Virus record (IMG/VR): IMGVR_UViG_3300044712_002668
Coordinates: 248,001 to 312,000 of that record
Direction: 5' to 3' (one strand)
DNA length: 64,000 nucleotides
The position numbers and the translations under genes are program-made. The notes under the pieces were generated by a model. It was given only the letters and a program-made list of their open reading frames with translations, was not told where the DNA came from and searched no databases. Positions 1-64,000 of this stretch are shown piece by piece. Within the stretch, counting starts at the first letter, position 1. The number at the start of each line of letters is the position of its first letter.

Positions 1-152
1 TTGGAGGTGGTGCTGAACAATGGTTGCCTATGCGGGGTGCAGGTTTTGCTGGGGGTGCGGGTTTTAATGCTCCTCAAAATTGTGTTCAGAATGATGGGGC
101 CGGGGGTAGTTATGGAGCTGGCAGTGGGGATGGTCGTGGACTTGAAGAATGA
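1..152 (+). CDS. Partial Gly-rich small protein (3' end of an MKVxILxKEDW family member)
   Basis: Frame from nt 3 reads GGGAEQW...GAGSGDGRGLEE*; its TGA overlaps the next ATG (ATGA). Confidence 0.7.
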   Translation, partial: GGGAEQWLPMRGAGFAGGAGFNAPQNCVQNDGAGGSYGAGSGDGRGLEE

Positions 153-367
153 AAGTAATAATCCTGAATAAAGAGCATTGGCAGATGCCAGAGAATAAAA
201 GTTATTTTCAAAGCGGTCACGGGACTGGAACTGGAATTGGTTTGGGTTTGGGATATGGATCTGGTGGTTTTGGAGTTGATAATGAGATGGGTAGTGGTAG
301 TGGTCTTGCTGATGGTGGTGGTAATGGGATGGGTGTTGGAAATGGCGGCGAGATACATGAAGAATGA
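149..367 (+). CDS. Gly-rich small protein, MKVxILxKEDW family
   Basis: MKVIILNKEHW followed by GxG-rich body. Confidence 0.85.
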   Translation: MKVIILNKEHWQMPENKSYFQSGHGTGTGIGLGLGYGSGGFGVDNEMGSGSGLADGGGNGMGVGNGGEIHEE

Positions 368-603
368 AAGTATTGATTCTTAAAAAAGATGATTGGATGA
401 TACCGGAATCTTATTGTCATTATACAAAGGGAAATGGTGATACTGAGACTGGTGGCTGGGGAGATGGTTCTGGTAATGGGATCGGAGATTTGGGAGGAAT
501 AAATCGTCATGGTTTTGTAAATGGTGAAGGTCAGGCGAGTGGTATGGCAAATGGAGATGGCCAAGGTTGGGGCGATGGATGTTCAGAACTCCTAATGATA
601 TGA
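364..603 (+). CDS. Gly-rich small protein, MKVxILxKEDW family
   Basis: MKVLILKKDDW; GDGQGWG near the C-terminus. Confidence 0.85.
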   Translation: MKVLILKKDDWMIPESYCHYTKGNGDTETGGWGDGSGNGIGDLGGINRHGFVNGEGQASGMANGDGQGWGDGCSELLMI

Positions 604-792
604 AAATAAAAAACATTCTAGATTTTCTCGTAACAACAATAATAAAATTGATTGGATTTGAGGACATCAGGGATGCCGAATTGTTTTTTGGTAAACCGAT
701 ATCAAATTGTTATAATGATGATTTGTCATTGACTGAAAATAAAAATATAATCGTAGAATTTATTAAGAAGAAAAACTTTGGTAGAAACTAAT

Positions 793-1038
793 ATGAAAGT
801 TATTATCCTGAATAAAGAGGATTGGCAGCTACCAGAAGAGAGAGGGCGTGCGCAAGGTTCTGGATTTGGAAGTGGTATAGATGGTTTTTATATTGCCAAT
901 GGTTCCGGTGTATCTTCCGAATTTATAACTGGCAGGGGTCAAGGTTGCGGCAATCACCATTTCAATAATGGTAGTCATGGAATGGGATTTGGAAATGCTA
1001 GGGGACATGGTGAAGGTAACGGACTAGGTTGGGAATAA
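793..1038 (+). CDS. Gly-rich small protein, MKVxILxKEDW family
   Basis: MKVIILNKEDW; start moved to ATG 793. Confidence 0.85.
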   Translation: MKVIILNKEDWQLPEERGRAQGSGFGSGIDGFYIANGSGVSSEFITGRGQGCGNHHFNNGSHGMGFGNARGHGEGNGLGWE

Positions 1039-1274
1039 TGAAAGTTATTATCCTGAATAAAGAGGATTGGATGATAGAAGATAGTGGTTTTGGTGGTGGT
1101 CACGGTGAAGGCTGGCCAAATGTAACTGGTAAAGGTTATGGCGATTATAAAACAGCACATAATTATGGCCGTGGAGCCGCCGATGGAATTGCCGATAATA
1201 TTGATACTCTAAATTATGGGGATGGAAATGCTATTGGTTGTGGTGATGGAGATGGTCAAGGTTTTGGAAATTGA
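1038..1274 (+). CDS. Gly-rich small protein, MKVxILxKEDW family
   Basis: MKVIILNKEDW; TAATG coupling to the previous gene. Confidence 0.85.
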   Translation: MKVIILNKEDWMIEDSGFGGGHGEGWPNVTGKGYGDYKTAHNYGRGAADGIADNIDTLNYGDGNAIGCGDGDGQGFGN

Positions 1275-1276
1275 TT

Positions 1277-1516
1277 ATGAAAGTAATGATTCTTAAGAAA
1301 GAAGATTGGATGATAAAGGAAGATAGAGGCTTTGGTGAAGGTGAAGGTTGTGGCGGGGTTCCTAGTTATCATCTTGCTTCTGTTGGATATGGAGAAAGTT
1401 CTTCTTTTCGGAAGGGGGATGGAAACGGTCTGGGGGAAGGTCAAGATGCATGCAACGGACGCGGCTTCTGTCACTATGGTTGTGGAGATGGCTCCGGTTG
1501 TGGATATGGAAAATGA
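1277..1516 (+). CDS. Gly-rich small protein, MKVxILxKEDW family
   Basis: MKVMILKKEDW. Confidence 0.85.
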   Translation: MKVMILKKEDWMIKEDRGFGEGEGCGGVPSYHLASVGYGESSSFRKGDGNGLGEGQDACNGRGFCHYGCGDGSGCGYGK

Positions 1517-1749
1517 AAGTAATTATTTTAGATAAAGAAGATTGGTTAAAGAAAGAATGTAGTTTTGGATGTGGTTATTGCGCTCAATATGGTATAGCCG
1601 AAGGTAGTGGTGTTTATTCTGGTAATTGCCTTGATTCTGGTATTACTCAAGATGGATCTGGAGAAGCTGATGGTTCCAGCTGTGGTGAAATGTTTTCTTG
1701 TTTAGGAAGAGGGTATTGTACAGGATCTGGTGGTGTATATTTGAGGTGA
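1513..1749 (+). CDS. Gly/Cys-rich small protein, MKVxILxKEDW family
   Basis: MKVIILDKEDW; ATGA coupling. Confidence 0.85.
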   Translation: MKVIILDKEDWLKKECSFGCGYCAQYGIAEGSGVYSGNCLDSGITQDGSGEADGSSCGEMFSCLGRGYCTGSGGVYLR

Positions 1750-1762
1750 TTGGTATTGAATA

Positions 1763-1996
1763 ATGAAAGTGCTAATCCTAAACAAAGAACAATGGTTATG
1801 GGAACAGCTTGGAGCTGGTTCAGGTAGTGGTGCTAATTATGATAGATATGCAACTGAAGGATATGGCTCTACATGTGATATAACTTATGGTTTTGGTTAT
1901 GGAAGAGCTGATGGTAGTGGAGATTGTAAATATGGAACAAGTACTGGGAGCGGGTATATTTTAGGTTCTGGTGATGGTCGTGGTAGCGGTGAATGA
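1763..1996 (+). CDS. Gly-rich small protein, MKVxILxKEDW family
   Basis: MKVLILNKEQW. Confidence 0.85.
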   Translation: MKVLILNKEQWLWEQLGAGSGSGANYDRYATEGYGSTCDITYGFGYGRADGSGDCKYGTSTGSGYILGSGDGRGSGE

Positions 1997-2003
1997 TTCT
2001 AAA

Positions 2004-2228
2004 ATGAAAGTAATTGTTTTAGATAAAAAATGTTGGATGATACCAGAAACAGGATGGGGTTCCGGACAAGCTACCGGTAATGCTGGGTATCATATTTCAG
2101 TGGTGAATGGTTGTGGTAGCACCATGGATGTTGTTTTTGGTAATGGTTGTGGCGGTAGTGGAATGAGTAAAAAATTCGGATCTGGTTTGTGTAGAGGTGA
2201 AGGTACTGGTAATGGAAACGGCTACTAA
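2004..2228 (+). CDS. Gly-rich small protein, MKVxILxKEDW family
   Basis: MKVIVLDKKCW. Confidence 0.8.
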   Translation: MKVIVLDKKCWMIPETGWGSGQATGNAGYHISVVNGCGSTMDVVFGNGCGGSGMSKKFGSGLCRGEGTGNGNGY

Positions 2229-2247
2229 TAACAAGGAAAGATACACC

Positions 2248-3078
2248 ATGAAAAAGAAGAACATCTCCAATTCAGAGATTGATCTTTCCATTTCGGTTCT
2301 TGAAGCTCTAGGATATGAACAAGAACTTTCCATTCTAAATTCTGTTCCTCCCGCAAAGAAAGTAAACATCATCCGGGCAATTGGAGAAATCAATAAGAAT
2401 CTGAATATTGTTTCCGGAAAGGTTGTTTGTGAAAGTTATCCCAAGTTGAAGCCTCCCATTGCTGCCAAGGTGATTCTCGGCATTCCAGTTGGTGAAGGGC
2501 TCACTCACAGGGAGCGTCATGAATGGTTGTCAGAAGGCGCTGAGCTTGAGCCTATCAAGTGGTTGCTCAGGGGTACCGGATTGGAAGCCCGGACATTGAG
2601 TGTGGCTCGTTGGCTTCTGAAGGTATTGAATAACGAGGAGCAGAAGGCTGCTTTGTATAAGACCCGGCGTGAGGGAAGGCTTGCGGATCATACGATTGAT
2701 TTGATGCCGAGTGATTGTGAGGGAGGAGTTAATGAAGCGATTGCCAGGCGAGAGGATCGAATGGCAGTCAATGAGTTTGGAGCTGAGAAGCTTTGTGAGC
2801 ATCCTCCTTGGATCAAGCGATTGGGAGGCCGGGTAACGGTGCTTGATACGGCGGTTGCTTTGGAGCGTGAGGGTCGGGAGATGAGCCATTGCGTGGGAGG
2901 TTATGCAAGCAATGTTAAGAACGGGACTAGCATTATTGTTTCCATCAAGGCATGGGGACATCGTGCAACGGTTGAGTATAATCGTTCTCGTAAGATTGTT
3001 CAGATGAAGAGCAAGGCCAACTCGGACCCGTCGAAGTTGTGCAAGCTGCTTGCAAAGTTGGCGGTGGGAGATGGCTAG
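2248..3078 (+). CDS. PcfJ-domain protein
   Basis: C-terminal LEREGREMSHCVGGY...ATVEY...IVQ motif; AAGGAA RBS before ATG 2248. Confidence 0.7.
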   Translation: MKKKNISNSEIDLSISVLEALGYEQELSILNSVPPAKKVNIIRAIGEINKNLNIVSGKVVCESYPKLKPPIAAKVILGIPVGEGLTHRERHEWLSEGAELEPIKWLLRGTGLEARTLSVARWLLKVLNNEEQKAALYKTRREGRLADHTIDLMPSDCEGGVNEAIARREDRMAVNEFGAEKLCEHPPWIKRLGGRVTVLDTAVALEREGREMSHCVGGYASNVKNGTSIIVSIKAWGHRATVEYNRSRKIVQMKSKANSDPSKLCKLLAKLAVGDG

Positions 3079-3230
3079 AAGATTGGATGAGGGAGAGGAG
3101 GGGTATTGTTCACACGAGTATCTTCCTGAGGAGGATGGTACTGTATATCGTTGTGAAAGAAGTTATAAAGATTTTATTTTGTTTGAGTTGGATGGTCATG
3201 TTTATTGTGAACAACATCTACCTGAGGATG

Positions 3231-3452
3231 ATGAAGGTATTGATTCTTAAGAAAGAGGATTGGATGAAGCCGGAGACTGGTATGACTGGTAGAGGATCAA
3301 GTCAAGACAACGGTTACGGCGCTGGTTTTGGATACGGCACAGATCATGGATACGTTTATCGTGACGGCAAGAATGGTAGTTGTTATGGCCATGGTTATGC
3401 AGATGGTTTTGCTGGAAATGGTATTGGTTATGGTGGTGGTAATGGGAGCTGA
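3231..3452 (+). CDS. Gly-rich small protein, MKVxILxKEDW family
   Basis: MKVLILKKEDW; GYADG. Confidence 0.8.
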   Translation: MKVLILKKEDWMKPETGMTGRGSSQDNGYGAGFGYGTDHGYVYRDGKNGSCYGHGYADGFAGNGIGYGGGNGS

Positions 3453-3560
3453 CAGGTGATAAGGGTATTGGGCAAGGCGATGAGATAGACCATATCGAAT
3501 TTGAAGATGAATGGCAACCTCAAGTTGAAGATAATGAATGGCAGCGACTGCAAGACGAAT

Positions 3561-4070
3561 ATGAACGATAACATCACTCCCAGAGTTTATGTAGGAACCT
3601 ACGCCAAGTACAACTCCGGTAACCTTGACGGAAAATGGTTCGATCCTTCCTTGTTCGATTCCAAGGAGGATTTTCTAGAGGCCGTCCAGAATTATCACGG
3701 TCCCGGTGAACATGAATTCATGTTCCAAGATTGGGAAGGCATCCCAGCCAGGTTCATCTCAGAAAGTTATATCAATGAAGATCTCTGGGGTTATCTGGAT
3801 CAGGATGAGGAAACTCAAAAGATCCTGCTTGGATGGCTTCAGTATGAATTGAACGGCACCCTGGAAGCTGCCCAGGATAAGTTCATTGGTGTTTATGATT
3901 CTCCCAATGATTATGCTTATGAATACATTGAGAGTATGATGGATAAAAAGCAATTCGAAATCGTTCAGAATTATCTGGACCTTGATGCTATCGTCAGGGA
4001 TCTTGAATGTGGTTCTATTTATTTTGCACTTATTGATGGTCAAACTTACGTATATGATACAGCGCTATGA
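3561..4070 (+). CDS. ardA: Antirestriction protein ArdA (DNA mimic)
   Basis: PRVYVGTYAKYNSGNLDGKW and FMFQDWEGIP motifs; acidic protein. Confidence 0.9.
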   Translation: MNDNITPRVYVGTYAKYNSGNLDGKWFDPSLFDSKEDFLEAVQNYHGPGEHEFMFQDWEGIPARFISESYINEDLWGYLDQDEETQKILLGWLQYELNGTLEAAQDKFIGVYDSPNDYAYEYIESMMDKKQFEIVQNYLDLDAIVRDLECGSIYFALIDGQTYVYDTAL

Positions 4071-4901
4071 AAACTATCTGTGAAATCCTCCAGGGTATCT
4101 GTCTATATGGTTTTGGAATCCCGGTTGGCTCCCGAGGTCATAATGGTCCTGGGTTCTATCGTGAACAACTTCTGATTGGCGAAGTTGTTATCTACGATAA
4201 AACTACAAGATATGTTTGAAAAAGGCTTTCTAGATTCTAATGATAATATTCCTTTTGATGATACAACGTTGAAAAAGCGTTGTATTCATTGCAATTATGA
4301 AAGATACATTCAAGATGAATATTGTATGGGATGCGGAAACAATTGGGAAGTTAGTTATGATGAGCAACCTGAGAGCATCATCGCAGAGGAAGAGCCATGA
4401 AAACCACTACGGTACAGTATGTTAGTTTTTCTGCCGAAGAGATTCGTAATATTGTAATGGGTTATATTGTTGCTGAACGTAAGGAATTGATTATCGATGC
4501 TATCAAGACTATTTGCGGTGGGAATGTATCGGCGGTTGTTGTTGCTCCTGATGGGGTTGTTACGGTAAAGTTGAACGAAATCAATACCAGCGGGTTTGCT
4601 ATTGCTGTTACCGATTCTGCTATTGCAGATGCGGCTATTGATGCTGCCATGGGACATGAAACCAAAGTGGAGCTTCAAAGGAAGGTGGGATGAAATTAAC
4701 AAAGCAAGGTGTTAGAGATTTGGATCCTCCAAATAAAAAGCGGAATGATAAAGTAATTATTCCGAAAAATTGTTCTCATAAGAGAATGAGATATTGTTGT
4801 TATCCTAAGAAATGCGGACATCTTGTATGTCCTGATTGTGGATTGGCATATGATGAAATGGCTGACAATCCATGCTTTGATGTTGATATTGATATGAAAG
4901 G

Positions 4902-5402
4902 ATGATACAAGATATGACAAACGAAAAAGGAATGACCAGAGAATCTTATCGTTTGAGTTTGATTAAGTTGGAGGAACCTTCTCCTGAATGGGTGAAGGGT
5001 TGCATTGAGAGAGGGTTTACTCTTGAAAAGCCTCATGAAGATGAAAGACATGAAATTCTTAAAAAGAAACTTCTTTCATATAAGGGATGGGCAGTATGTA
5101 TTTACAATGAGGAGGATTTGGAAAAGCTATTGAGTGATAGGTCGAAACTATATTTCGCTGCCCATTTGAGAATGAAGGCAGGGCTTCCTTCTCAATGTCA
5201 TTTCAATACATGTAGGAACCATGAAGATTATGGATATAAGATTTGTACTGGGTATGCATTGACCAGGGATGGAATGTGGAGACAACATTCCTGGGGTTTG
5301 GATGGTAGGAATATTATTGAGACTACTACTCGTAGAATTCTTTATTACGGTTTTGAAATGACTGATACGGAAACTAAAGAATTTTGCTATGATAACATCT
5401 AA
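4902..5402 (+). CDS. Hypothetical protein, possible Cys-His (transglutaminase-like) fold
   Basis: SQCHFN...TGYALTRDGMWRQHSW...IIETT. Confidence 0.35.
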   Translation: MIQDMTNEKGMTRESYRLSLIKLEEPSPEWVKGCIERGFTLEKPHEDERHEILKKKLLSYKGWAVCIYNEEDLEKLLSDRSKLYFAAHLRMKAGLPSQCHFNTCRNHEDYGYKICTGYALTRDGMWRQHSWGLDGRNIIETTTRRILYYGFEMTDTETKEFCYDNI

Positions 5403-7705
5403 ATATGATCATCAAACTGGAAACAGAGTTGGAAGATATTGCCGCCCAGGAATTAGCGGATTTGATTTTGACAGCTCGCGAAAAGTATAATCGTAATCTT
5501 GTTCGTAGAATCCGTAGACTCTGGGATAATGAATCTTGGAATTCAATTCTTAAAAAGATTGATACCGAAGGTTCCACTTGGTATGTTTGGTGGATGGATG
5601 GTGTGCGAAAGTTTATTCGCACCAATAAACTAAAGATTGTGGAGAGGTAAGCATGGATAACAATCTAATAGATTTGTTGGAGAGAGCTGATGAACTTGGA
5701 AAGCTTCTAACAGCACAGTATGAGAAACAGTATAAGAAAACTTTTGGTAAGAATATAAACAAAGGGTTTACAATCAATATATCTTTTATTAATAGTGGTG
5801 ATAAGAGGTTCTGGTCTTCAATAGAAGGTTTGCGTGGTGAATCTTTGGAATCACAGATGGCATCCACTCCAGAGAAAGCTGTTGAGTTTTTGATTCAGGA
5901 TCTTGAACTTGTACTGTTTGGACGTAAACAATGAAAGACGTATCTCAATTCTATCTTGAGGAGAAACGCAAGATAGAGAGTTTATCATCGTTTGAAGAAG
6001 TCAAGAATTGTTTTGAAGAATTCAATAAGGCAATCCTGAATCATCCTTATAAGCAGGGACATACTGTTGATATGGATGAATATAATCATTATCTTGATTT
6101 GGTAGCACTTGTTGATGGTCCGCTGCAGGATCGGTACTGGTGGTTCTATCCCCAATCAAAACAATGAATAACCCTCTCAATGTAGGTTTGCCAAAATGGC
6201 CCGGTATTATTGTTGTAGGGAAAAGTGTTACTTCTGATCAAGCAGCAGAGATAATTATAAGGACTAACGCTTGGTATTACGGATGCAATGATAAGAAGTG
6301 GGAGAAGATAGTAGATAAGGTTACTGGATTGAAGAGTTTTTCAAGTACACATGATCTTCCTAAAGATCAGCTAAATAAGGCATTGGCTTTGATTGAGAAG
6401 CTCAGAGATGATTTTGATAATTCAATTCATCATATTGACCTTGAATATCTTTATACAGCATGGGTGATGTCAGCCTATATTGGCGGACCTCATGGCTGGA
6501 TTAATTGGGATGGCTCCATTGCTTATGGAGGTCATAATATTGGTAAGTATCCTTCTGCAGAAACCGTCTTCAATGAATGGAAGCTGATTGCAGAAGCTTT
6601 TCCGTTTCTGGATCTTCGTTGTCAGCTTATGAATGCAGAAGCTTGTGAAGATGGTGTTCCTGTTATTGAGTATGTAATCAATAACGGTACTGTTACCGCA
6701 AAGGAACCTACCGAGATAATCAATTGTTATACCAGGAAAAGTTTGGAGGAAGAAATGTTTATGTTGCATCGTAGTGGCAGGGAGAGGGGATGTGATGAGG
6801 ATACACTTCGAAGGTCTTTGCTTCTGGTCTGGAAGAAGTTTGACTCTGTTCCTGAATGGGTTTCAAATGATTCTGGTTGGAAACGTTTTGGGATTGAATC
6901 CGTGATCAAGAGGGTAAATGCCAACACGTAAATTCCACAGGATTCATTTCAAACCTGCCAAGGCCAAGCCCAGGTTTTATTGGAACTATAGATTGATATG
7001 GAATGAGGAACATAAATGTTTTGCTACACATGAAGTTTATTATACAGATGATAAAATCAATAGTTGGACTGAAAGAGATGTAGGGATTCTTTGTAAGGAT
7101 ATTGAAGAGTTCAAAGAGATTATGAAAGAGATTGCACTAAGCCCGCTTTTGATGATCAAGAACGTGGATGGCAAGGAAGTGCTGGTGCCCTATGAGTAAC
7201 GCATATAAGCAGGAATGGCAGATTTGTGGAATTGCTGAAGCCGGTGTGTATGCCACTACCGTTCCTGTAAAGTGGGGAAGTTCAACCTCGATTGGTTCGG
7301 TTACTACTTATGTTCCGATGTTGAAGGCTGAGGTTGGTAATCTTATTGAAGGTGGGGTTGTTGTTGATAAACGAACGGTCAAGATTGATAACTTGATTCA
7401 TTATGTTGTATCGGGGCCGATGCTTGACACGCAATTGCCCCCAGGAACTGCCAAGGACTGGGACAAGGTGAAACCCTGTGAGGATGCCAAAAACCTCAAG
7501 AGCTTCGATTATGTGTCATTGGACCTGTATCTGAAGCTATGGAGGGAATTGGGGGCAAGGATTGGACAGAGGAAGGGAGATCAGATTATCTGGGAGGATG
7601 GCCGGGTATGGAACATTCCTGATGAGGAGCACCGATACATTGATGAGAATGGCAAGCGTAGGAGTTCTCAGGATGAGTTGAGGGAGCTTGGAATGGCAAG
7701 TTGAA

Positions 7706-7906
7706 ATGAAAGTTTTGATTCTTAAAAAAGAAGATTGGATGAGAAAAGAATATGGACCTGGGGAGGGAGATGGTATGGGTTATGATGGAATTGGTATTGG
7801 TAAAGGAAAAGGTAGTAGTCAGAACTTTTGTATAAACTGTACTTATGAACTTAATATTAATGGTTTATTGACCTATGAAGGTCTGAATGATAGATATGCA
7901 CTATGA
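7706..7906 (+). CDS. Gly-rich family member with shortened Gly body
   Basis: MKVLILKKEDW; Gly-rich part about 25 aa, then an unrelated tail. Confidence 0.7.
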   Translation: MKVLILKKEDWMRKEYGPGEGDGMGYDGIGIGKGKGSSQNFCINCTYELNINGLLTYEGLNDRYAL

Positions 7907-8126
7907 GATATCTGAATGCAATCAGTTTTGCAGTAATTGTTTTGGTATGGCCGTTTGATGATAGAACTCCTGGTTGGTTTCAGAAGAACAAAATTGATAT
8001 TGGTATTATTATTGATTGGCCTATAAATACTTTTGATGTTGGCGAATGGCCGGTTCCTCCCCAGGATTTCGCTCCAACCCAGACTCCTTCTGTTCCGCCA
8101 GACATTGAAGAGTTCGATGATGTCCT

Positions 8127-9125
8127 ATGACTCAAACACAATCAATCAAGACTTCAAAGAAAACTCCTAAAAAGGAATTCTACTCTCCAGCATCTCCCAA
8201 GACATATAGAGCTGAGAAACCTGAGGTTTGGGCATCTGAACGAATCATGAATTTCATGATGGAGCGTTTGGAAGCATATAAGAAGAATCCTGATGGGAAG
8301 AAGATTGTATTGCCATGGCAGGCTACTTGGAGCCGTTCAACGATTCTTCCCCGCAGACATAAGACCAATAGAGTTTATCATGGTTTGAATTTGATGATGC
8401 TTTTGATGACGGGTTATGGTTCTCCATTTTATTTTTCGTATAAGGATATTTCGGAGCTTGGTGGTAAGGTTATCAAGGGACAGCATGGTTGGCCGGTGAG
8501 TTTCTGGTTTGAGGTCAAGAAGGAGCTTGCTGATGGTACCAAGGAAGGCACTGGATATTGGAAGTGTAGATATTTCAATATCTTCAATCTGGAGCAGACT
8601 GAGGGTATCGACCCTGCCAAGCTGCGTAAGATTGTAGTTGAAGAGGATAAGGATCATAATCCAATTGAGGAGTGTGAGGCTATTGTGGCTGGGTATGAGA
8701 ATCCTCCCAAGATTGTTTTCAAGGGACAGCAGCCATGTTACAGACCTCTGCTGGATCAGGTTGATATTCCGGCAATCAAGAAGTTCAAGACTCCTGAAGC
8801 CTACTATGCAACGTTGTTCCATGAGTTGGCTCACTCAACTGGTTCTGACAAGCGGCTGAATCGTGAGACTCTGGTGAAGGTTGCGGGTTTTGGAAGCCAT
8901 CTCTATTCCGAGGAGGAGTTGGTTGCCGAAGCTTGTGCCGCTATGCTCTGTCGTAAGGTTGGGATTGAGAATACTGTCATTGATAACTCTCTGGCTTATA
9001 TTGAAAACTGGATGAAGGCGCTTACCCCTGAGGTATTGGCAACATCCATCAAGGCAGCAGGTAAGGCGTATGAGCGGATAGTGGGAAACAGCGAGGCGGA
9101 GGAGAACAATGACGGAGAAGAATGA
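8127..9125 (+). CDS. ardC: ArdC-like ssDNA-binding / zincin antirestriction protein
   Basis: PWQ, YHGLN, GGKVIKG, FNLEQ, YYATLFHELAHSTG, YSEEELVAE. Confidence 0.85.
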   Translation: MTQTQSIKTSKKTPKKEFYSPASPKTYRAEKPEVWASERIMNFMMERLEAYKKNPDGKKIVLPWQATWSRSTILPRRHKTNRVYHGLNLMMLLMTGYGSPFYFSYKDISELGGKVIKGQHGWPVSFWFEVKKELADGTKEGTGYWKCRYFNIFNLEQTEGIDPAKLRKIVVEEDKDHNPIEECEAIVAGYENPPKIVFKGQQPCYRPLLDQVDIPAIKKFKTPEAYYATLFHELAHSTGSDKRLNRETLVKVAGFGSHLYSEEELVAEACAAMLCRKVGIENTVIDNSLAYIENWMKALTPEVLATSIKAAGKAYERIVGNSEAEENNDGEE

Positions 9126-10928
9126 TACCATATTGAATATGATTGAGACTGATTATAACAAGTTGATAGGGATTCAGCCAGGGGATCCTGTTCATAGTTA
9201 TAAGTTTATAGGAAGTATAAATGGTAATGAGTTTTCAATTCATCGTATGGAAAATGATCGTGCTTATATTTTGAGTAAGGAGTTGGAATGGCCGCTTTTT
9301 GATATTTCGGATCTGGCAACAGAGAGAACGCATTTGTATATTATAAGGAATCTTGTAAGAACCAAGCCTTATGAAAATGTTTTGATTTATGAATGTGAGC
9401 ATAAAAGGGATGTTTATATTCAAGGGATGAGTGAATGGGTATTGTTTGCGCATCATTTACCGTTGTTGACTGCGGTAAATCAGGAATATGTTATTACAGA
9501 TTTGAGTGATGCACGTTGCAATAATGTAGTTGAATATGGTTGCAACTGTAAAAATTGTGGTGAGTTTTATCCTTATACGGAGAAGAGGGCAGGGTTTGTG
9601 TGTAGGAGTTGTTTGAGTTACCGGGAGATGTATGAGTGAAAGGTGTAAATAATAATATGAGTCCAACCAAAATCCAGAATTCAATTTCGTTTGATGAGGC
9701 TATCAAGGCAATTGAGAACGCTGATTTTTGTTCTTTTGTTTGGAGTGGAACTGGTGGAGAGGTTTCTGGTTCGGTATCGGTTGAGAGGTATGAGTCTAAA
9801 AATGACAATTATGTTAATTGTGAGGTTGGAGATGGCGTTGAAAATTTTACTTTTTACCCTGAGCATAATCAACGCGTCATTGTTTGTTCCCCAAGTAAGA
9901 TAAGGTTGAATTATTGTGATGATGGTAGCCGGACTGTTTGGGTTACCCTGTATAATGAGTCCAAGGTTTTCTCTACCAAGCCAAAGACTGATAACGTAAA
10001 GTTGTTGGATTCCGATATTGAAAAGCTTGCTTCTTTGTGTAAGAAGGTTGATAATCTTTTTTCTCTCAAGGGTGATGATTATAGTTATCTTGTATTGATT
10101 CCGTTGGTTAATGGATGGTTCCAGTGTCACATTGGACTTACTGTAAACAATCCGGAGTTCGATAGGATTTGGGATGGTCGTTATTATGAGGGTAAAGATA
10201 TCAGTTCAGCCATTATTCATTTGGATGAAGTGGTTGATAGGTTTATCGAATACAAGGACAAGCGTAATACCTTTATCTCTATAATCAATAAGTATTTTGG
10301 TAATACACCTTCAACCGCTGATTATGCAAAGGCTCTTCTTGAAATCGAGGAGCTTATTAAGAACAAGGAGTAATATGGAACTAGATAAAATCTATATTAT
10401 TGTTTGTTCATACACACAATACGGAGATTATTCTCAATATAATTATGGTTGTTGTATTGGTAAGGATGCTCAAAATGAGGCTGAGTCTATAGCTAGTCAA
10501 TTGAAGGGTTATTATAACAGTGTAAAAGGTGTTAGCGTTACAGCTATTAGTGATGTTGATACTGAAAAGTATATTTATGAGAGTATGAGGACGGTTGATC
10601 CTAAATTTAGTAGTGGATCTGAAAATGTAACATATACGGTTGAGGAAGTTGATGTTCTTGATTATCCTTATATTCCTTTAAATGCTCCGCCAATCAAGGT
10701 TCCTGTAGTAATCAAGATTGGAAATAAGGAATATGTTGGGAGAACTTTGGACGAAGCTGTAGCCAAAGCAAGGGAATGAAAAAAGTGGACTCAAATAAGT
10801 ATTTTTATTATAAGCTCAGTTTGGTTGTTGGATTTGTTATCATTGCATTGGCATTGATATTTACCGGCAATGTTGGTAGTATAGCTTTTATTGGTGGCCC
10901 TTTCATTCTCGTAATGTTGTTTACGTAA

Positions 10929-11642
10929 TCAGGAAACATCAACAAGGATTGGTTGAGGCTCCATGAGTTTTAAAAGCTGACCAGCTTTAAGGGCTGTTTT
11001 ATTTCTTGGCTCAAACAAAGGGTTTTGAGCATCAGATCCTTTAGCGTTATATTTATTCATTAAGATAACCCCTTCAAGATCTTCTTTATCATATGGTTTT
11101 TGATATTGTGTAATTCTTTTGAAACATATTTTTCTTAATATTTCGCTAATATGTTTTTTTACTACGAGGTATGGCTCTATAACTGTAAGAAATGAAGCTA
11201 CATCATAAAAACAATCAATTTGCCATTTCTGACACATTCTAGTGTTTTTATGTTTGCTTGGTTTAGATTGTTTATATAGATGACCACCACATAACTCTTG
11301 TAGTCTTACTTGCATTATTGGTGTTGTACTATTAACACAGACTCTTGTATATATATGGTTTTTCTTATATACAGCTCCAATATAACCTTCACCATCTATA
11401 ATACCAGCAATCCATCCTTTATCTTTTTCTGGAAGTTTTTCTAATTTTGATACTAATGATTTGAATCTTGTCATATCCCTTTCTGCTTTTAGATCTTTTA
11501 CAATATTCCAAAAATTACTTTTTCTACATGGTATGATTTCTATAATTTCTTCATATTTTTTACCTGATAAAAACAATTTTCTAATTTGGTTTGATTGTTC
11601 TTCAGATAGTCTAATTTGCGTTCCATCTTTTGCTTTAGGCAT
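10929..11642 (-). CDS. Free-standing LAGLIDADG homing endonuclease with N-terminal HTH
   Basis: GWIAGIIDGEGYI and IEPYLVVKK motifs; inverted relative to neighbours and more AT-rich. Confidence 0.8.
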   Translation of the reverse strand: MPKAKDGTQIRLSEEQSNQIRKLFLSGKKYEEIIEIIPCRKSNFWNIVKDLKAERDMTRFKSLVSKLEKLPEKDKGWIAGIIDGEGYIGAVYKKNHIYTRVCVNSTTPIMQVRLQELCGGHLYKQSKPSKHKNTRMCQKWQIDCFYDVASFLTVIEPYLVVKKHISEILRKICFKRITQYQKPYDKEDLEGVILMNKYNAKGSDAQNPLFEPRNKTALKAGQLLKLMEPQPILVDVS

Positions 11643-11645
11643 AAA

Positions 11646-11671
11646 TCTCCTTACTTAAGGTAGTAAGGAGA
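11646..11671 (-). promoter_or_regulatory. Hairpin sequestering the RBS of the LAGLIDADG gene
   Basis: TCTCCTTACT-N6-AGTAAGGAGA, a perfect 10-bp stem containing the minus-strand AAGGAG just upstream of the ATG. Confidence 0.7.
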
Positions 11672-11702
11672 AAACTAAAACTCGACAAGAAAGAAAAATC
11701 AA

Positions 11703-13058
11703 ATGCCTCGTATCGAAACCACTATCAAGGCTGAGTATCTGAGTTCTGGACGTGGGGCATGGTCTACCTATTCCGGAATTCGTGAATTGCTACAGAATGC
11801 AAGGGATGCGGAAATCCAGCTAGATGCTCCTATGACCGTAGAGTTTGTGTATCGGGTTCGTAAGGGTGAAAAAGTTGGCGCAATGGTGGTTAAGAATGAT
11901 GGTTGTGTAATGCCACGTGAAACTATTTTGACTGGTCATTCTACCAAGCTAGGTGATTCTCGTTTGATTGGAAAGTATGGTGAGGGTTTCTGTTTGGGGC
12001 TCCTTGCCCTGCTCCGTAATGATGTTGATATCAAGATTCGTAATGGTAGTGAGGTCTGGAATCCTGTGATTGCCAGGTCCGATAAGTTTGATGCTGATGT
12101 TCTTGCATTCGATATTACTACTGGTCATAAGTATGAGAATCGTGTTCAGATTGAAGTAGTTGGAATTTCAGAGGAACAATGGGTTGATATTGAGAAAAAA
12201 ATCCTCTTTCTGAACAAGCATTCAATCACCGATACTGTTGATGTTTCTGATGGTAAGATCATTATCGATCCTCGTTATAAGGGTATGGTTTTCGTCAAGG
12301 GTATGTTTGTTCACAATACCGATTTTCGTTTCGGTTATGATTTCAAGGATGCCGATATTGATCGGGATCGCCGGATGCTTTCTAATTTGAATGAGAAGAC
12401 CTCTTCTCTGTTGGCTCAGGCTTGCAATAGCGGTAAGCTCTCCTCTGCCATTCTGGATATGTTGATGGAAAGTAAGAATGAGGTTGATGAAATGACCTCA
12501 TGGCGATTGAGGGAATCCGGTATGGATAGTATCTTGAAGGAGTTTGAAGAAATGTATGGTGGTGCATTGCCCGTTCGTGATGAAGAGGAGGTAAGAGAGT
12601 TTGGTATCTATGGTGTCAAGGCCATGGTAGCTCCTTATAATATCCGCAATATCTGGGAGTCCCGTAAGGGTACCATCTCCAGTCAGTTGAAGAAGCTCCG
12701 TCAAAGCGCCATTACCGCTTTCTCCCTTGATGAACTCTCCGAAGTTGAAAGGAATAATTTCAATAAGGCTGTAAAGCTGGTTGCTCAAGCAAGGCAAAGC
12801 ATTGGTGATAAGGAGCTTGATATCAACAATATTTTTGTTTGTCATTTCTCGAAGGGAGATTTGTTGGGGACATACAATCCGGAAGATGGAACGGTGAGAT
12901 TGGCCAAGGGAATTCTGAATGACTTTGGAAAGACGTTGTATACTTTGATTCATGAGGTTGCTCATGAGCATGGCCGGGATGGTTATCTCAGTCATGAGAA
13001 GGTGATTGGTGAGTTGACTGAGGTTGTGTTCAATGAGATGAGTAAGGGTAATAACTAA
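11703..13058 (+). CDS. GHKL-type ATPase with C-terminal HExxH metallopeptidase-like motif
   Basis: IRELLQNARDA, KNDG, IGKYGEG; LIHEVAHEHG. Confidence 0.65.
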   Translation: MPRIETTIKAEYLSSGRGAWSTYSGIRELLQNARDAEIQLDAPMTVEFVYRVRKGEKVGAMVVKNDGCVMPRETILTGHSTKLGDSRLIGKYGEGFCLGLLALLRNDVDIKIRNGSEVWNPVIARSDKFDADVLAFDITTGHKYENRVQIEVVGISEEQWVDIEKKILFLNKHSITDTVDVSDGKIIIDPRYKGMVFVKGMFVHNTDFRFGYDFKDADIDRDRRMLSNLNEKTSSLLAQACNSGKLSSAILDMLMESKNEVDEMTSWRLRESGMDSILKEFEEMYGGALPVRDEEEVREFGIYGVKAMVAPYNIRNIWESRKGTISSQLKKLRQSAITAFSLDELSEVERNNFNKAVKLVAQARQSIGDKELDINNIFVCHFSKGDLLGTYNPEDGTVRLAKGILNDFGKTLYTLIHEVAHEHGRDGYLSHEKVIGELTEVVFNEMSKGNN

Positions 13059-15864
13059 TATGAACCGTGCATGTCAATGTGAGGATTGTGAAGGACCGCA
13101 TTGTGGTAATTGTGGCTGTCATGCCGAGGGAGTTTGTGAGAAGTGCAATCCTGAATCTCTTGAGGATCGCAAGCGGCGATATGTTTATGAGACCTTGAAG
13201 GAAGAGCCAAGTTCTTCTCAGGAACAGGTCCTGAAGCAGTTCGGACTCCATGGATGATATCGGTTATGAAGGCATTAATGAAAAATACATTTCTTTAAAA
13301 AATAGACTTGAATATGTTGCTAAAAAGATTGGATTGAATGTTACTCCTATTATTCTGAATAAATCTGATAAATATTCTGATGGTGATGTTTATTTCAATG
13401 GTTCAAAATATTCCATCTCTATAAATGTTATTGAAGCCAAGGTAGGGATTACCAATAGAACAGAAAAGAAACTTACATATCAGATTTATGAAGCTATGAG
13501 TCATGCCTGGAGTAGAGATATTCCTCCAGAATATGACGTTACGGAATATGGAGAGGTATTGTATACGGAGGATATGGCGGTACAGAAATACATTGCATTG
13601 ATTATTGAGGAAGCAATTGAGAATGTATATCTTGTTGAAGCAGATGAAGCGTATGCAAGGAGTCTGTAACATGAACGATACCACCTATACCAGTATTACG
13701 AAGAAGGTTTCTGAGCATTACAATGCTGTTGCTTGTCATATTCTTACTATGAGTCAGGCAACCTTCAGTTCTAGTTTTGATTATACGGCTCCTACTGGAT
13801 ATGATGAAGAGCATCTTCTTGGTAGTGGTTGTATGATTAATATTGGATTGCAGAAGGGTACTGGAAGGTATATGGTTAGTATTTATGATGTTAACAATGA
13901 TATTATTGGAGAGGGTGTTGGAGTAGCAGATCTGAATGAGGCAAAGGTTATTGCCTATCGTTCAGCAATGGTTTCCTTGTTTATCAAGGAGAAGGTTTAT
14001 ATTGATATCTTTCCTGATAAGTCCGGGCTTGAGGATTTGAGGAATGATTTGTTGCAGGCTATTGGAGATCACATTGGGTATAAGGATTATGTAACGTATA
14101 ATAATTTTGTTGATGGTATTGTGCAGGTTCTTATGAAGAGGAGCGATTTCATTCCGTTTGATGAGGCTTGCAGCAAGGTTGATGGTTATCTGAATAAGGT
14201 TCTTGGTTGTGTGAATCTTTTCCACAATAAGTAATATGACAATCTCCTGCCCTTCAGATTTGAATGAACTTGGTAAGCAAGCTTATGAAGTTATTTTGAG
14301 GGTTGTTACCGAGGAGATGGGAGAAAGCCCTCGTACTGAGGGCAAGACTTTCTATTCTCCTTTGGAATGGCGGCTCAGGAATGAGAGTTATGGTACCAAT
14401 TCCGAATTGATTATCGTTCATGATGGCGGGGTTTTTGCCAAGTTCTTCAATCTTGATTATGGTCATTATGAACTTGAAGATAAGATTCAAAATGAATTGA
14501 ACAAGATTGGGCTTTATGCTCAGGCTTGTACGAGCTGGTATACTGCAATCTACAAGATCTGATTATGACGTGGTTGACCTTCTTGATTTTATGGGTCTCT
14601 GTGTTTGCTACCTACATCATTGGAGATTGGCTTTACGCAGCCTATATTCGGGCTGTTGCTGATGCATCTCCTATGCGAGCTGCTTTTATTTCCATGCTTA
14701 TTCACGGTGTATACATTTTTGGAACCGTTGGTTATCTTAAGAATCTTTGGCTAGTGATTCCTTGTTTGATTGGATCTGGTGTTGGTACCTACCTTAGTAC
14801 TGCTAAAACCGTAAAGGCACCTGAGAGCTGATATGGCAAAATACGAAGTAACAGGATTGAAGACTGTTGTTTTTGTTAATAAGTATATTGTTGAAGCTGA
14901 TACTGAGGAGGCGGCATTTCAGAAGGTTGTTGATGGAGATGTTATTTCAGAGGATACTGTAAATGAACTTGAGGATGAAGGAACGGTTGATCCTCAGGAA
15001 TGTGTTTTGATTGAAGAAGTTGAAGATGAAGAGATTAATGAGGATGATGTTATTCCTACTATTGAAGAAGGTTTGGATGGTTTGGATCCTTCAGATCTTG
15101 ATGTAGATAATGAAGGTAAGGTTTTGATTTATACCAGTATTTATAAGTGGTCTGATGGAACTTTCCATACTACTGCTGAACCAGCTACGGAGTCTGAAGA
15201 TGAGTAATCCTGTTCCCTATTTGACTTACTCTCCTGAACCTTCTATTATGTGTAATATGTGTAATGGTTCTGGAGAAGGTATGGTAGATGGAACGATCTG
15301 TTCTACTTGTAAGGGTGATGGTGAAGTTGCTAATGATGAAACGGAACAAACCGTTTATCTAGATTTTGCTCCCGATAAGAAGTTGGCAAATAAATTTGAA
15401 TCTTCCAAGATGACTTGTTCTTCTTGTGGAAAAGAATTCGAGGATGGTGAGCATGCTCACTTCTTCGAAAATGATCTTTTCTGCGCCGAATGTTTCGCTG
15501 ATGTAAATAATCCGTCTGAGAGGTAGGTAACCCTCCTATAGAGGTGGTCAAACCACCCACATAACATGTATTGAAACCACCTACATTTACAATAAGAAGC
15601 GGACATGGTAGTGAACAACGAGACAGGTTTTGAGTTTTCTTGGGTGATGGTCACTGACCAGCACGGAAATAATTCTATAGCATGTTTCAATAAAATTGGA
15701 AATCAGTTGGCTACGGTATTGTATTTGCAAGATACATGGATTGCATCAATTTATAGTCCGCAGCTTCGTAAGAAGGCTGTATACTTTGCTGATAGCGCAC
15801 ACAATGCAATGATGCTTACGGAGCAGTATTTGAATAGTCAAGGTGTTATGTACGGTAACTCATA

Positions 15865-16395
15865 ATGAAAGAAGAATTCTTTGAGTCGCAAATGATAATA
15901 GAAAATGATGATAGGAGGTTTGTAGATAAGGTAATCTTTTTAGATGTAGATGGTGTCTTGAATACAGATAGTTCAAGAGGGTTCTACATAATGAATATGG
16001 TTCCTGACATGGTAAGGAACCTTGAAGTTATAGTGAGAAATACCGGGGCATATTTAGTAATATCTAGTGACTGGAGACATGGAGGCATAGGACCTGATTC
16101 TGATTTTCAAAGGCATTTGAAGTTTGCTTGTATCAAGTATGGCAATGTACAGATGTTTGATTATCTTGTAGATAGAATCCATGGGAAAACCTTGGATTTA
16201 GGTCTGCGCCAGAAGGAAATATATGAATACGCAGAATATCATGGAATCAAGCGCTTCATCGCACTTGATGACTACGAAGAACATTTCCCTGATAAACCAG
16301 ATTGGCTCGTTCTTACAGACGACAGGGACGGTCTTACGGACGCTATTGTGGGACGATGCATCGATAAACTTGGACGATCCGGTAATGACGATTGA
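15865..16395 (+). CDS. HAD-family phosphatase (RNA-repair type)
   Basis: IFLDVDGVLN, VISSDWR, FIALDD, DGLT. Confidence 0.8.
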   Translation: MKEEFFESQMIIENDDRRFVDKVIFLDVDGVLNTDSSRGFYIMNMVPDMVRNLEVIVRNTGAYLVISSDWRHGGIGPDSDFQRHLKFACIKYGNVQMFDYLVDRIHGKTLDLGLRQKEIYEYAEYHGIKRFIALDDYEEHFPDKPDWLVLTDDRDGLTDAIVGRCIDKLGRSGNDD

Positions 16396-16526
16396 AGAGT
16401 ATCGTGACCACTGTGAATCAGGGGATCAAGTATGTACTTACTGTGGTGAGGTTCAACTGAATACGTATCAATGCGAGTATTGTGGTAGATCTGATACGCT
16501 TGTGTCTATGAGGAAAGCACGGCAAG

Positions 16527-18575
16527 ATGGATCAATTACCGTCATTACCGGATAATACTGTAGGCGTTATTGTTGTACATAAAAGTTGTCCTTATCCTGC
16601 TGGTATTAGTGGTTATGAGGTTGTTCCACTAGATGAGGAATGGAAACTTCTTTATACCAAGCCACATATTACATGGTTACATAAAGATCATATTGATTTT
16701 CTTAAGGGTCATTTCAAATCCGCTCCACAGGGCAGTTTTTATTTTGTATATAGAAACATAACCAAAAATGGTGGTGTTTATGAGGATGTTATTGTTCATG
16801 GTGTAAACCAAACTCCTCTTAATTTTACAAACAGTGATAATGGTATTAGTATTTCAAAATCTATTTATAAGAAAGCTTCTCCTCCAAATGATAACATAAT
16901 AGATTCTTGTGGTGCAAATATTGCAGTTATTCTTAAAAGGGCTCTGTATTATAAGTATTCTGATAAACTTCCTATCTTTCAGCATAGTTTTGGTTCTAAA
17001 GATGATAAGTGGGTCATACTTTATTCAAGGGTAGGGACAGGAACTCAGGAGTGTAGAAAAGTTCAAAGTATCCTTGAAAACGAATCTAGTGATGATTTTG
17101 TTATTTATAATGCAGTATCAAAGGATAATTTTCCATTTTCTTTTGGCAATGCACCGGATCGTCCCTGGACTATTGACAATCGTTATGATGCATTAAGGTT
17201 CAAAGATGATGGAAATTATCTAGAGTTTTATGTAAAAGCTATAGAGAAAGAAGATGTAGAAGAAGATGTAGAAGAAGATGTAGAAGAAGATGATGAAGAG
17301 GAAGAGATGAAAGATTTCGAAGAAATAGTTGCACATTTCGATATTGATAATCCTTCAATCTTTTATGCGATAAAAGAAGATCTTTATAAAAAGCTCCAAG
17401 AGAATGGTGTTTGTACAAATTTCATTGGTAGGAAGGAACCACTAAAGACAAATGGTTGGGTTGTATATGTAGCTAAAGCTGAATATGGAATAGGTTTTTC
17501 ACATAGTACAAATCAACATCTTTCTAATAAATTCTTTAGTGCTCTACAGCAATTCAATCCAGATGGAACTAAGTACAAGGTAATGACTTCCGTTACTGGT
17601 GATTGGTATCTACAGGAAGGGATTGCTAAAGAACCTTGGAATGTTGTCTTTGGAGGTAGTGATTATAACCTTACCAGTAATAAGAAAATATCAAATAGAG
17701 CTTCTATTGAAGAAGTATTGCTTCAACTAATTGAAGGTGAAACTTATTATTTCAATTTTTCAGAAGACCTAGATAACAAATTTATACAATCAGTGTATTA
17801 TGCAGAGCATGTAAAGCCAAATCTTGATGGTGACATTTACAAGATAAAGCTTGGAAATAGATTTCTTTATTTCCATAGCGATGAGGATCTTAATGATGGT
17901 GTTTTTGATTGGATTAGAAAAAACAATATACCCGCATCACAATATCATATGCCGGATTTGGGTGCTCTTGAACCCATTGTAACTGAAGATGAAGATGGTG
18001 ATTTGGTTTTGAATCCGGATTATTTTGATAAATTCTTTAATGACTTCAAGAGTGTGAACGGTATTCAAGTTTCATCGGAAGAGCTGACCAAGGGAAACGA
18101 AATGTCCAATAACACCGCCATGACAGTTTTTAATAAGATTATCGCCAAGGGTGGAAATATTGCCAAGAAGGGCACCGTCCGAGCCGTTTCCCGAAAAGGT
18201 CTCACCAAGGCTCGCCAAATCGTTTCTACTGTCCTCAAGTCCAAGGGCATTGATAATGCTACTATCAAAATTGTTGACGCTTTCCTCAAGACTGATGTGG
18301 GTGAAGGTGTTCTCAGTGTTGGGGTTGGGCTTTTGTTGGAGCATTTCCCTGGGTTGAGTGAGAATGAATTTGCCAAGCAGGTAGCCGAGGAGATGCAGGC
18401 TGAAGGTGCTGCCAAGGTATTTGGAGAGATTATCGAGTTGGTGTTCAGCTTTGCTGAGCCGATGGTTGCAGAGATGTTTGCGGAAACTCCGAAGACCAGG
18501 GTTCATGCAGAGAATGAGAATGAGGAAGAGGAGATTGAGCACGCTCATTCCCGTTCCAAGGGTAAGAAGAATTGA
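16527..18575 (+). CDS. Large hypothetical protein with an acidic linker
   Basis: 682-aa ORF; a possible internal start at MSNNTA. Confidence 0.6.
   Translation: MDQLPSLPDNTVGVIVVHKSCPYPAGISGYEVVPLDEEWKLLYTKPHITWLHKDHIDFLKGHFKSAPQGSFYFVYRNITKNGGVYEDVIVHGVNQTPLNFTNSDNGISISKSIYKKASPPNDNIIDSCGANIAVILKRALYYKYSDKLPIFQHSFGSKDDKWVILYSRVGTGTQECRKVQSILENESSDDFVIYNAVSKDNFPFSFGNAPDRPWTIDNRYDALRFKDDGNYLEFYVKAIEKEDVEEDVEEDVEEDDEEEEMKDFEEIVAHFDIDNPSIFYAIKEDLYKKLQENGVCTNFIGRKEPLKTNGWVVYVAKAEYGIGFSHSTNQHLSNKFFSALQQFNPDGTKYKVMTSVTGDWYLQEGIAKEPWNVVFGGSDYNLTSNKKISNRASIEEVLLQLIEGETYYFNFSEDLDNKFIQSVYYAEHVKPNLDGDIYKIKLGNRFLYFHSDEDLNDGVFDWIRKNNIPASQYHMPDLGALEPIVTEDEDGDLVLNPDYFDKFFNDFKSVNGIQVSSEELTKGNEMSNNTAMTVFNKIIAKGGNIAKKGTVRAVSRKGLTKARQIVSTVLKSKGIDNATIKIVDAFLKTDVGEGVLSVGVGLLLEHFPGLSENEFAKQVAEEMQAEGAAKVFGEIIELVFSFAEPMVAEMFAETPKTRVHAENENEEEEIEHAHSRSKGKKN
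17249..17293 (+). repeat. 12-bp in-frame tandem repeat (EEDV)n
   Basis: (aagaagatgtag) x3 plus a partial copy. Confidence 0.85.
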
Positions 18576-18589
18576 TATAAGAAGGTAAT

Positions 18590-21500
18590 ATGAAAGTAAT
18601 CGAAAAGATAGTGATGGATTATCCAAGTCATAACCTATCGAAATGTTTGGATGATATTGAACAATCCGTTCCCCAGTTGAGCAAGGTTGAGCGTGTTATT
18701 GTTTCTCTATGGTGGAGTAACAAGATGCCTCGCTTCTTCCGGCCTGTTGTTGGAATGATTGTCAACAAGGAAATCCGAGAATGAACCCTCGTACACTGAA
18801 GAATTTGATTGATAATATTTCAAACAAAATGGGAATCAAGCTTGATACATATCTGGTCAAGGTTGATGGTAATGTTTTTGTAGTGGGAGATAATTCTGCC
18901 ATCCGGTTCCAAGGGGAAACCACTGGAGATTATACCGTTTGGCAACATATGGAGGATTCTTGGACGCCTCTGCATATTGAGGAGTTTTTGTCTTTGACTT
19001 TGGAAAGGGCTTTGAAAGTATTCTTTCAAGAAATTTTGAATGACCGTCTGGATAATTATTTTCTCAATCACGAATAAACATGGCGAACAACTACTGTCAG
19101 TTTTCTGAGGTTCTTTCTTGTGGTTCCAAAGAGGAAGCCCAATGGGTTAGCCGTATTTCCCAATTGGCTCTGGATTATTCTCTAGAGCAGGTTGAAGTAG
19201 GTCCTGATTGGAATGATGATTTCGAACCTATTACTGAAGATGCCAAGCTTGCAGCAGACATTGTTGATGGTGGTTTTAATGGTTGTGGTTTCAGTTTCAA
19301 AATTGAAGATGATTCAAATGTTTGGTTTTACGCAGAGGAATGTGGTGATCCTGGGTTTGTAGCAGAGATTGTTTTTGAATATTTCAAGAAGTTCAATAAG
19401 AAGGAATGCTTTTCTATTTCGTATGCTGAAACTTGTGAGAGGCCAAGGGTGGGTGAATTCGGTGGTGGTGCTCTCTTTGTTACTTTGGATGGTATCAAGT
19501 TCATGAATTCTTATACTTGGATTCAGGAACAGACTGATAAGTTCAAGGAATAACATGGACATCCAAGATCACATTGAAGATTTGGCAAAGGAGGCCGCTG
19601 GCAATTGGAAGAAGTTTGAATCATTCGCTTGGCATGATGAACCAGAGGATGGTGATAATTGGACAATCATCAACACTCATCATCGCGATTCCGATCTTCT
19701 TTCCCAATCCAATGCAGATGCAATTGACAATGCTCTGCAGCCTTTTATGGGAGATGATTGTATCTCTATGAGGTCCAGTCATTGGGGTGTTGGTTGGGTT
19801 GATGGTTATGCTATCAGGGTTTATAAGGAAGGGGAAGTTACCAAGGCTTTCTCTGCCTATGCTGAACTCTATATCGCTCTTCAAAATTATCCTGTTCTTG
19901 ATGATGAGGATTATTCAAGGCGGGAACTTGAAGCTTCCATTGAGAACATAAATGATATCGCTCATAATTATGTAAAGGCTTCTGCCCCTGCCGAATGGTC
20001 CGAGAAGGTCTGGGAATGGCTTTGGAACAATGATCAAAGGGAACTTGATAATAGTGATGGGCATGGGGCATACCCCAGTCTGAAGGCTTGCCAGACGGCT
20101 CTAAAGGCATTGGGTTGGTTTGAGAGCGAATGGGATGACTGATATGAACATCATCGAAACCAAAAAGGTTTGTGGTCTTACTGTAAAGATTATGACTGAT
20201 GATGATCCAATGAATCCTCGTGATTGGGATCATGTTGGAAACATGTATTGTTTCCATCGCCGCTATAAGTTGGGTGATAAGCATAACTTCAGCATGGAAG
20301 ATGTTGAGGAAATTGTAAATGATACTGAGAATAATATTTCATTGCCACTGTATTTGATGGATCATTCTGGATTGAGTATGTCAACCGGAGATTATGGTGA
20401 CAAGTTTGATAGTGGGCAGGTAGGATATATTACTGCACCCAAGGGAACTCATGGGCTTGATGATGAGAAGTTGATTGAGGCATTGAAGGCCGAGGTTGAA
20501 GTTTATTCAAAGTTTCTATCTGGTAGTTGTTATTGTTACACTATTGAGGATACTACTGGTGAATTTGTAGATTCTTGTGGAGGTTATTATGATATGGAGA
20601 GTATGGAGGATGATTACACTTCAAGTGCCAAATATTTCTTGAAGAAGAGAGAGGATCGTGTAGATAAGATTATTGCCCAGCAGCAGAAAAAGCCATTCAA
20701 GGCCAAGAAGAAGGTTATCTTCCAGGTTATGAATGAGTCAAGGAAGTATTTGACCAGTGCGATTATAAACAAGATTGCAGAGAGTCTTGATATTCTACCA
20801 GTACAGGTGGAGGCTGTATATGAAAAGGTGCGAAATAAGTTGTCAGACTCTTAAAACAATAGCGGCAATTACTCGTAGAGCTTTCATACCATTCACTTCC
20901 GAGTATGGCTTTATCCCTCGCTTCTCTTGTGCTTGTGCAGTTTGTTCTTATGTTTTGGATAAAGTATTCCGTAACTTCAATATCAATTCACAAATGGTAT
21001 TTGGATACTTTGAAGATAACGATCATTGCTTTGTAGTAATTGACAATGAGATAGTGGTTGATATAACCGCTACACAATTCGGTAAGTATTCAGAAATCAT
21101 TGTTGATGATTATTTCCATGCCAAATCTCCTTATACAATAAAGATTTCAAATACCAATGATACATTGGATTTTGTGAATAATGATCGTAATTGGGACCAT
21201 GGACAGAGTCCGGTGTTCTTTAGTGATGAGTTGGAAGATATAATACTGGATGTTACAAAGCAGGTGCAAGCATGTCATATCGCCTCATCGCAGTAGATGA
21301 TACCAAGTATTGGTCTGACGAAATCCGATCTGGTGTTGATAAGATATATACTCGGTATGTATATAATGATACTGAGTGTACTTATTGCTGTGAGCTTACT
21401 CCTAGCCGCTGCCTATTCTTCGTAGGGTTTTCTCCTACTGGAGATGTCAGTGAGGAGTTGGCTGAGAAGATTAGTGAAGAGGAATGTAATTTTGAGGATG

Positions 21501-24500
21501 TATGTTATATGCATTGTAGCTTTGTAGATAAAAAGGTATATACTGTTATTTCGGCAGATGATCTTGAAGAAGCTATTGAGTATGCTCGTTGTAATGAGTG
21601 TCTTCCTGAAGGGCTGGCGGCATGAACGTTACAATAAAGAAGGCTGAGGTTGAAAAATGGAATGCCATTATGTCTCAGCATGGAAGTGGTACCGATGAAG
21701 TTTTGAAGACTTTTACATTCAAATTTCCAGATGGTTATCAGGCAGATATCAAGATATGTGATGGAGATTATCCATGGATTGATCCGGTACTATTTGATGA
21801 AAAAGGGCATGAGGTAGCTGCCCTACTATGTGATGATGGCTTGATTAGTGCATATCCATTTGATGACAAGCATAATGGTTTGCTTGGCGTATATCCATTT
21901 GATGACAAGCATATTTTGGTCATAGAAGAGGAAGCGGCATGACTGATAGAAAGTCATATGTGTTGTTGAAGGTCACTCCATTTACTAATGAGATTATTGG
22001 AATTTTTAATAGTCTAGAGAGTCTTTCCAAGGCTGTAGATATTTTTCTTGATAGATATAAAAGTTCTGTTCTGGTTTATGAACAATGGAGAGATAACAAT
22101 ATAGATTGTAAAGAGTGTTGGGATTATTGTTATATTCCTATTGGCTATGATATCAGCCATCTTAGTGGTGATGTTCCTGAGAATCATATGTTTGGAAAGA
22201 ACCTCTTGGCTAAACAGAGATTTGTTGCTACTGTTATTTGGTGTGTGCCAATTCAGGTTGATATAAATGGCTATGAAGCCGTTAACATTGTAAGCGATCT
22301 GGCTAAGCAGGTGCAAGATGATTATTTCCGTAAGACTGGTTTGGTGTTCACCGTTACACTAAACGGTATGACATATATTGTTGATAATCTAAACAAGACG
22401 GTAAAGCCACAATGAAAGAAATCCCCACTGAGATTTTGGCAGCCAATGATAAGCTTTATGAGAAGCTTGTTCCTTTTGAGGGCAAGGCCAATACTGTTGA
22501 AGGGGAGATGTTGAGAGCAATTAATAGGATTATTTATCGTCTATATAATGATGGTGACTTTTTTGATGAGGGCTATGGCATTGAGACTGCCGGTCCTGCT
22601 CATGCTTATCTCTTGAGAGATTGTCCCTTGTCAAGGAAGTTGCAGGGAGTGTTCAGGAGATATTATGACGAAGATGATTATGCGGATATGATGATTGATG
22701 TTCTTAAAATTGTTATTGATTATGTTGAGAATAGGAATGGAGATTATCAGAAGAATTATGTAGATATGTTGGATTGCGAGCCTGTCAATAAGATTCAGCG
22801 TGATGAAGATGAATACCGTTGGAGCTGATATGGAATTCAAAACATCAATCAGTATTGATTCCAACCGGATTGCTGATTTGATTATCACTGCCTTGGAAGG
22901 TGGTAGTAATTATTGGTATTCTATTGATAAGAAGAAGTCCAAAGCTCCATCTCCTGATAAGCTCTGGCAGTTTCCAGAGGGAGATTCATTGAGAGATACT
23001 TTGTATTTCCATGTGCAGTGGCCTTTGTCAGAAGGTGGTAGCGTTCATATCTACGATAATGAAACCGGAGATTATCGTGGAGATTTGAATCTTGAAAGTC
23101 TTCAGAAGGGGCTTGATGTGATGCAGGATAAATATCCTAAACATATGGCTGATTTTTTGAGTGAGCATGAAGATGGTGATACGGCAGACGTATTTCTTCA
23201 GTGCTGTTTGTTCGGTGAAGTTATTTTCGGGTGATATGAAAAAGGAAACTCTAAAGAGAATTGTTGATCATATGTACCCAATCAGGGAGGAATATTTTCC
23301 AAATAAGAATCATAGTGAAAAAGATTTTGATTATCCTGATTATGGTGGGTTGCCTGAAAGTATAATCAAGTCATTATCTTCTGAGGCTGTAGATGCCATG
23401 CAGTTCATTCTAAATTGGCCTTACAAAGCCAAGAGGCTCTTTGCTAGAGATTATAAAGAGCGTTTGATTGGTCTCGGAGAAAAGGTCGAATAATGGGTAT
23501 CTATAGCGATGTAGGTTTTGCCGTCAAGAAGTCTCTTATTGCTGAGCTGGATGAGAAGCATCCTTGGGTTCGTAAGGAATCCAATGTAGATGAATGTGAA
23601 ATTGGTACTCTATTCCATTTTCAGAATGTCAAATGGTATGATGATGATGAGGAAATCAAATCTTTAATTCACTGGTTGAACCAGCAGGATGATGAAGATT
23701 ATATTCTGATTATTGCCTGTCATGATTATCCTGATGATACCAGTGCAGATATGGGTGCTTGGGTAGAGGATCCTTGGAATGTTCATAGGGAATGCCGTGT
23801 TTCTATTGAATTTGAGCCGGTGTTTGATATAAAGCAGAAGAAGCCACGTTCCAAGAATGGGCGTGCAAAGTAATTCAATATGGCAAACCACACCACCAAA
23901 GAGATTTTGAAGAAGATGCTTGTTGAGAATACTGGAATTGCCCTGTGTGATTCCGGTGGTACTCCAAGTTATGATGAGAATGGTAAGTATCTTGGTTCAA
24001 CCAATGGTTATGGTCGTGGGTTTGAGCGGAATCGTGGGCGGGATTTCGAGAATGAATTGCCTACTGAACTAGAGTTCAAGAAGTATAATAAGCATCTTGA
24101 AATCAATGTTACTCACAACATCTATCACTTTCTGGAGGAGCGTTGTGAGATTTCAAAGCTTGATGAGATTTTCCATGGTCAGTATCTCAAGGAGAAGGAT
24201 CCTGATAATGACCGTAGTTGGATGAGTTTGATGGAGGAGTTTCCTCAGTGGCTCTGTGAGACTTTTCAGGAACCTTGTGAGGAATGTGATGGTTCTGAGA
24301 ATGAGGATGAACCTTGTGAGTTCTGTAGTGGTACTGGCAAGGTTGGTTCCACTTATGGTGAGCCTGGTGGTATTTATGGTGAGGGTAAGCCTATCTTCAA
24401 TTATACTTACAATACCGATAACCTATTGAGTCAGAACATTCAGTATCTTTATTTCACTCTTGGCGGTAGGCATGACCGTGAAGAGTTTGCTATCATTCAG

Positions 24501-24941
24501 ATTCATAATGGTTGTGATGCCCGAGGTGGTATGACCACTCCTCATGTGTTTGAGGTTGGGCATTCTGGATCTGAGTATGACATTTTGGAGGATAACCGAG
24601 CTACGATTTATTGTAGTGGTAAGAACCATCATCCTTCTGTGAAGGTAATTCCTGAGGAGCAGGAGAATCTTCCTGGTATTGATGTTGATCATAGTTGCCG
24701 TGGCAAGTATGGTCAGAATCGTTTTTGGGATATGGAGGGATACAATAGTTTCCCTGAGGGTGAGGACCACAAGGCTACTCACCTTGAAGATTATGAAGTG
24801 AAGGTTTTGGATAGTAAGGAGGATCCGAATGCGGATAATCCCGAGCCTCATGTCTGGGAGGCTGGGAAGCTATGCATTGAGCATGAAACGGGGCTTGGAT
24901 ATTGTCCTTATTGCGGAGCAAGGTTGGAAGCCGGGCGTTAA
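18590..24941 (+). other. Block of about 15 coupled small, often acidic, hypothetical phage genes
   Basis: Contiguous + strand ORFs with overlapping start/stop codons; no family recognised with confidence. Confidence 0.6.
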
Positions 24942-25051
24942 TCATCGCCTTCGTCTTCAAATCCTTCTTCCTCTGCTTCTCCTTCCTCTTCTTCGGAAGC
25001 TTTCTTAAGAAAAATATCAATCATCTCTTCTAGCTTAGCAAACTTTTCCAT
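24938..25051 (-). CDS. 37-aa acidic microprotein (below the ORF-track cut-off)
   Basis: MEKFAKLEEMIDIFLKKASEEEEGEAEEEGFEDEGDD*; AGAGGG RBS; N-terminus shared with 25294..25671. Confidence 0.6.
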   Translation of the reverse strand: MEKFAKLEEMIDIFLKKASEEEEGEAEEEGFEDEGDD

Positions 25052-25077
25052 AAACCCTCTAAATAAAATAGTGGAAA

Positions 25078-25299
25078 ATGCCTGGACAGAAATTCAACTT
25101 TGGAGAAATCTTTAAAAAAGAATTTGAAAGGTTTGGTAAAGGCAAGAATAGATTTAGATTGATGAATGATTATTCGATAGGGGCGGGACAAATGGACTCT
25201 GCCTTTGAATCAAAAGGCAAAGTAAAAGTAGAAACTCTGGAAAAGTTCTGTGAGTATCTTGGTTTGGAACTGGAAATTATTGTAAAGAGAAGATCATGA
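25078..25299 (+). CDS. Putative XRE-like HTH protein
   Basis: SAFESKGKVKVETLEKFCEYLGLEL resembles the C-terminal half of XRE domains. Confidence 0.5.
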   Translation: MPGQKFNFGEIFKKEFERFGKGKNRFRLMNDYSIGAGQMDSAFESKGKVKVETLEKFCEYLGLELEIIVKRRS

Positions 25300-25671
25300 A
25301 TCTTCATCCTCATCATACATTACATACTTATCATATAAGTTTTTAGCAATTGGATCTTCTAGATCAAATAATATTCCATCCTTTAGTTCTGGAACTATAT
25401 TTGATGACCAATAATAGTGAGCTACTATATTTGAAAGGTAATTATGTTTTTCTTTATCACTTAAATCAAGTGAACTTATTTCTTGTTCTTTCTTGAAAAG
25501 AGCATCAATAATTATCTCTCTTAAATCTGAAAGGTTGTTTTTCAGATTATTACAAACTTTATCTAGAACGTGCATGGTTTTTTGAAGTTTCTCTTCAAGA
25601 CCATGACTGCCTTTCTTAACAGTAAAGTAGAAGTTGTTGACAATTTTTTCCAGTTTAGCCATCTTATCCAT
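25294..25671 (-). CDS. Hypothetical protein (MDKMAKLEKIV... leader)
   Basis: Probable start at the M of MDKMAKLE. Confidence 0.55.
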   Translation of the reverse strand: MDKMAKLEKIVNNFYFTVKKGSHGLEEKLQKTMHVLDKVCNNLKNNLSDLREIIIDALFKKEQEISSLDLSDKEKHNYLSNIVAHYYWSSNIVPELKDGILFDLEDPIAKNLYDKYVMYDEDEDS

Positions 25672-25733
25672 GTCTATATTTCTAAAAATGCCTTGGATGG
25701 GATGACACATAAAAAACAAAAAGAGTTTGAGTC

Positions 25734-25955
25734 ATGAGCAAAGAAGACCTGATCGAGATCCGTGGCCGTATTATTGAAGCCCTTGGTGGTGGACAGTATT
25801 CAATCCAGGTGGATGGAAATGATACTGTTCTTCGTGCCAGATTGGGAGGCAAGATGAAGCAGAAACATATCAGGGTTATCCCTGGTGACCTTGTTACTGT
25901 AGGCGTAAGCCCATATGATATGAGTCATGGTATTATTACTTGGCGTTTCAAGTAA
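25734..25955 (+). CDS. infA: Translation initiation factor IF-1
   Basis: MSKEDLIE...GKMKQKHIRVIPGDLVTVGVSPYDMSHGIITWR. Confidence 0.93.
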   Translation: MSKEDLIEIRGRIIEALGGGQYSIQVDGNDTVLRARLGGKMKQKHIRVIPGDLVTVGVSPYDMSHGIITWRFK

Positions 25956-28900
25956 AGGTAAACACAATGACCAACACCCAAGACATCCTCAGAATTTGTT
26001 CCAATGGTCCCAAGGTTGTTTTCAAGCCCGCCAAGGGTACAAAGCTTGGTGATTTTACTACCAAAACTTCTACACTGTATGGTGTAGATAAGATTGTTGA
26101 AGCCTTCAAGGATTTCACCAAGGATAAGAATCCGGCAAAGTTTATCGGTAATATTTACGATGGCCGAGAGATTGTTGCCGTTGTTTCTTATAACGTCAAA
26201 CAGGGAGTGATGATTTGTGATAAGGCACTTGAAACCCGCTATTGGTCTGAAACTGATGCTGTCATTGCTTCTGCCAAGCGTAATGAGTATTACGCAAAGA
26301 TAAAGCCCATCGTTACTCTTTATAATGAAACCTTCCTCAACTTTGTTTCAAATATTTATAACACTATGGTAATTGAAAATGTCAAGACTGTTGTGGTTTT
26401 CAATTACCGTGAGAGTTTGATTGAGAGCTTTGAAGATTTGAAGAAGGCATTGTTTGATGGTGCAGATTTTGACAAGATCAATTCCACTGGAGTTTTGCTG
26501 AAGAATCCTTTTGTGATTGATGTTGGAAACAAGAGTGTGAATGTAAAGAAGAATAAGGGCATTCTTAGTTTCAGGTATGATGATTTCACTGCCAGTGTGT
26601 CATTGTCTAATATCAAGATTGATACGGATGATGGGGCTGAGGTTTGGTTTGATTATGTAAAGAAGGTAGAGTTGATTCATGGTTATCTTTGCGAGGATAA
26701 TCAGAATGATACTTCTACTGTGCTGAATGAGTTGAAGGCATTGTATGAGTCTTCCAAGGCTGAGATGTTGAAGATTCGTACTGAGCTTGGAGTAAAGACC
26801 CTCAATGACTGATACCACAGAGGAAAGGCTTGACGATTATTGTAAGCGTATTGGATTGAAGATGAAGGTTGAATACATCGGACTAATATCCGATGGATTG
26901 TTTTCCAAGAAGCATTATAAATGCAGGCTTGGTTTCAAGGGTAGGACTTTGACTACCGATTTTTATCAGGGTATGGGTTGCACAGAAGAACCGGTTATCC
27001 CTGATGTGATTTCAAGTTTGTGTTTGGATGCTTCTGCTGGAATGGAAGACTTTCCTTTTTTCTGTTCCAGCTTTGGATATGATACCGATTCGATGAAGGC
27101 CAATAAGCTTTGGAAGGCATGCAAGGCTACCGTGCCCAAGTTGAAGAGGTTTCTTGGAGATGCATTCAATGAAACCTGTGAGAAGGGTAGTACTTGGTAA
27201 TGGGACAGGATATTGATAACGCAAAACCAGGTGACATATTTGTAGCGGCTGATAATGGTATTTACGGTGTTATTGTATTGGCTGCTAAAAATAAAGTTGA
27301 TGATGTAAATTTGTGTGCCTTTACATCCAAGGGTCCTGATATGAAAGGACCCTTTACCAATTACTTTATGGATGCATGGAAGCTTACTTATCGTTATAGA
27401 GTTCCTGATATAAAGGATTGGGATTGGATTCCTGAAAGTGTTAATGAATATGCTTGGGAAGTAAAAGAGAACTCGTAATGTCAAGGCAATATACACAAGA
27501 AGAGATTCGAGATAAGTTTATGACTCATGTTGCTGCTCTTGTCAGGTATTGGCAGCGGCAAGTTGATTGTTCTTCTGATGAGAAAGTTGAGGGTATTACC
27601 CATTCTCTTCTTGTAGCTCTGGATGGTGGAGCAATGGCTCTTCCGGCTTTCAAGGTCATTGCGGATCCGCATCCTGCTGATAAGCAATATCATATTGAAC
27701 ATGATGAAAATTGGTATCCTGAGAGTCATGAGTTGAATCATCCTGGTGATATTACGGCAGATGGACTTCTTCATGAGGTTCTGTTCAAGTACCTGAAGGA
27801 TGACGAATGAACATCAACAACCTCAAGAGTTTTATTACTGGTAAGATTGATTCGATCAAGAATGTTGTATTGAATAAGTTTGGGGTTAGCGGAGAGCCGT
27901 TGTTTGTGGGTGGTAGTTGGGAAGTGTTTGTTGAGAAGATCCATGAAATCGTGGATGATTATGTTGAGAATAGTCACAGACGTTTTTTGGAATCATTGGT
28001 TACCAATGAGGTTGAGTTCAAGATTGGTGAGCTGGATCTTCCAACTGAGAATCGTATTAATGATTTGATTGATGAAGCGATGACTGAGAAGATTGATGAA
28101 GCTATCGATAAGGCTATTTCGGATGAGGGTAATGAACATTTGAGGACAGTTATTACTGAAATTGTTGAGGAGAACGCTGTAACTGAGGAGTATATTTCTG
28201 ATATTGTTCGAACACAGTTGAGTGACCAAGGTGATGATTTTGAGGATTCTGTTATGAGTGTAGTCAAGACAAACAGTGATTTTGAGTTGTGTGTTCTGGA
28301 TATTATCAAGGATAATCCCAGGGCTGTTCTCAAGGCATTGCTTGAGGGTTTGAATAACGAGTAGTAGGTGAATAATGGGACTATCTGACGAAGAGAGAAT
28401 CTCTAAGGTTTTTGCAGTATTCATTCGTTTGAATGATTACTTTGATACTAATACATCTCAGTATCATAAGTATGATTTGGAAATATATAATAAGCTGAAG
28501 AAGATTGTAAAGAAGTTGTGGATTACTTATTATAGTGGTTCACGAAATGGTATGTTCTGGTTTTGTGGTGGCGAGATTGATAGCACTGATTTGCCGCCCA
28601 TGGGAACCATGGCATCATCATTCAGGTTGCTTGATAAGGAAGATGTTTTTTTTCCACCTCCCAAGGATGAGGAGGAGAAGAAAGATAGGGACTTCTGGAA
28701 TTATGAGAAGCCTGAAAAGGAACAGACTTCTTATGACAAGCTTTGTTATTATATTCGTCAGTATTTCGATAAAATTGAATTCTTGCATAAGAAGAATGAG
28801 CACGCTGTATGGAATGTGTTTCGTGAATGCGAAGCATATTTCTATGCAGCCAATCGATATGATGATAAGTTGTCAAAGCGTTTGGGCAAGGTTACCAAGT

Positions 28901-30720
28901 TGTTTGCTGAGATGATGGGTATTTGTACTCATGCATTTGCAAACAATCCTGTTTATTATAAAGCCTGGATGGCTGATAAGATTCTTGAGAAGTTCAAGGT
29001 TTATGATGGGAACGATCTTGTTATGCAATGGTTTATAAAGCATAACTTTCATCATAAGATTTCTTTGAAGTATTATGATAATGCTCAGCTTTATGCTGAT
29101 TATAAGAAGTTCCGAGCGTTGTCAGCTCCATCCTTGATGGATAAGATAGAGGTATTGTTCAGGTTCATTGGGGGCGGGCTTGATGATTTTTATCATAAGC
29201 AATTGCTTGAATCATGTAAGAAGGCTAATTTTAGTGAAGGTGATATCAAGAAGGTTGAGGGTTGGTTGAATAATTGTAAGAAGCTTCGTGAGGAAAAGGA
29301 GGCTGAAACTAAAACTGATTATAATAAGAATCGTTTTGATTCTGTATGGTTTGAGAGTTATGATGTAAAGGATACTGAGGAGAAGCCTGAAGTAAAGAAG
29401 GAGGTCAAGAAGATTTCAGCTCCAAAGAAGAAGCCTGTTACAAAGAAGGCCAAGGTCAAGAAATGACCCTTTGGAATTTTTGGCATTCACCATGGCAACG
29501 CAAGTTGCTATTTATTATCATATCTATCTTTGCTTTTATTGCTTATCTTAGAGGGGAATCTGTATTACTTGAACTGGCCTGGGATGGTGTTTGGATCTCC
29601 GGTGTAGAATTGATAACGGCAATATTGATGACGATGTTCTGCACAGAGCCAAAGAAATGACAATCGAAAAGGTATCAGTTTTGATTTACTCTCACAGGCA
29701 TGGAACTGATGTGAGTGTTTATAAGACTAATGAGGGGGCTATCAAGGCAGTCTTTGAAATTATGGCTGAATATAAACTTGAGCTTGAGGGTTCTGGTGAT
29801 AAGGAGGCTATTGCAGAATTTGAGGAAGCTGTGAAGAATAATGATATCGGAACGGCTTCAGAGATTTGGGCTGAGATTGTTGGAGAAACTTTCGAGATCA
29901 ATGAGGTTCCTTTGAATGAATAAAGAAGTGGCATTGGTTTTATTGCATCGTAGACATGGCTATGTTGAAAGTGTTTATATTCTACCAGAACAAGAAGCTT
30001 ATAGACAAGCTATAATTTATATAATTGGCAATCTTAATTGTACTACAAATCCTGAAGATATTCAGGTTATTAAAAATCTTATTCTTGAAAAGAAATATGA
30101 AGAAGCTTATGAGATATTGGATGCTGAGAATTATGTAGCAGTTATGCCGATAAATACTCTTGATGAGGAGGTTTCTGATACTGAGGTTATCAAGTGGCTA
30201 ACTGGAGATAATAAATAATGTACGACAATGATGATGAGGATTATGACCCTTGTTATGATAATGATGACGATGATGATTTGATTGATGGGGTTGGGTTTGC
30301 ACAAGAGGGCAGTGCTCTCCGGGCCGAAACCCCTGACAATCCCCGCATCTATCCTTGTCCTACTTGCGGTGCAGAAAATGTTCTTACCTTGATTGATAAG
30401 GCCCGTCATTACCAATGCGACCGCTGTGCAGATAGGGCAGAGCGTGGAGGTGATTGGTAATGCTCAAAGACTGGGATGAGAAGATTGACATCTCTGATTT
30501 GATTGATAATTATAATGACGATAAGATTAATGTGATAGCAGTTGCCAAGGGTTTGGCTGACAGGCTTGCCGCTTGCAAGTGGAGCAAGAAAGATTTTATC
30601 GTTGATTGTATTGCTAGACTTCGTGATGCTGTAGAAGACGAAGATGAGTTTGATGAGCTTCTTGAAGAGCTTTATGATTGGGGAGATACTAATAAGCGTC
30701 TTTGGGTTCAGGCAATGTAA

Positions 30721-31158
30721 TTAGTCTTTTGGAATATCCTTTCTTGAAGCTGGCTGCATAAGGAGATTCCTTGCACTAACAGGGGTGGCTATATCAGCCA
30801 TCCCTTGGTATGGTTGTCCATGCTCTCTCATTAAAAATAATGCCAGCCTTCTTAAATTAGCTCTATATCTTTTTATAACTTGATACTTCTCATTGATTTT
30901 ATTTTGCAATTTATTTATTTCATCTCTCTTCAATCTTCGCATAAACTCTGATGTTTGAATAAGAAGTTCTTCATTAACTTTATCTATATTATTTTGTAGA
31001 TAAGATATCTCCTCTTCCATAAGTTTTATTTTATCTATTTGATATTCTACTTTATCTCTTATTGTTTCATCAAGCAAGTGAAGATGGGCCTTGATTTCCT
31101 CAATGGCTATCTTGATAATCTTCATATCGCGAGCAATTTTTACCAATACGTTTTTCAT
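30721..31158 (-). CDS. Coiled-coil hypothetical protein
   Basis: Probable start MKNVLVKIARDM; heptad-rich. Confidence 0.55.
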   Translation of the reverse strand: MKNVLVKIARDMKIIKIAIEEIKAHLHLLDETIRDKVEYQIDKIKLMEEEISYLQNNIDKVNEELLIQTSEFMRRLKRDEINKLQNKINEKYQVIKRYRANLRRLALFLMREHGQPYQGMADIATPVSARNLLMQPASRKDIPKD

Positions 31159-31180
31159 ATTAGTATAAAAGAATATGACT

Positions 31181-31354
31181 ATGAACAAACCAAACAAATT
31201 AGTATTGACAATCAATATTGGAAATGATGATGTTCAAACCAGGGACGATGTTGCCAGGGTTATCAAGCAACATCTCACCAAGATTGCTAATAAAGATTCT
31301 GGTAAGATTATGGATGATAATGGAAACTCCATTGGTAAGTGGGAATATCAATGA
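31181..31354 (+). CDS. 57-aa hypothetical protein (not in the ORF track)
   Basis: MNKPNKLVLTINIGND...GKIMDDNGNSIGKWEYQ*; ATGA-coupled to the next gene. Confidence 0.6.
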   Translation: MNKPNKLVLTINIGNDDVQTRDDVARVIKQHLTKIANKDSGKIMDDNGNSIGKWEYQ

Positions 31355-31661
31355 GCGATGATGCTCCAAGAAAATTTTTCAAATGCACTTTCACTGTCAC
31401 TGTAATTTGTGAAGATGAGCCGATAGCTCCTGATACGAGTTTGGGGGATATTGAGTATGAGATTATGGAGGGAGAGTGTGTTGGGGATGTGGAGTATGCA
31501 GAAGTGCAGGAGATAACTTATGAAGAGGCGAAGGTTGAGTGTGAGAAAATTGGAGCTGAGATTGAATTTTTCGGACCATAAACTGCTTGATAAAAATCAT
31601 TTGACAATTGAAAACTCTGTGATATCTAACTGATAACCCGGTACAAAAGGAAAAAAACAAC

Positions 31662-32372
31662 ATGGCCAAGACCACCGATACCAGCATTTCCGCCGCTTTC
31701 GCCACCAAGGCCGCTCGTCTGGTTGAGCTTGAGAAGGAGCTTGCTCTTCTGAAGAAGGAGCTTGCTGAGGATCTCAAGAGCATTTCAACGAGTGAGCTTG
31801 CTCCTATTGTGAAGGATCTGGTTGCGGTGCAAAAGCAGGCACGCCCTGCCCGGACGAATGTTCGCGGCAGTGTTCGTTCCCCTGTGACTGGCGAGACTCC
31901 CACGGAGTACGTCAGGCGTTGTGATCCGAACCTCTCCATCAAGGAGGTGATTGAGCTTGCCAAGGAAGAGGTCAAGCTTGATATTTCGTATGCCCTTGTT
32001 TATCAGACTCGTAAGAACGATTCTGCGAAGGGTGTTGTTGCTCCCCCTCCAAAGAAGGCTGTCAAGAAGGCTCCTGCAAAGGAGGAGCCGAAGCCTTCCA
32101 AGAAGGAAACTCCCAAGCCTGCTAAGAAGGAGGAACCTAAGCCCTCCAAGAAGCCGGCCAAGAAGGAGCCTGCCAAGGAGATTGCAAAGCCGACCAAGGA
32201 GGAGGCCAAGCCTTCCAAGAAGAAGTCGGTCATTGTCAAGAAGGGAGAGGTTGCCGCTGCCAAGCCGGCTGTGACGCCCTCCAAGCGTGTTGCTAAGAAG
32301 CCCCTTGCCCCTGCGCCCGAGGTTGTTGTCCCTGCCCTTGAGGCTGCTACGGAAGTTTCCGCTGCCAACTAA
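31662..32372 (+). CDS. Basic K/A/P-rich (histone H1-like tail) putative nucleoid protein
   Basis: KPSKK/PAKK repeats; domain CDPNLSIKEV...LVYQTR shared with 32954..33409; strong RBS. Confidence 0.6.
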   Translation: MAKTTDTSISAAFATKAARLVELEKELALLKKELAEDLKSISTSELAPIVKDLVAVQKQARPARTNVRGSVRSPVTGETPTEYVRRCDPNLSIKEVIELAKEEVKLDISYALVYQTRKNDSAKGVVAPPPKKAVKKAPAKEEPKPSKKETPKPAKKEEPKPSKKPAKKEPAKEIAKPTKEEAKPSKKKSVIVKKGEVAAAKPAVTPSKRVAKKPLAPAPEVVVPALEAATEVSAAN

Positions 32373-32953
32373 GGCCAAGAATTGAAAGCACTCTTCCTTA
32401 ACTTAATCCTTATAAAGGGATTATATGACCAACAGAACCCTCGATAAAGCATTGACTCTCGTTGCATTGGCTCTCGAATCAATCCCTGGTACGGCCAGGG
32501 AATTGAATCGCAAGCGGCACGAAGCCCGTCTTCAAAAACGTTTGTTTGATTCGTTGAAAAACATTGTTAAGAAGAAGCCCTCCAAGGCTGAGGGTGAGGT
32601 TAAGAAGGAAGTCAAGCGAGAGAAGAACCTTGATTATTTGAATGCTCTTCAACTTGTAAAGTCTTATTTGAACAAGGTTGGTAAGAAGGAATTTATTGTT
32701 GAAGATGTTTGTAAATATGCAAATCAGTTTGATAAGAATGTTATCAGGGGCCGTATTGAATATTGTAAGCAGGCTGGGCTTGTAAAGACCACTGGTAAGC
32801 GTGGTAAGAATTCTCGCGGTAAGAATGTTGAAATCCTTGCTGTTGTTGAAAAGAACTGAACATTTTGTCAGATAACATATTTTTGAACTTGCATCAATGA
32901 ACATCAGCGCTATAAATCAATCAAGCAACCGCAACAACAAGGAACAAAACAAC

Positions 32954-33409
32954 ATGGCCAAGACCACCACCACCAGTGTTTCCGCTACCGCTTCTTCTTT
33001 CAGTGCCCAGCTCGCTCGCCTTGCTGAGCTTCAGCTTGAGACTGAGACTCTGAAGAAGAGCCTGCTTTCGCAGCTCGGACCTGATTACGCCAAGGGTCAG
33101 GTTGCTGCTTCTTTCAAGCCGGTCAAGCGTGCTTCTCGTGGCCGTCCTTCTGGTGAGGATATCCGCGTGAACGGCATCACCCGCAGCGAGTTCATTCGCA
33201 ATTGTGATCCCGCTCTCTCCATTAAGGAGGTGCAGGAGCTTGGCCGTAACGCCGGGTTCGGAGAGATTGGTTACCACCTTGTTTATCAGGTGCGCCTGAA
33301 CGCTGCCGCCAAGGCCGAGGCCGAGCGGGAAGCCAAGGCGCTTGCCAAGGCCGAGCGTGCCAAGGCCAAGGCTGCTTCTGAGAAGAAGGCTGCCAAGGGT
33401 AAGAAGTAA
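32954..33409 (+). CDS. Paralog of 31662..32372 with an A/K-rich tail
   Basis: MAKTT start; CDPALSIKEV...LVYQVR. Confidence 0.65.
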   Translation: MAKTTTTSVSATASSFSAQLARLAELQLETETLKKSLLSQLGPDYAKGQVAASFKPVKRASRGRPSGEDIRVNGITRSEFIRNCDPALSIKEVQELGRNAGFGEIGYHLVYQVRLNAAAKAEAEREAKALAKAERAKAKAASEKKAAKGKK

Positions 33410-33431
33410 CCTTTTTTGAAAAAAATTGTTG

Positions 33432-33471
33432 GCCCAGGGAGAGGGAAACCTCTCCTTGGGCTTCTTTTTTT
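33432..33471 (+). terminator. Rho-independent terminator
   Basis: GCCCAGGGAGAGG-GAAA-CCTCTCCTTGGGC followed by a T-run. Confidence 0.85.
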
Positions 33472-33865
33472 GATATATCTATCAATCATAGATTATTTCT
33501 TTAAAGAAAGTTTGAATCGAAGCGAGCAAAAATGGATCAATTATTGATAGAAACCATGGAGCTGGCAACACGTAGATTCAAAAACAATAAGATAAGAGTT
33601 TGGTATATAAAAGTTGGACCTAAAAATTGGAGAGCGATTATCTTCAATACTCAAAACAGAATTGTTTATCTGCGTGGGCCAGCAAAGAAATCACCCAAAT
33701 CCGCATTGAATGCAATCGGTGCGTTACTTATTACTGCAATGCAGAAAATTTCTTAAGGAAGAAAAAAGAAATGCTAATCAAACTGTTATTTGTTTGTAGC
33801 AAGTGTGGTAGAATCAAAGCACCTTTTGAGAAGTGTATGTGTTTCTTTTATAGGAAACTACACGT

Positions 33866-34114
33866 ATGAAAGTTATAATTCTGAAAAAGAATGATTGGTA
33901 TGGATCAGAGTATGGTTTTGGTGCTACCAGAGATTATATTTATGGTTTCGGTGCCACCAGAGATTATTTTCATGGCTGTGGTTATGGGGTTAGCGATGTG
34001 GATGGCGGTGGTTGGGGTGTTGGTGCTGGTTATGGAGGCGGTTGTGGTTTTGGAGATGGAGATGGTTATGGTGATATTAGATGGAAAAATACAAAAGGTG
34101 TTTGCGAGTATTGA
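33866..34114 (+). CDS. Gly-rich small protein, MKVxILxKEDW family
   Basis: MKVIILKKNDW; internal 30-nt duplication (YGFGATRDY x2). Confidence 0.8.
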   Translation: MKVIILKKNDWYGSEYGFGATRDYIYGFGATRDYFHGCGYGVSDVDGGGWGVGAGYGGGCGFGDGDGYGDIRWKNTKGVCEY

Positions 34115-34359
34115 TCCTGAATAAACATAATTGGATGAGAGAAGAGGATGGCGCTGGCTATGGTCATGGCGATGGTCATGGCGATGGTTGTGGCGATGGT
34201 AATGGTTGCAATAGTGACTCCAGTAGTCATTATTATTATCGTCATGGCCGTGGTTATGCTGATGGATTTGGTTTTGGAACAGGTATTGGCGAAGGAAGTG
34301 GCCGTAATCCTGGTTGTGGTTATAATGGTTATGGCGATGGAATTTTATATGAAAGATGA
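34102..34359 (+). CDS. Gly-rich small protein, MKVxILxKEDW family (TTG start)
   Basis: (M)RVLILNKHNW; GYADG. Confidence 0.7.
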   Translation: MRVLILNKHNWMREEDGAGYGHGDGHGDGCGDGNGCNSDSSSHYYYRHGRGYADGFGFGTGIGEGSGRNPGCGYNGYGDGILYER

Positions 34360-34888
34360 CATCGTAACAATACAGATGACTCGTGCTCAGGCCGAGTACG
34401 TTGAAAAATGCGTTGATGCAAGAAGGATAAAAGGTTCAAAAGGTAGAGAGTTCGCTGCTTGGAGAGCTATAAAGAAAGCCCTTGGCACTTGGAAAGAAGA
34501 AAATAAAACCAAATGACAAGAGAACAAACAATAGGTTTGGCTGTTTCATATTTGATTATCGATGGTCTACGAGATCATACTCAGATCTTTCACACCATCC
34601 AACGTGCCTGTGAATTGGCTCGCACCAAAACTCCAGACGTTATCATTACAAGAGACCATGCCGTTGCTCTAAGAAATCTCTCCGGCCTTGAATATGAACT
34701 TCTTAAAATAAAAGATGTTTCATTGGAAGAAGTTTGTAATGCTTTTGTTCTTCGTAGAACTAATATGATAGAGGATTATAAGAATCTTCTTGATGCTTCC
34801 GATGGAGATGAAAATGATAGTCTCCTGGTTTGGTTGAGGGAACAAGCAAAGATTCTAGGTCTGGAAATAGAAAGATAATGGTGCTGCC

Positions 34889-37144
34889 ATGATGCAGAAT
34901 CGCTATCCAGGTAAGTGTCAGAGTTGTAATGTTCCCTTGGCTGCTGGAGAAGGTTTCGCTTACAAGAACGGTTATCGTTGGCTTCAATGTTGTAACTCAA
35001 CCGCTTGTATCAATCGTCTGGGTTTGAAAGCCCCCGCTTCCGCTGATATTCGCGGAGAACGAAAGATTACCGAGATTGGTGAGATTATCATGGGATTTGA
35101 TAGGGATGCCGTTCCTCTTATCAAATCTCTTCCTGGGGCTCGTTGGAACCCTGACAATAAGCTTTGGACTGTCTCTGTTATTCCTCGTGACCTTCCCCGT
35201 GTCATTGAGGTTTGCGATCAGTTGAAGCTGGATATTCCAGAATCTCTCAGGGCTTCTTTGAATGCCGGAACCGTGGACAGCAACAAGGCCCGAGCGAGAG
35301 CCGAAGCTGCTCGCCGCCATGATGGCAAAACTTTGTTCGAGTTCCAAAAGGATGGCGTTGTTTTCTTGGCTCTGCACGATCATGCACTCCTAGCGGACGA
35401 TATGGGACTTGGAAAGAGCGTGCAGGCTCTTGTTGCTCTCCCTGATAATGCTCAGGTGCTTCTAATCTGCCCGGCTGCTGTAAAGTATAACTGGCAGAAC
35501 GAAGCCAAGATGTGGCGTCCCGAATTTGAAACCATCGTTTGTGAAGGCAAGGATTCCTTTGTTCTTCCCAAGCCTAATCAAATTGTTATCATCAATTATG
35601 AAATCCTTCCCGCCTTTCTGGTTCCCAAAGAAGTTGAAGGTAAACTCACCAAGAGTGGTAAGCCATATAAGGAAGCTCCCATTCCTGATGATATCAGAAA
35701 GGAATTGAAGAATGTTATTTTGATTGGGGATGAGTTCCATAAGGTAAAGAATTATAAGAGCATGATGTCCCAGAAGATTGGGGCTATGACCAAACTCTGC
35801 AAGGTTGTTTGGGCTCTTACCGGTACTCCTCTTATGACTCGCCCTCAGGATTTGTTTGGGATGTTGGCATCTGGCAACATGTATCCATTTGGTTCATGGG
35901 ACAAGTTTGTTGAGAGGTTCAACGGATATAGAGGGCAGTATGGAATAGTATTTGGGAATCCCAAGCCGGAAGTTCCGGAGATGTTGAAGCGAGTATCTAT
36001 TCGCCGTTTGAAGACTGAGGTTTTGAAGGATCTTCCCACGAAGATTTATAAGGATATCCTTGTTGATATTGATAAGACTTTGAAGAAGTATCTTGATAAG
36101 GTTACATTGGAGATTGCAATCAATCAGGGACATGTAATTACTGATGAAGAGATTGCTGATGCCAAAAAGAATATGGATGATGTGGCTTTGAAGATTAATA
36201 TGAATGACCTTCCTAACTTCAAGGAGTTCTCCACTATCAGGCGTATGTTGGCTGAGGCCAGAATCCCTGCCATGATGGAGATTGTTGAGAGTTATGAGGA
36301 TAGCGAAACTCCTCTGGTTGTTTTCTCCGCTCATACCAAGCCTCTTGAGGAACTTGGTAAGCGTGATGGTTGGGGTATTATTACTGGTGATACTCCCGCT
36401 GTTACTCGTGAAAAGGCCAAGCAGGATTTCCAAGCCGGTAAGTTGAAGGGTATCGCTGTTGCTATCAAGGCAGGTGGTGTGGGTATTACACTCACACATG
36501 CTAGTCATGCATTGTTTGTGGATTTGGATTGGACGCCTGGATTGAATATACAGGCTGAGGATCGTATTTGCCGGATTGGAGCAACAACCGAGAATGTATT
36601 GATTCAGAGGATGACATCAAATCATCCAATGGATCAGCATATTAATAAGTTGATTTGCAAGAAGATAGCATTGATGTATGAGGCATTGGACAAGTCAATC
36701 AAGGTCAAGCCGTTGAAGAAGCGGCCTGAGAAGATTGAATTGGTAGAGGAGACTGAGGCTGATATGTTGGCGCGAATTGAAGCGGCCGGCAAGGAAGCTG
36801 AAAAGCAATTTTACAAGGATAAGGTTCATGGAATTTTGGGAAGGGAGTTGGCAAGGGCAGAAGGAATACCGGAACCCAAGCTTACACCCAAGCGCAAGGA
36901 ATTGATATTGAGGGCTTTGGATTATATGGCATCTCGTTGTGATGGAGCTGAGAGCCGGGATTATATGGGTTTCAATAAGCCCGATGCGGCGATTGCTCAA
37001 TGGTTGTATGGAGCTGAGTTTGCAGAGGATGAAGTAATCTGGAGGGTTACCGAAAGAATTTTGAGTAGGTATTATAGGCAGCTTGTTACCATTGGTAAGG
37101 AGTTTGGAGAGGACTTTACTGCTATCTGGAAGCCAGATGTATAA
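34889..37144 (+). CDS. SNF2-family (SMARCAL1/HARP-like) helicase
   Basis: LLADDMGLGKS, DEFH, LTGTP, GVGITL, QAEDRICRIG. Confidence 0.9.
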   Translation: MMQNRYPGKCQSCNVPLAAGEGFAYKNGYRWLQCCNSTACINRLGLKAPASADIRGERKITEIGEIIMGFDRDAVPLIKSLPGARWNPDNKLWTVSVIPRDLPRVIEVCDQLKLDIPESLRASLNAGTVDSNKARARAEAARRHDGKTLFEFQKDGVVFLALHDHALLADDMGLGKSVQALVALPDNAQVLLICPAAVKYNWQNEAKMWRPEFETIVCEGKDSFVLPKPNQIVIINYEILPAFLVPKEVEGKLTKSGKPYKEAPIPDDIRKELKNVILIGDEFHKVKNYKSMMSQKIGAMTKLCKVVWALTGTPLMTRPQDLFGMLASGNMYPFGSWDKFVERFNGYRGQYGIVFGNPKPEVPEMLKRVSIRRLKTEVLKDLPTKIYKDILVDIDKTLKKYLDKVTLEIAINQGHVITDEEIADAKKNMDDVALKINMNDLPNFKEFSTIRRMLAEARIPAMMEIVESYEDSETPLVVFSAHTKPLEELGKRDGWGIITGDTPAVTREKAKQDFQAGKLKGIAVAIKAGGVGITLTHASHALFVDLDWTPGLNIQAEDRICRIGATTENVLIQRMTSNHPMDQHINKLICKKIALMYEALDKSIKVKPLKKRPEKIELVEETEADMLARIEAAGKEAEKQFYKDKVHGILGRELARAEGIPEPKLTPKRKELILRALDYMASRCDGAESRDYMGFNKPDAAIAQWLYGAEFAEDEVIWRVTERILSRYYRQLVTIGKEFGEDFTAIWKPDV

Positions 37145-38397
37145 ATATGTTAAAGTCTAACACCAAGATTTCTGGTATTTATTTCCTTTCGGATCATGCC
37201 GGAGATATATGCCTGGTTAAAGAAGATACATATACTCCCGATGAAAAGTATTTGGACAATTATTATGTCACTGTAATCAAGGAAGATAAAGAAGAAAAGG
37301 TATTGATACTGGATAATTATGGCGATGAATGGTTGACTGGAAAGATAAGGAAGAGACTATTTGGAACCAAGAATCATACGATTGGATTGAATACTTCCGA
37401 TGGTCATATTTATCTGGTGAGTGCATCTGCTGAACCTGGAAGCGATGTATATGATTTGTTCTTGTCTGATTTTGCCAATGACACACCTATCTTCCTACCT
37501 AAGGGATATCTATCAAAACTTGATGAGTTGAAGAGTTGTAAGAGGCCATATGTTCTTTACATAGCTCCATGGGCAATGATGCATTTCATGGATAGGGATT
37601 TTGGTTATGACAAGTTGATTGAGCATTTGATTATTCAATTTGATTTCGATCCTTATCTTGAAGTTTACAATGATAGTTATCGTACTGTAACGGCATGGAA
37701 TAAAACCTGATGAGTGATATGTTTGAAAGATTTACCAATGGTGAAGACCCTGTTACGGCAGATCTTTTGGAGAAACTAAAGCAAGGCAAGGATCTAAGGC
37801 TTGCTCTTATTCGTCATCTTCAAACTCTCAGCGTTGGTTCGGAAGAGAACCTAAGAGTTCAAGCTATCTCTCTTCTGTATCTGGCCGCTCATGCCTTTAT
37901 CGGCAAGCCATCCGATAAAGAGATGTTGAGCTTGGCTTTTGGAATTGCTTCCGAAAAGATGTTTGAGATTGTTTATAAGGTAAAAACAAATGGCCCTGGC
38001 AATCTCTCTTGAAAAATTATTCTTTCTCTTAAGAAATCTTTTTGAGATGATAATTATAAATCTTTTTCCTAAACTATACCAAAGAAAGTTTTATTCTTCT
38101 TCAATGCCATTGCCTTTATTTACTGCAGTATCAAGCAATCATTGGTCTGTAAGGTACTTCAATCTTTTTCCAAGTGCTATAGTTCGAAGATTCAAGATTA
38201 TGACCAAGGAAGAATTTATGAAGTTCATGGATGAATGTATAGATTATGCTCCTGATTATAAATCTCAATTCATGCTTAATAAACATAAGAAAAATTTCGA
38301 GGAGCTGACCAGAGATTCTGACTTGACAAACAAAGCTTTTCTGTCAAAATGACCTTTGGTCATTTCGTAAACCAGCACAAAACAAGGAAACACAACC

Positions 38398-38436
38398 ATG
38401 GCATCTCACTCCACCGGTAGTTTTACGATTGGTTTT
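38398..38436 (+). pseudogene. Orphaned 5' fragment of the ku gene
   Basis: Encodes MASHSTGSFTIGF versus the ku start MASHSTGSFVIGF; has its own AAGGAA RBS and an upstream TTGACA at 38323. Confidence 0.8.
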
Positions 38437-39328
38437 GTAGTTTATTCCAATCAGATTCCCAAATTGATTTAATTGTGTACCCGGCTTCTATTAATATCTT
38501 CTCTTTAAGAATTGTGTTATCGTAAAGAGCACCATAAGTTATTTTATTTTTTGGATTTATATCTGTAGGTTTGTATAGTTTAGGGTTACCATGCCAAGAA
38601 TCACCGTTGAATTCGTATACCGTTTTTGTTTCTGGATCATAACCATCAGCCTTAAATCTTTTTTCTCCAATATGAATGGTTACCTCTCTGTGTAATGGGT
38701 CATCTGGAATGCCTAGAGAATCCAACCATTTGTTTTGTTTGTATGTATTTAGACATTTAGGACATCCATTACCAGCTAAATGATTACTTGGACTTTGTTT
38801 AAAGCCTCCGTGTTTGTGACATGTTATTGTTATTTTTATTCTGTTATTTGTGTATACTACATTTTCATATGAATATTTTCCATTATGAATCTTATTAGCT
38901 TTAATGATAAATGATTCTTTATCCATGTTTGTAGTACCTCCACATTTTTGACATCCTTTACCAACCAAATGATTATGTGGTGTTTGTTCAAACTCTCCAT
39001 GCTCTTGACATACTATAATTACTTTTTTGTAATTTCCTATATATACAACTTTGTTGTATGAGTATTTTTCTCCATGAACTTTATTAGCCTTTTTAATAAA
39101 CTCTTCTGTATTTGAGCGCTTAGCGTTACCAATTTTATTTGGCATACATTTTGGACACCCCTGACCACGAAAATGACCGTCTGGTGTTTGCTCAAAGTTT
39201 CCATGTTTTTTACATGTTATTGTTATTTTTATTCTGTTATTTATGTATTTAGCGTTTTCATATGAGTATTCTCCGTCATGAATATTTGTCGCTTTTGTTA
39301 TAAATTCTTTTGTTGTAAGTCGTTTCAT
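38423..39328 (-). mobile_element. Putative homing endonuclease: three Cys/His repeats (DUF723/CapR-like) plus a PD-(D/E)XK/Vsr-like nuclease
   Basis: Three YSY..V.Y......I.C..HG.F.Q.P..H..G.GC.KC repeats; ADGYD..VYEFNGDSWHG. Confidence 0.75.
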
Positions 39329-39387
39329 ATAATAATTTATTATGAAACAACAGAAAACCTACTCGACACAAAAAGAAAGAAAAAACA

Positions 39388-40260
39388 ATGGCATCTCACT
39401 CCACTGGTAGCTTTGTAATTGGTTTCGGACCTCTCACGTGTATGGTAAAGACCTACGTTTCAGCATCACCAACTCGTATTGGGTTCAAGTGGATCAATAA
39501 GAAGACGGGTAATCTTGTTGGTCAGAAGAAGTTTGACAAGGTAACTAACGAGGAAGTTCAGCAAGCAGATATTATTAATGGATATGAATATTCCAAGGAT
39601 AAGTATCTACACTTTACTGATGTAGAGGTAGATAATATGCAGGCTACGAAGAAGGATACGATGGAGATTGCGGAGTTCGTTCCGATCAGTTCCATTGATC
39701 CGTTGCAGGTAGAGAAGACGTTTTACCTACAGCCTGATAAGGGTCAGGATGGTAATTACAAGTTGTTCTCTGTTGTTCTAGCCAAGTGTGGCAGGGCTGC
39801 TGTTGGTAAGTGGGTATCACGAGGCAAGGAACATCTTGTTGTGATTCGTGCTTATCAGCATGGAATTATTATGCACCAGATGTTCTATCATAATGAGGTG
39901 CGTGGTTTTGAGGATAAGTGTTCTGCTGTTCCGCTCAATGAGAGGAACGTAAAGATTGCTGAGGAAATGATTTCTTATGGTTTGAGTGAGACGTTTGATT
40001 CCAAGAAGTATGCAGATATGTTTGTTGATAAGTTGAATGCTGCCGTGGCAAAGAAGTTGGCCAATCCTGATGAGCCGATTACTGCTGATACCGGAGCTGC
40101 TTTGAAGGTTATTGATCAGGGCGATGCAATGCTCGCTTGGCTTGATGCAAAGCGTAAGGAGAAGGCCCAGCCTGTTGCCGAGCCTGTTGTTGAGAAGCCT
40201 GAGCCTCTCAAGTTGACCTCCAAGCCTGCCAAGAAGGCCAGGGCAAAGAAGGCTTCTTAA
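39388..40260 (+). CDS. ku: Ku DNA end-binding protein
   Basis: GSFVIGFG..., INGYEYSKDKY, IAEFVP..IDP, FYLQPD, basic C-terminal tail. Confidence 0.88.
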   Translation: MASHSTGSFVIGFGPLTCMVKTYVSASPTRIGFKWINKKTGNLVGQKKFDKVTNEEVQQADIINGYEYSKDKYLHFTDVEVDNMQATKKDTMEIAEFVPISSIDPLQVEKTFYLQPDKGQDGNYKLFSVVLAKCGRAAVGKWVSRGKEHLVVIRAYQHGIIMHQMFYHNEVRGFEDKCSAVPLNERNVKIAEEMISYGLSETFDSKKYADMFVDKLNAAVAKKLANPDEPITADTGAALKVIDQGDAMLAWLDAKRKEKAQPVAEPVVEKPEPLKLTSKPAKKARAKKAS

Positions 40261-41063
40261 AGATCCCACTCTTCTAGATCAGTAGGTATCTCAGGTTTCT
40301 GTCCTTCTTGACTCATCATTTCTTCGTAATGAGCTCTTAACCCTCTAAGACCGTGTATTTTTACTCTTCTATTAGTAATACTTTCCATAAGTAATTTTTT
40401 GTTATGTGCGGCTGCTTGAATAGCAATGCTATCTTTTTCTAGATAACCTTCCATTTTATCATGTCTTTTCCATTCTGCTTCATCTTCTAGATTCAATTGT
40501 CTTAGTTTATGTATGCGATTATCTATCTCTTCTATTTTCTTAGCCCAAATACTTGCTTGCTTTACAATAGATCTATATGTTTCGATGGCACCTGTGCTAT
40601 TCATACCTGGATTACATTTGTAAGCTGGTGCTACTAATCTACCACCAGGCGTATAAATATCCCAATATACACCAGCAGTATCCATATATCGGTTATATTT
40701 CTTGAAGCTAGTGTTTTTGGAAATAGCATCATTTCTTTGAATTGTTTCAACAAATCTTTGGTTTTCTGGAGTATTAACAAACCCCTGATCAAGGATTTGT
40801 TTAATGTGATCATTGTCTATGTTACGTTTCTTATCAGAAGCACGTTCTGCGTTTAGTTCTTGCTGAGCCTTCTGTTGTTGAGCTTGTTGTTTAGCCTGCT
40901 GAAAAGTCTGAACTTGCTGTTGAGCCTGCTGAGTAGCTGGACCAATTTTTGGTTGCAAAGTTTTTGCTTGTTCCCATGGCCAAGCAGCTTGCTTTACAAT
41001 AGATCTATACGTTTCGATGGCAACTTTCTTCGCGGCAGCTAATGCAATTTTCTTGGTGTTCAT
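40257..41063 (-). CDS. Hypothetical (possible virion) protein with AIETYRSIVKQA present twice
   Basis: Motif occurs N-terminally and internally; shared with 57419..57661. Confidence 0.6.
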   Translation of the reverse strand: MNTKKIALAAAKKVAIETYRSIVKQAAWPWEQAKTLQPKIGPATQQAQQQVQTFQQAKQQAQQQKAQQELNAERASDKKRNIDNDHIKQILDQGFVNTPENQRFVETIQRNDAISKNTSFKKYNRYMDTAGVYWDIYTPGGRLVAPAYKCNPGMNSTGAIETYRSIVKQASIWAKKIEEIDNRIHKLRQLNLEDEAEWKRHDKMEGYLEKDSIAIQAAAHNKKLLMESITNRRVKIHGLRGLRAHYEEMMSQEGQKPEIPTDLEEWDL

Positions 41064-41110
41064 GTTTTTATGTGTAAGTATGTATATACAAAAACAAAAT
41101 CAAAAAGTAT

Positions 41111-41575
41111 ATGAGAAACACCCTCCTGATTAGTTTTATAGTTCTACTTTTTCCTCTCTCTGCAAGTGGAGATTCAAATGATTTCAATCAGAACATTGGA
41201 GGAAGATGGAGCACTCCACAGGGAGGAACCATGATTATCTCTCAATGTCGTGGTTGTGATATCATTACTGTTACTTATCGTTCTTCAGATATTCCGGTTG
41301 GTAGTTTGACCTTTAAAACAGATTTGTATGGAATTGACAATACCACCTTCCGGTTGGCTGGAAGGTCTCAGGATGAGGCTTTCCGTGCCAAGGATGGGTG
41401 GATTTGCACCATGAGGGGGCTCACCCTCTCGGTTCGTGGTAAGCTCCTGGGCAAGTGGCCTACTCGCGAAATCGAGGCTTCCACTTGCTTCGCCTCCGGT
41501 TCTATCGGCTGCGAAAAAGGAGATAAACTTAATACCAAATTCTTCAGGTCTGAATGTGATGGTACCTGGAAATGA
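41111..41575 (+). CDS. Secreted/periplasmic hypothetical protein
   Basis: Signal peptide MRNTLLISFIVLLFPLSASG; six Cys. Confidence 0.6.
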   Translation: MRNTLLISFIVLLFPLSASGDSNDFNQNIGGRWSTPQGGTMIISQCRGCDIITVTYRSSDIPVGSLTFKTDLYGIDNTTFRLAGRSQDEAFRAKDGWICTMRGLTLSVRGKLLGKWPTREIEASTCFASGSIGCEKGDKLNTKFFRSECDGTWK

Positions 41576-43833
41576 AAATGTACCATATAAGAGTTTTCGA
41601 TCCTGAAGAAGGTTTCGTTACCAAAGCTACCGTTCCTTTCGATAATATTTATCCTTCTGTATACAAAATGTTTCCTGATTCTAAAGTTGTTTGGCTAGAT
41701 GATTTCAATGAGGCTGAAATTATAGATGAGAATAATTTGATTCTAGCAGAATTGTTTGTAGTATATACAGAGGACAATCATGCTGACTCCTGATACCATC
41801 CAGATTTTGAATGATACTATTGAAGATACCGAATCTCTAACTCTAAGAAACAAGATTGTAAGTATCCTTACTTCCAATCATATTAGTTATCATCAAGCTG
41901 TAATTAATTTGATTACCTTGGCTGTATCTGTTGCAAGGAGTGATGGTCTAAGTAAAGAAGGTTTTGTAGATATCGCAAAACATATTTATGACAATATCCA
42001 GTTTGTAAATAATCCTGATAGTGAGAAAGGCAGCAACTAAATGAACAACCAAATAAGACTTATAAAGTTGACTCCGCAGCTTGAAGCTCTACAGAAATTT
42101 GTCAATGATAATATCATTACTCCTCGTAATGGAGCAATGACTGCTCAGGAAATCTATAACAAATTCGGCAAGCATAATACTTCATTGGACAAGGATGATT
42201 TCATCCAGGCATTCCGGTTTGCAATTCATGAGGGAAAGATTACTGGAATTGCAGGAAGCGGAAAGGGAGGTTACAAGAGAGCGGATCTTGTAAAGCCTCG
42301 TAAGAACCGTTCTCCTCGTACCCCTGTGTTTGAACCTGTTGCTGAAGCCTCTTCCGATTCTTCTGTAGAAGAGGAAGAGGTTGTTGAGGATGATAAGGTT
42401 GGTATTGATATCCGTATCGGTTCCTATCGTTTGGTTCCCCTTGATAAGAGAAATTGGGGATTGCAGAAGAAGAATGGTAACGATTGGATTACGCAGGGAT
42501 ATTATAGCAAGCTTCGTGAAGCATTGACTGGGGTTGCCAGTAAGTTGATTGATAAGCAGCTAAAGAGTTCTCCCAAGACTATCAAGGAACTTGGTGAACT
42601 TGTTAGCCTTATCAAGGTTGCTGAAAAGAATTTGATCTCAAATATGGAGAAGATGGTTTATGAGCATAAGCAGGAGCAGGACAATGCGTAGCACTAAAAC
42701 CTTCTCGGTTGTTGATAAAGATGGTAATGTTCTTTATCAGTTGAAAGACCTTCCTATCAATCATCCTTCCCTGATTCTAGTTACTCTACCCATCGCTCTT
42801 GAGAGTTTTGAACTCAACCAGCGTGTAAAGGGTACTGATTTGGTGCGTAATATCATATACATCGAAAGAACTCGATGACTACTGAGAACAACATTACAGT
42901 GTTGATGAGCGTTTCAAAGGAATGGGTTGAGCAGAATAGAGATAAGTATTTCTTTTCGGTAGAGCGTGATAGTTATGATAGTGTTGATATCCGTATTAGT
43001 ACAAAGATTAGTGTAGAAGATTTTCTTAAGAATGAGGAAGTTTTTTATAAGCAACCTGAGAGAGCTTCTGATGAGGAGTTCTGGAAGGTTATAGAGGGTT
43101 GTGATTGGGCAAAGGATTTTGATTTCAAGAGAGTCAAGAAGTTCTTGATTTCTAAGTATAGAGATGATGTAGATGGTTTGGATAAGTTCAGGGAGGCATA
43201 TACCAAGAAGCGTGGAAAGTTGGGCAAGGTTGCCAGGAATCTTAAATTGGGACTTGGCGATGATAGCTACGGTGATTTGCTTGCCCATATCATTGGTCTT
43301 GGTCAGGATGAGTTTGATAAGTGTATTGATAATCCTAAGCTCATTGAAATTCGTGCCAGGAAGAATGCTTTCGTAGAGAGTTTTGCATATAGCATTCCAT
43401 ATGCTAGTGATTTCAAGTGTATGGAATTGTCCTACTATAAAGAACAAGCTCAAAGGATTATTGATGATTTGGAGGGGCTGGATTGTAAAGCAGCCAAGGA
43501 TACCATCAAGTTGTGTGGTTTGTTGTTGGAGGGAGATATTGAGGGATTCCTCAGGTATGAGGAAGGTTTGAGGGATAACGCTACGGTGCTTCGCAGTGAT
43601 TGTAGTTTGGGATGGTTGATAGAGAATACCATTAGTGATTTGAGATTGTATGGAGAATTCATCCGTTGATGAATTGATTCTGGATATTGCAGAAAAATTT
43701 CATGTACCACAAAATAAAGTAGGGTTATCCAGAGTTTCTCATGGATGGTTGGCCGATATCAGGGTTGGCGGACATACCTATGAGTATGAGGCCAGCTCTG
43801 ATATCGAAGCTTTGAAGGGATTGTTATCACATC

Positions 43834-44793
43834 CTATTTGATTTGATTATAAACATCTTTAAATAATCTTGCTATCTTTACAAGCTCACTTATATGTGAG
43901 CTTTTTTTATTCTTACCAAACACACCAGAGATATACTTTTCTGCTTCTTGCAGGGTTTTCAATGGTTCCTTCCTTAATACGGATTCGTGTTTGGTTGCTT
44001 TACCATGAGCCTTTTCATAATTATCCCCATCATAAATCATATGTTCACACTCTATGATTTCATGAATGAGTATAGGGATGAGTTCTTTCTTTTCATAGTG
44101 TGATTCAATCCATATCGTATTGTTTGGTACATAGGAATACCTTCCAGGGTTTCCTCCCATAACAAAATCAGTATCAAACTTCTGACGTACCAAATTACCA
44201 TCTACAAGATTTACTTTATAACCGTATACTTCGCCAATTTCTTTTGTAACAACATCTTTATCAGAGATGTTTTTATGTTTTTTATATTTATCCATTCTCT
44301 TTTCTGGAGAATCTTTCTCTTTCCATAAAACAATTATACGTTTATCTACGGGTTTTTTATGGTTATCCTTTGGAAATGTAAACCATATCGGAGCGAATTC
44401 TTTTTGTGTGATGATTTTATATTCACCAACTGAAGGATCCATTATCTCTATCTCTGTATCGTTGATGTCAGATACTACAGAATAATGAGAATCATCATTG
44501 CTAAACCACTCTACAATGATTTGATAATTCTCTTTCAATAATTTCTCTACTTCTTTAAAAGAAGAATTGTTTTTTATATAACCTTTAAGATTATATTTCT
44601 TGGCACCGCTTAAAAGATCTTCAGCTTCTATACCATGCTCTTCAGTGGCACCGATATTCTTGGCAATATCTTCCAACTCTTCATGGGTATTATAGAAATG
44701 CAGGATGCTTTTCAGACATGCCGGTCCACAGAAACCTGGGGTCTGATCAATCGCTATAGGTTTTTTATAAAACTTTTCTTCAGCTTTCGTCAT
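43834..44793 (-). CDS. Peptidase C39-like domain fused to an HExxE domain
   Basis: Q..GFCGPACL, SHYSVV, IMDPS; C-terminal VDG..VR...IWIE...HEIIE...AHGKA. Confidence 0.75.
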   Translation of the reverse strand: MTKAEEKFYKKPIAIDQTPGFCGPACLKSILHFYNTHEELEDIAKNIGATEEHGIEAEDLLSGAKKYNLKGYIKNNSSFKEVEKLLKENYQIIVEWFSNDDSHYSVVSDINDTEIEIMDPSVGEYKIITQKEFAPIWFTFPKDNHKKPVDKRIIVLWKEKDSPEKRMDKYKKHKNISDKDVVTKEIGEVYGYKVNLVDGNLVRQKFDTDFVMGGNPGRYSYVPNNTIWIESHYEKKELIPILIHEIIECEHMIYDGDNYEKAHGKATKHESVLRKEPLKTLQEAEKYISGVFGKNKKSSHISELVKIARLFKDVYNQIK

Positions 44794-44833
44794 ACATTAA
44801 ATTCTGTAATATGCGATGACTAAGGTGCAGTAA

Positions 44834-47269
44834 ATGAAAGCAAACAAAGAACAGAATTTAAACAAGCATTTGTACTGTGTGATGCTTATGGCCATGCATT
44901 GTGCTGAATATCTTGGCGTCAATGATACGGCTCTCAAAGAGGTCATCGGGCTTTCTGCTTTCCTTCATGACGTAGGTAAGGCTACCAAATATTTTCAAAA
45001 CATCTCCCTCAGGGAAGAGAAGACCAGCACCAAAAAGTTTTTCGATCTTATTCGTGAACAGTATCCCCAATTTTCCGGAGAGGATGGTAAGGATTGGTAT
45101 CCGAGGCATAACGAAATCTCATGGTTGTGGGCGGCTCTACACGCTACCGGTAAGTCTCTGTTCAAGAAGGTTGGCCTCCAAGCTATCTATTGGCATCACG
45201 GAACCTTTGATATCAACCCTATCCGAGATACTGATACCAAATCCCTTGTAGAAGAATTGACCAAGTTCTCTCCCGATGAATGGAAAACCATTGACCAAAC
45301 AATCAAATCCCTTATTGATAATACAAACTTTCCTTTTGATATTACAAAGTATCTTGATGATAACATTGAACATTGTAAGATGTCACCTTTGTTTGATATT
45401 GAAGATAAGGCTGCCAATAATGGCATGATTGAAAACGCTCAGCGTTGGGTTATTCGTAGTTGTGTGATGTATGCTGATGCTACTGTTTCAAGGATGTCTT
45501 CCGATGAATTGAATGATCTAATTCTCAATAGAAATCCAGCTACTTATTTCAAGCCTTATTATCTCTCTGTGAAGCCTGAGTTTGTTTGTCCTGAAGGTTA
45601 CGATCCGGAACGTTTCAGGATTCAGAGTGAGATTTATAAGAGTTGTAATCATACTACGGTTGTAAAGGCTCCTGCTGGTTTCGGTAAGACCTTGATTGGT
45701 TTGATGTGGGGCCTGCTACATGGACAACAGTTCTATTGGGTTTGCCCTCGTAATGATGTTGCCCAAGGCGTTTTCGAAAACATCAAGGAAGAACTCCGTA
45801 GACTTAACATCAATATCAATGTTGAATTGTTCCTGACATCGGAACGTCAAGACTCATTTGGACCGAATGTACCGCATGTACATGGTACGTGTGACATTGT
45901 GGTAACGAACATTGATATGTTGATGGCTCCATTGCAGAGTCACAAGCATGCATGCAGGGTTTTTGATATCAATGCTCGTAACATTATCATGGATGAGTTC
46001 CATGAGTTGATTGGTGATGAAGGAATGTTTTCGGCCTTTATCAATTATATGAGGGCTCGCAATTTGATTTGCTCAAATACGAGAACCTTGCTCTTGTCAG
46101 CTACTCCTTCCGTCCTGAATGAACTTTGGGATAGCGATACAAAGCAAACCAGGCTTCTTCCAGATGATGAACATCATTATAAGGCTCAGCATGATAAGCC
46201 TTATTACTTCAAGTTCGCTACTGCAATGCCCACCAAGCCGTTGCCTGGCTCGTTGAGTATGTATTGCAGCATTTCCACTGTCATTGTAAATTACAATCCA
46301 AGAGTTCATACGGCAATTATTCACAGTCATTATCCAACGAATTACAAGAAGGACATTTTGAATGGAATTTTCAAGACCTTTGGAAAGGGAGGGGATAAGA
46401 ATGGGACTGTGATATCAGCGCCTATTCTACAGGCTGCATTTGATATTTCATTCAGGAGTATGTATAAGGCAGTTGAATCTCCTGAGGGAGACATTCAGCC
46501 ACTTGGGCGTGTGAATCGTTGGGGAGAGTTGGAGAGTGCAGAGGTTGTGTTGGTACCTTTGGCGGCTTCTAATCCTAGTGAACGGGGAGCAATCAATACC
46601 CGATATGATTTGGACCTGCACCGGGATTGGTTGAAGTATTTGAAGAACAATATAAAGTCAAAGGCTACGTTGGATGAGGTTTATTCTTTGTATAATGCTT
46701 ACAATAATGTTGCCAAGCCGAAGTTGATATCTTATTATTACAGGTGTTTGGATAAGGCAACTGAGAGATTGTCAAAGTTCTTCCCCAAGGACTTCGGAGT
46801 TTCCCGGCCTTCTCGTGATAATATCAAATCGGTTTCAAATCTGAGAAGTTATTCTCCATCATTCTTTATTGTAGTAAGGAATTTGAAGACCAAGGATTGG
46901 CATCCATTTGCTTTCAATATTCAGAACTATGATTTGGATGAGTGCATAAGTGAAAACCGGGAGAAGTTGGAAGCGTATACAATTAAAACTGTTATGGAGC
47001 ATTTGAATGAATTGAAGTTTGAGGATGGCGAATGTCATTTTGATTATAGTAAGATTTTGAATAGGTTCTTCAATCCAAAGAGGAAGAGTGAGAAGAAGAT
47101 TGGTGGCAAGCTTGTAAAGATAACTTCCAAGGTTCGTAAGAATTATAAGGCAGAAGATTTTATTGATTATATCAGGGAAACAAAAACGCCATTGCCGGTG
47201 TTTGATAGGTTCTTTGATCCTGTTCGTGGTTTGGTTAAGGAAGAGTTTTTGTACGCAATCAATTATTGA
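44834..47269 (+). CDS. cas3: Cas3 HD nuclease-helicase (no N-terminal Cas2 domain)
   Basis: KHL...LHDVGK HD domain, HHG, YAD; APAGFGKT, DEFH, SAT, QPLGRVNR. Confidence 0.92.
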   Translation: MKANKEQNLNKHLYCVMLMAMHCAEYLGVNDTALKEVIGLSAFLHDVGKATKYFQNISLREEKTSTKKFFDLIREQYPQFSGEDGKDWYPRHNEISWLWAALHATGKSLFKKVGLQAIYWHHGTFDINPIRDTDTKSLVEELTKFSPDEWKTIDQTIKSLIDNTNFPFDITKYLDDNIEHCKMSPLFDIEDKAANNGMIENAQRWVIRSCVMYADATVSRMSSDELNDLILNRNPATYFKPYYLSVKPEFVCPEGYDPERFRIQSEIYKSCNHTTVVKAPAGFGKTLIGLMWGLLHGQQFYWVCPRNDVAQGVFENIKEELRRLNININVELFLTSERQDSFGPNVPHVHGTCDIVVTNIDMLMAPLQSHKHACRVFDINARNIIMDEFHELIGDEGMFSAFINYMRARNLICSNTRTLLLSATPSVLNELWDSDTKQTRLLPDDEHHYKAQHDKPYYFKFATAMPTKPLPGSLSMYCSISTVIVNYNPRVHTAIIHSHYPTNYKKDILNGIFKTFGKGGDKNGTVISAPILQAAFDISFRSMYKAVESPEGDIQPLGRVNRWGELESAEVVLVPLAASNPSERGAINTRYDLDLHRDWLKYLKNNIKSKATLDEVYSLYNAYNNVAKPKLISYYYRCLDKATERLSKFFPKDFGVSRPSRDNIKSVSNLRSYSPSFFIVVRNLKTKDWHPFAFNIQNYDLDECISENREKLEAYTIKTVMEHLNELKFEDGECHFDYSKILNRFFNPKRKSEKKIGGKLVKITSKVRKNYKAEDFIDYIRETKTPLPVFDRFFDPVRGLVKEEFLYAINY

Positions 47270-47304
47270 AGTTCAATCAACCAACCAACAAGGAAAAAAA
47301 CAGC

Positions 47305-48417
47305 ATGTCAATCGCCAAGTCTCTGCTTCTTCGTGTCCTTTTCAATGGTGATGGAATCGTCAATTTTGATTCTCCGGATCAAAAGTATCTTTGGAACAAG
47401 TTGGAGGGGGCAGGTTTTATCAGGCACAATAATACCATGGTTGGAAAGGCCAGGTATGAGTCAAAAAAGGTAACTCGTCAGAATCAGGATAAAGAGGATT
47501 ATGAGAAGGAGGTTTATACACGGGTTCCAATCAATTCTGCAGACTGCATTCGTCATACCATGTATGAAGATGTGATGCGAACGCATCTTCCCAATGTTCA
47601 GCATGATGATGATTGGTTGATTCGTACCATTGCAAACCCTGCTTTCATCCAGCGTGGGTATATGTTCCCCCGTGCCAACAAGGAATCTTGGAAGCGCAAG
47701 TCTTCATTGGCTTTCGGTTATGCCAAGGGTATTACGCCAAGTGTTCCGGCAATTGAAACGTTTTCAAATTCTCAAGAAAGGGATAATGTTGAGAAGAGCG
47801 AGAGTGGTTCTGAGACATCTTTCTTCTCTCGTGAGGTTCGAGGACAAGTAAATTATGAAATGACTGGAGTAATTGATTTGGCTGAGCTTGGGTTTATCTC
47901 CTTGAGTGATGTTCATGATCGTTTGGGATTCCATCCCGATCTTGATGGTGAGTTTATTGAGATGTTCAAGAAGCATTTCAAGTTTGAGGATACGATTACT
48001 TCTGGGTATTTTGTTCGTGAAGGTGATGCTTATGAGATTCCTGAGCAGGGTATTCTGCTTGGGGACAAGTATGTTATCGCCATGGTTGAGGATATCCTGA
48101 AGCGTTTGGCCAGGTTCAATTTGGTTCGTACCACTACTGGTTTTCTTCAGACTGCCAAGGTTGAGGTTATGGTTGTCAAGGATCCTTTGACTGACCGTGT
48201 TACCAATACTGATGGTTGGATTAATGTTTTTGATAATGGTAAGTTTTCTGTTGACTTTTTGAAGGGTCTCAAGATTGAGCGTGTTTATAATGAGACCTCT
48301 ATTGAGGAGGCTATTGAGAAGGTTCGGCATTATAAGGAACTGAAGAATGTTGATGAGCCGGTTGTGGAAGCCAAGCCCCCGAAGAAGCCGCGTGGCAAGA
48401 AAGAGGCGGCGGCATGA
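47305..48417 (+). CDS. cas7: Cas7, type I-F2 (I-Fv)-like
   Basis: GDGIVNFD, INSADCIRH, QRGYMFP, KRKSSL, TSFFSR, LGFISLSDVHDR, EQGILL match, in order, motifs recalled from Shewanella Cas7fv; AAGGAA RBS. Confidence 0.85.
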   Translation: MSIAKSLLLRVLFNGDGIVNFDSPDQKYLWNKLEGAGFIRHNNTMVGKARYESKKVTRQNQDKEDYEKEVYTRVPINSADCIRHTMYEDVMRTHLPNVQHDDDWLIRTIANPAFIQRGYMFPRANKESWKRKSSLAFGYAKGITPSVPAIETFSNSQERDNVEKSESGSETSFFSREVRGQVNYEMTGVIDLAELGFISLSDVHDRLGFHPDLDGEFIEMFKKHFKFEDTITSGYFVREGDAYEIPEQGILLGDKYVIAMVEDILKRLARFNLVRTTTGFLQTAKVEVMVVKDPLTDRVTNTDGWINVFDNGKFSVDFLKGLKIERVYNETSIEEAIEKVRHYKELKNVDEPVVEAKPPKKPRGKKEAAA

Positions 48418-49316
48418 GCAAGTATATTCTGCTTCTGGATTTTCAAAACGCAGGAATCTTTAAAAAGTATTGGCATAAAACAGAGCCTCGCTCTGCTTCC
48501 GGTGATGACCGTATTTTTGATGGAAAGAATTCCGATTATCGTCGTAAGGATCAATGGATTGAACCTTCTACGGTAACCTTTCATTATAGTTTTATTGAGA
48601 ATGTTTTGAGAGTTCTTGCCGGGCGTAGACCCGTTCCTAAGTATCGCTCATCCTGTGTTGAACATGATGATGATATAATCAGGTTGGCTAAAAATAGTTA
48701 TGTAAAAATTGATGCATTGGTCAGGCATTGGGAGGGGAAGCCTGACACATTTGCCACAGAGACCATGACAGTCAGGAAGGCGTCATGGAATGCATGGAAT
48801 CAGGGTTGTATAGTTGGTTGGAAAAGGTTGGAGAATTTGTTGCCTGAGGATTTGTTCAATGAATTCTGTAGATTGGTTGAGAATATTTTTGGAATTGATT
48901 ATTATAGAAAGGTTACGTTGAGTAAGGTTATTGAGAAGATTCATACGATGAAGAATGATAAGAGGATCATATCATTGTGTGACAGGGCGGTAGCCGTTTC
49001 GTGTACAAATTTCAAGCATCTATTGTTGGAAACTGGGCAGCCAACATTTTTTCAAGCCAGTTATAAGAAGTATGGGGATTCAACGGAAGCGAATGTTTGT
49101 ATGAGAACCTTGACTGTGAAGGGAATTGCTGATGTAAGCAGATTGGATGGTATGATTGGAGTACCTGTAACGGCTGAAGAGTTGGAGATGTTCCGCAAGG
49201 GTCGTGGATTTGCCACATTGTTTGATGGGGGTTTGGTAACTATAAACAAGGTTGTAGATTTGGAGTATTCAAACACTGGTGTAGTTTTGAATGGGTATAC
49301 GCAAGCACTACAATGA
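48414..49316 (+). CDS. cas5: Cas5, probably Cas5fv-like (enlarged, replacing Cas8)
   Basis: Position in operon, 300 aa, IENVLRVLAG helix, helical insert, C-terminal GFATLFDGGLVTI Gly loop. Confidence 0.65.
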   Translation: MSKYILLLDFQNAGIFKKYWHKTEPRSASGDDRIFDGKNSDYRRKDQWIEPSTVTFHYSFIENVLRVLAGRRPVPKYRSSCVEHDDDIIRLAKNSYVKIDALVRHWEGKPDTFATETMTVRKASWNAWNQGCIVGWKRLENLLPEDLFNEFCRLVENIFGIDYYRKVTLSKVIEKIHTMKNDKRIISLCDRAVAVSCTNFKHLLLETGQPTFFQASYKKYGDSTEANVCMRTLTVKGIADVSRLDGMIGVPVTAEELEMFRKGRGFATLFDGGLVTINKVVDLEYSNTGVVLNGYTQALQ

Positions 49317-49834
49317 ACCTGTATAAAATCCACAAGGCATTTGCGAATCCTTATCAGAACCACCAGGCATTGAAGAACTTGTTTCTGGGAGAGGGGCGGG
49401 TTCTTTTCCAGAACTTGGGTTCTTCTTTATTGGTGCTTTCTCAAATAAAGTTGAGCGATGAATACCGGAATAACTTTTTGATTGATTTTCTTGATATTGA
49501 TAATTGTTTGAATGGTGACATTATGAATTTTTCTATCAGGTTGAATGCTTGCAAGGGCAGTCAGGGCAAGCGATATACGTTGAAGGAGGATGAATTTGAG
49601 AGGTGGGTTGATTGGAAGATGGGACAAGCTGGAGTTTCATTGGTTAAGAAGAGCATTCATAATGAGGGAGTTATTGTTAGTGACAGGCAGGGTGGGCATT
49701 GTTATCATGCTTCATTGTTTGTATCTGGTATATTGAAGGTTGAGGATAGGGTTTTGTTCAGCAAATCGGTTGAGCTTGGCATTGGACATGGCAAAGCTTT
49801 CGGGTTCGGGTTGTTGAATGTGTTTACGTGTTAG
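49313..49834 (+). CDS. cas6: Compact Cas6e-like crRNA endonuclease
   Basis: YQNHQALKNLF, FSIRLNACK, GILKVED...GIGHGKAFGFGLL. Confidence 0.85.
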   Translation: MNLYKIHKAFANPYQNHQALKNLFLGEGRVLFQNLGSSLLVLSQIKLSDEYRNNFLIDFLDIDNCLNGDIMNFSIRLNACKGSQGKRYTLKEDEFERWVDWKMGQAGVSLVKKSIHNEGVIVSDRQGGHCYHASLFVSGILKVEDRVLFSKSVELGIGHGKAFGFGLLNVFTC

Positions 49835-51460
49835 AGTTCTCTACTGGTTTTTGTAGGGATTGAAATAAATCTGTCGCTCAGCGCTCCTTTGCCTCGTTGA
49901 ATTGAATTCCCTACTATATTATGTAGGGGTTGAAATGAGCAATTGGCCATAGCTTTCAGGGAACAATACGATCATTGAATTCCCTACTATATTATGTAGG
50001 GGTTGAAATCCCCCAACGACCTGGAGTTTTTACAGATCCAATTAAATTCCCTACTATATGTAGGGATTGAAACCGAATCAGGATATGTCGTCGTGGTTGT
50101 GTATCGGTATAATTGAATTCCCTATTATATAGGGATTGAAAAGTCGCATTCGAAGTCAAGACCGCTATTGGTAAAGTATTCCTACTATATGTAGGGATTG
50201 AAACACCCTGCGTTGGGCCCGAAAGAGACCGGCGGTTGTCCGATTGAATTTCCTACTGTATGTAGGGATTGAAATATAGGAGGCTCCCTCGGGGATGTGT
50301 CAGTGCGAACATTGAATTCCCTGCTATGTGTAGGGATTGAAATGATGTGGTCGGTGCCATATTCCTACCGCGTGACTGAATTTCCTACTGTATGTAGGGA
50401 TTGAAACTCCGTTGGTTCCCGCGAGATGGTTATCGTGGAGGTATTGATTCCCTATTATATAGGGATTGAAATAACGTTTTTGAAGGTCCGTCGCGTATAG
50501 CTTAGTTTAGTTTCCTACTATATGTAGGGATTGAAACGTGCGTATGACATAGAAGTGTGTTGCCGTGATGGTTCCCTGCTGTATGTAGGGATTGAAATCT
50601 TAGTTTCACCGGAATTCAGGTGATGACATTTATTTCCCTGCTTTATGTAGGGATTGAAATGCGAGCAGTCTAAATTCTTCGGCAGTCAGTTTGGAGTCGG
50701 TTTTCCTACCAAGGTAGGGATTGAAATGGTGGACATAACCAGAATAGTCGTGGACTTGTAGTTAATCCCTAATAAAATAGGGGTTGAAATGTAGTTGGCG
50801 GATTTAAAGGAGACCAACTAAATCTCCCTACAATATGTAGGGGTTGAAACTTTCTCTCTTTTCCGCGTCCATCAGTCTTTATGATTCCCCGCTATATGCA
50901 GGGATTGAAATCCGCAACCACCGTTTAGTCCTGCTAACATTACGTAGTTCTCCGCTATATGCGGAGGTTGAAACCCTACTCCGTCTTTCAGTGACGCTAC
51001 CGTTTTTATTCCCTATTTATGTAGGGGTTGAAATAAGGATGGATCCAATCATTGGGATGTTCTATTGTCTCCCTATTTATGTAGGGATTGAAACAGCGGA
51101 AGAACTCAATCTTTCCAAGTTTGATTGATAGTTTCCCTACTAAATATAGGGATTGAAATGCTATTTATGATATGATTCAGCGTGTCAAAATAGTTTTCCT
51201 ACTGTAGTGTAGGGATTGAAACTCCACTGCATCTAGTACAGCGAATGATTCTTAATGTCCCTGCTAATAAGCAGGGGTTGAAACTACCCTGATAGACTGC
51301 CTTCTATTGATTATGATGATTCCCTACAATATGTAGGGATTGAAATCGTCAGGCTATTGATGAGAATGCCATTGTTCAATGTCCCTGCTGATGTAGGGGT
51401 TGAAATCAAAGCACGCCTTCGGGCAGTACAATTAGAATCATCTCCCTACACCATGTAGGG
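49834..51460 (+). CRISPR. CRISPR array, 26 degenerate repeats and 25 spacers
   Basis: Consensus about (ATTGAA)TTCCCTACTATATGTAGGG[A/G]TTGAAA[C/T]; period 60-73 nt; last repeat lacks TTGAAA. Confidence 0.95.
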
Positions 51461-51731
51461 ACTCGGAGAATACAATGAAAGATAAAGATACTCTAAAGCC
51501 TTTATACATCTGGCTCTCCTGCACCCATGCACGAGGCGATTCCTACGAGGAGGCTTTCCAAGAAGCCTTGACCAAGAAGCCGGAAATTGCTAACCTTACT
51601 TGGAAGGGTGTCCCTCTAGGTCATTACGAAGCAACAAATTCTTTCTATAATCAAACTTATAATTTCATCCCTAACGGAAAGTTCTCAGAATTTGTTTTTG
51701 AGGCTCAATGATAATATTTCAGTATTGATTT

Positions 51732-52268
51732 ATGAATATTGAGGCCATAGAAAATATTGTTTCTATGTATTGTATAGCGGCTGAAGAGGAAGATAAACAT
51801 CGTCGTCATTTGGACTGGGATGATTTAAGAGCTGATGTACAATCCAGAGGGAAAAAGAAAGATCCAAAGTTGAAGCTGTCCGGTAAATGGAAGGTCTTTG
51901 TACGTAAAGAAGGACCATTCAAAATATATGCTGTTGATGGAAAATGGATTAGAAACAATCTTTCCGTGATATTCAATCATGGGGGACATGGTTTTGTACA
52001 TGAGTTTATTCCAGCAGATGAAATATGGATTGCAACAAATCATCATGATGAAGGAAAGAATAGCTCCTGTGGGTGTGGTAAAGGAAATAGTAAAGTATCA
52101 AAAGAATATTTTGATAGTTGTGTAGAACATGAAATTGAAGAATTCAAGCATATGAAAAAAGGAAAGCCTTATAAACCAGCTCATCAAAAAGCCTTGGATG
52201 CTGAGAAAAATCTCGGTCTATTGAAGAGTATGGTTGGTGATAGCGGTTCCACACCATTGAAACTCTAA
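51732..52268 (+). CDS. HExxE-domain protein, paralog of the C-terminal domain of 43834..44793
   Basis: VDGKWIR...GGHG...IPADEIWI...HEIEE...AHQKA. Confidence 0.6.
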   Translation: MNIEAIENIVSMYCIAAEEEDKHRRHLDWDDLRADVQSRGKKKDPKLKLSGKWKVFVRKEGPFKIYAVDGKWIRNNLSVIFNHGGHGFVHEFIPADEIWIATNHHDEGKNSSCGCGKGNSKVSKEYFDSCVEHEIEEFKHMKKGKPYKPAHQKALDAEKNLGLLKSMVGDSGSTPLKL

Positions 52269-52610
52269 CAAATGGTATCAAAATGAGCTACGAAGGTCAC
52301 ATCCAGAATATCTGTAAGAATGGTCATTTGTTTGAATGTGATTCCTATATACCCAAAACAACTTGCCCAGTATGTCTAGCTTCAATTGCTTGGTCAAATG
52401 AAGTGGATGATACAAATGGCGAAGAATATGGTCATGTTGATCTGGATCCTTTCCGTAGAAAAGCTGGTTCAAGAGTGACTGAACAAACCAGTAAGGGTTG
52501 GAGAACAATAGAATACCATGCCGAATACAATATTCCTCCTAAAGATGTAGAGAAAACCTTCCGTGATGAAGATGGTCATGTTCTTTCTATAAAGAATTAT
52601 CCAGAATAAT

Positions 52611-53006
52611 ATGCAAACTTTTCTTCCCTACCCAGATTTCAAGAAGTCTGCAAAGATTCTGGATTTCCGTAGGCTTGGAAAACAAAGACTGGAATGCGTT
52701 ACCATTCTAAGAGGTAAATGGCCAAATCATTCAGTTTCCAAGATGTGGCTTGACTATCACTACCAATTGTGCGAATATGCTAAAGAGATCTGTTTAGAGT
52801 GGAGAAGAAGAGGCTATAAGGATGTTCAGTATGATGTTGTTTGTGAGATGCAAAAACATCTTATAGATACAGGGCTTCCTCCCTGGTTCGGTAATAAAAC
52901 TTTTCATCGTGCTCATAAAAGTAATCTTGTCCGTAAGAAGCCTGATTATTATAGAAAATACTTCCCTGATGTTCCCGATAATCTCCCCTATCTATATCCG
53001 AAGTAA
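52611..53006 (+). CDS. Pyrimidine-dimer DNA glycosylase / endonuclease V-like protein
   Basis: MQTFLPYPDF..SA..LD..RLGKQRLE, HSVSKMW, EWRRRGY, PPWFG. Confidence 0.85.
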   Translation: MQTFLPYPDFKKSAKILDFRRLGKQRLECVTILRGKWPNHSVSKMWLDYHYQLCEYAKEICLEWRRRGYKDVQYDVVCEMQKHLIDTGLPPWFGNKTFHRAHKSNLVRKKPDYYRKYFPDVPDNLPYLYPK

Positions 53007-53015
53007 GGTAAACAT

Positions 53016-54059
53016 ATGCACGAGAAAATGAATAAGGTTTTGGCTGGCCTTGGTATCAATGGTAAGTGCATCCTCGCTAACCAACACCGTCATCTTGCTT
53101 ATTTCGATATATCTCTTGAACCGCGTACTTCTATTCGTACCCTGGAAAGGAATGCCCGAGAGATAGCCTTGGGCATTCGTAGCAAGACCACACCTATTGT
53201 TAAGGTGATTCCCGAGGAGGGAGTTGTAAGGCTTCAGGTAGCAATGGAGGATGCCAAGCCTATTCTTCATAAATCTATTTACAATCGTACATTTCAGGTA
53301 AAGGAGATTCTTCCATTTATCCTTGGCGAGGATGAAACGGGCAACAAGCTTGTTATGGATATGGTAAAGAATCCTCATCTTCTTATTGCGGGTGGTACAG
53401 GTTCTGGCAAGTCCGTTCTACTACATAATCTTATTGCGAATGCTATTTATCTTCGAGCAATCAAGTTCACCAATACCGATTTGATTCTGGTTGATCCCAA
53501 GCGTGTGGAGTTCAACTTCTATAATGATCCTTTGTTTCCGTTTATTCATATTGAGAACACGTATGAAGGTTGTGTAGAGATGCTTGAGGAGATGGTGTTG
53601 GTCATGGAGCGAAGGTATGCTCATATGGCTAGTATCAATGTCCGTAGTGTTGAGGATGATCCTGGTTTGTTTGTATTCAAGATGATTGTGATTGATGAGG
53701 TTTCCGACCTTATTCTGCAGGATAAGGAGAAGCATCTTCATGATTTGTTGATTACTCTGGCTCAGAAGGGCCGAGCTGCTGGTATCTATATTGTTCTGGC
53801 TACTCAGCGTCCCAGTGTGGATATTATTACTGGTACTATCAAGGCTAATTTCCCTGGCCGGATTGCTTGTAAGACTGCTTCCCGTATTGATTCAAAGGTT
53901 ATTCTTGATGAAATTGGAGCCGAGAGTTTGCTGGGCCGAGGCGATGCCATCCTGAAGAACATGGAACATGATAGGGTCAGGTTTCAGGTTGCCTATACGG
54001 ATGAGAATCAGATTAAATCTACCTATAAGTTCTTTACTGAATACTACAGGGCAGCATGA
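53016..54059 (+). CDS. FtsK/SpoIIIE ATPase (no transmembrane domain)
   Basis: PHLLIAGGTGSGKS, VDPKRVE, IDEVSD, GRAAGI..LATQRP, GAESLLGRGD. Confidence 0.9.
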   Translation: MHEKMNKVLAGLGINGKCILANQHRHLAYFDISLEPRTSIRTLERNAREIALGIRSKTTPIVKVIPEEGVVRLQVAMEDAKPILHKSIYNRTFQVKEILPFILGEDETGNKLVMDMVKNPHLLIAGGTGSGKSVLLHNLIANAIYLRAIKFTNTDLILVDPKRVEFNFYNDPLFPFIHIENTYEGCVEMLEEMVLVMERRYAHMASINVRSVEDDPGLFVFKMIVIDEVSDLILQDKEKHLHDLLITLAQKGRAAGIYIVLATQRPSVDIITGTIKANFPGRIACKTASRIDSKVILDEIGAESLLGRGDAILKNMEHDRVRFQVAYTDENQIKSTYKFFTEYYRAA

Positions 54060-55662
54060 AACGTCTTGCCAAGACATTACTTTGGAATGGAATAAAGCTT
54101 GAACGTACTAATGCTTTTTCAAATACCTGTTGGGTAGGTAGTGATGATAGATATAATTACTTTGTATATCGTTCTGGAAGTGGGTTTACGGCAAAAATAC
54201 AGGATCATTCTGGAAAGATAATTGCGCAGGCATCTAATGATGATTATAGAATAGCTATTGAGGAGGCATTGAAAGATATATGAGTGGTGTACATGTAGCG
54301 CGTGTTTATTATAGATTAGAGAAGTTATTGGAATATCAACTGGAGGGTTTGGACCCTGAAACTCATCTTTACAATAAGATCAAGAGATACTGGATTCGTA
54401 GATGGAAGATTCATAATGCAAAGAATCCAGGAGATCCTTTGGTTTTGAAGTGTGCTGTTTGTAGTGGGCAAGAACGTGCATTTGATATAAAGAGTGGTAA
54501 ATTCAAGATATCCACAAGAGCTGAGCAAGATAATTTGAAAGAAGTGTTAGAGGAAAGAGATGACAACTAAGCAAGATATCAAAGAATGGCTTGACGAAGC
54601 AAAGGCAAAGAACGCAACTCATATGCTAGTTGTTTGTGATACTTTTGATTATGAGGATTATCCGGTATATGTTTTATCAGGACAGGATGTAAATAAGCAG
54701 ATTCTTTTTTATTCAAAGGATATGCAAAAAGTTATGGAAGTCTATAACTTGAATATGAATATTGATTATCAGCTTAATGAACAACGATCTTATAATATTG
54801 AAACAGTTTCAATTACTAAAAATACTTCAAGTATAGAAAAGCCTTTGAGGGGTCAATTGAAAAAAGCTTTAGTACTTGATGATCATCAGGAATCTCTTTC
54901 TCAAGAAGTTGAAATTCTTAAAAAAGAACTTGCAAAGGCAAAAGAGGATATTGCACAATTGCAAAGGGAGAAAATAAAATGAAGAAAACAAATGATTACA
55001 TTCCTGTAGATGAATGTCAGGACCGTAGGTTATACCGTATTCATTCTCGTAACCTGAATATTGTTGGTGTTTATAACGCAGAGCATCAAGGTTTTATAGG
55101 TATCAGGGAGAAGTTTGGTTCTAGATATTTGTTTATGGAGTTTCATTGGGATACAGGTATGCCTTTTGGAACAGTTCAACCTGATGAATCAACTCCTGAA
55201 ATTCTTCCTGATGATATTCTATTGGCAGAAAGACTAGAAGGTTCTATATGTCAATGTGGAGTTGATGTAGATTTCATACAGGATGATCCTAAAAGTTCTG
55301 CAGGACATTGGGAGCATTTGCAGCCAAGTCCAAAATGCAATAACATCAGAGCATATACAAAGACAAATAAAGAATTGTTTAAATGGTTAGAGGAAATGGA
55401 GGAGAAGTATCCAAGATGAAAGATATGCTTGATCAGAACTTAATAATTACGGTTGATGGTTTGGTGGATGGAGAAGGGAAAATCCACCAAACCGTTTTCA
55501 AGGCCAAGCGGATTCGTACGCAAACCATTGGTTTGGATGATGGATGCGGGCTTGTTACCATTGTCTTTGTGGATGAGAGTACCAAATGGGATGTACCTGA
55601 GGATCTCAAAAGCATGTTGGTGAAACGTGAACATGCAGACCGTAAGGTAAATGGGTTGTAAA

Positions 55663-55860
55663 ATGAAAGTCTTAATTCTTAAGAAAGAAGATTGGAAATT
55701 GCCAGAGAATGATTCCAAATCAGATACTGGAGATGGTTTTGGAAAAGGGTTTGGAGGTGGATGCCGTCGCCCAACTTTTTACAGTAACGGTAAAGGAGAA
55801 GTAGTTGGTCATGGAGATGGTAATGGTAAGGGAGAGGGTTGTGGTATTAATTGGGTTTGA
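55663..55860 (+). CDS. Gly-rich small protein, MKVxILxKEDW family
   Basis: MKVLILKKEDW. Confidence 0.85.
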   Translation: MKVLILKKEDWKLPENDSKSDTGDGFGKGFGGGCRRPTFYSNGKGEVVGHGDGNGKGEGCGINWV

Positions 55861-55863
55861 TAA

Positions 55864-56097
55864 ATGAAAGTCTTGATTCTTAATAAAGAAGATTGGCAGA
55901 TACCCGAACATTGTCCGGTTAATACTGTTGCAACATATGCTAGAACGAGTGATGGGGCTGGTGCTTGTAGTAACGATATGGCCACGGGTTATGGGGGTGG
56001 TTGTACTCGTTCTTTTCCACATAGGAATAATGATGGATTCGGAAGTGTAGTAGGTAATGGTTATGGCGATGGTAGAGGGTATGGTTTTCCTATATGA
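55864..56097 (+). CDS. Gly-rich small protein, MKVxILxKEDW family
   Basis: MKVLILNKEDWQIPEHCPVN. Confidence 0.85.
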   Translation: MKVLILNKEDWQIPEHCPVNTVATYARTSDGAGACSNDMATGYGGGCTRSFPHRNNDGFGSVVGNGYGDGRGYGFPI

Positions 56098-56342
56098 AAG
56101 TCCTTATCCTTAAAAAGGAACATTGGCAGATACCTGAAAAGTGTCCGGTTAATTTTATTGCTGCTTTTGAACGTTATACTGGTGGGGGTGGTCGAGCAGG
56201 TGGATGTTGCCCAGGAGGTGTAGGTTGGGGAGGAGGTTGCAATTGTGGCGATTCACCACATATTAATTTTGGATTTGGAGATATGGTAGGTAGTGGGCGT
56301 GGTGATGGTAGGGGGCACGGTAATTGTAAGGTAATTATATGA
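56094..56342 (+). CDS. Gly-rich small protein, MKVxILxKEDW family
   Basis: MKVLILKKEHWQIPEKCPVN; closest to the preceding copy. Confidence 0.85.
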   Translation: MKVLILKKEHWQIPEKCPVNFIAAFERYTGGGGRAGGCCPGGVGWGGGCNCGDSPHINFGFGDMVGSGRGDGRGHGNCKVII

Positions 56343-56575
56343 AGGTATTAATTCTTGATAAAGAAGATTGGCAAACACCTGAGGATACCGGTAGAGGATC
56401 CTATCCTAAAATGTTTAAAGATATGGAACTAGGAAGAGGAAATGGTGAAGGTTTAGGTGGCGGATCTGGTTGTTATACCAGAAGTATGGGTTGTGGTTTT
56501 TATGGTTATGGACAAGTATGCGGTCAGGGTAATGGTAATGGTACGGGCAGCGGAATACATATAAGGACATACTAA
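56339..56575 (+). CDS. Gly-rich small protein, MKVxILxKEDW family
   Basis: MKVLILDKEDW. Confidence 0.85.
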   Translation: MKVLILDKEDWQTPEDTGRGSYPKMFKDMELGRGNGEGLGGGSGCYTRSMGCGFYGYGQVCGQGNGNGTGSGIHIRTY

Positions 56576-57426
56576 TGAAACTACTTTGGATAACAGATTC
56601 TCATTTTGATTTTGTACCTGGCAAAGCTGGCATGTTAGGTAAATACATGGCAGCAGATTATCCGGATACGGATGGTTTATTGATTACTGGAGATATCTCT
56701 AACGGTAATTATGGCAAAAGAGATTTGAAAGATATCTCTGTAGCATTGGGTAAGCCTGTTTATTTTATAAACGGAAACCATGACTACTACCATTCCTCTT
56801 TTGAGCGTACAGATAAGAGATCAAGGGACGCTGTTAAAGAGGTTGCAGAGCATGTAAAAACTACACCATCAAATGCTAGCTTGCATTTTCTTGATGATGG
56901 ATTTGTAAAGATTGATGATAACACTGTAATAGCCGGAAATTCCAACTGGTATGATTGCCGTCATGGCAATGTCTTTGGTACGCCAGTGGATCTTACAGAT
57001 TTCCAGGTCAATAAAGACCTAAGACAATACGCTTTCAGGGAGCAAAAGATTGATGCTTCCAAAGCTTATGCAGATAAAAAAGCATCTCAAATGTTCGAGA
57101 TGCTTTCAAGTATTCCTGATGATATTTCCAGGATTATTTTGTTGCTTCATGTGCCGCCATATCCTCAAGCGGCTTGGCATCAAGGTCAACCTTCAAATTC
57201 AGATTGGCAACCTTGGATGGTTTCCAAAGTATCAGGAGAAAAACTGCTCGACTTTCGTGAGCAGTTTCCTGATAAGAAGTTGTTGGTCCTTTGTGGTCAT
57301 ACCCATTCTTCTGGTTATTTCAAAGTTGATGATAACCTTGAAATATATACTGGCAAAGCAGTATATGGTAGCCCAAAGGAATGTGGGATTTTAGATACAG
57401 ATAAATGGGAAGTTACGTTTATTTAA
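56575..57426 (+). CDS. Calcineurin-like metallophosphoesterase
   Basis: TDSH, TGDIS, GNHD, HVPP, GHTH. Confidence 0.9.
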   Translation: MKLLWITDSHFDFVPGKAGMLGKYMAADYPDTDGLLITGDISNGNYGKRDLKDISVALGKPVYFINGNHDYYHSSFERTDKRSRDAVKEVAEHVKTTPSNASLHFLDDGFVKIDDNTVIAGNSNWYDCRHGNVFGTPVDLTDFQVNKDLRQYAFREQKIDASKAYADKKASQMFEMLSSIPDDISRIILLLHVPPYPQAAWHQGQPSNSDWQPWMVSKVSGEKLLDFREQFPDKKLLVLCGHTHSSGYFKVDDNLEIYTGKAVYGSPKECGILDTDKWEVTFI

Positions 57427-57661
57427 CGTAAACAACATACCATTTATTGTTGGCAACATAGTATTCTGCTTTGCCGTCTTGACCTTTGCCTTTTGCTTCC
57501 GCTCCGGCTGGAAGTAAAAATCTATTGGCAACAACTATAGCGCGTTCCCAGTTCTCTCCTGTTTGGGCGCTATCATCAGCTTGCTTCATAATAGCACGAT
57601 ATGTTTCAATAGCAGCTTGTTTAGCCGCAGCCTTTGCAATCTTTTTGATATCCTGTTTCAT
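57419..57661 (-). CDS. Small hypothetical protein with AIETYRAIMKQA leader
   Basis: N-terminus homologous to 40257..41063. Confidence 0.65.
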   Translation of the reverse strand: MKQDIKKIAKAAAKQAAIETYRAIMKQADDSAQTGENWERAIVVANRFLLPAGAEAKGKGQDGKAEYYVANNKWYVVYVK

Positions 57662-57693
57662 ACTTTCTATACAAACATAATGGCAGGATCGCT

Positions 57694-58425
57694 ATGAAAA
57701 ATTTCATGCTGGCCCAGTATTATGATTGGTCATTCGATCCTAAAGGATGGTTTATGTCCGAAAAACTTAATGGGCATAGGGCTGTTTTCAATAAACACTT
57801 CATAAAACGTGGTAATACAATCGTTACTCCCCCATCATGGTTTATGAAGGATTTTCCTGATGTAACCCTTGATGGTGAAATATATGCAGGAAGAGGCAAT
57901 CTTCGTTTGGTTCAATCCCTTGGCCCAAGAGAACTTGATTGGAAAAATATAGTCTTTGCTGTTTTTGACGCCCCGGAATACCAAGGCCCCTTCAAAACAA
58001 GGTACTCATATATCTCTAATCTTCTAAAAAATAGACAGTATATACTTACCGTTCCTCATGTCATTTGCGAAGGCAAGGATGACCTACAGGAGCGTTTGGA
58101 TGCCGTTATCGATATCAAGGGTGAAGGGTTGATGCTCCGTCATCCTGACTCATTGTACGAGCATAAACGTAGTAATAAACTTCTTAAGGTAAAGAAGTGG
58201 TATTATGATACGGCTGTAATTATTGGGCATCTTGAAAAGAATAGACCTGGGATGATTGGTTCTTTTCTATGCCGGGATGATAACGGGTATGAATTCAAGG
58301 TAACGGGATTGAATGATGCGTTGGCAAGCAATCCATATCCAATTGGAACAAGATTGGAGTATAGGTATTATGAGAAGAATAAGGGAAAGCCAAAGCCTGC
58401 CACATTATTCAGGGTTATAAATTGA
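57694..58425 (+). CDS. lig: Minimal ATP-dependent DNA ligase
   Basis: SEKLNGHRA (motif I), LDGEIY, VFDAP, EGLMLR, LLKVK, OB domain. Confidence 0.88.
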   Translation: MKNFMLAQYYDWSFDPKGWFMSEKLNGHRAVFNKHFIKRGNTIVTPPSWFMKDFPDVTLDGEIYAGRGNLRLVQSLGPRELDWKNIVFAVFDAPEYQGPFKTRYSYISNLLKNRQYILTVPHVICEGKDDLQERLDAVIDIKGEGLMLRHPDSLYEHKRSNKLLKVKKWYYDTAVIIGHLEKNRPGMIGSFLCRDDNGYEFKVTGLNDALASNPYPIGTRLEYRYYEKNKGKPKPATLFRVIN

Positions 58426-58671
58426 CATTTAATGGTGGCACACTGGACTCTTAAATACAAGTTTCTAACAGACAATCCTGTTACAGAACATCACGATTGT
58501 AGCTTCGATGATTTTTGTTATATCTTAAGGGCCAAGTATGTAGAAACAAATGACTATGTACTTGGAATGAGCGATAAACATTATCTATGGATTGACAGTC
58601 CAAGTTTGACTATATTCGTTTCAGAGAATATAGATGAAAAACCAATAGAGATTGTGGTAGATGAATGTTGA

Positions 58672-59775
58672 TTATTCTCTAACTTTGGCATTGAATAATC
58701 TACCCAACCATGAAGCATGTTGGTGTTCTTTTTCGAGATATATCTCGCCTATTCTTTGTATGATTTGATAGCGATCAGAGGCACCAAGATTCAATAGATG
58801 ATGGTGTATAGTGGGCCAGGAATGGCTCGCTAATTGTTTTGCTAGGGTTTCATTATCAATTGTCTTTGGCATAGCCTTACTCTCTGCAAAAGAACAGAGA
58901 GAATAGTATTTATTAGCCGCTATAATGATATTATCAGGTGAATAGGCCATATCAACCTCTGCTTAAAGCTTCTTCAAACAAAGAAGCTAACCTTACGATC
59001 TCATCAATACTAAACCCTAGACGCTCTGCGCGGGCTTTTTTCTTGGGCTTTTTCTTCTTTTTGACCCTTTCAGGCAGGGCTTTGATGTTAGGGGTTTCGT
59101 GAGCCCATTCTTTTGCCATTTCAGGCTTGAACTTGAACATCCATTTCTGTTGTTTTTTCGATTTGAAGGGGGACATTATTTTCCTGGGGTAATATATTCA
59201 ATAGCAAGTTCAATATTTTTTATAAGATGGGTTATTTTGTTTTGTTGTTCTATACTTCTAAGCTCACCTTTAAGTTGCTTGGCTGATCTGAGACCGCTTT
59301 GCAGGGTATGGTGTAATAATTTTATGTTTGGCTTGAAAGAAGGAGGTTCTGATACCGGACTTGGCTTGACTTCTACATGAGGTTTGCTTTCTACTGGTAG
59401 TATAGCTGGTTTATGAGCTATTTCTGTCTGTAATTGATGCAAACTTCTCATGGTAGGGCTTTCTCTGGCTGTCCAGGTATTTACTGATTGAGGTTCAACA
59501 TAAGGTGGCATAGGCGGCCTATGCTCTCTATGTGTTACGGGCTCTTCCGCCTCTTCTAAACCAAGCTCATGGGGGTGAACCGGGGTATAGGACTGTTCCG
59601 GGGAGGTATCCAATCCCTCAAAACCACTGGGCCTACCATACTGACGGTATTGATCTCTTATTGCTCTGCGCAAATGAGGGTGAATCTCATCCCAAGATAC
59701 AGTTCCTTCTGTACGTCTGGGATCTTGTGTGCTTTTTTTATAAACTTCAGCAAATTTTAATATGTCAGCCCTCAT
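58672..59775 (-). other. Three-gene minus-strand operon of hypothetical proteins (58672-58950, 58952-59176, 59176-59775)
   Basis: Coupled ORFs; MSPFKSKKQQKWMF in the middle gene. Confidence 0.6.
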
Positions 59776-59810
59776 ATTTCCTCTTTATAAAATATATAAA
59801 TATTGCCATC

Positions 59811-59835
59811 GCGGGCCTTGTGCCCGCTTTTTTTT
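59811..59835 (+). terminator. Rho-independent terminator
   Basis: GCGGGC-CTTGT-GCCCGC followed by T8. Confidence 0.75.
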
Positions 59836-60878
59836 GGCCTTGTGATTACAGTGACACTGTAATCCAGCCATACTGTAATCTAACTACATGTAGGAGGATA
59901 TTGGTTCAGGTAACTGGACGCATGGCAATGACGGGGTAGGGTTGGTCATTCCTGGCTATAAAGCAGCATAGGGAATATGGATCTCTATTATTGTGCAGCA
60001 GCTTATTCACATTTTGCGAGGATGATTAATCCTGATGTAGTAAATAGATTGAACAAGTTATTTGAAGATAAGTTCAATGGAGTATTTGTTATCGTTAATC
60101 GTGACGGCAAATGGAAATTCGAGACTGCCAAGAGAGCAGAGTATGAGCGCGCCATACGTGAGGTATTGAAGACAGAGGGTTTGGACTGGGATGGTGGAAG
60201 AAGAATAGGTTATCTGAACCCTGATTCTTTCTATATAGATTATTTAGATAATGTAGAATTCAAGTCTGAGATTGTTCCATGTAAAACTGATAAGACTAAA
60301 AAGGCTGTAGCTCATAAGATAGTGATTACCAAAGAGCAAAAGAAAGGTCCTTCAAAGTTTCATCAGGCTTTAATGCATGGTGGTAACTTTACCAGACCTT
60401 TGAAAGACAGTAATGATGCTGAAGATATCGATGATACGGTTAACGTAGGTGATATTTTCATACAGCACAATCAAGACCTATCAAACCAACCGGATCAAGA
60501 GCCAATAAAAGTACAAGTCTTTAAACTTAAAGAATCAAATGGTGAGATTTGGGTTTGTTTTCAGCCGATAAGTCCATTTACTGGAAAGATTACTACTGAT
60601 ATTTGGTGGGATGATCAGGGTTGGATTCCTGGTCGTCATGATCCTGAATATACTAGAGAATGGTTTATCTTGAATAGAGATTTTCATCCAAAAACAAAAG
60701 ACTTTTTAGATGATTATTCTTTTGATCTTGTAAACAATAAGCGCAAAAGAATAAATAAAATATCAAATAGAGTAGTACCTTTAAATCTCTTTAAAGAAAA
60801 ATGGAGAAAGGTAAAAAAGCCTGAGTCCATGTCGTAATGTGTGCGACAATGTATGCGTAAATTTGTACGCATCGGGGC

Positions 60879-60906
60879 TTGACGGTGGCAGATGATCGGG
60901 TAGTAT
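60879..60906 (+). promoter_or_regulatory. Putative sigma70-like promoter for the 61 kb operon
   Basis: TTGACG-N16-TAGTAT in an intergenic gap. Confidence 0.4.
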
Positions 60907-61332
60907 CGGCCTTCCCAGGGATGGGATTCAGATAGTGATTCTGGGGGATCGCATATTGGAACGGTTCGAGGGGGAAGATAGACTGTTTGCTTAATCGTTT
61001 TATTGTCTAGTCGTTTTGCGGGAGAAAATGATGGATCAGCAATTAGCGTTAGCGGTTAGCAAACAGGATCTATATCGTTATGGTTGTCCGCATTGTGGGG
61101 GCCATAATTGCAGCCAGTTTCTGAAGATGGGGACTTGTGACGTATGGGTATGTGAGCAGTGCGGCAAGGATTGTCTGACGGTTGCAGAGTCCATATCTGA
61201 GCTGGACAATATTGAATTCCGCAATACCGATATTCGGGACCTGACTCGTGCCCATCCGGCCAAGACGAATTTTCTTGTTCACTGAAGTATCCTGATGAAT
61301 CAATCCATTAAGGATTGTTAAGGAAAGTAAAA

Positions 61333-62064
61333 ATGAAGCTCAATCAAGTTCTGGCAATTGAAGAGTCCGTAAAGAAGCAACCTTTGGCGGATCTGACTCA
61401 GGCTTACCACATTGCGCAGAAGCCGGATCTTTTTACTGGTTTCAATCGTACATGGCATCCTCGTTTTGAGGATGGAGTAAAGTATCCTGAAGAGAGTAAG
61501 ATTGTTCAACAGAATACTCTTGAGTTGATCAAGAGTGTTACTGCTCAAATGAGCGAGATGTTTAACATTGTTGCTACAAAGGATATTGCCAATTGTTCGG
61601 CCAAGGCTGATATCATTGTGGATGAGGTGGTGCTGGTGGCAGCGGTGCCGGTTACCTACCTGATTTTCCTTGAGAAGAAGCTGGTTGATCTGCGGACTTT
61701 CGTTTCCAAGCTTCCTGTACTTGACCCGAGCAAGAAGTGGAGCTATAACGCTCAGGACGGGCTGTATAGGTCTGAGCCTGAGGAACGGCTCAAGACAAAG
61801 AAGACAGTTCGTCCTATTGTGAAATATGATGCTACTAAAGAGCATCCTGCACAAACAGAGTTGATTTCAGAAGATATTGTAGAGGGGAGCTGGAAGGAGA
61901 CTCATCTTTCCGGTGCATTGGCAAGAGATACTGTCAAGTTCATGTTGGATAAGATTTCCAAGTTGGAGCAAGCTGTAAAGGTTGCTCGTGAGAAGGCCAA
62001 TTCGATTGATGTAGAGAGATCGAAGATTGGTGAAGTGGTTTTGAACTACCTCTTTTCGGTATAA
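61333..62064 (+). CDS. Conserved hypothetical protein (MKLNQ..A.E family)
   Basis: MKLNQVLAIE, FTGFNRTW.P, VPVTYLIFLEK.L, KLPVLDP, YDATKEHPAQ, VKVAREKAN. Confidence 0.7.
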   Translation: MKLNQVLAIEESVKKQPLADLTQAYHIAQKPDLFTGFNRTWHPRFEDGVKYPEESKIVQQNTLELIKSVTAQMSEMFNIVATKDIANCSAKADIIVDEVVLVAAVPVTYLIFLEKKLVDLRTFVSKLPVLDPSKKWSYNAQDGLYRSEPEERLKTKKTVRPIVKYDATKEHPAQTELISEDIVEGSWKETHLSGALARDTVKFMLDKISKLEQAVKVAREKANSIDVERSKIGEVVLNYLFSV

Positions 62065-62071
62065 GGCGAAT

Positions 62072-62332
62072 ATGATTCCGTTGAATGGATATGTTCTAGT
62101 ACGTACTACTGCCACTGATACCAAGTCAAGTGGTGGTTTGTATATCCCTCCATCTGAAAATAACAGTGAAGGGATCGTAGAAAGAATTGCAGAAGGTATG
62201 GAAGTACCTTTTGAGGTTGGAGATACAGTGTTCTTCAAGCCTGCTGCCGGTCTGGTTTTCACCAAAGAAAATGTGAAATACAGAGTGGTGAAGTTTGAGG
62301 ATGACATTGTAGGGATGATCAAGAAATCTTGA
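62072..62332 (+). CDS. groES: Co-chaperonin GroES
   Basis: MIPLNGYVLV, KSSGGLYIP, VGDTVFF, DDIVG. Confidence 0.88.
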   Translation: MIPLNGYVLVRTTATDTKSSGGLYIPPSENNSEGIVERIAEGMEVPFEVGDTVFFKPAAGLVFTKENVKYRVVKFEDDIVGMIKKS

Positions 62333-62440
62333 TCAAAAACCTTTCCAGAGCTTGAAATGTTCTGGAAAGGGCGGCCCCTTTGTTGGGGCTAATGGCAGAC
62401 AATCTTAAGTTTAAGTTGAAAACTGAAGTTCAAATCGAAA

Positions 62441-62747
62441 GCCGTTGATGGTAACATCGTGAAGGTTCGAATCCTTCCCTCCCCACCATCCACAGCACAG
62501 GTAGTCCTTTGAAACGTATACTCCAAGGTATTCATTCTACCTAGAAAGAATGATTCTGGTTGTCTTGTGTTCCTGCTTTCCCGTTCTCTCTCATCCATCC
62601 TCCAAGTTTGTTGGTGAGTATATAAAGTAAGAGTGCGATGGTTCAAGTCCATCGGCTGTGTCTGAAGCTGACTTATCAAAATCCTGGTAATTTTGGAGTT
62701 AGCTTCGCCTACCTGGGGAGGTAGCCGAATTGGCACAGGCAAACGGT
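62441..62747 (+). ncRNA. Circularly permuted tRNA-like domain 1 (3' half 62441-62488 ending ACCA; 5' half 62715-62747)
   Basis: Acceptor GGGGAGG/CCTCCCC perfect; T arm GAAGG-TTCGAAT-CCTTC; D arm GCC-GAATTGGCACA-GGC; AACGGT/GCCGTT; variable hairpin GATG-GTAA-CATC. Confidence 0.8.
62491..62660 (+). ncRNA. Nested tRNA-like domain with a large insertion
   Basis: CACAGC/GCTGTG acceptor-like stem; T arm GATGG-TTCAAGT-CCATC; TATACTC/GAGTATA inner stem; no clear D arm. Confidence 0.55.
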
Positions 62748-62820
62748 AATTAGAGAATCAAGCTATTCTGCCAAGTTCTTAAAGAATAACGTTTTATCCT
62801 AATCAAGGTGTTGTGACAAA

Positions 62821-63003
62821 TTGCCGAGGTATTGGTTCAATTCCAATCCCCTTCTCTAAGAGCTTTAGTGATTCCGTATAGCGTTGTACCATAGAACTCT
62901 AACGCCCCCATCATCCCTCAGAAACAACGCAGAGTTTTTTGGTATGGAGTTATTCTTATTAAAGCTCTTAGTGAAGGGGTAGCCTAATCGTAGGGCGCGG
63001 TAA
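62821..63003 (+). ncRNA. Circularly permuted tRNA-like domain 2, acceptor closed by a long hairpin
   Basis: T arm ATTGG-TTCAATT-CCAAT; CCCCTTC/GAAGGGG extended by CTAAGAGCTTTA/TAAAGCTCTTAG; D stem GCCT/GGGC; TTGCCG/CGGTAA. Confidence 0.75.
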
Positions 63004-63050
63004 ATAAAGCCTAATCATAACATTAAACGTCGTGGGATAAATAGACGTAT

Positions 63051-63091
63051 GGGCCAGGTGGATGACAGGGTATCGTCTTTCTACCTGGCCC
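63051..63091 (+). terminator. Strong hairpin, probable 3' end of the structured RNA
   Basis: GGGCCAGGTGGA...TCTACCTGGCCC followed by TTCCTATTT. Confidence 0.5.
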
Positions 63092-63443
63092 TTCCTATTT
63101 AAGGATTTTTTCATGTTAGGTAATTCTGTAATTCGTTTAACTATTCATACTGTCAAGGAGCTGGCCACTAAATGTATCGCTAAAGTTGATAGCGAACGAT
63201 TTGAAGCTGTAAAGGTGGCCAGAAATAATTTTATGTATAAAGAAGCTTTGAAAAGCATGCCGGAAGAGGAAAGAGAAAAATTGTTTATACGTACTTATGA
63301 GTATAGCAGGGCAAGAAATGTTTATTCTGAATCGTATAAACTAGCTAACAAGATTCTTAGGTCAGAAGATTTCCTGTGTAATGCGTTTATTTATATGACA
63401 CTAAATGATTTGGATGCTTTGACAAACATTCTTTGAGGGTGAT

Positions 63444-64000
63444 ATGAATAATAGATTTTCATGGATTGTTCCTGGCAGACAAATTCTTTGTCAAAACGAA
63501 TTGATTATAGATGATATTGTTGTGTGTAAAGGGGATGTTTGTAAAATCTTAAATGTTGAAGGTCATTCATATCCAGATAACGTTATCTTTTCAACAAAAG
63601 ATAATTCCATTAAAATGTTTCTTGGAGATTTTATTTATTATTTCCGGGATCATACAACAAAAGAGGATATTAAAAGAGCTATCCAGCCTGTTTTGAATAC
63701 TAAAGGTATTGGACAGGTTATATCACATGAACATCCTTCTACAAATAAAGATGCTGGAAAATATAAGTTTATTGGTTTTTGGGCACAATCTCAAGCAGAA
63801 ATGCTTCTTCAACTTGGTGTAAAGATTATTTTTCCATGGCCTGCTGATTTGGTAGATGAAACATGGACTAATGATTTGAACGGCAAACGAGAGAAGCATA
63901 AAATTCTATATTATATGAAAATGCAGCCAAAGGTAGAGCATTGGTTGGGGTACTCTTGGTGTAGGATATGTGATAAACACAACAATGGAGCATCAGATCA
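63444..64000 (+). CDS. Partial hypothetical protein
   Basis: Open frame MNNRFSW...GYSWCRICDK runs off the end of the window. Confidence 0.55.
   Translation, partial: MNNRFSWIVPGRQILCQNELIIDDIVVCKGDVCKILNVEGHSYPDNVIFSTKDNSIKMFLGDFIYYFRDHTTKEDIKRAIQPVLNTKGIGQVISHEHPSTNKDAGKYKFIGFWAQSQAEMLLQLGVKIIFPWPADLVDETWTNDLNGKREKHKILYYMKMQPKVEHWLGYSWCRICDKHNNGASD

What the first reader, a model, noticed from the sequence alone, without database searches (positions are those of the whole stretch)
1..2228. Library of 17 Gly-rich microproteins with a constant head and hypervariable body
Seen: 16 complete genes plus one partial, in clusters at 1-2228, 33866-34359 and 55663-56575 and as singletons at 3231 and 7706. 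Each complete copy (65-85 aa) starts M(K/R)V(I/L/M)(I/V)L(N/K/D)Kx(D/H/Q/C/N)W, which is also conserved at DNA level (about atgaaagtnntnatnctnaanaaagaagattgg). The body is GxGxG blocks (GxADG, GDGxG) separated by freely varying loops that often contain Cys. Established: T-even gp38 adhesins use polyglycine-II scaffolds alternating with hypervariable segments. Inference: a diversified binder repertoire (anti-defence or host-adaptation) with a shared docking or export head, or leader/core RiPP-like precursors. No modifying enzyme is adjacent.
Basis: partly seen in the sequence, partly recalled or inferred. Interest (0 to 1): 0.78.

Follow-up and report, generated by a model that had tools for sequence, protein, structure and literature searches.

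The report
Head-tagged glycine-X microprotein family in huge phage
An uncultivated huge phage carries 30 small genes that share a strongly conserved 15-residue start followed by a fast-changing, probably unfolded glycine-every-second-residue tail; no database describes the family, and it may be a set of proteins sent to one common destination, possibly the phage head.

Summary
The window holds 16 complete copies and one partial copy at the stated coordinates. The whole 336-kb phage record holds 30, all on the + strand within an 81-kb accessory block.

What was shown:
- **They are real coding genes.** Every frame is open although synonymous sites are saturated. The genes are tightly packed, mostly with ATGA or TAATG overlaps.
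- **The head is under protein-level purifying selection.** The head (M-K-V-[LI]-I-L-[NDK]-K-x-D-W-x-I-x-E) has omega of about 0.1 and varied codons.
- **The body is strict period-2 (Gly-X)n.** Gly columns are conserved. X positions are 8% identical, with omega of about 1.0-1.4.
- **AlphaFold2 models only the head with confidence.**
- **Copies are gained, lost and altered by recombination and slippage.** This happens through recombination inside the head and repeat slippage in the body.
- **The family is unannotated.** It has no Pfam, PHROG, NCBIfam, PADLOC or PDB match.
- **Relatives exist only in metagenomic contigs that share accessory genes with this phage.** One has about 36 copies in 10 kb.

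The gp38/PGII analogy and the RiPP reading are not supported.

My best mechanistic guess, at about 0.27, is that the head is a T4-like capsid-targeting propeptide cut after its near-invariant Glu, and that the bodies are injected, disordered payloads. Function remains untested.

The parts
1..152 (+). 3' part of family copy (the gene starts 93 nt upstream of the window, genome 247907)
   Evidence: HMM hit 9e-20
149..367 (+). family copy, 72 aa, ATGA overlap on both sides
364..603 (+). family copy, 79 aa
793..1038 (+). family copy, 81 aa; absent from a second sample (L004), with the junction inside the head
1038..1274 (+). family copy, 78 aa; its 33-nt head is identical to that of copy 793
1277..1516 (+). 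family copy, 79 aa
1513..1749 (+). family copy, 78 aa, 7 Cys
1763..1996 (+). family copy, 77 aa
2004..2228 (+). family copy, 74 aa; its end overlaps the PcfJ-like gene (2197-3078)
3231..3452 (+). single family copy, 73 aa, 48 nt upstream of ArdA
7706..7906 (+). single family copy, 66 aa, with a half non-Gly tail; two genes upstream of ArdC-like
33866..34114 (+). family copy, 82 aa, with an internal 30-nt tandem repeat (33911-33982)
34102..34359 (+). family copy, 85 aa, TTG start, with an internal 12-nt x 4.2 repeat (34155-34205)
55663..55860 (+). family copy, 65 aa
55864..56097 (+). family copy, 77 aa
56094..56342 (+). family copy, 82 aa
56339..56575 (+). family copy, 78 aa; its stop overlaps the start of a metallophosphoesterase gene (56575-57426)

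Best explanation
These are translated two-module microproteins of a huge tailed phage.

**Shown:**
- Module 1 is a 15-residue N-terminal head: four aliphatic residues, then [DN]-x-x-D-W-x-[IVL]-x-E. It is held by strong purifying selection and is the only part that structure prediction models with confidence.
- Module 2 is a 50-70-residue (Gly-X)n tail. Only the glycine register is conserved. X is free to change and the tail is predicted to be disordered.
- The family grows, shrinks and diversifies in two ways: unequal recombination inside the conserved head, and repeat slippage in the tail.

**Inferred, the mechanism I commit to:**
- The head is an address tag of the T4 capsid-targeting-sequence type. 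It would take the protein into the assembling prohead.
- The prohead protease would then remove the head by cutting after the near-invariant Glu (I-x-E).
- The unfolded Gly-X bodies would be packed with the DNA and ejected into the next host. There they would act in bulk as an early counter-defence or host-takeover cocktail, alongside the anti-restriction genes interleaved with them (ArdA, ArdC-like, PcfJ-like).
For: **Coding and selected**
- All 30 ORFs are open, and the other frames are closed.
- Across all pairs the head gives pS 0.715 against pN 0.236, with mixed codons: Val3 uses GTA/GTC/GTT/GTG, and Glu15 uses GAA and GAG 14:14.
- In the youngest pairs the head omega is about 0.1 and the body omega is 0.54-0.86. 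Non-Gly body positions are at 1.0-1.4.

**Modular**
- AlphaFold2 gives pLDDT 89 and 73 for residues 1-20 and below 50 for residues 21-78.
- The ESM Atlas model has pLDDT 0.34.

**Tag-like head**
- Across 70 distinct members from this phage and five other metagenomic loci, W is present in all 70 (it was used to anchor the register), E sits at W+4 in 64 of 70, and I/V/L sits at W+2 in 40 of 70.
- In other lineages the head keeps this core while its N-terminal extension varies by 0-9 residues.

**Precedent**
- T4 IPs and Alt carry 10-20-residue N-terminal CTS propeptides that gp21 removes (PMC7411985).
- The T4, phiKZ, 201phi2-1 and SPN3US prohead proteases all cut after Glu. The SPN3US ejection-protein paralogs gp53 and gp54 share an identical 15-residue N-terminus ending at E-15 (PMC5694885).

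**This is a tailed phage with a prohead protease**
- TerL scores 2.6e-57 and portal 2.1e-53.
- A head-maturation-protease domain scores 8e-17. Its invariant His and Ser align with the T4 gp21 residues that I take, from my own knowledge, to be catalytic His85 and Ser140.

**Turnover**
- L004 lacks exactly one cassette, with the junction in the 36-nt shared head.
- Contigs from related strains show different neighbour joins.
- Between L020 and L021, both indels are in-frame and lie in family genes.
- Some copies contain internal tandem repeats.

**Neighbourhood:** ArdA, ArdC-like, PcfJ-like, SNF2, Ku and CRISPR-Cas I-Fv.
Against: - There are no expression or virion data of any kind, and no RNA run could be listed.
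- The head HMM finds no other protein type in the genome (best non-family E 1.2). The tag is therefore not shared with other cargo, as the T4 CTS is.
- The protease could not be placed in the Glu-specific gp21 family. It has no PF03420 hit, but that search rang nowhere, so it is uninformative. BLASTP gives E 0.15 and hhalign E 0.11 with probability 0.5.
- The genes are packed, often with ATGA or TAATG overlaps, into long operons with ArdA- and ArdC-type genes. From my own knowledge, these are early genes in other elements. Prohead loading needs late synthesis.
- Bodies are mildly acidic (net charge mostly -1 to -7). From my own knowledge, T4 IPII and IPIII are basic.
- An omega near 1 at X positions fits an unconstrained linker as well as an arms race.
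- The homo-oligomer prediction gave no answer.
Confidence: 0.27

Rival explanations
1. Cytoplasmic anchored-tail effectors. The proteins are made early and never packaged. The head docks, as a short linear motif or by beta-strand addition, onto one common host or phage hub. The disordered Gly-X tail acts as a steric block, decoy or sponge. The many copies mainly supply dose, and X positions drift.
For: - The genes are co-directional and tightly packed with anti-restriction genes.
- The head is used only with Gly-X tails.
- X positions have omega near 1 and 8% identity, which is what neutrality predicts.
- All 30 copies are kept open, which fits selection for dose.
Against: - No partner has been identified.
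- Dose alone does not explain why copies with saturated dS are all retained rather than homogenised.
- The near-invariant Glu at the module boundary has no special role in this model.
Confidence: 0.25
2. Self-assembling material. Period-2 (Gly-X)n rich in Tyr, Phe, Asn, Asp and Ser forms silk-like or kinked beta-sheets, or a condensate. Examples would be a replication-factory or capsid-interior matrix, or a capsid-surface brush. The head would act as the anchor or nucleator.
For: - The period-2 Gly pattern puts one all-Gly face on a beta-strand.
- The composition is G 33%, Y, S, D and N about 6% each, with 106 aromatic-Gly dipeptides.
- From my own knowledge, this resembles the low-complexity domains that phase-separate.
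- The same (G-[YND])n module recurs in other phage proteins, for example after DUF7666.
- Many copies fit a bulk material.
Against: - The tetramer prediction gave no answer, which is neither support nor evidence against.
- The bulky and charged X residues differ from crystalline silk.
- Nothing explains the conserved W and E of the head.
Confidence: 0.12
3. Leader/core peptide precursors, in the manner of RiPPs or Gly-rich microcins. The 15-residue head is a leader. It is removed by the phage's stand-alone C39-like cysteine peptidase or by a host enzyme, and the Gly-rich core is modified and/or released at lysis.
For: - The size split (15 + 50-70 residues) and the Gly-rich core recall class II microcins (my own knowledge).
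- A C39-family peptidase with an intact Cys and His context, plus an HExxH motif, is encoded at 43834-44793 on the - strand.
- There are weak NCBIfam hits to GrrA/OscA and to microcin B17, one copy each, at E 0.013 and 0.018.
Against: - There is no Gly-Gly, Gly-Ala or Gly-Ser at the junction. The junction reads E-[ND]-G.
- The record has no radical SAM, YcaO or ABC ATPase, and all three searches rang in control genomes.
- The peptidase is 10 kb away on the opposite strand.
- The NCBIfam hits do not survive correction for 28 queries.
- Bodies in related phages are pure (G-[YDN])n low complexity.
Confidence: 0.07
4. Folded glycine scaffold that displays variable loops. This would be a gp38-like PGII or beta-roll binder library under diversifying selection.
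For: - Conserved Gly columns alternate with variable positions.
- Non-Gly omega is 1.0-1.4 in two young pairs.
- PGII domains are known to be hard to predict (PMC6851490).
Against: - The period is 2, not the poly-G or period-3 pattern of PGII.
- Gly is 33%, against more than 50% in gp38 (PMC6851490).
- One RTX motif (GG.G.D) occurs in 30 bodies.
- pLDDT is below 50 throughout the body in two runs.
- There is no PDB sequence relative.
- Length and register vary freely by slippage.
Confidence: 0.06
5. Functionless, selfishly amplified coding repeats.
For: - X positions evolve as if neutral.
- Cassettes come and go between strains.
Against: - The head omega is about 0.1 while synonymous sites are saturated.
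- All 30 frames are open and the alternative frames are closed.
- The head core is conserved across distant phage lineages.
Confidence: 0.04

Closest known systems
T-even phage internal proteins (IPI, IPII, IPIII, Alt) with the capsid targeting sequence
   Same: - Small phage proteins with a short (10-20 aa) conserved N-terminal tag ending in Glu.
- The bodies are otherwise diverse.
- They have a counter-defence role and sit in hyperplastic accessory loci (PMC7411985, PMC3012670).
   Different: - There is no sequence similarity.
- Here the bodies all share one Gly-X composition.
- There are 30 copies, not 3-4.
- The tag is on no other cargo.
- Packaging and cleavage are untested.
Giant-phage ejection-protein paralogs (SPN3US gp53/gp54, phiKZ gp93)
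   Same: - Paralogous families in jumbo phages.
- They share 15-residue N-termini that contain x-x-E protease motifs (PMC5694885).
   Different: - Those proteins are large and have 124-130-residue propeptides (PMC7411985, PMC5694885).
- They are not Gly-rich.
- The relation of this phage's protease to that family is unresolved.
gp38 adhesin polyglycine-II sandwich (phage S16 / T2-type)
   Same: Glycine-rich motifs alternate with hypervariable segments in a phage protein.
   Different: - gp38 is more than 50% Gly with poly-G runs, and its sandwich is embedded in a beta-helix adhesin (PMC6851490).
- Here Gly is 33%, the period is strictly 2, the proteins are free-standing at 65-87 aa, and they are predicted to be disordered.
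Class II microcins / double-glycine-leader bacteriocins and C39 peptidases
   Same: - A leader of about 15 residues plus a Gly-rich product of 50-90 residues (my own knowledge).
- A C39-family peptidase is present in the window.
   Different: - There is no GG/GA/GS cleavage motif.
- There is no ABC exporter.
- The peptidase is not adjacent.
- Bodies are polar and aromatic rather than hydrophobic Gly/Ala/Ser.
GrrA/OscA Gly-rich-repeat RiPP precursors (NCBIfam TIGR04260) and prochlorosin-type precursor libraries
   Same: - Small Gly-rich repeats with aromatic residues.
- Many precursor genes with a conserved leader and a variable core (the prochlorosin comparison is from my own knowledge).
   Different: - Only 1 of 28 copies hits, at E 0.013.
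- The record has no radical-SAM maturase.
(G-[YND])n modules in other phage proteins, e.g. DUF7666 (PF24703) proteins
   Same: The same dipeptide-repeat low complexity, flanked by a short hydrophobic strand.
   Different: - Those proteins carry a folded DUF7666 domain and a C-terminal strand.
- They lack the W...E head.
- The similarity is probably compositional.

Membership tests
T4-type capsid-targeted internal/ejection proteins | Short (10-20 aa) conserved N-terminal propeptide on otherwise divergent small proteins | tested here: met
   The 15-aa head is 65% identical between copies. The body is 8% identical once shared Gly is removed.
T4-type capsid-targeted internal/ejection proteins | Propeptide ends in the protease motif: aliphatic or small residue, x, Glu | tested here: met
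   E sits at W+4 in 64 of 70 members and I/V/L at W+2 in 40 of 70. The motif definition comes from PMC5694885 and my own knowledge.
T4-type capsid-targeted internal/ejection proteins | The phage encodes a Glu-specific prohead protease of the gp21/gp175 family | tested here: inconclusive
   A PHROG head-maturation-protease domain scores 8e-17. Against T4 gp21, only the His and Ser regions align, at E 0.11-0.15. The PF03420 search was uninformative.
T4-type capsid-targeted internal/ejection proteins | The proteins are present in virions in processed form and are ejected | not testable with these tools
   The phage is uncultivated and there are no proteome or RNA data.
T4-type capsid-targeted internal/ejection proteins | The tag is shared by several unrelated cargo proteins | tested here: not met
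   The head HMM recovers only the Gly-X family in the genome.
Double-glycine-leader bacteriocins/microcins | The leader ends in Gly-Gly, Gly-Ala or Gly-Ser | tested here: not met
   The junction is E-[ND]-G. G occupies W+5 in only 3 of 70 members.
Double-glycine-leader bacteriocins/microcins | A C39 peptidase-ABC exporter is encoded alongside | tested here: not met
   A stand-alone C39-like protein lies 10 kb away on the opposite strand. The record has no ABC ATPase.
Radical-SAM or YcaO RiPPs (triceptide GrrA, TOMM/microcin B17) | The precursor matches the family model | tested here: not met
   One of 28 copies hits each model, at E 0.013 and 0.018, below any cut-off.
Radical-SAM or YcaO RiPPs (triceptide GrrA, TOMM/microcin B17) | A maturase (rSAM/SPASM or YcaO) is in the same element | tested here: not met
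   PF04055 and PF02624 give no match in the 336-kb record, and the controls rang. The other 119 kb of the source contig was not searched.
gp38-type polyglycine-II sandwich | More than 50% Gly, with contiguous or period-3 Gly motifs forming PGII helices | tested here: not met
   Gly is 33%. P(G at +1) is 0.09, P(G at +3) is 0.11 and P(G at +2) is 0.64. pLDDT is below 50.
RTX beta-roll | Nonapeptide GGxGxDxUx repeats | tested here: not met
   One GG.G.D match in 30 bodies.
Diversity-generating retroelement targets | A reverse transcriptase and template repeat are in the element | tested here: not met
   There is no RVT_1 in the record. Divergence is old, with saturated dS.

The most novel reading that the evidence does not exclude
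This is an undescribed class of phage protein. A 15-residue conserved address tag is fused to a period-2 (Gly-X)n intrinsically disordered tail. The class is expanded to 30-36 paralogs per genome by tag-mediated unequal recombination and repeat slippage. It would form a combinatorial library of disordered polypeptides that huge phages deliver to, or dock at, one common site for host takeover or counter-defence. Its mode of action would have no characterised precedent.
Probability: 0.35. Interest if true: 0.8.

Novelty: new variant of a known kind. Interest (0 to 1): 0.62.

Why it matters
- **Scale.** The family accounts for about one gene in six across an 81-kb accessory block of a huge phage. 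A related metagenomic contig is even denser, with about 36 copies in 10 kb. Yet no protein-family database describes the family.
- **If the head is a capsid-targeting or docking tag.** That would extend the T4 internal-protein principle (one address, many payloads) to uncultivated huge phages. It would also give a very short, portable tag for loading cargo.
- **If the tails act as disordered effectors.** That would be a new way for phages to interfere with hosts.
- **Evolutionary case study.** A 33-nt conserved coding segment serves both as a selected peptide and as the substrate for cassette gain and loss.

Tried and rejected
- **Family libraries and PDB sequences.** Pfam, PHROGs, PADLOC, NCBIfam and PDB gave only low-complexity noise, such as keratin head, TrAA12 and ribosomal S10 tails.
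- **Isolated phage records.** Megablast and tblastn found no match. The nearest TerL is only 25% identical.
- **IMG/VR scans.**
  - With alignment A1, the scan found no confirmed relative.
  - Alignment A3 was too divergent to build a search pattern.
- **Protein searches.** The word-index search returned only this phage's own proteins. Only the exhaustive HMMER search found distant relatives.
- **Structure.**
  - Two AlphaFold2 runs left the body unmodelled, so I made no fold search.
  - The homotetramer prediction gave no answer.
- **Expression.** No RNA runs could be listed.
- **Promoters.**
  - The best sigma-70-like site is at 723-751 (11 of 12 matches). Chance gives 2.15 such sites per 64 kb, so I draw no inference on timing.
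  - No 8-mer recurred in eight or more upstream intergenic regions.
- **DNA-level conservation of the head as a regulatory or RNA element.** Rejected. Third codon positions vary freely, and Rfam finds nothing.
- **DGR.** Rejected, because there is no reverse transcriptase.
- **Conjugative plasmid rather than phage.** Rejected. There is no VirB4, and TerL, portal and protease are present.
- **Co-occurrence of the C39 peptidase in related contigs.** Could not be tested, because those records are not held.
Full report
**1. The observation**

The window is bases 248,001-312,000 of a single 335,988-bp IMG/VR record. That record was cut from a 454,833-bp JGI metagenome contig. Runs labelled rhizosphere metagenome hold the sequence, and runs labelled freshwater metagenome hold a related strain.

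- There are 16 complete copies of 65-85 aa.
- The partial copy at 1-152 is the 3' part of a gene that begins 93 nt before the window.

A profile built from the copies finds 30 members in the whole record. All are on the + strand and all lie between genome positions 235,514 and 316,645. The window therefore shows a little over half of the family.

Two copies use non-ATG starts. One is the window copy at 34102 (TTG). The other lies outside the window and reads L-G-V-I-I-L-D-K.

**2. They are genes, and selection acts on the protein**

- Each of the 30 frames stays open in only 0-1.5% of composition-preserving shuffles. The other two frames of the same segments carry 2-15 stops.
- Neighbouring copies, and their non-family neighbours, are joined by ATGA or TAATG overlaps or by gaps of 0-13 nt. 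This is the arrangement expected for translational coupling.
- In the head (codons 2-15), synonymous differences across all 435 pairs are at saturation (pS 0.715). Non-synonymous differences are low (pN 0.236).
- Invariant residues use mixed codons. Val3 uses four codons, and Glu15 uses GAA and GAG 14:14.
- So the head is conserved as a peptide, not as a DNA or RNA element. Rfam finds nothing in the window.
- In the four youngest pairs, the head omega could be computed for two and is about 0.1. The whole-body omega ranges from 0.35 to 0.86; it is 0.54 and 0.86 in the two pairs whose body dS is not saturated. In those same two pairs, non-Gly body positions are at 1.0-1.4.

**3. Anatomy**

*Head.*
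- In this phage the head reads M-K-V-[LI]-I-L-[NDK]-K-x-D-W-x-I-x-E.
- Across 70 distinct members, including distant ones, the core is four aliphatic residues, then [DN]-x-x-[DE]-W-x-[IVL]-x-E-[ND]-G-x-G.
- W is present in all 70 (it was used to anchor the register), E is at W+4 in 64 of 70, and I/V/L is at W+2 in 40 of 70.
- Other lineages place 3-9 extra residues before this core.

*Body.*
- The body is 33% Gly with a strict period of two. P(G | G) is 0.64, 0.54 and 0.52 at +2, +4 and +6, and about 0.1 at odd offsets.
- Gly columns are conserved across the family.
- Once shared glycines are set aside, bodies are 8% identical, which is about chance.
- X is mostly S, D, Y, N, F or C. Net charge is mildly negative.

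*Structure prediction.*
- AlphaFold2 with 28 sequences, and again with 67, models only the head with confidence. pLDDT is 89 for residues 1-10 and 73 for residues 11-20, with a short helix at residues 8-12.
- Every body residue is left below 50.
- The ESM Atlas model of one copy has pLDDT 0.34.
- A homotetramer prediction gave no answer either way.

**4. How the family changes**

- A 1.5-kb contig from another JGI sample (L004) is identical to the window except that it lacks copy 793-1037. The junction lies inside the 36-nt stretch shared by the heads of copies 793 and 1038.
- Those two heads have no synonymous differences, while their bodies are saturated. Heads and bodies therefore have different histories.
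- Logan contigs of related strains end, or join differently, at heads. One example is an extra copy directly after 3452. Because repeats break assemblies, I treat this only as supporting evidence.
- Two near-identical relatives, L020 and L021, are 99.77% identical and differ by three substitutions and two indels. Two of the substitutions and both indels (in-frame, 6 and 12 nt) fall in family genes, which cover 30% of the sequence.
- Two window copies contain internal tandem repeats of 30 nt and 12 nt.
- Taken together, unequal recombination at the head adds and removes cassettes, and slippage reshapes the bodies.

**5. Relatives and context**

No Pfam, PHROG, PADLOC, NCBIfam or PDB family matches. 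No isolated phage carries the family.

The word-indexed search of 5.8 billion proteins returned only this phage's own products. The exhaustive profile search of 1.84 billion representatives added a handful of distant members.

Their contigs hold dense arrays:
- L018 has five copies in 1.5 kb.
- L019 has about 13 in 4.8 kb.
- L020 and L021 have about 14 each.
- L023 has four.
- L022 has about 36 in 10 kb.

The four longer contigs (L020-L023) share accessory genes with this phage: DUF6948, PcfJ, SNF2, metallophosphoesterase, ligase and Ku.

The record is a huge tailed phage:
- TerL scores 2.6e-57 and portal 2.1e-53.
- A head-maturation-protease domain is present.
- There is no VirB4.
- The closest isolate TerL is only 25% identical.

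Within the window the family is interleaved with these genes:
- PcfJ-like
- ArdA
- ArdC-like
- SNF2
- Ku
- a C39-like peptidase
- a type I-Fv CRISPR-Cas system
- an FtsK-like ATPase
- a metallophosphoesterase

**6. Mechanism**

*What is shown.* The protein is two-module. It has a strongly selected 15-residue N-terminal peptide and a sequence-unconstrained, glycine-registered tail that is predicted to be disordered. It is kept in many copies.

*What I infer.* The best-fitting known principle is the T4 capsid-targeting sequence.
- T4 IPs and Alt carry 10-20-residue N-terminal propeptides. These load them into the prohead core and are then cut off by gp21 (PMC7411985).
- T-even IPs are diverse counter-defence proteins that share only that tag (PMC3012670).
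- The T4, phiKZ, 201phi2-1 and SPN3US prohead proteases all cut after Glu. The SPN3US ejection-protein paralogs gp53 and gp54 share an identical 15-residue N-terminus ending at E-15 (PMC5694885).
- The head here is the same length and ends in [IVL]-x-E exactly at the module boundary. The phage has a prohead serine protease. Its invariant His and Ser align with the T4 gp21 residues that I take, from my own knowledge, to be catalytic His85 and Ser140, although the overall similarity is not significant.

*Weak points.*
- The tag is on no other cargo.
- Expression timing is unknown.
- The genes share operons with genes that are early in other elements.

I therefore put this specific model at about 0.27. 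A purely cytoplasmic 'docked disordered tail' model is close behind at 0.25.

**7.

*gp38/PGII.* Not supported. gp38 is more than 50% Gly with poly-G runs (PMC6851490). Here Gly is 33%, alternating, and G-G neighbours are rare.

*RiPP.* Not supported.
- The record has no radical SAM, YcaO or ABC ATPase. All three of those searches rang in control genomes.
- There is no double-glycine site.
- Only two insignificant NCBIfam hits appeared.
It is distant from any copy and on the other strand.

*'Diversified binder repertoire'.* Neither shown nor excluded. An omega near 1 at X positions is what neutral drift of a linker would also give.

**8. Verdict**

This is a real, selected, undescribed multigene family of uncultivated huge phages, with a clear modular architecture and a visible mechanism of cassette turnover.
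- Its kind, one conserved tag on many variable small proteins in a counter-defence neighbourhood, has a precedent in T-even internal proteins.
- Its sequence, its Gly-X body and its scale do not.
- Function is untested, and the decisive data would be virion proteomics and a protease cleavage assay.

Noticed in passing
window 44834-51460: The phage encodes a type I-F-variant CRISPR-Cas system. Cas3fv is at 44834-47269 (1.4e-67) and Cas7fv at 47266-48417 (3.4e-18). An unassigned 300-aa ORF lies at 48414-49316, and a PF08798 CRISPR-associated protein at 49313-49834. These are followed by roughly 25 degenerate repeats from 49831 to about 51460, with core CCCTAC-N4-6-GTAGGGATTGAAA[CT] and spacing of 60-73 nt. 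No Rfam CRISPR-DR family matched.
   Followed up: partly
window 43834-44793 (-): A stand-alone peptidase C39-family protein (E 5.4e-16) with a GFCGPAC Cys context and a downstream His. It also has a C-terminal HEIIECEH (HExxH-like) motif and no signal peptide or ABC-transporter fusion. It sits on the opposite strand, directly upstream of cas3.
   Followed up: partly
window 2197-3078, 3501-4070, 8127-9125; genome about 247.2-247.6 kb (L003 1214-1567): A set of genes typical of conjugative-plasmid leading regions sits inside a huge phage: PcfJ-like, ArdA, ArdC-N plus zincin peptidase, and DUF6948. In related contigs DUF6948 and PcfJ are adjacent. Here 11 family copies are inserted between them.
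   Followed up: partly
window 39388-40260; L023 5236-5964 and 7659-8519: The phage encodes Ku (1.5e-33). A related contig has an ATP-dependent DNA-ligase-like gene near Ku, which suggests a phage end-joining module.
   Followed up: no
genome 314211-314696 (L002 2211-2693): A 161-aa ORF with an elongation factor Ts domain (PF00889, 2.2e-07) lies just upstream of the last family array.
   Followed up: no
window 53016-54059 and 56575-57426: An FtsK/SpoIIIE-family ATPase (5e-32), and a calcineurin-like metallophosphoesterase whose start overlaps the stop of the last copy of the 55663-56575 array. The same phosphoesterase recurs in relative L023.
   Followed up: no
proteins P0032, P0033, P0035, P0038 (other metagenomes): Phage proteins of about 150 aa are built as DUF7666 domain + (G-[YND])n repeat + a short hydrophobic C-terminal strand (N-I-Q-x-I-L-x-F). 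Other proteins carry the same repeat after different N-terminal domains. The Gly-X dipeptide repeat therefore looks like a recurrent module in phage proteins.
   Followed up: partly
window 1-2000: GC skew reaches 0.505 over the first array, compared with 0.02-0.34 in the rest of the + strand of the window. This is explained by the density of GGN glycine codons and is not a replication signal.
   Followed up: yes
whole record / source contig: IMG/VR labels the 336-kb record a 'provirus' (CheckV 78%) cut from a 454,833-bp contig. The remaining 119 kb was not available here, so it is open whether this is an integrated element or a larger phage genome. Homologs of its protease domain occur on contigs of up to 506 kb.
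   Followed up: no

What the first reader, a model, noticed from the sequence alone, without database searches (positions are those of the whole stretch)
44834..49834. Chimeric minimal phage type I CRISPR-Cas: Cas3 + Cas7fv/Cas5fv-like + Cas6e-like
Seen: four contiguous genes and no cas8, cas11, cas1, cas2 or cas4 in the locus. Established: I-F2 (I-Fv) Cascade lacks Cas8 but uses Cas6f and a Cas2-Cas3 fusion. Here Cas7 follows the Cas7fv motifs in order (from memory), yet Cas3 begins directly with the HD domain and the 173-aa Cas6 has Cas6e signatures. Nuclease and helicase motifs look intact. cas7 has the same AAGGAA-A-rich-CATG RBS as strongly expressed phage genes, suggesting a domesticated system. 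Inference: a possibly undescribed subtype variant and a ~5-kb interference module attractive for engineering.
Basis: partly seen in the sequence, partly recalled or inferred. Interest (0 to 1): 0.9.

Follow-up and report, generated by a model that had tools for sequence, protein, structure and literature searches.

The report
Phage minimal type I CRISPR system
A 336-kb phage genome carries an intact four-gene, Cas8-less CRISPR-Cas3 interference module related to the known minimal type I-F2 system, but with a different RNA-processing enzyme (Cas6e-like), no spacer-acquisition genes and a fixed 25-guide array; relatives occur in many other metagenomic contigs, so it is a distinct variant rather than a one-off.

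Summary
Four tightly packed + strand genes sit at 44834-49834: cas3, cas7 (real start 47305), a cas5 candidate and cas6.

- **Cas3:** it belongs to the I-F2 (Cas3fv) lineage and simply lacks the N-terminal Cas2 domain. All HD and helicase motifs are intact.
- **Cas7:** it is Cas7fv-like, but scores below NCBI's equivalog cut-off.
- **Cas5 candidate (300 aa):** it has no sequence match to any known family. A confident AlphaFold model finds Cas5fv as its best PDB match, with modest scores.
- **Cas6:** it is Cas6e-like, not Cas6f.
- **Missing genes:** no Cas1, Cas2, Cas4 or Cas8 domain was found in the other 115 ORFs of the window.

So "chimeric" applies only to Cas6.

The same operon recurs in other large IMG/VR and metagenomic contigs. 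A sister clade uses a classical Cas6 instead. The Cas5-like family has 499 clusters at 50% identity.

Relatives have uniform repeats and a leader. This window's array abuts cas6, and its repeats vary widely. Even so, the hairpin is kept through compensatory changes and the 8-nt handle is conserved.

No spacer target was found. I rate this a new variant of a known kind, of moderate interest.

The parts
44834..47269 (+). cas3: stand-alone HD nuclease plus SF2 helicase (811 aa), Cas3fv lineage without a Cas2 domain
   Evidence: Pfam and NCBIfam find HD, DEAD and Cas3_C domains. PADLOC Cas3fv scores 226 bits, aligned to profile positions 112-769 of 951. PDB 9g44_A matches at E 2e-41. BLASTP to a plasmid I-F2 Cas2-3 gives E 3e-44, starting at its residue 118. 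Invariant across relatives: H12, H45-D46, H92, H121-H122, D215, GxGK 282-285, DExH 387-390, SAT 422-424, QxxGRxxR 555-562.
47305..48417 (+). cas7: Cas7fv-like backbone subunit (370 aa); the mechanical ORF starts at a TTG at 47266
   Evidence: NCBIfam Cas7fv 81.5 bits, below the 200-bit cut-off. PADLOC Cas7fv 64 bits, Cas7f 47 bits. PDB 5o6u_C and 9g44_F at E 7e-9. The precomputed Pfam family PF28157 (Cas7fv-like) is recorded for its gene call P0001 and its homologues. The RBS AAGGAAAAAAACAGC precedes the ATG.
48414..49316 (+). cas5 candidate: Cas5fv-like cap subunit (300 aa) with a helical insertion at about residues 136-205
   Evidence: No sequence hit in Pfam, NCBIfam, PADLOC or PDB. hhalign against Cas5fv is not significant. 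The AF2 model has pLDDT 91.8 and pTM 0.81. The Foldseek top hits are 5o6u_F and 9g44_B, which are Cas5fv, at E 5e-3 and 1e-2, probability 0.89 and 0.77, TM 0.32-0.35. Other Cas5-like chains follow. It occupies the same position as cas5fv in canonical loci.
49313..49834 (+). cas6: Cas6e-like crRNA endoribonuclease (173 aa)
   Evidence: PF08798 63 bits and TIGR01907 51 bits, both above cut-off. PADLOC Cas6e 70 bits. The family profile hits only Cas6e chains in the PDB. His17, invariant in the family, aligns with His20 of E. coli CasE, though that N-terminal stretch of the alignment is not significant on its own. No similarity to Cas6f.
49839..51469 (+). CRISPR array: 26 hairpin repeats, 25 of them with the 8-nt handle [AG]TTGAAA[CTA], giving 25 spacers. 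The last repeat is degenerate. There is no leader: the first repeat starts 4 nt after the cas6 stop codon.
   Evidence: A 6-bp stem is kept in 153 of 156 pair positions, with C-G to U-A, A-U to G-C and U-A to C-G double changes. On 13 equal-length repeats, 97.4% of cells are paired, 3 pairs change on both sides, and 1 of 500 shuffles reaches that. The 5' part of the repeat (ATTGAATT) survives only in the first ~9 units.

Best explanation
This is a functional, phage-borne, interference-only type I CRISPR-Cas module from a lineage sister to type I-F2 (I-Fv).

1. The array is transcribed with, or just after, the cas operon.
2. The Cas6e-like nuclease cuts each repeat at the 3' base of its 6-bp hairpin. 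This leaves an 8-nt 5' handle, (A/G)UUGAAA(C/U), and the nuclease stays on the 3' hairpin.
3. The Cas5fv-like protein caps the handle. Its helical insertion reads the PAM in place of Cas8.
4. About six Cas7fv-like subunits coat the spacer and also do the job of Cas11.
5. Once the R-loop forms, the stand-alone Cas3 is recruited directly by Cas7 and Cas5, as in the solved I-F2 structure, and degrades the target DNA.

With no Cas1, Cas2 or Cas4 and no leader, the array is a fixed set of 25 guides. It most likely serves against competing phages or mobile elements, or against host DNA. The targets are unknown.
For: - The operon is intact and has I-F2 gene order.
- Cas3 is specifically Cas3fv-like and all its catalytic motifs are invariant.
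- Cas7 matches Cas7fv.
- The best fold match of the Cas5 candidate is Cas5fv.
- Cas6 is Cas6e-like and its candidate catalytic His is conserved.
- In the array the hairpin and handle are conserved through compensatory changes while the rest of the repeat has drifted. This points to selection on processing and loading.
- The same four-gene set is conserved in many divergent large viral and metagenomic contigs.
- The window's proteins keep 45 of the 47 most conserved Cas7 columns.
- A Cas2-truncated I-F2 Cas3 still binds the Cascade R-loop complex (PMC12956352).
- Cas7, the multi-copy subunit, has the strongest RBS.
Against: - No protospacer was found. There are no self hits in the window or the fetched loci, none in the phage or plasmid collections, and five spacers scanned in IMG/VR matched only the array itself.
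- Cas5 identity rests on a modest Foldseek match (TM about 0.33) plus synteny. There is no sequence support.
- The window's array is degenerate and has no leader, unlike those of its relatives. Its Cas7 sits on a long branch. Both could also mean relaxed selection.
- There are no expression or activity data.
Confidence: 0.72

Rival explanations
1. It is a decaying relic. The system lost adaptation and its leader, the array is drifting, and the module no longer does anything useful.
For: The repeats vary widely, with at least 20 distinct versions among the 26 copies, and the 5' repeat part is lost in most units. There is no leader, unlike L001 and L004. No targets were found. The window's Cas7 has a long terminal branch.
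Against: All four ORFs are intact and overlap or abut one another. The catalytic motifs of Cas3 and the conserved His of Cas6 are kept. The stems are held by compensatory double changes, and the handle keeps an invariant TTGAAA core in 25 of 26 repeats. Neutral decay would not preserve these. 45 of the 47 most conserved Cas7 columns are retained.
Confidence: 0.13
2. It is a DNA-binding or silencing device rather than a DNA shredder, or it needs host factors. The complex would repress host or competitor genes, or rely on a host Cas8 or host Cas1-Cas2 supplied in trans.
For: Many phage CRISPR systems lack components, and host complementation has been proposed for them (PMC7162821). Relatives have uniform repeats without their own cas1, which suggests spacer acquisition in trans at some time.
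Against: The Cas3 HD and helicase motifs are intact and conserved across the family. Cas3 is in the operon in most loci. The related I-F2 system works without Cas8 (PMC12956352). The window's array has no leader for acquisition in trans.
Confidence: 0.1
3. It is not phage-borne at all. It is a bacterial or plasmid type I-E or I-F2 locus on a contig wrongly classed as viral.
For: The window carries plasmid-like genes: ArdA, ArdC, PcfJ, FtsK-like. Three relatives sit in MAG bins. One distant relative is IS-rich.
Against: The window lies on a 335,988-bp IMG/VR contig. Relatives sit on IMG/VR or metagenomic contigs of 124-463 kb whose fetched flanks hold many short, mostly unannotated ORFs plus genes such as Thy1, a GIY-YIG/NUMOD3 endonuclease, radical SAM, NAD-ligase and Thg1. 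Two scans of 185,579 species genomes found only three MAG contigs. There are no matches in the phage or plasmid reference collections apart from distant canonical I-F2 loci. I did not confirm virion genes in the window beyond a weak HK97-gp10-like hit.
Confidence: 0.05

Closest known systems
Type I-F2 (I-Fv) CRISPR-Cas of Shewanella putrefaciens CN-32 and of plasmids (PDB 5O6U, 5O7H, 9G44; loci L033 and L034)
   Same: No Cas8 or Cas11. Gene order is cas3-cas7-cas5-cas6. Cas3 and Cas7 are the closest sequence relatives. The Cas5 candidate has Cas5fv as its best fold match and carries a helical insertion. The crRNA has an 8-nt handle and a 3' hairpin.
   Different: No Cas2 domain on Cas3 and no cas1. 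Cas6e-like instead of Cas6f. Cas7 scores below the Cas7fv equivalog cut-off and branches far from plasmid Cas7fv. Cas5 has no detectable sequence similarity to Cas5fv. Repeats are 33-36 nt with handle RUUGAAAY, rather than 27-28 nt with a different 3' end (the I-F array of L033 begins GTTCACTGCCGTATAGGCAG; PMC12956352). It is carried by large viral contigs, not by gammaproteobacterial plasmids or islands.
Type I-E (E. coli or T. fusca Cascade)
   Same: A Cas6e-family endoribonuclease with the conserved His and the C-terminal G-rich loop. The hairpin is followed by an 8-nt handle.
   Different: No Cas8e, Cas11 (Cse2), Cas7e or Cas5e signatures. Cas3 and Cas7 are of the I-F2 lineage.
Vibrio phage ICP1 type I-F1 system
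   Same: A phage-encoded type I system with an active Cas3-type nuclease, used in conflicts between genetic elements (PMC10161043).
   Different: ICP1 has Cas8f (Csy1), a Cas2/3 fusion, Cas1 and an adapting array (PMC10161043, PMC11656645). This system has none of these.
Huge-phage type I-C variant (Al-Shayeb et al. 2020)
   Same: It is found in huge phages and lacks Cas1 and Cas2 (PMC7162821).
   Different: That variant lacks Cas6, uses a Cas5d-like protein for processing, and has another helicase in place of Cas3. Here there is a Cas6e-like nuclease and a true HD-helicase Cas3.

Membership tests
Type I CRISPR-Cas | Cas3 with an HD nuclease and an SF2 helicase | tested here: met
   TIGR01596 cas3_HD 53 bits (above cut-off). 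DEAD and Cas3_C domains present. All motifs invariant.
Type I CRISPR-Cas | Cascade genes (Cas7, Cas5, Cas6) next to a CRISPR array | tested here: met
   Cas7 and Cas6 are identified by HMM and Cas5 by fold. The array directly abuts cas6.
Type I-F2 (I-Fv) | [quoted passage not shown] | tested here: met
   Only four genes in the operon. No Cas8 or Cas11 family in the 64-kb window. The rest of the genome was not seen.
Type I-F2 (I-Fv) | Cas7fv | tested here: inconclusive
   NF040577 is the best NCBIfam hit at 81.5 bits, but the cut-off is 200. The Pfam 'Cas7fv-like' family PF28157 is recorded for it. In the tree it sits far from plasmid Cas7fv.
Type I-F2 (I-Fv) | Cas5fv with a helical PAM-reading domain | tested here: inconclusive
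   No sequence match. The predicted fold's best PDB match is Cas5fv, at probability 0.89 but TM only about 0.33. A helical insertion is present at residues 136-205.
Type I-F2 (I-Fv) | Cas6f (Csy4) nuclease | tested here: not met
   No Cas6f hit. BLASTP to plasmid Cas6f gives E 0.66. The protein matches Cas6e models instead.
Type I-F2 (I-Fv) | Cas2-Cas3 fusion and Cas1f adaptation module | tested here: not met
   Cas3 aligns from residue 118 of Cas2-3, and the roughly 110-aa Cas2 part is absent from all viral and metagenomic homologues aligned. No Cas1 or Cas2 in the window.
Type I-E | Cas6e | tested here: met
   TIGR01907 51.3 bits against a cut-off of 45.2. PF08798 63 bits.
Type I-E | Cas8e, Cas11 (Cse2), Cas7e, Cas5e | tested here: not met
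   None of these families was hit by any protein of the operon or the window.

The most novel reading that the evidence does not exclude
The viral and metagenomic loci found here may form an undescribed, subtype-level lineage of Cas8/Cas11-less type I systems. Its features would be:
- It is sister to I-F2 and is carried mainly by large phages.
- The Cas7-Cas5-Cas3 core is conserved, while the Cas6 module and its repeat hairpin have been exchanged at least once (Cas6e-like versus classical Cas6, against Cas6f in I-F2).
- In this particular phage, the guide set has become hard-wired. The array has no leader or adaptation genes, and selection maintains only the hairpin and the handle of each repeat.
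Probability: 0.45. Interest if true: 0.65.

Novelty: new variant of a known kind. Interest (0 to 1): 0.5.

Why it matters
**Evolution.** The Cas8-less I-F2 architecture would not be an oddity of a few gammaproteobacterial plasmids. It would have a large, diverse sister lineage in large phages, with 499 clusters at 50% identity for the Cas5-like subunit. That lineage shows Cas6 behaving as an exchangeable module on a conserved Cas7-Cas5-Cas3 core.

**Engineering.** The four genes span 5.0 kb. Cas3 is 811 aa, against 982-994 aa for the two plasmid Cas2-3 proteins compared here. That makes the module somewhat smaller than canonical I-F2, which is already being developed for large-deletion genome editing.

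**The array.** It is a natural example of a multi-guide array whose repeats have diverged while keeping the elements needed for processing. This is relevant to designing recombination-stable synthetic arrays.

None of this overturns current understanding. It extends a known kind.

Tried and rejected
- **Near and protein-level searches of the reference phage collection** found nothing.
- **Sequence routes to name the 300-aa protein all failed:** Pfam, NCBIfam, PADLOC, PDB phmmer and hmmsearch with 12- and 111-sequence profiles, and hhalign against Cas5fv. The word-indexed homologue search found only 2 relatives. The exhaustive profile search was needed.
- **The first AF2 model**, built from a 12-sequence alignment, was mediocre (pLDDT 70). 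I replaced it with the 111-sequence model.
- **MAFFT on all 25 repeats** put loop-length gaps at the 5' end, so the stems were out of register. I counted pairs with my own in-register script and used the tool only on 13 equal-length repeats.
- **Spacer targets:** none in the window, in the fetched loci, in the phage or plasmid collections, or for five spacers in IMG/VR. A 26/28 match of spacer 20 to Microviridae at E 0.5 was judged chance. Spacers of relatives do not hit this window.
- **Rfam** gave only a sub-threshold snoRNA hit over repeats 1-3, judged spurious.
- **The promoter and terminator scan** was no better than shuffles.
- **Al-Shayeb et al. 2022 (Cell)**, the paper most likely to have catalogued such loci, is not held. 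Prior description therefore cannot be excluded.
- **Rejected idea:** that Cas3 came from another subtype. The I-G and I-B hits are weak and cover the HD domain only.
Full report
**What is there.**

Four + strand ORFs occupy 44834-47269 (811 aa), 47266-48417, 48414-49316 (300 aa) and 49313-49834 (173 aa). The second gene most likely starts at the ATG at 47305. That start gives the 370-aa product recorded as a gene call (P0001), and it is preceded by AAGGAAAAAAACAGC.

It begins 4 nt after the cas6 stop codon and spans 49839-51469.

On the opposite strand, just upstream of cas3, is a C39-peptidase-domain gene.

The window is part of the 335,988-bp IMG/VR contig IMGVR_UViG_3300044712_002668.

**The four proteins.**

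*Cas3.*
- It has the HD, DEAD and Cas3 C-terminal domains.
- Its only PDB match below E 0.01 is 9g44_A (E 2e-41), the Cas2-truncated Cas3 of the Shewanella I-F2 system.
- PADLOC's Cas3fv model scores 226 bits against 71 bits for the next model. The match covers profile positions 112-769 of 951, so the Cas2 part is missing.
- BLASTP to the Cas2-3 of an Acinetobacter I-F2 plasmid gives E 3e-44 and starts at its residue 118.
- In an alignment with seven viral or metagenomic homologues and two plasmid Cas2-3 proteins, the roughly 110-aa Cas2 domain is absent from the window's Cas3 and from all seven homologues.
- In the same alignment the HD motifs (H12, H45-D46, H92, H121-H122, D215), Walker A (282-285), DExH (387-390), SAT (422-424) and motif VI (555-562) are invariant.

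*Cas7.*
- Its best hits are the Cas7fv models: NCBIfam 81.5 bits (cut-off 200) and PADLOC 64 bits.
- It matches the Cas7fv chains 5o6u_C and 9g44_F at E 7e-9.

*The 300-aa protein.*
- It has no sequence match anywhere.
- Profile-profile comparison with Cas5fv is not significant.
- An exhaustive profile search nevertheless found 499 clusters at 50% identity, 220 of them at E <= 1e-30.
- A 111-sequence alignment gave a confident AlphaFold model, with pLDDT 91.8 and pTM 0.81.
- The model's two best PDB matches are 5o6u_F and 9g44_B, at probability 0.89 and 0.77 and TM 0.32-0.35. These chains are Cas5fv. Cas5e, Cas5c, Csf3 and Cmr3 follow.
- The model is a RAMP-like sheet with a helical insertion at about residues 136-205.
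- Together with its position between cas7 and cas6, this makes it a Cas5fv-like cap subunit. The support is moderate, not strong.

*Cas6.*
- It passes the Cas6e thresholds: PF08798 63 bits and TIGR01907 51 bits.
- A family profile hits only Cas6e chains in the PDB.
- The invariant His17 aligns with His20 of E. coli CasE, although that N-terminal stretch of the alignment is not significant on its own.
- There is no similarity to Cas6f.

**What is absent.**

Pfam scans of the other 115 ORFs of the window found no Cas1, Cas2, Cas4 or Cas8 family. The remaining ~270 kb of the genome could not be read.

**Relatives.**

- The Cas7 search found 28 clusters, all metagenomic and at most 49% identical.
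- The same cas3-cas7-cas5-cas6-array layout occurs on a 196-kb JGI contig. That Cas7 protein is also recorded on a 463-kb contig. The layout also occurs on a 49-kb NCBI contig, on several IMG/VR contigs of 124-392 kb, and on further metagenome contigs.
- Two scans of 185,579 species-representative genomes found only three MAG contigs.
- A second clade, with 27-33% Cas7 identity, has the same Cas3, Cas7 and Cas5 but a classical Cas6 (TIGR01877, 75 bits) and a different repeat. In some of its loci cas3 lies after the array.
- In a Cas7 tree the viral and metagenomic proteins form a group far from plasmid Cas7fv. The Cas6e-bearing clade is monophyletic (100/100), and the window's protein has a long terminal branch.
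- Canonical I-F2 loci on Acinetobacter and Legionella plasmids have the order cas1f, cas2-3, cas7fv, cas5fv, cas6f.
- The window therefore holds an I-F2-like core that lacks the adaptation parts and carries a different Cas6. "Chimeric" applies only to Cas6.

**The array.**

- There are 26 hairpins. Of these, 25 are followed by the 8-nt handle [AG]TTGAAA[CTA], which defines 25 spacers.
- Relatives with Cas6e-like proteins have uniform 32-36-nt repeats of the same design: an 8-nt 5' part, a 6-bp stem, a 4-8-nt loop and GTTGAAAC or a close variant (GTCGAAAC, GTTGAAAG). Two of them also have 185-205 nt of leader.
- In the window the repeats have diverged widely, with at least 20 distinct versions among the 26 copies.
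- The 5' part (ATTGAATT) survives in the first ~9 units only.
- The period falls from 70-73 nt to 60-63 nt along the array.
- There is no leader.
- Even so, the stem is paired in 153 of 156 positions, through U-G wobbles and full double changes: C-G to U-A, A-U to G-C, U-A to C-G.
- On 13 equal-length repeats, 97.4% of cells are paired and three pairs change on both sides. Only 1 of 500 shuffles reaches that, and slid registers give 22-56% pairing.
- This is what selection on Cas6 recognition and handle binding would leave, in an array that no longer acquires spacers and is no longer homogenised.
- The 2025 classification notes the same link between missing adaptation modules and substituted repeats for type VII (PMC12669027).

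**Targets.**

None was found.
- There are no matches of spacers to the rest of the window or to the fetched loci.
- There are none in the phage or plasmid collections.
- Five spacers scanned in IMG/VR, allowing every sixth base to vary, matched only the array itself. This also excludes self-targets elsewhere on the 336-kb contig for those five.
- Spacers of relatives do not hit this window.

**Mechanism.**

Each is inferred from homology to I-F2 and I-E components and from the solved structures.
1. The Cas6e-like enzyme cuts at the 3' base of each hairpin.
2. Cas5 binds the 8-nt handle and reads the PAM with its helical insertion.
3. Cas7 subunits form the backbone.
4. Cas3 is recruited by Cas7 and Cas5 without Cas8, as in 9G44 (PMC12956352), and degrades the target.

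The strong RBS on cas7 alone fits its multi-copy stoichiometry.

The main rival is a decaying relic. The intact ORFs, the conserved motifs and the compensatory stem changes argue against it.

**Novelty.**

- The classification paper lists I-F1 to I-F4 and a variant intermediate between I-F1 and I-F2 (PMC12669027).
- Full-text searches for Cas7fv or Cas5fv, for I-F2-like or Cas8-less systems, and for huge-phage CRISPR systems found no description of this architecture.
- The huge-phage paper describes a different type I-C variant (PMC7162821).
- Pfam already has a "Cas7fv-like" family that covers these proteins.
- The 2022 Cell survey of phage CRISPR systems is not held, so prior cataloguing cannot be excluded.
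- I rate it a new variant of a known kind, with moderate interest.

Noticed in passing
window 43834-44793 (- strand): A gene for a C39 peptidase-domain protein (319 aa; PF03412, E 5.5e-16) with no ABC-transporter part lies divergently, right upstream of cas3. There is a faint lambda ea8.5-like match at its C-terminus.
   Followed up: no
window 1-28361 and 28375-63433: Anti-restriction and host-takeover style genes are present: ArdA, ArdC (8127-9122), PcfJ, IF-1 homologue, GroES (Cpn10), Ku (39388-40257) with an ATP-dependent DNA ligase, SNF2-type helicase (34889-37141), FtsK/SpoIIIE-like ATPase (53016-54056), pyrimidine-dimer glycosylase and DUF7873. The only virion hint is a weak HK97-gp10-like hit.
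   Followed up: partly
window 1-64000: GC skew is positive in 31 of the 32 2-kb bins (-0.02 at 44001-46000) and reaches +0.5. About 99 of 119 kept ORFs are on the + strand.
   Followed up: no
L009 8001-14327; L010 5688-10597; L026; L028; L029: A sister clade of the same Cas8-less system uses a classical Cas6 (TIGR01877) of 234-240 aa, with repeats ending in AATCACAAC. In L009 and L026 cas3 lies downstream of the array.
   Followed up: partly
L008 10541-12110: A 392-kb IMG/VR contig has the four cas genes (792, 358, 310 and 175 aa) but no CRISPR array within the 1.5 kb available downstream of cas6.
   Followed up: no
L039 3369-7290: In a distant, IS-rich locus, cas7 and the cas5-like gene are separated by a reverse transcriptase gene (RVT_1, likely a group II intron). 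Several transposases flank them.
   Followed up: no
L037 5599-10514: A contig binned to a Smithella MAG has cas7, cas5 and a Cas6e-like gene right after CoA-transferase and other metabolic genes, with no cas3 upstream. Its Cas7 is on a very long branch.
   Followed up: partly
window 49867-51442: Spacer lengths are irregular: 28-38 nt after subtracting the 8-nt 5' repeat remnant. Repeats 2 and 3 are identical 36-mers, while most others differ from one another.
   Followed up: partly
window 51109-51136: Spacer 20 has a 26/28 match to a VP4-like gene of two pig-faeces Microviridae genomes (E 0.5). It is probably chance.
   Followed up: no

What the first reader, a model, noticed from the sequence alone, without database searches (positions are those of the whole stretch)
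49834..51460. CRISPR array conserved in structure rather than sequence
Seen: almost every repeat differs along the whole array, yet stems are kept by compensatory changes: CCCTAC/GTAGGG, CCCTAT/ATAGGG, CTCCGC/GCGGAG (about 50950), CCCTGCT/AGCAGGG (about 51260), CCTACC/GGTAGG (about 50705). Loop lengths vary, while TTGAAA is invariant in 25 repeats. Cas1-Cas2 duplication normally keeps repeats identical. Inference: an old, fixed guide set under selection for Cas6 processing, which implies stable targets. Standard CRISPR finders may miss or fragment it.
Basis: partly seen in the sequence, partly recalled or inferred. Interest (0 to 1): 0.8.

Follow-up and report, generated by a model that had tools for sequence, protein, structure and literature searches.

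The report
Leaderless phage CRISPR array with diverged repeats
A 336-kb environmental phage carries a 26-unit CRISPR array whose repeats have nearly all drifted apart in sequence while keeping the same RNA hairpin and 8-base handle, apparently because the array can no longer add spacers but is still used.

Summary
Window 49835-51468 (+) holds 25 repeats ending in [A/G]TTGAAA[C/T/A], plus a 26th that keeps only the hairpin. 23 of 25 repeats are distinct. The 7-bp stem pairs in 179 of 182 cells, which none of 20,000 column shuffles reaches, and four pairs show double-sided changes. All but three one-sided changes give G.U on the + strand RNA. Loops are 3-8 nt, the 5' flank is almost free, and TTGAAA is invariant.

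The array follows directly after a cas3-cas7fv-cas5fv-like-cas6 operon on a 335,988-bp IMG/VR viral contig. It starts at the cas6 stop codon with no leader. Cas3 lacks the Cas2 fusion, and no Cas1, Cas2 or Cas4 lies in the 64 kb. Relatives have the same operon but a ~200-nt leader and uniform repeats.

Best reading: acquisition has stopped, and the repeats drift under selection for Cas6 cleavage and handle binding.

"Fixed guide set" is only partly right. Strains from other samples share long array stretches at about 99% identity, but also show a repeat-to-repeat deletion, an internal block replacement and a swapped repeat variant. No spacer target was found.

This is a new variant of a known kind, of moderate interest.

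The parts
44834..47269 (+). cas3 (HD nuclease + DEAD/DEAH helicase), 811 aa, without the N-terminal Cas2 domain of canonical I-F Cas2-3
   Evidence: PADLOC Cas3fv 1.4e-67, aligned from profile position 112; Pfam Cas3_HD, DEAD, Cas3-like_C_2; TIGR01596 3.8e-14
47266..48417 (+). cas7fv-like backbone subunit, 383 aa
   Evidence: NCBIfam Cas7fv 6.8e-23 (81.5 bits, below the 200-bit cutoff); PADLOC Cas7fv 3.4e-18; PDB 5o6u Cas7fv 6.6e-9; homologs carry PF28157 Cas7fv-like
48414..49316 (+). cas5fv-like subunit (probable), 300 aa
   Evidence: No sequence-family hit. AF2 model pLDDT 73.9. Foldseek top hits are 9g44_B and 5o6u_F (prob 0.95/0.80, TM ~0.3). VIA-align Z 7.5/7.2, and all nine top chains are Cas5 proteins. 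Same position in every relative.
49313..49834 (+). cas6, Cas6e/CasE-like endoribonuclease, 173 aa, C-terminal glycine-rich loop GHGKAFGFGLL
   Evidence: Pfam PF08798 6.2e-17; TIGR01907 casE 1.8e-13 (51.3 bits, above the 45.2 cutoff); PADLOC Cas6e 6.8e-20
49835..51468 (+). CRISPR array: 25 functional-looking repeats (R01-R25) and 25 unique spacers, closed by terminal unit R26. No leader; transcribed strand is +.
49901..50472 (+). cas6-proximal block R02-R10: still shows the 36-nt repeat form (ATTGAAT + hairpin + handle) seen in relatives, with longer units (62-73 nt)
   Evidence: 5' flank pairwise identity 0.59 here against 0.34 in R11-R25; mean repeat alignment score 18.8 against 14.2; relatives' 36-nt repeats
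50509..51406 (+). distal block R11-R25: only about 28 nt conserved (T + 6-bp stem + loop + handle), units 60-67 nt, most diverged stems (R17, R18, R23)
51441..51468 (+). terminal unit R26: intact 7-8 bp hairpin, but the handle is replaced by ACUCGGAG, which supplies GGAG upstream of the ATG at 51475
51475..51711 (+). 78-aa ORF of unknown function starting 7 nt after R26, same strand. Listed as the array's downstream boundary and probable co-transcript, not as a cas gene.
   Evidence: no family hit; no terminator-like site between cas6 and 51961

Best explanation
This is the CRISPR array of a minimal type I-F2 (I-Fv)-like interference module (Cas3, Cas7fv-like, Cas5fv-like, Cas6e-like Cas6) carried by a ~336-kb environmental phage. 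The module has no adaptation part: no Cas1/Cas2/Cas4 nearby, Cas3 without its Cas2 domain, and the ~200-nt leader present in relatives is missing, so the first repeat abuts the cas6 stop codon.

Inferred mechanism. The array is transcribed on the + strand, probably by read-through from the cas operon. Cas6 binds each hairpin and cuts at its 3' base. Each crRNA then carries the 8-nt 5' handle A/G-UUGAAA-Y, a guide of roughly 32-37 nt, and the next repeat's hairpin at its 3' end. Cas5 and Cas7 assemble on it and Cas3 degrades matching DNA.

Because no new units are copied from a leader-proximal template, nothing re-homogenises the repeats. Each repeat mutates on its own and is filtered only by what the RNA needs. 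The handle stays invariant. The basal C-C-C/G-G-G pairs are nearly fixed. The upper stem is kept by G.U intermediates and double changes. The loop and 5' flank are free and tend to shrink. Recombination and gene conversion between repeats that are still similar continue to delete or exchange units, so units flanked by dissimilar repeats persist preferentially.

Shown: anatomy, covariation, absence of a leader, absence of an adaptation module in the window, contrast with relatives, sharing of the array between strains. Inferred: transcription, Cas6 cleavage site, activity, cessation of acquisition.
For: - Cas gene identities.
- Array directly after the cas6 stop, no leader. Relatives with the same operon have ~200-nt leaders, 36-nt repeats, 11 identical leader-proximal copies and degeneration only at the trailer.
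- No Cas1/Cas2/Cas4 among 96 other ORFs.
- Covariation well beyond shuffles and slid controls.
- 21 one-sided stem changes give G.U on the + strand RNA and only 3 cells are unpaired.
- Conservation gradient: handle 0.92 (TTGAAA 25/25) > arms 0.79-0.84 > 5' flank 0.38.
- R26 keeps the hairpin, which the last crRNA needs, but not the handle, which nothing needs.
- Every variant folds into the same hairpin.
- Strain differences in the cas genes are 11 synonymous to 5 non-synonymous.
- Array stretches are identical in an independent study and ~99% identical in freshwater strains.
- One strain variant is a deletion between two of the most similar repeats (R06/R09, 17 shared bases).
- Published background: almost all huge-phage CRISPR systems lack Cas1/2/4 (PMC7162821). 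Repeat-mutation hotspots coincide with better spacer retention, and deletions by repeat misalignment greatly outnumber point mutations (PMC12839519). The I-Fv Cascade tolerates altered guide length (PMC4937334, abstract).
Against: - No RNA data: neither transcription nor processing of any unit has been seen.
- Only 64 of 336 kb were examined, so Cas1-Cas2 could lie elsewhere in the genome or be borrowed from the host. Relatives keep uniform repeats although no Cas1/2 lies within 8-10 kb of their arrays.
- Strain X4 has a different spacer inside the array, and R17 differs at many positions between strains that are 98-99% identical. Change is therefore not only slow point drift, and 'frozen' is too strong.
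- Repeat variants are scattered along the array and do not form a ladder, which pure leader-end history plus drift does not predict.
- No target was found for any spacer.
- The Cas5 assignment rests on Z < 8.
Confidence: 0.72

Rival explanations
1. Heterogeneity is itself the selected trait. In a phage that cannot replace lost spacers, repeat divergence is favoured because it suppresses misalignment and recombination between repeats, hard-wiring a guide library. This would be a natural counterpart of engineered non-repetitive arrays. It shares the anatomy of the best explanation but replaces passive drift with positive selection or survivorship.
For: The only clean deletion seen between strains joins two of the most similar repeats, R06 and R09. 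With 25 spacers the array is far larger than the median of six repeats reported for phage arrays (PMC7162821). Published analyses link repeat mutations to spacer retention and find deletions much more frequent than mutations (PMC12839519). The most diverged half (R11-R25) is the part shared almost unchanged between habitats.
Against: Adjacent repeats are not less alike than random pairs; if anything slightly more (P(>=)=0.07). R02 and R03 are identical neighbours. All repeats still share exact runs of 11-12 nt on average, enough for slippage. Drift plus purifying selection explains the data without extra assumptions. No rate measurement exists.
Confidence: 0.3
2. The array is a mosaic that is still being rebuilt by recombination or gene conversion with other arrays (co-infecting relatives, or within itself). 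The compensatory states arose in different, internally uniform arrays and were then brought together, so the guide set is neither old nor fixed.
For: Strain X4 carries one unrelated 39-nt spacer in place of three units, and an R19-type repeat where the window has R17. R17 looks like a hybrid of R18 and the consensus. Variants recur at a distance (R05~R10, R06=R11, R16~R24; lag-5 P=0.009 uncorrected). R23's stem and tail equal the consensus repeat of relative L003.
Against: No uniform array carrying any of these variants was found. The relatives recovered are only 27-49% identical in Cas7 and have much more different repeats. IMG/VR and 185,579 genomes contain no second array of this repeat type. 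Long stretches of the array (S17-S25) are collinear and ~99% identical across habitats. A mosaic origin would not remove the need for selection on the hairpin.
Confidence: 0.25
3. The array is a decaying relic that no longer works, and the hairpins survive only because too little time has passed.
For: No leader, no adaptation genes, no detectable targets, no expression data.
Against: Decay would hit handle, stem and flank alike. Instead TTGAAA is 25/25, 98% of stem cells pair, four pairs changed on both sides, and the 5' flank is near random. All four cas ORFs are intact, with an excess of synonymous differences between strains. The terminal unit has lost exactly the part that is dispensable.
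Confidence: 0.05
4. Artefact or non-CRISPR repeat: a metagenomic assembly collapsing many strains, or an unrelated family of tandem hairpins.
For: The window comes from a metagenome assembly. TRF reports no tandem repeat.
Against: Contigs from an independent study match with zero differences across array segments, and two freshwater samples match at ~99%. The position, 8-nt handle, unique 34-45 nt inter-repeat segments and homology to relatives' canonical arrays are all CRISPR-specific.
Confidence: 0.02

Closest known systems
Type I-F2 / I-Fv minimal CRISPR-Cas (Shewanella putrefaciens CN-32; PDB 5o6u, 9g44)
   Same: Effector built from Cas7fv-like, Cas5fv-like and Cas6 without large or small subunits, plus Cas3. 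The crRNA has an 8-nt 5' handle and a 3' hairpin. Tolerance of different guide lengths has been reported (PMC4937334).
   Different: Cas6 is of the Cas6e/CasE family, not Cas6f. Cas3 has no Cas2 fusion. No Cas1. The repeat is not the 28-nt I-F type (handle AUUGAAAY, ancestral length 36 nt). Cas7 scores far below the NCBIfam equivalog cutoff. The system is carried by a huge phage, and no cellular relative was found.
Huge-phage CRISPR-Cas systems lacking adaptation genes (Al-Shayeb et al. 2020, PMC7162821)
   Same: Phage-borne, without Cas1/Cas2/Cas4, and presumed to be used against competing phages or host functions.
   Different: Those arrays are described as compact (median six repeats). This one has 25 spacers. 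That paper does not mention wholesale divergence of repeats with compensatory stem changes.
Trailer-end repeat degeneration in ordinary arrays, and repeat-mutation surveys (Mitrofanov et al. 2026, PMC12839519)
   Same: Old repeats that are no longer copied accumulate mutations, and mutated repeats coincide with better-retained spacers. Relatives L001 and L009 show this ordinary form.
   Different: Here degeneration covers the whole array, not the last one to six units. It is visibly filtered for structure. The survey does not analyse stems or compensatory changes (no occurrence of these terms).
Structure motifs with compensatory pairs among CRISPR repeat families (Kunin et al. 2007; CRISPRmap, PMC3783184)
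   Same: Repeat hairpins conserved through compensatory base-pair changes, interpreted as Cas6 recognition elements.
   Different: Those comparisons are between arrays of different genomes, each internally uniform. Here the complete series (G-C, G.U, A-U; C-G, U.G, U-A) sits within one array.
Atypical or divergent repeats of CRISPR-associated transposons and CreTA/ectopic repeats (from general knowledge; PMC9458426 for CreTA)
   Same: Diverged repeats that still load the effector and are kept for a fixed, non-adaptive guide.
   Different: Those involve one or two special units with a dedicated regulatory or homing role, not a 25-spacer array, and Cas3-mediated interference is often avoided.

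Membership tests
CRISPR array (class 1, Cas6-processed) | Regularly spaced direct repeats separated by unique spacers of similar length | tested here: met
   25-26 units, period 60-73 nt, 25 unique inter-repeat segments with no similarity to each other
CRISPR array (class 1, Cas6-processed) | Adjacent cas genes, including a Cas6 endoribonuclease | tested here: met
   cas3-cas7-cas5-like-cas6 ends at 49834 and the array starts at 49835
CRISPR array (class 1, Cas6-processed) | Near-identical repeats maintained by Cas1-Cas2 duplication, with an AT-rich leader | tested here: not met
   23 of 25 repeats distinct; no leader; no Cas1/Cas2 in the window. Relatives meet this feature.
CRISPR array (class 1, Cas6-processed) | Repeat RNA forms the Cas6 hairpin followed by an 8-nt handle; crRNAs are produced | tested here: inconclusive
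   Hairpin and handle are predicted for every unit and supported by covariation. Production of crRNAs is not testable here (no RNA data).
Type I-F2 (I-Fv) | Cas7fv backbone protein | tested here: inconclusive
   Best family in NCBIfam and PADLOC, and PDB 5o6u at 6.6e-9, but 81.5 bits against a 200-bit cutoff; homologs carry Pfam PF28157 Cas7fv-like
Type I-F2 (I-Fv) | Cas5fv replacing the large subunit; no Cas8, no small subunit | tested here: inconclusive
   No extra gene between cas3 and cas6. The 300-aa protein's best fold matches are Cas5fv chains, Z 7.5/7.2, TM ~0.3.
Type I-F2 (I-Fv) | Cas6f (Csy4-type) processing enzyme and 28-nt I-F repeat | tested here: not met
   Cas6 matches Cas6e/CasE above the curated cutoff (TIGR01907 51.3 > 45.2; PF08798). 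The repeat handle AUUGAAAY and the 36-nt ancestral form differ from I-F.
Type I-F2 (I-Fv) | Cas1 and Cas2-3 fusion | tested here: not met
   The Cas3 alignment starts at Cas3fv profile position 112 with the HD domain at residue 4. No Cas1/Cas2 Pfam hit in 96 other ORFs. The rest of the 336-kb genome was not examined.
Type I-E | Cas6e together with Cse1, Cse2, Cas7e, Cas5e | tested here: not met
   Only Cas6 is I-E-like; no Cse1/Cse2; Cas7 is fv-like
Type IV | Csf1-3 effector with DinG or no nuclease, no Cas3 | tested here: not met
   A full HD + helicase Cas3 is present. Type IV models give only marginal hits (DinG 4.6e-4, type IV Cas6 1e-6, far below the Cas3fv and Cas6e scores).

The most novel reading that the evidence does not exclude
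A huge phage has turned an adaptive array into a hard-wired, inherited guide library. After losing leader and adaptation genes, repeat diversification was favoured, or survived preferentially, because it blocks repeat-mediated spacer loss. Cas6 recognises only the hairpin shape, the basal C-G pairs and the handle. The array would then be a natural non-repetitive CRISPR array and a one-locus record of how far a Cas6 substrate can drift. The few changes between strains would come from leader-independent exchange of internal units.
Probability: 0.3. Interest if true: 0.7.

Novelty: new variant of a known kind. Interest (0 to 1): 0.55.

Why it matters
First, the array acts as a natural mutational scan of a Cas6/Cascade substrate. 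Twenty-three variants retained in one array mark which positions must keep their sequence (handle UUGAAA, third stem pair), which need only pair (upper stem), and which are free (loop length 3-8, 5' flank). That gives ready-made designs for stable, non-repetitive multiplex arrays for a compact Cas8-less type I effector.

Second, it shows what may happen to a CRISPR array once adaptation stops but interference is still useful. This applies to the many phage and plasmid systems without Cas1-Cas2, and to the proposed link between repeat mutations and spacer retention.

Third, arrays like this may be under-detected by tools that expect near-identical repeats, so phage-borne guide sets could be under-counted.

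Tried and rejected
- Tandem Repeats Finder on 48000-53000 found nothing relevant.
- A plain MAFFT alignment of the repeats put the 5' arms out of register because loop lengths differ. I replaced it with a structure-anchored parse and a covariance-model alignment.
- My first greedy hairpin parse mis-set R17 and R19; these were corrected by hand.
- Nucleotide searches of the cas operon against cultured phages and plasmids gave no match.
- Searching the whole array against the same collections at E<=10 gave only chance-level 22-31 nt hits, E>=0.5.
- blastn-short of the spacers against the masked window and 30 relative loci gave only 12-17 nt chance matches.
- Six spacer patterns with every sixth base free, scanned in IMG/VR, hit only the source contig.
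- The Cas7 profile against 185,579 species genomes found no relative.
- The repeat motif in the same collection gave 40 isolated single hits and no array.
- Rfam gave no CRISPR-DR family, only a sub-threshold snoRNA hit.
- The 300-aa protein had no hit in Pfam, NCBIfam, PADLOC or PDB sequences.
- The promoter scan was not above shuffles.
- The test for neighbour similarity among repeats was inconclusive.
- L007 was uninformative, being a contig end that is probably chimeric after the first repeat.
- Considered and rejected: a type IV system, because Cas3 is present; a segmental duplication explaining the lag-5 echo, because the spacers are unrelated; a 6-nt periodicity in the handle-to-hairpin distance, because the values are continuous from 34 to 45.
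Full report
**1. What is there**

Between 49835 and 51468 on the + strand lie 26 short repeat units. Twenty-five of them end in [A/G]TTGAAA[C/T/A], with TTGAAA starting at 49860 ... 51400 and a period of 60-73 nt. TTGAAA occurs 25 times in these 1.6 kb and 55 times in the remaining 62 kb. The 26th unit (51441-51468) has the hairpin but ends in ACTCGGAG. Tandem Repeats Finder reports nothing. A gapless repeat finder splits the array into seven overlapping families, the largest with 21 copies of a 20-nt core. A covariance model built from ten 29-nt repeats recovers all 25 units and nothing credible elsewhere in the window.

**2. Test of the observation**

Each unit, parsed from its 3' anchor, has five parts: a variable 5' flank; a T; a 6-nt arm (consensus CCCTAC); a loop of 3-8 nt; the complementary arm (GTAGGG); and then A or G followed by TTGAAA and one more base. 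Counting the T:A/G pair, the stem is 7 bp.

- Of 182 stem cells in 26 units, 179 form a standard pair. Shuffling each 3' column among units gives 172.7 +- 1.1, and none of 20,000 shuffles reaches 179.
- The pair-count tool, run on an independent model-made alignment that drops some cells of R05/R10 as gaps, gives 98.5% paired against 95.7 +- 0.6 (0/500). It finds three pairs with changes on both sides (3/500) and five such cells (0/500). Sliding the 3' partner by 1-3 columns leaves only 37-60% paired.
- Double-sided changes: pair 2 C-G to U-A (R18); pair 4 U-A to C-G (R18); pair 5 A-U to G-C (R17, R18, R23); pair 6 C-G to U-A (R05, R10).
- The wobble intermediates are present in the same array: U.G at pairs 1, 2 and 6, and G.U at pair 5 in R08, R12, R13 and R25.
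- Twenty-one one-sided changes give G.U on the + strand RNA. Only three cells are unpaired (R17 C.A, R15 A.A, R21 C.A). On the opposite strand those 21 would be C.A mismatches, so the selected molecule is the + strand transcript.
- All 17 variants folded give the same hairpin in the same register, -6.8 to -12.8 kcal/mol, with the tail unpaired.
- Twenty-three of 25 repeats are distinct.

**3. How conservation is distributed**

Mean pairwise identity is 0.38 in the 8 nt before the stem, 0.79 and 0.84 in the two arms, and 0.92 in the tail. In the tail, TTGAAA is 25/25 and only the last base varies. The third stem pair (C-G) is invariant, and the two pairs below it are C-G or U.G except in R18.

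The terminal unit keeps a perfect hairpin but not the handle. That is what function predicts: the last crRNA needs the hairpin at its 3' end, and no crRNA needs a handle after it. Its tail supplies GGAG seven bases before the ATG of the next ORF at 51475.

**4. Context**

Directly upstream, and co-directional with overlapping stops and starts, are four genes:

- Cas3 with HD and helicase domains (44834-47269). PADLOC Cas3fv gives 1.4e-67, aligned from profile position 112, so there is no Cas2 domain.
- A Cas7fv-like protein (47266-48417). NCBIfam Cas7fv gives 6.8e-23, and PDB 5o6u Cas7fv gives 6.6e-9.
- A 300-aa protein with no sequence-family hit (48414-49316).
- A 173-aa Cas6 of the Cas6e/CasE family (49313-49834). 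TIGR01907 scores above its curated cutoff.

An AlphaFold model of the 300-aa protein, built on 11 orthologs (pLDDT 73.9), finds the Cas5fv chains of the two solved minimal I-F2/I-Fv complexes first with Foldseek (prob 0.95 and 0.80, TM about 0.3). VIA-align also ranks them first (Z 7.5 and 7.2), followed only by other Cas5 proteins down to rank 9. This agrees with a Cas5fv-like subunit but is not decisive.

The cas6 stop codon is at 49832-49834 and the first repeat begins at 49835, so there is no leader. No terminator-like site lies between cas6 and 51961, and promoter-like sites are not enriched. A scan of the 96 other ORFs of 80 aa or more returned 18 Pfam families, none of them Cas1, Cas2 or Cas4.

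**5. Origin**

The Cas7 gene matches at 100% on IMGVR_UViG_3300044712_002668, a 335,988-bp viral contig. Homologs, at 27-49% identity, lie on viral or metagenomic contigs of up to 392 kb and 463 kb, next to typical huge-phage genes. None was found among 185,579 species-representative genomes, and no cellular array with this repeat motif was found there either. The window itself carries ArdA, ArdC, Ku, an ATP-dependent ligase, PcfJ, a DenV-like glycosylase, an SNF2 helicase and an FtsK-like ATPase.

**6. Relatives as a control**

Every relative with enough sequence has the same Cas3-Cas7-Cas5-like-Cas6 order and no Cas1/Cas2 within 8-10 kb. Their arrays are conventional.

- L003 has a ~210-nt leader, eleven identical 36-nt repeats (GTAAAAGTCCCTGCCGAATAGTGCAGGGGTTGAAAC) and one degenerate terminal unit.
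- L001 has a ~200-nt leader, eleven identical 36-nt repeats and then about six increasingly degenerate trailer units.
- The others have uniform repeats at a strict 65-66 nt period.

So the clade's normal state is uniform repeats copied at the cas6-proximal end. The window is the only locus recovered that is heterogeneous throughout, and it is also the only one without a leader.

The window's R02/R03 still have the 36-nt form with an 8-nt loop. The ATTGAAT 5' flank is recognisable through R10 and lost further on. Repeats in the cas6-proximal half are more alike than those in the distal half. This polarity suggests ordinary leader-end growth in the past, followed by loss of the leader.

**7. Strain comparison**

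Near-identical DNA occurs in a second rhizosphere study and in several freshwater metagenomes. Contigs were laid on 46900-52700.

- The second rhizosphere run matches with no differences, including 50712-50996 and 51343-51597.
- Two freshwater runs match at about 97-99% in the cas genes and equally in the array: 50895-51242 with 3 differences, 51213-51451 with 4, and 51030-51295 with 2. Spacers S17-S25 are therefore shared across habitats.
- In the cas genes the differences are 11 synonymous to 5 non-synonymous, as expected for genes in use.
- One freshwater contig joins 50187 to 50391, a 203-nt deletion between R06 and R09, which share 17 bases at the joint.
- Another contig replaces 50660-50824 (S13-R14-S14-R15-S15) by 39 unrelated bases.
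- The same contig reads an R19-like repeat where the window has R17, and lacks 25 nt covering the R12 hairpin.

Divergence among repeats within the array is far greater than divergence between strains, so the heterogeneity is old. The array is nonetheless still edited, by recombination and conversion and not by leader-end addition.

**8. Spacers**

The 25 inter-repeat segments are unique, 34-45 nt long (measured from handle to hairpin), with GC 0.31-0.60 against 0.40 for the window. None matches the rest of the window, any relative locus, or cultured phages or plasmids beyond chance. Six were tested in IMG/VR with every sixth base free and hit only the source contig. The targets remain unknown.

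**9. Mechanism proposed**

Established knowledge of Cas6e/Cas6f systems is that Cas6 binds the repeat hairpin and cuts at its 3' base, leaving an 8-nt 5' handle that Cas5 holds, and that Cas7 coats the guide. From that and the anatomy here, I infer crRNAs of the form A/G-UUGAAA-Y + guide + next hairpin, read from a cas-operon transcript.

With no leader and no Cas1-Cas2, repeats are no longer copied from one template. Each then evolves alone under RNA-level constraints, which yields exactly the observed gradient: handle, then basal pairs, then upper stem (pairing only), then loop and flank. The fall of unit length and handle-to-hairpin distance along the array (Spearman -0.66 and -0.65, p < 0.001) may reflect deletion bias in the oldest units down to a functional minimum near 35-36 nt. 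That is close to the I-F geometry, as far as I recall it.

Published work supports two further ingredients. The I-Fv Cascade accepts altered guide lengths (PMC4937334). Repeat mutations coincide with spacer retention, while misalignment deletions are frequent (PMC12839519). That survey of 56,343 arrays does not discuss stems or compensatory changes. CRISPRmap reports compensatory pairs only between arrays. Huge-phage systems without adaptation genes are known, but their arrays are described as compact.

**10. Verdict**

It overstates fixity, and it cannot yet be extended to 'stable targets'.

The system is best described as a Cas1-less, Cas2-less, leaderless type I-F2-like module with a Cas6e-type nuclease on a huge phage. 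It works like I-Fv but fails three membership features of that subtype (Cas6f, Cas2-3, Cas1).

Novelty: a new variant of a known kind. Interest is moderate (0.55), because the array offers a natural map of Cas6/Cascade substrate tolerance and a concrete case of what happens to an array after adaptation is lost.

Noticed in passing
L001:12545-12590 and L003:7873-7917: The leaders of relatives carry a conserved inverted repeat just after cas6 (TTGCGAG[C/A]GGT ... ACCGCTCGCAA) and a later CTCGCGAAG box. This may be a regulatory or integration-host element. It is entirely absent from the window.
   Followed up: no
window 51461-51477: The tail of the terminal repeat (ACTCGGAGAATACAATG) provides a GGAG ribosome-binding site and the ATG of the 78-aa ORF 51475-51711. 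The array is thus wedged inside an operon, and Cas6 cleavage at R26 would cut just upstream of that ORF's RBS.
   Followed up: partly
window 50116-50598 (R05-R12): Repeat variants echo at a distance of five units (R05~R10, R06=R11, R07~R12; permutation P=0.009, uncorrected), although the intervening spacers are unrelated. Unexplained.
   Followed up: partly
window 49835-51468: Unit length and handle-to-hairpin distance shrink steadily from the cas6 end (41-45 nt) to the far end (35-36 nt). This could be deletion bias in old units or two generations of repeat length (36 against ~28 nt).
   Followed up: partly
window 51255-51284 (R23) versus L003:8067-8827: R23's stem and handle (CCCTGC/GCAGGG, GTTGAAAC) are the same as the consensus repeat of relative L003. 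G-C may therefore be the ancestral state of pair 5, with G.U and A-U as later steps preserved in the same array.
   Followed up: no
L007:10740-12110: At the end of a 392-kb IMG/VR contig, the leader and one repeat are followed by unrelated GC-rich coding-like sequence. This is probably a chimeric assembly join at the array.
   Followed up: no
L003:15338-16375; L004:227-3375: TnpB/IS605 OrfB (Cas12f-like TNB domain) genes lie within a few kb of the CRISPR module in one relative lineage. L005, which encodes the same Cas7 as L003, has only about one repeat where L003 has twelve.
   Followed up: no
L027:6625-6756: Two consecutive units of a distant relative's array carry the same spacer, i.e. a duplicated repeat-spacer unit.
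   Followed up: no
window 8127-9125, 34889-37144, 38423-39328(-), 39388-40260, 43834-44793(-), 53016-54059: The neighbourhood holds an ArdC-like anti-restriction protein, an SNF2 helicase, an HNH endonuclease, Ku, a C39-type peptidase and an FtsK/SpoIIIE-like ATPase. ArdA, an ATP-dependent DNA ligase, PcfJ, a DenV-like glycosylase and a DUF7873 protein are also in the window, but I did not map them to individual ORFs.
   Followed up: partly
L001, L003, L008, L009, L018, L020, L021, L025 (arrays listed): Relatives keep uniform leader-proximal repeats although no Cas1/Cas2 lies within 8-10 kb. The source of their adaptation activity (a distant phage locus or the host) is unknown.
   Followed up: no
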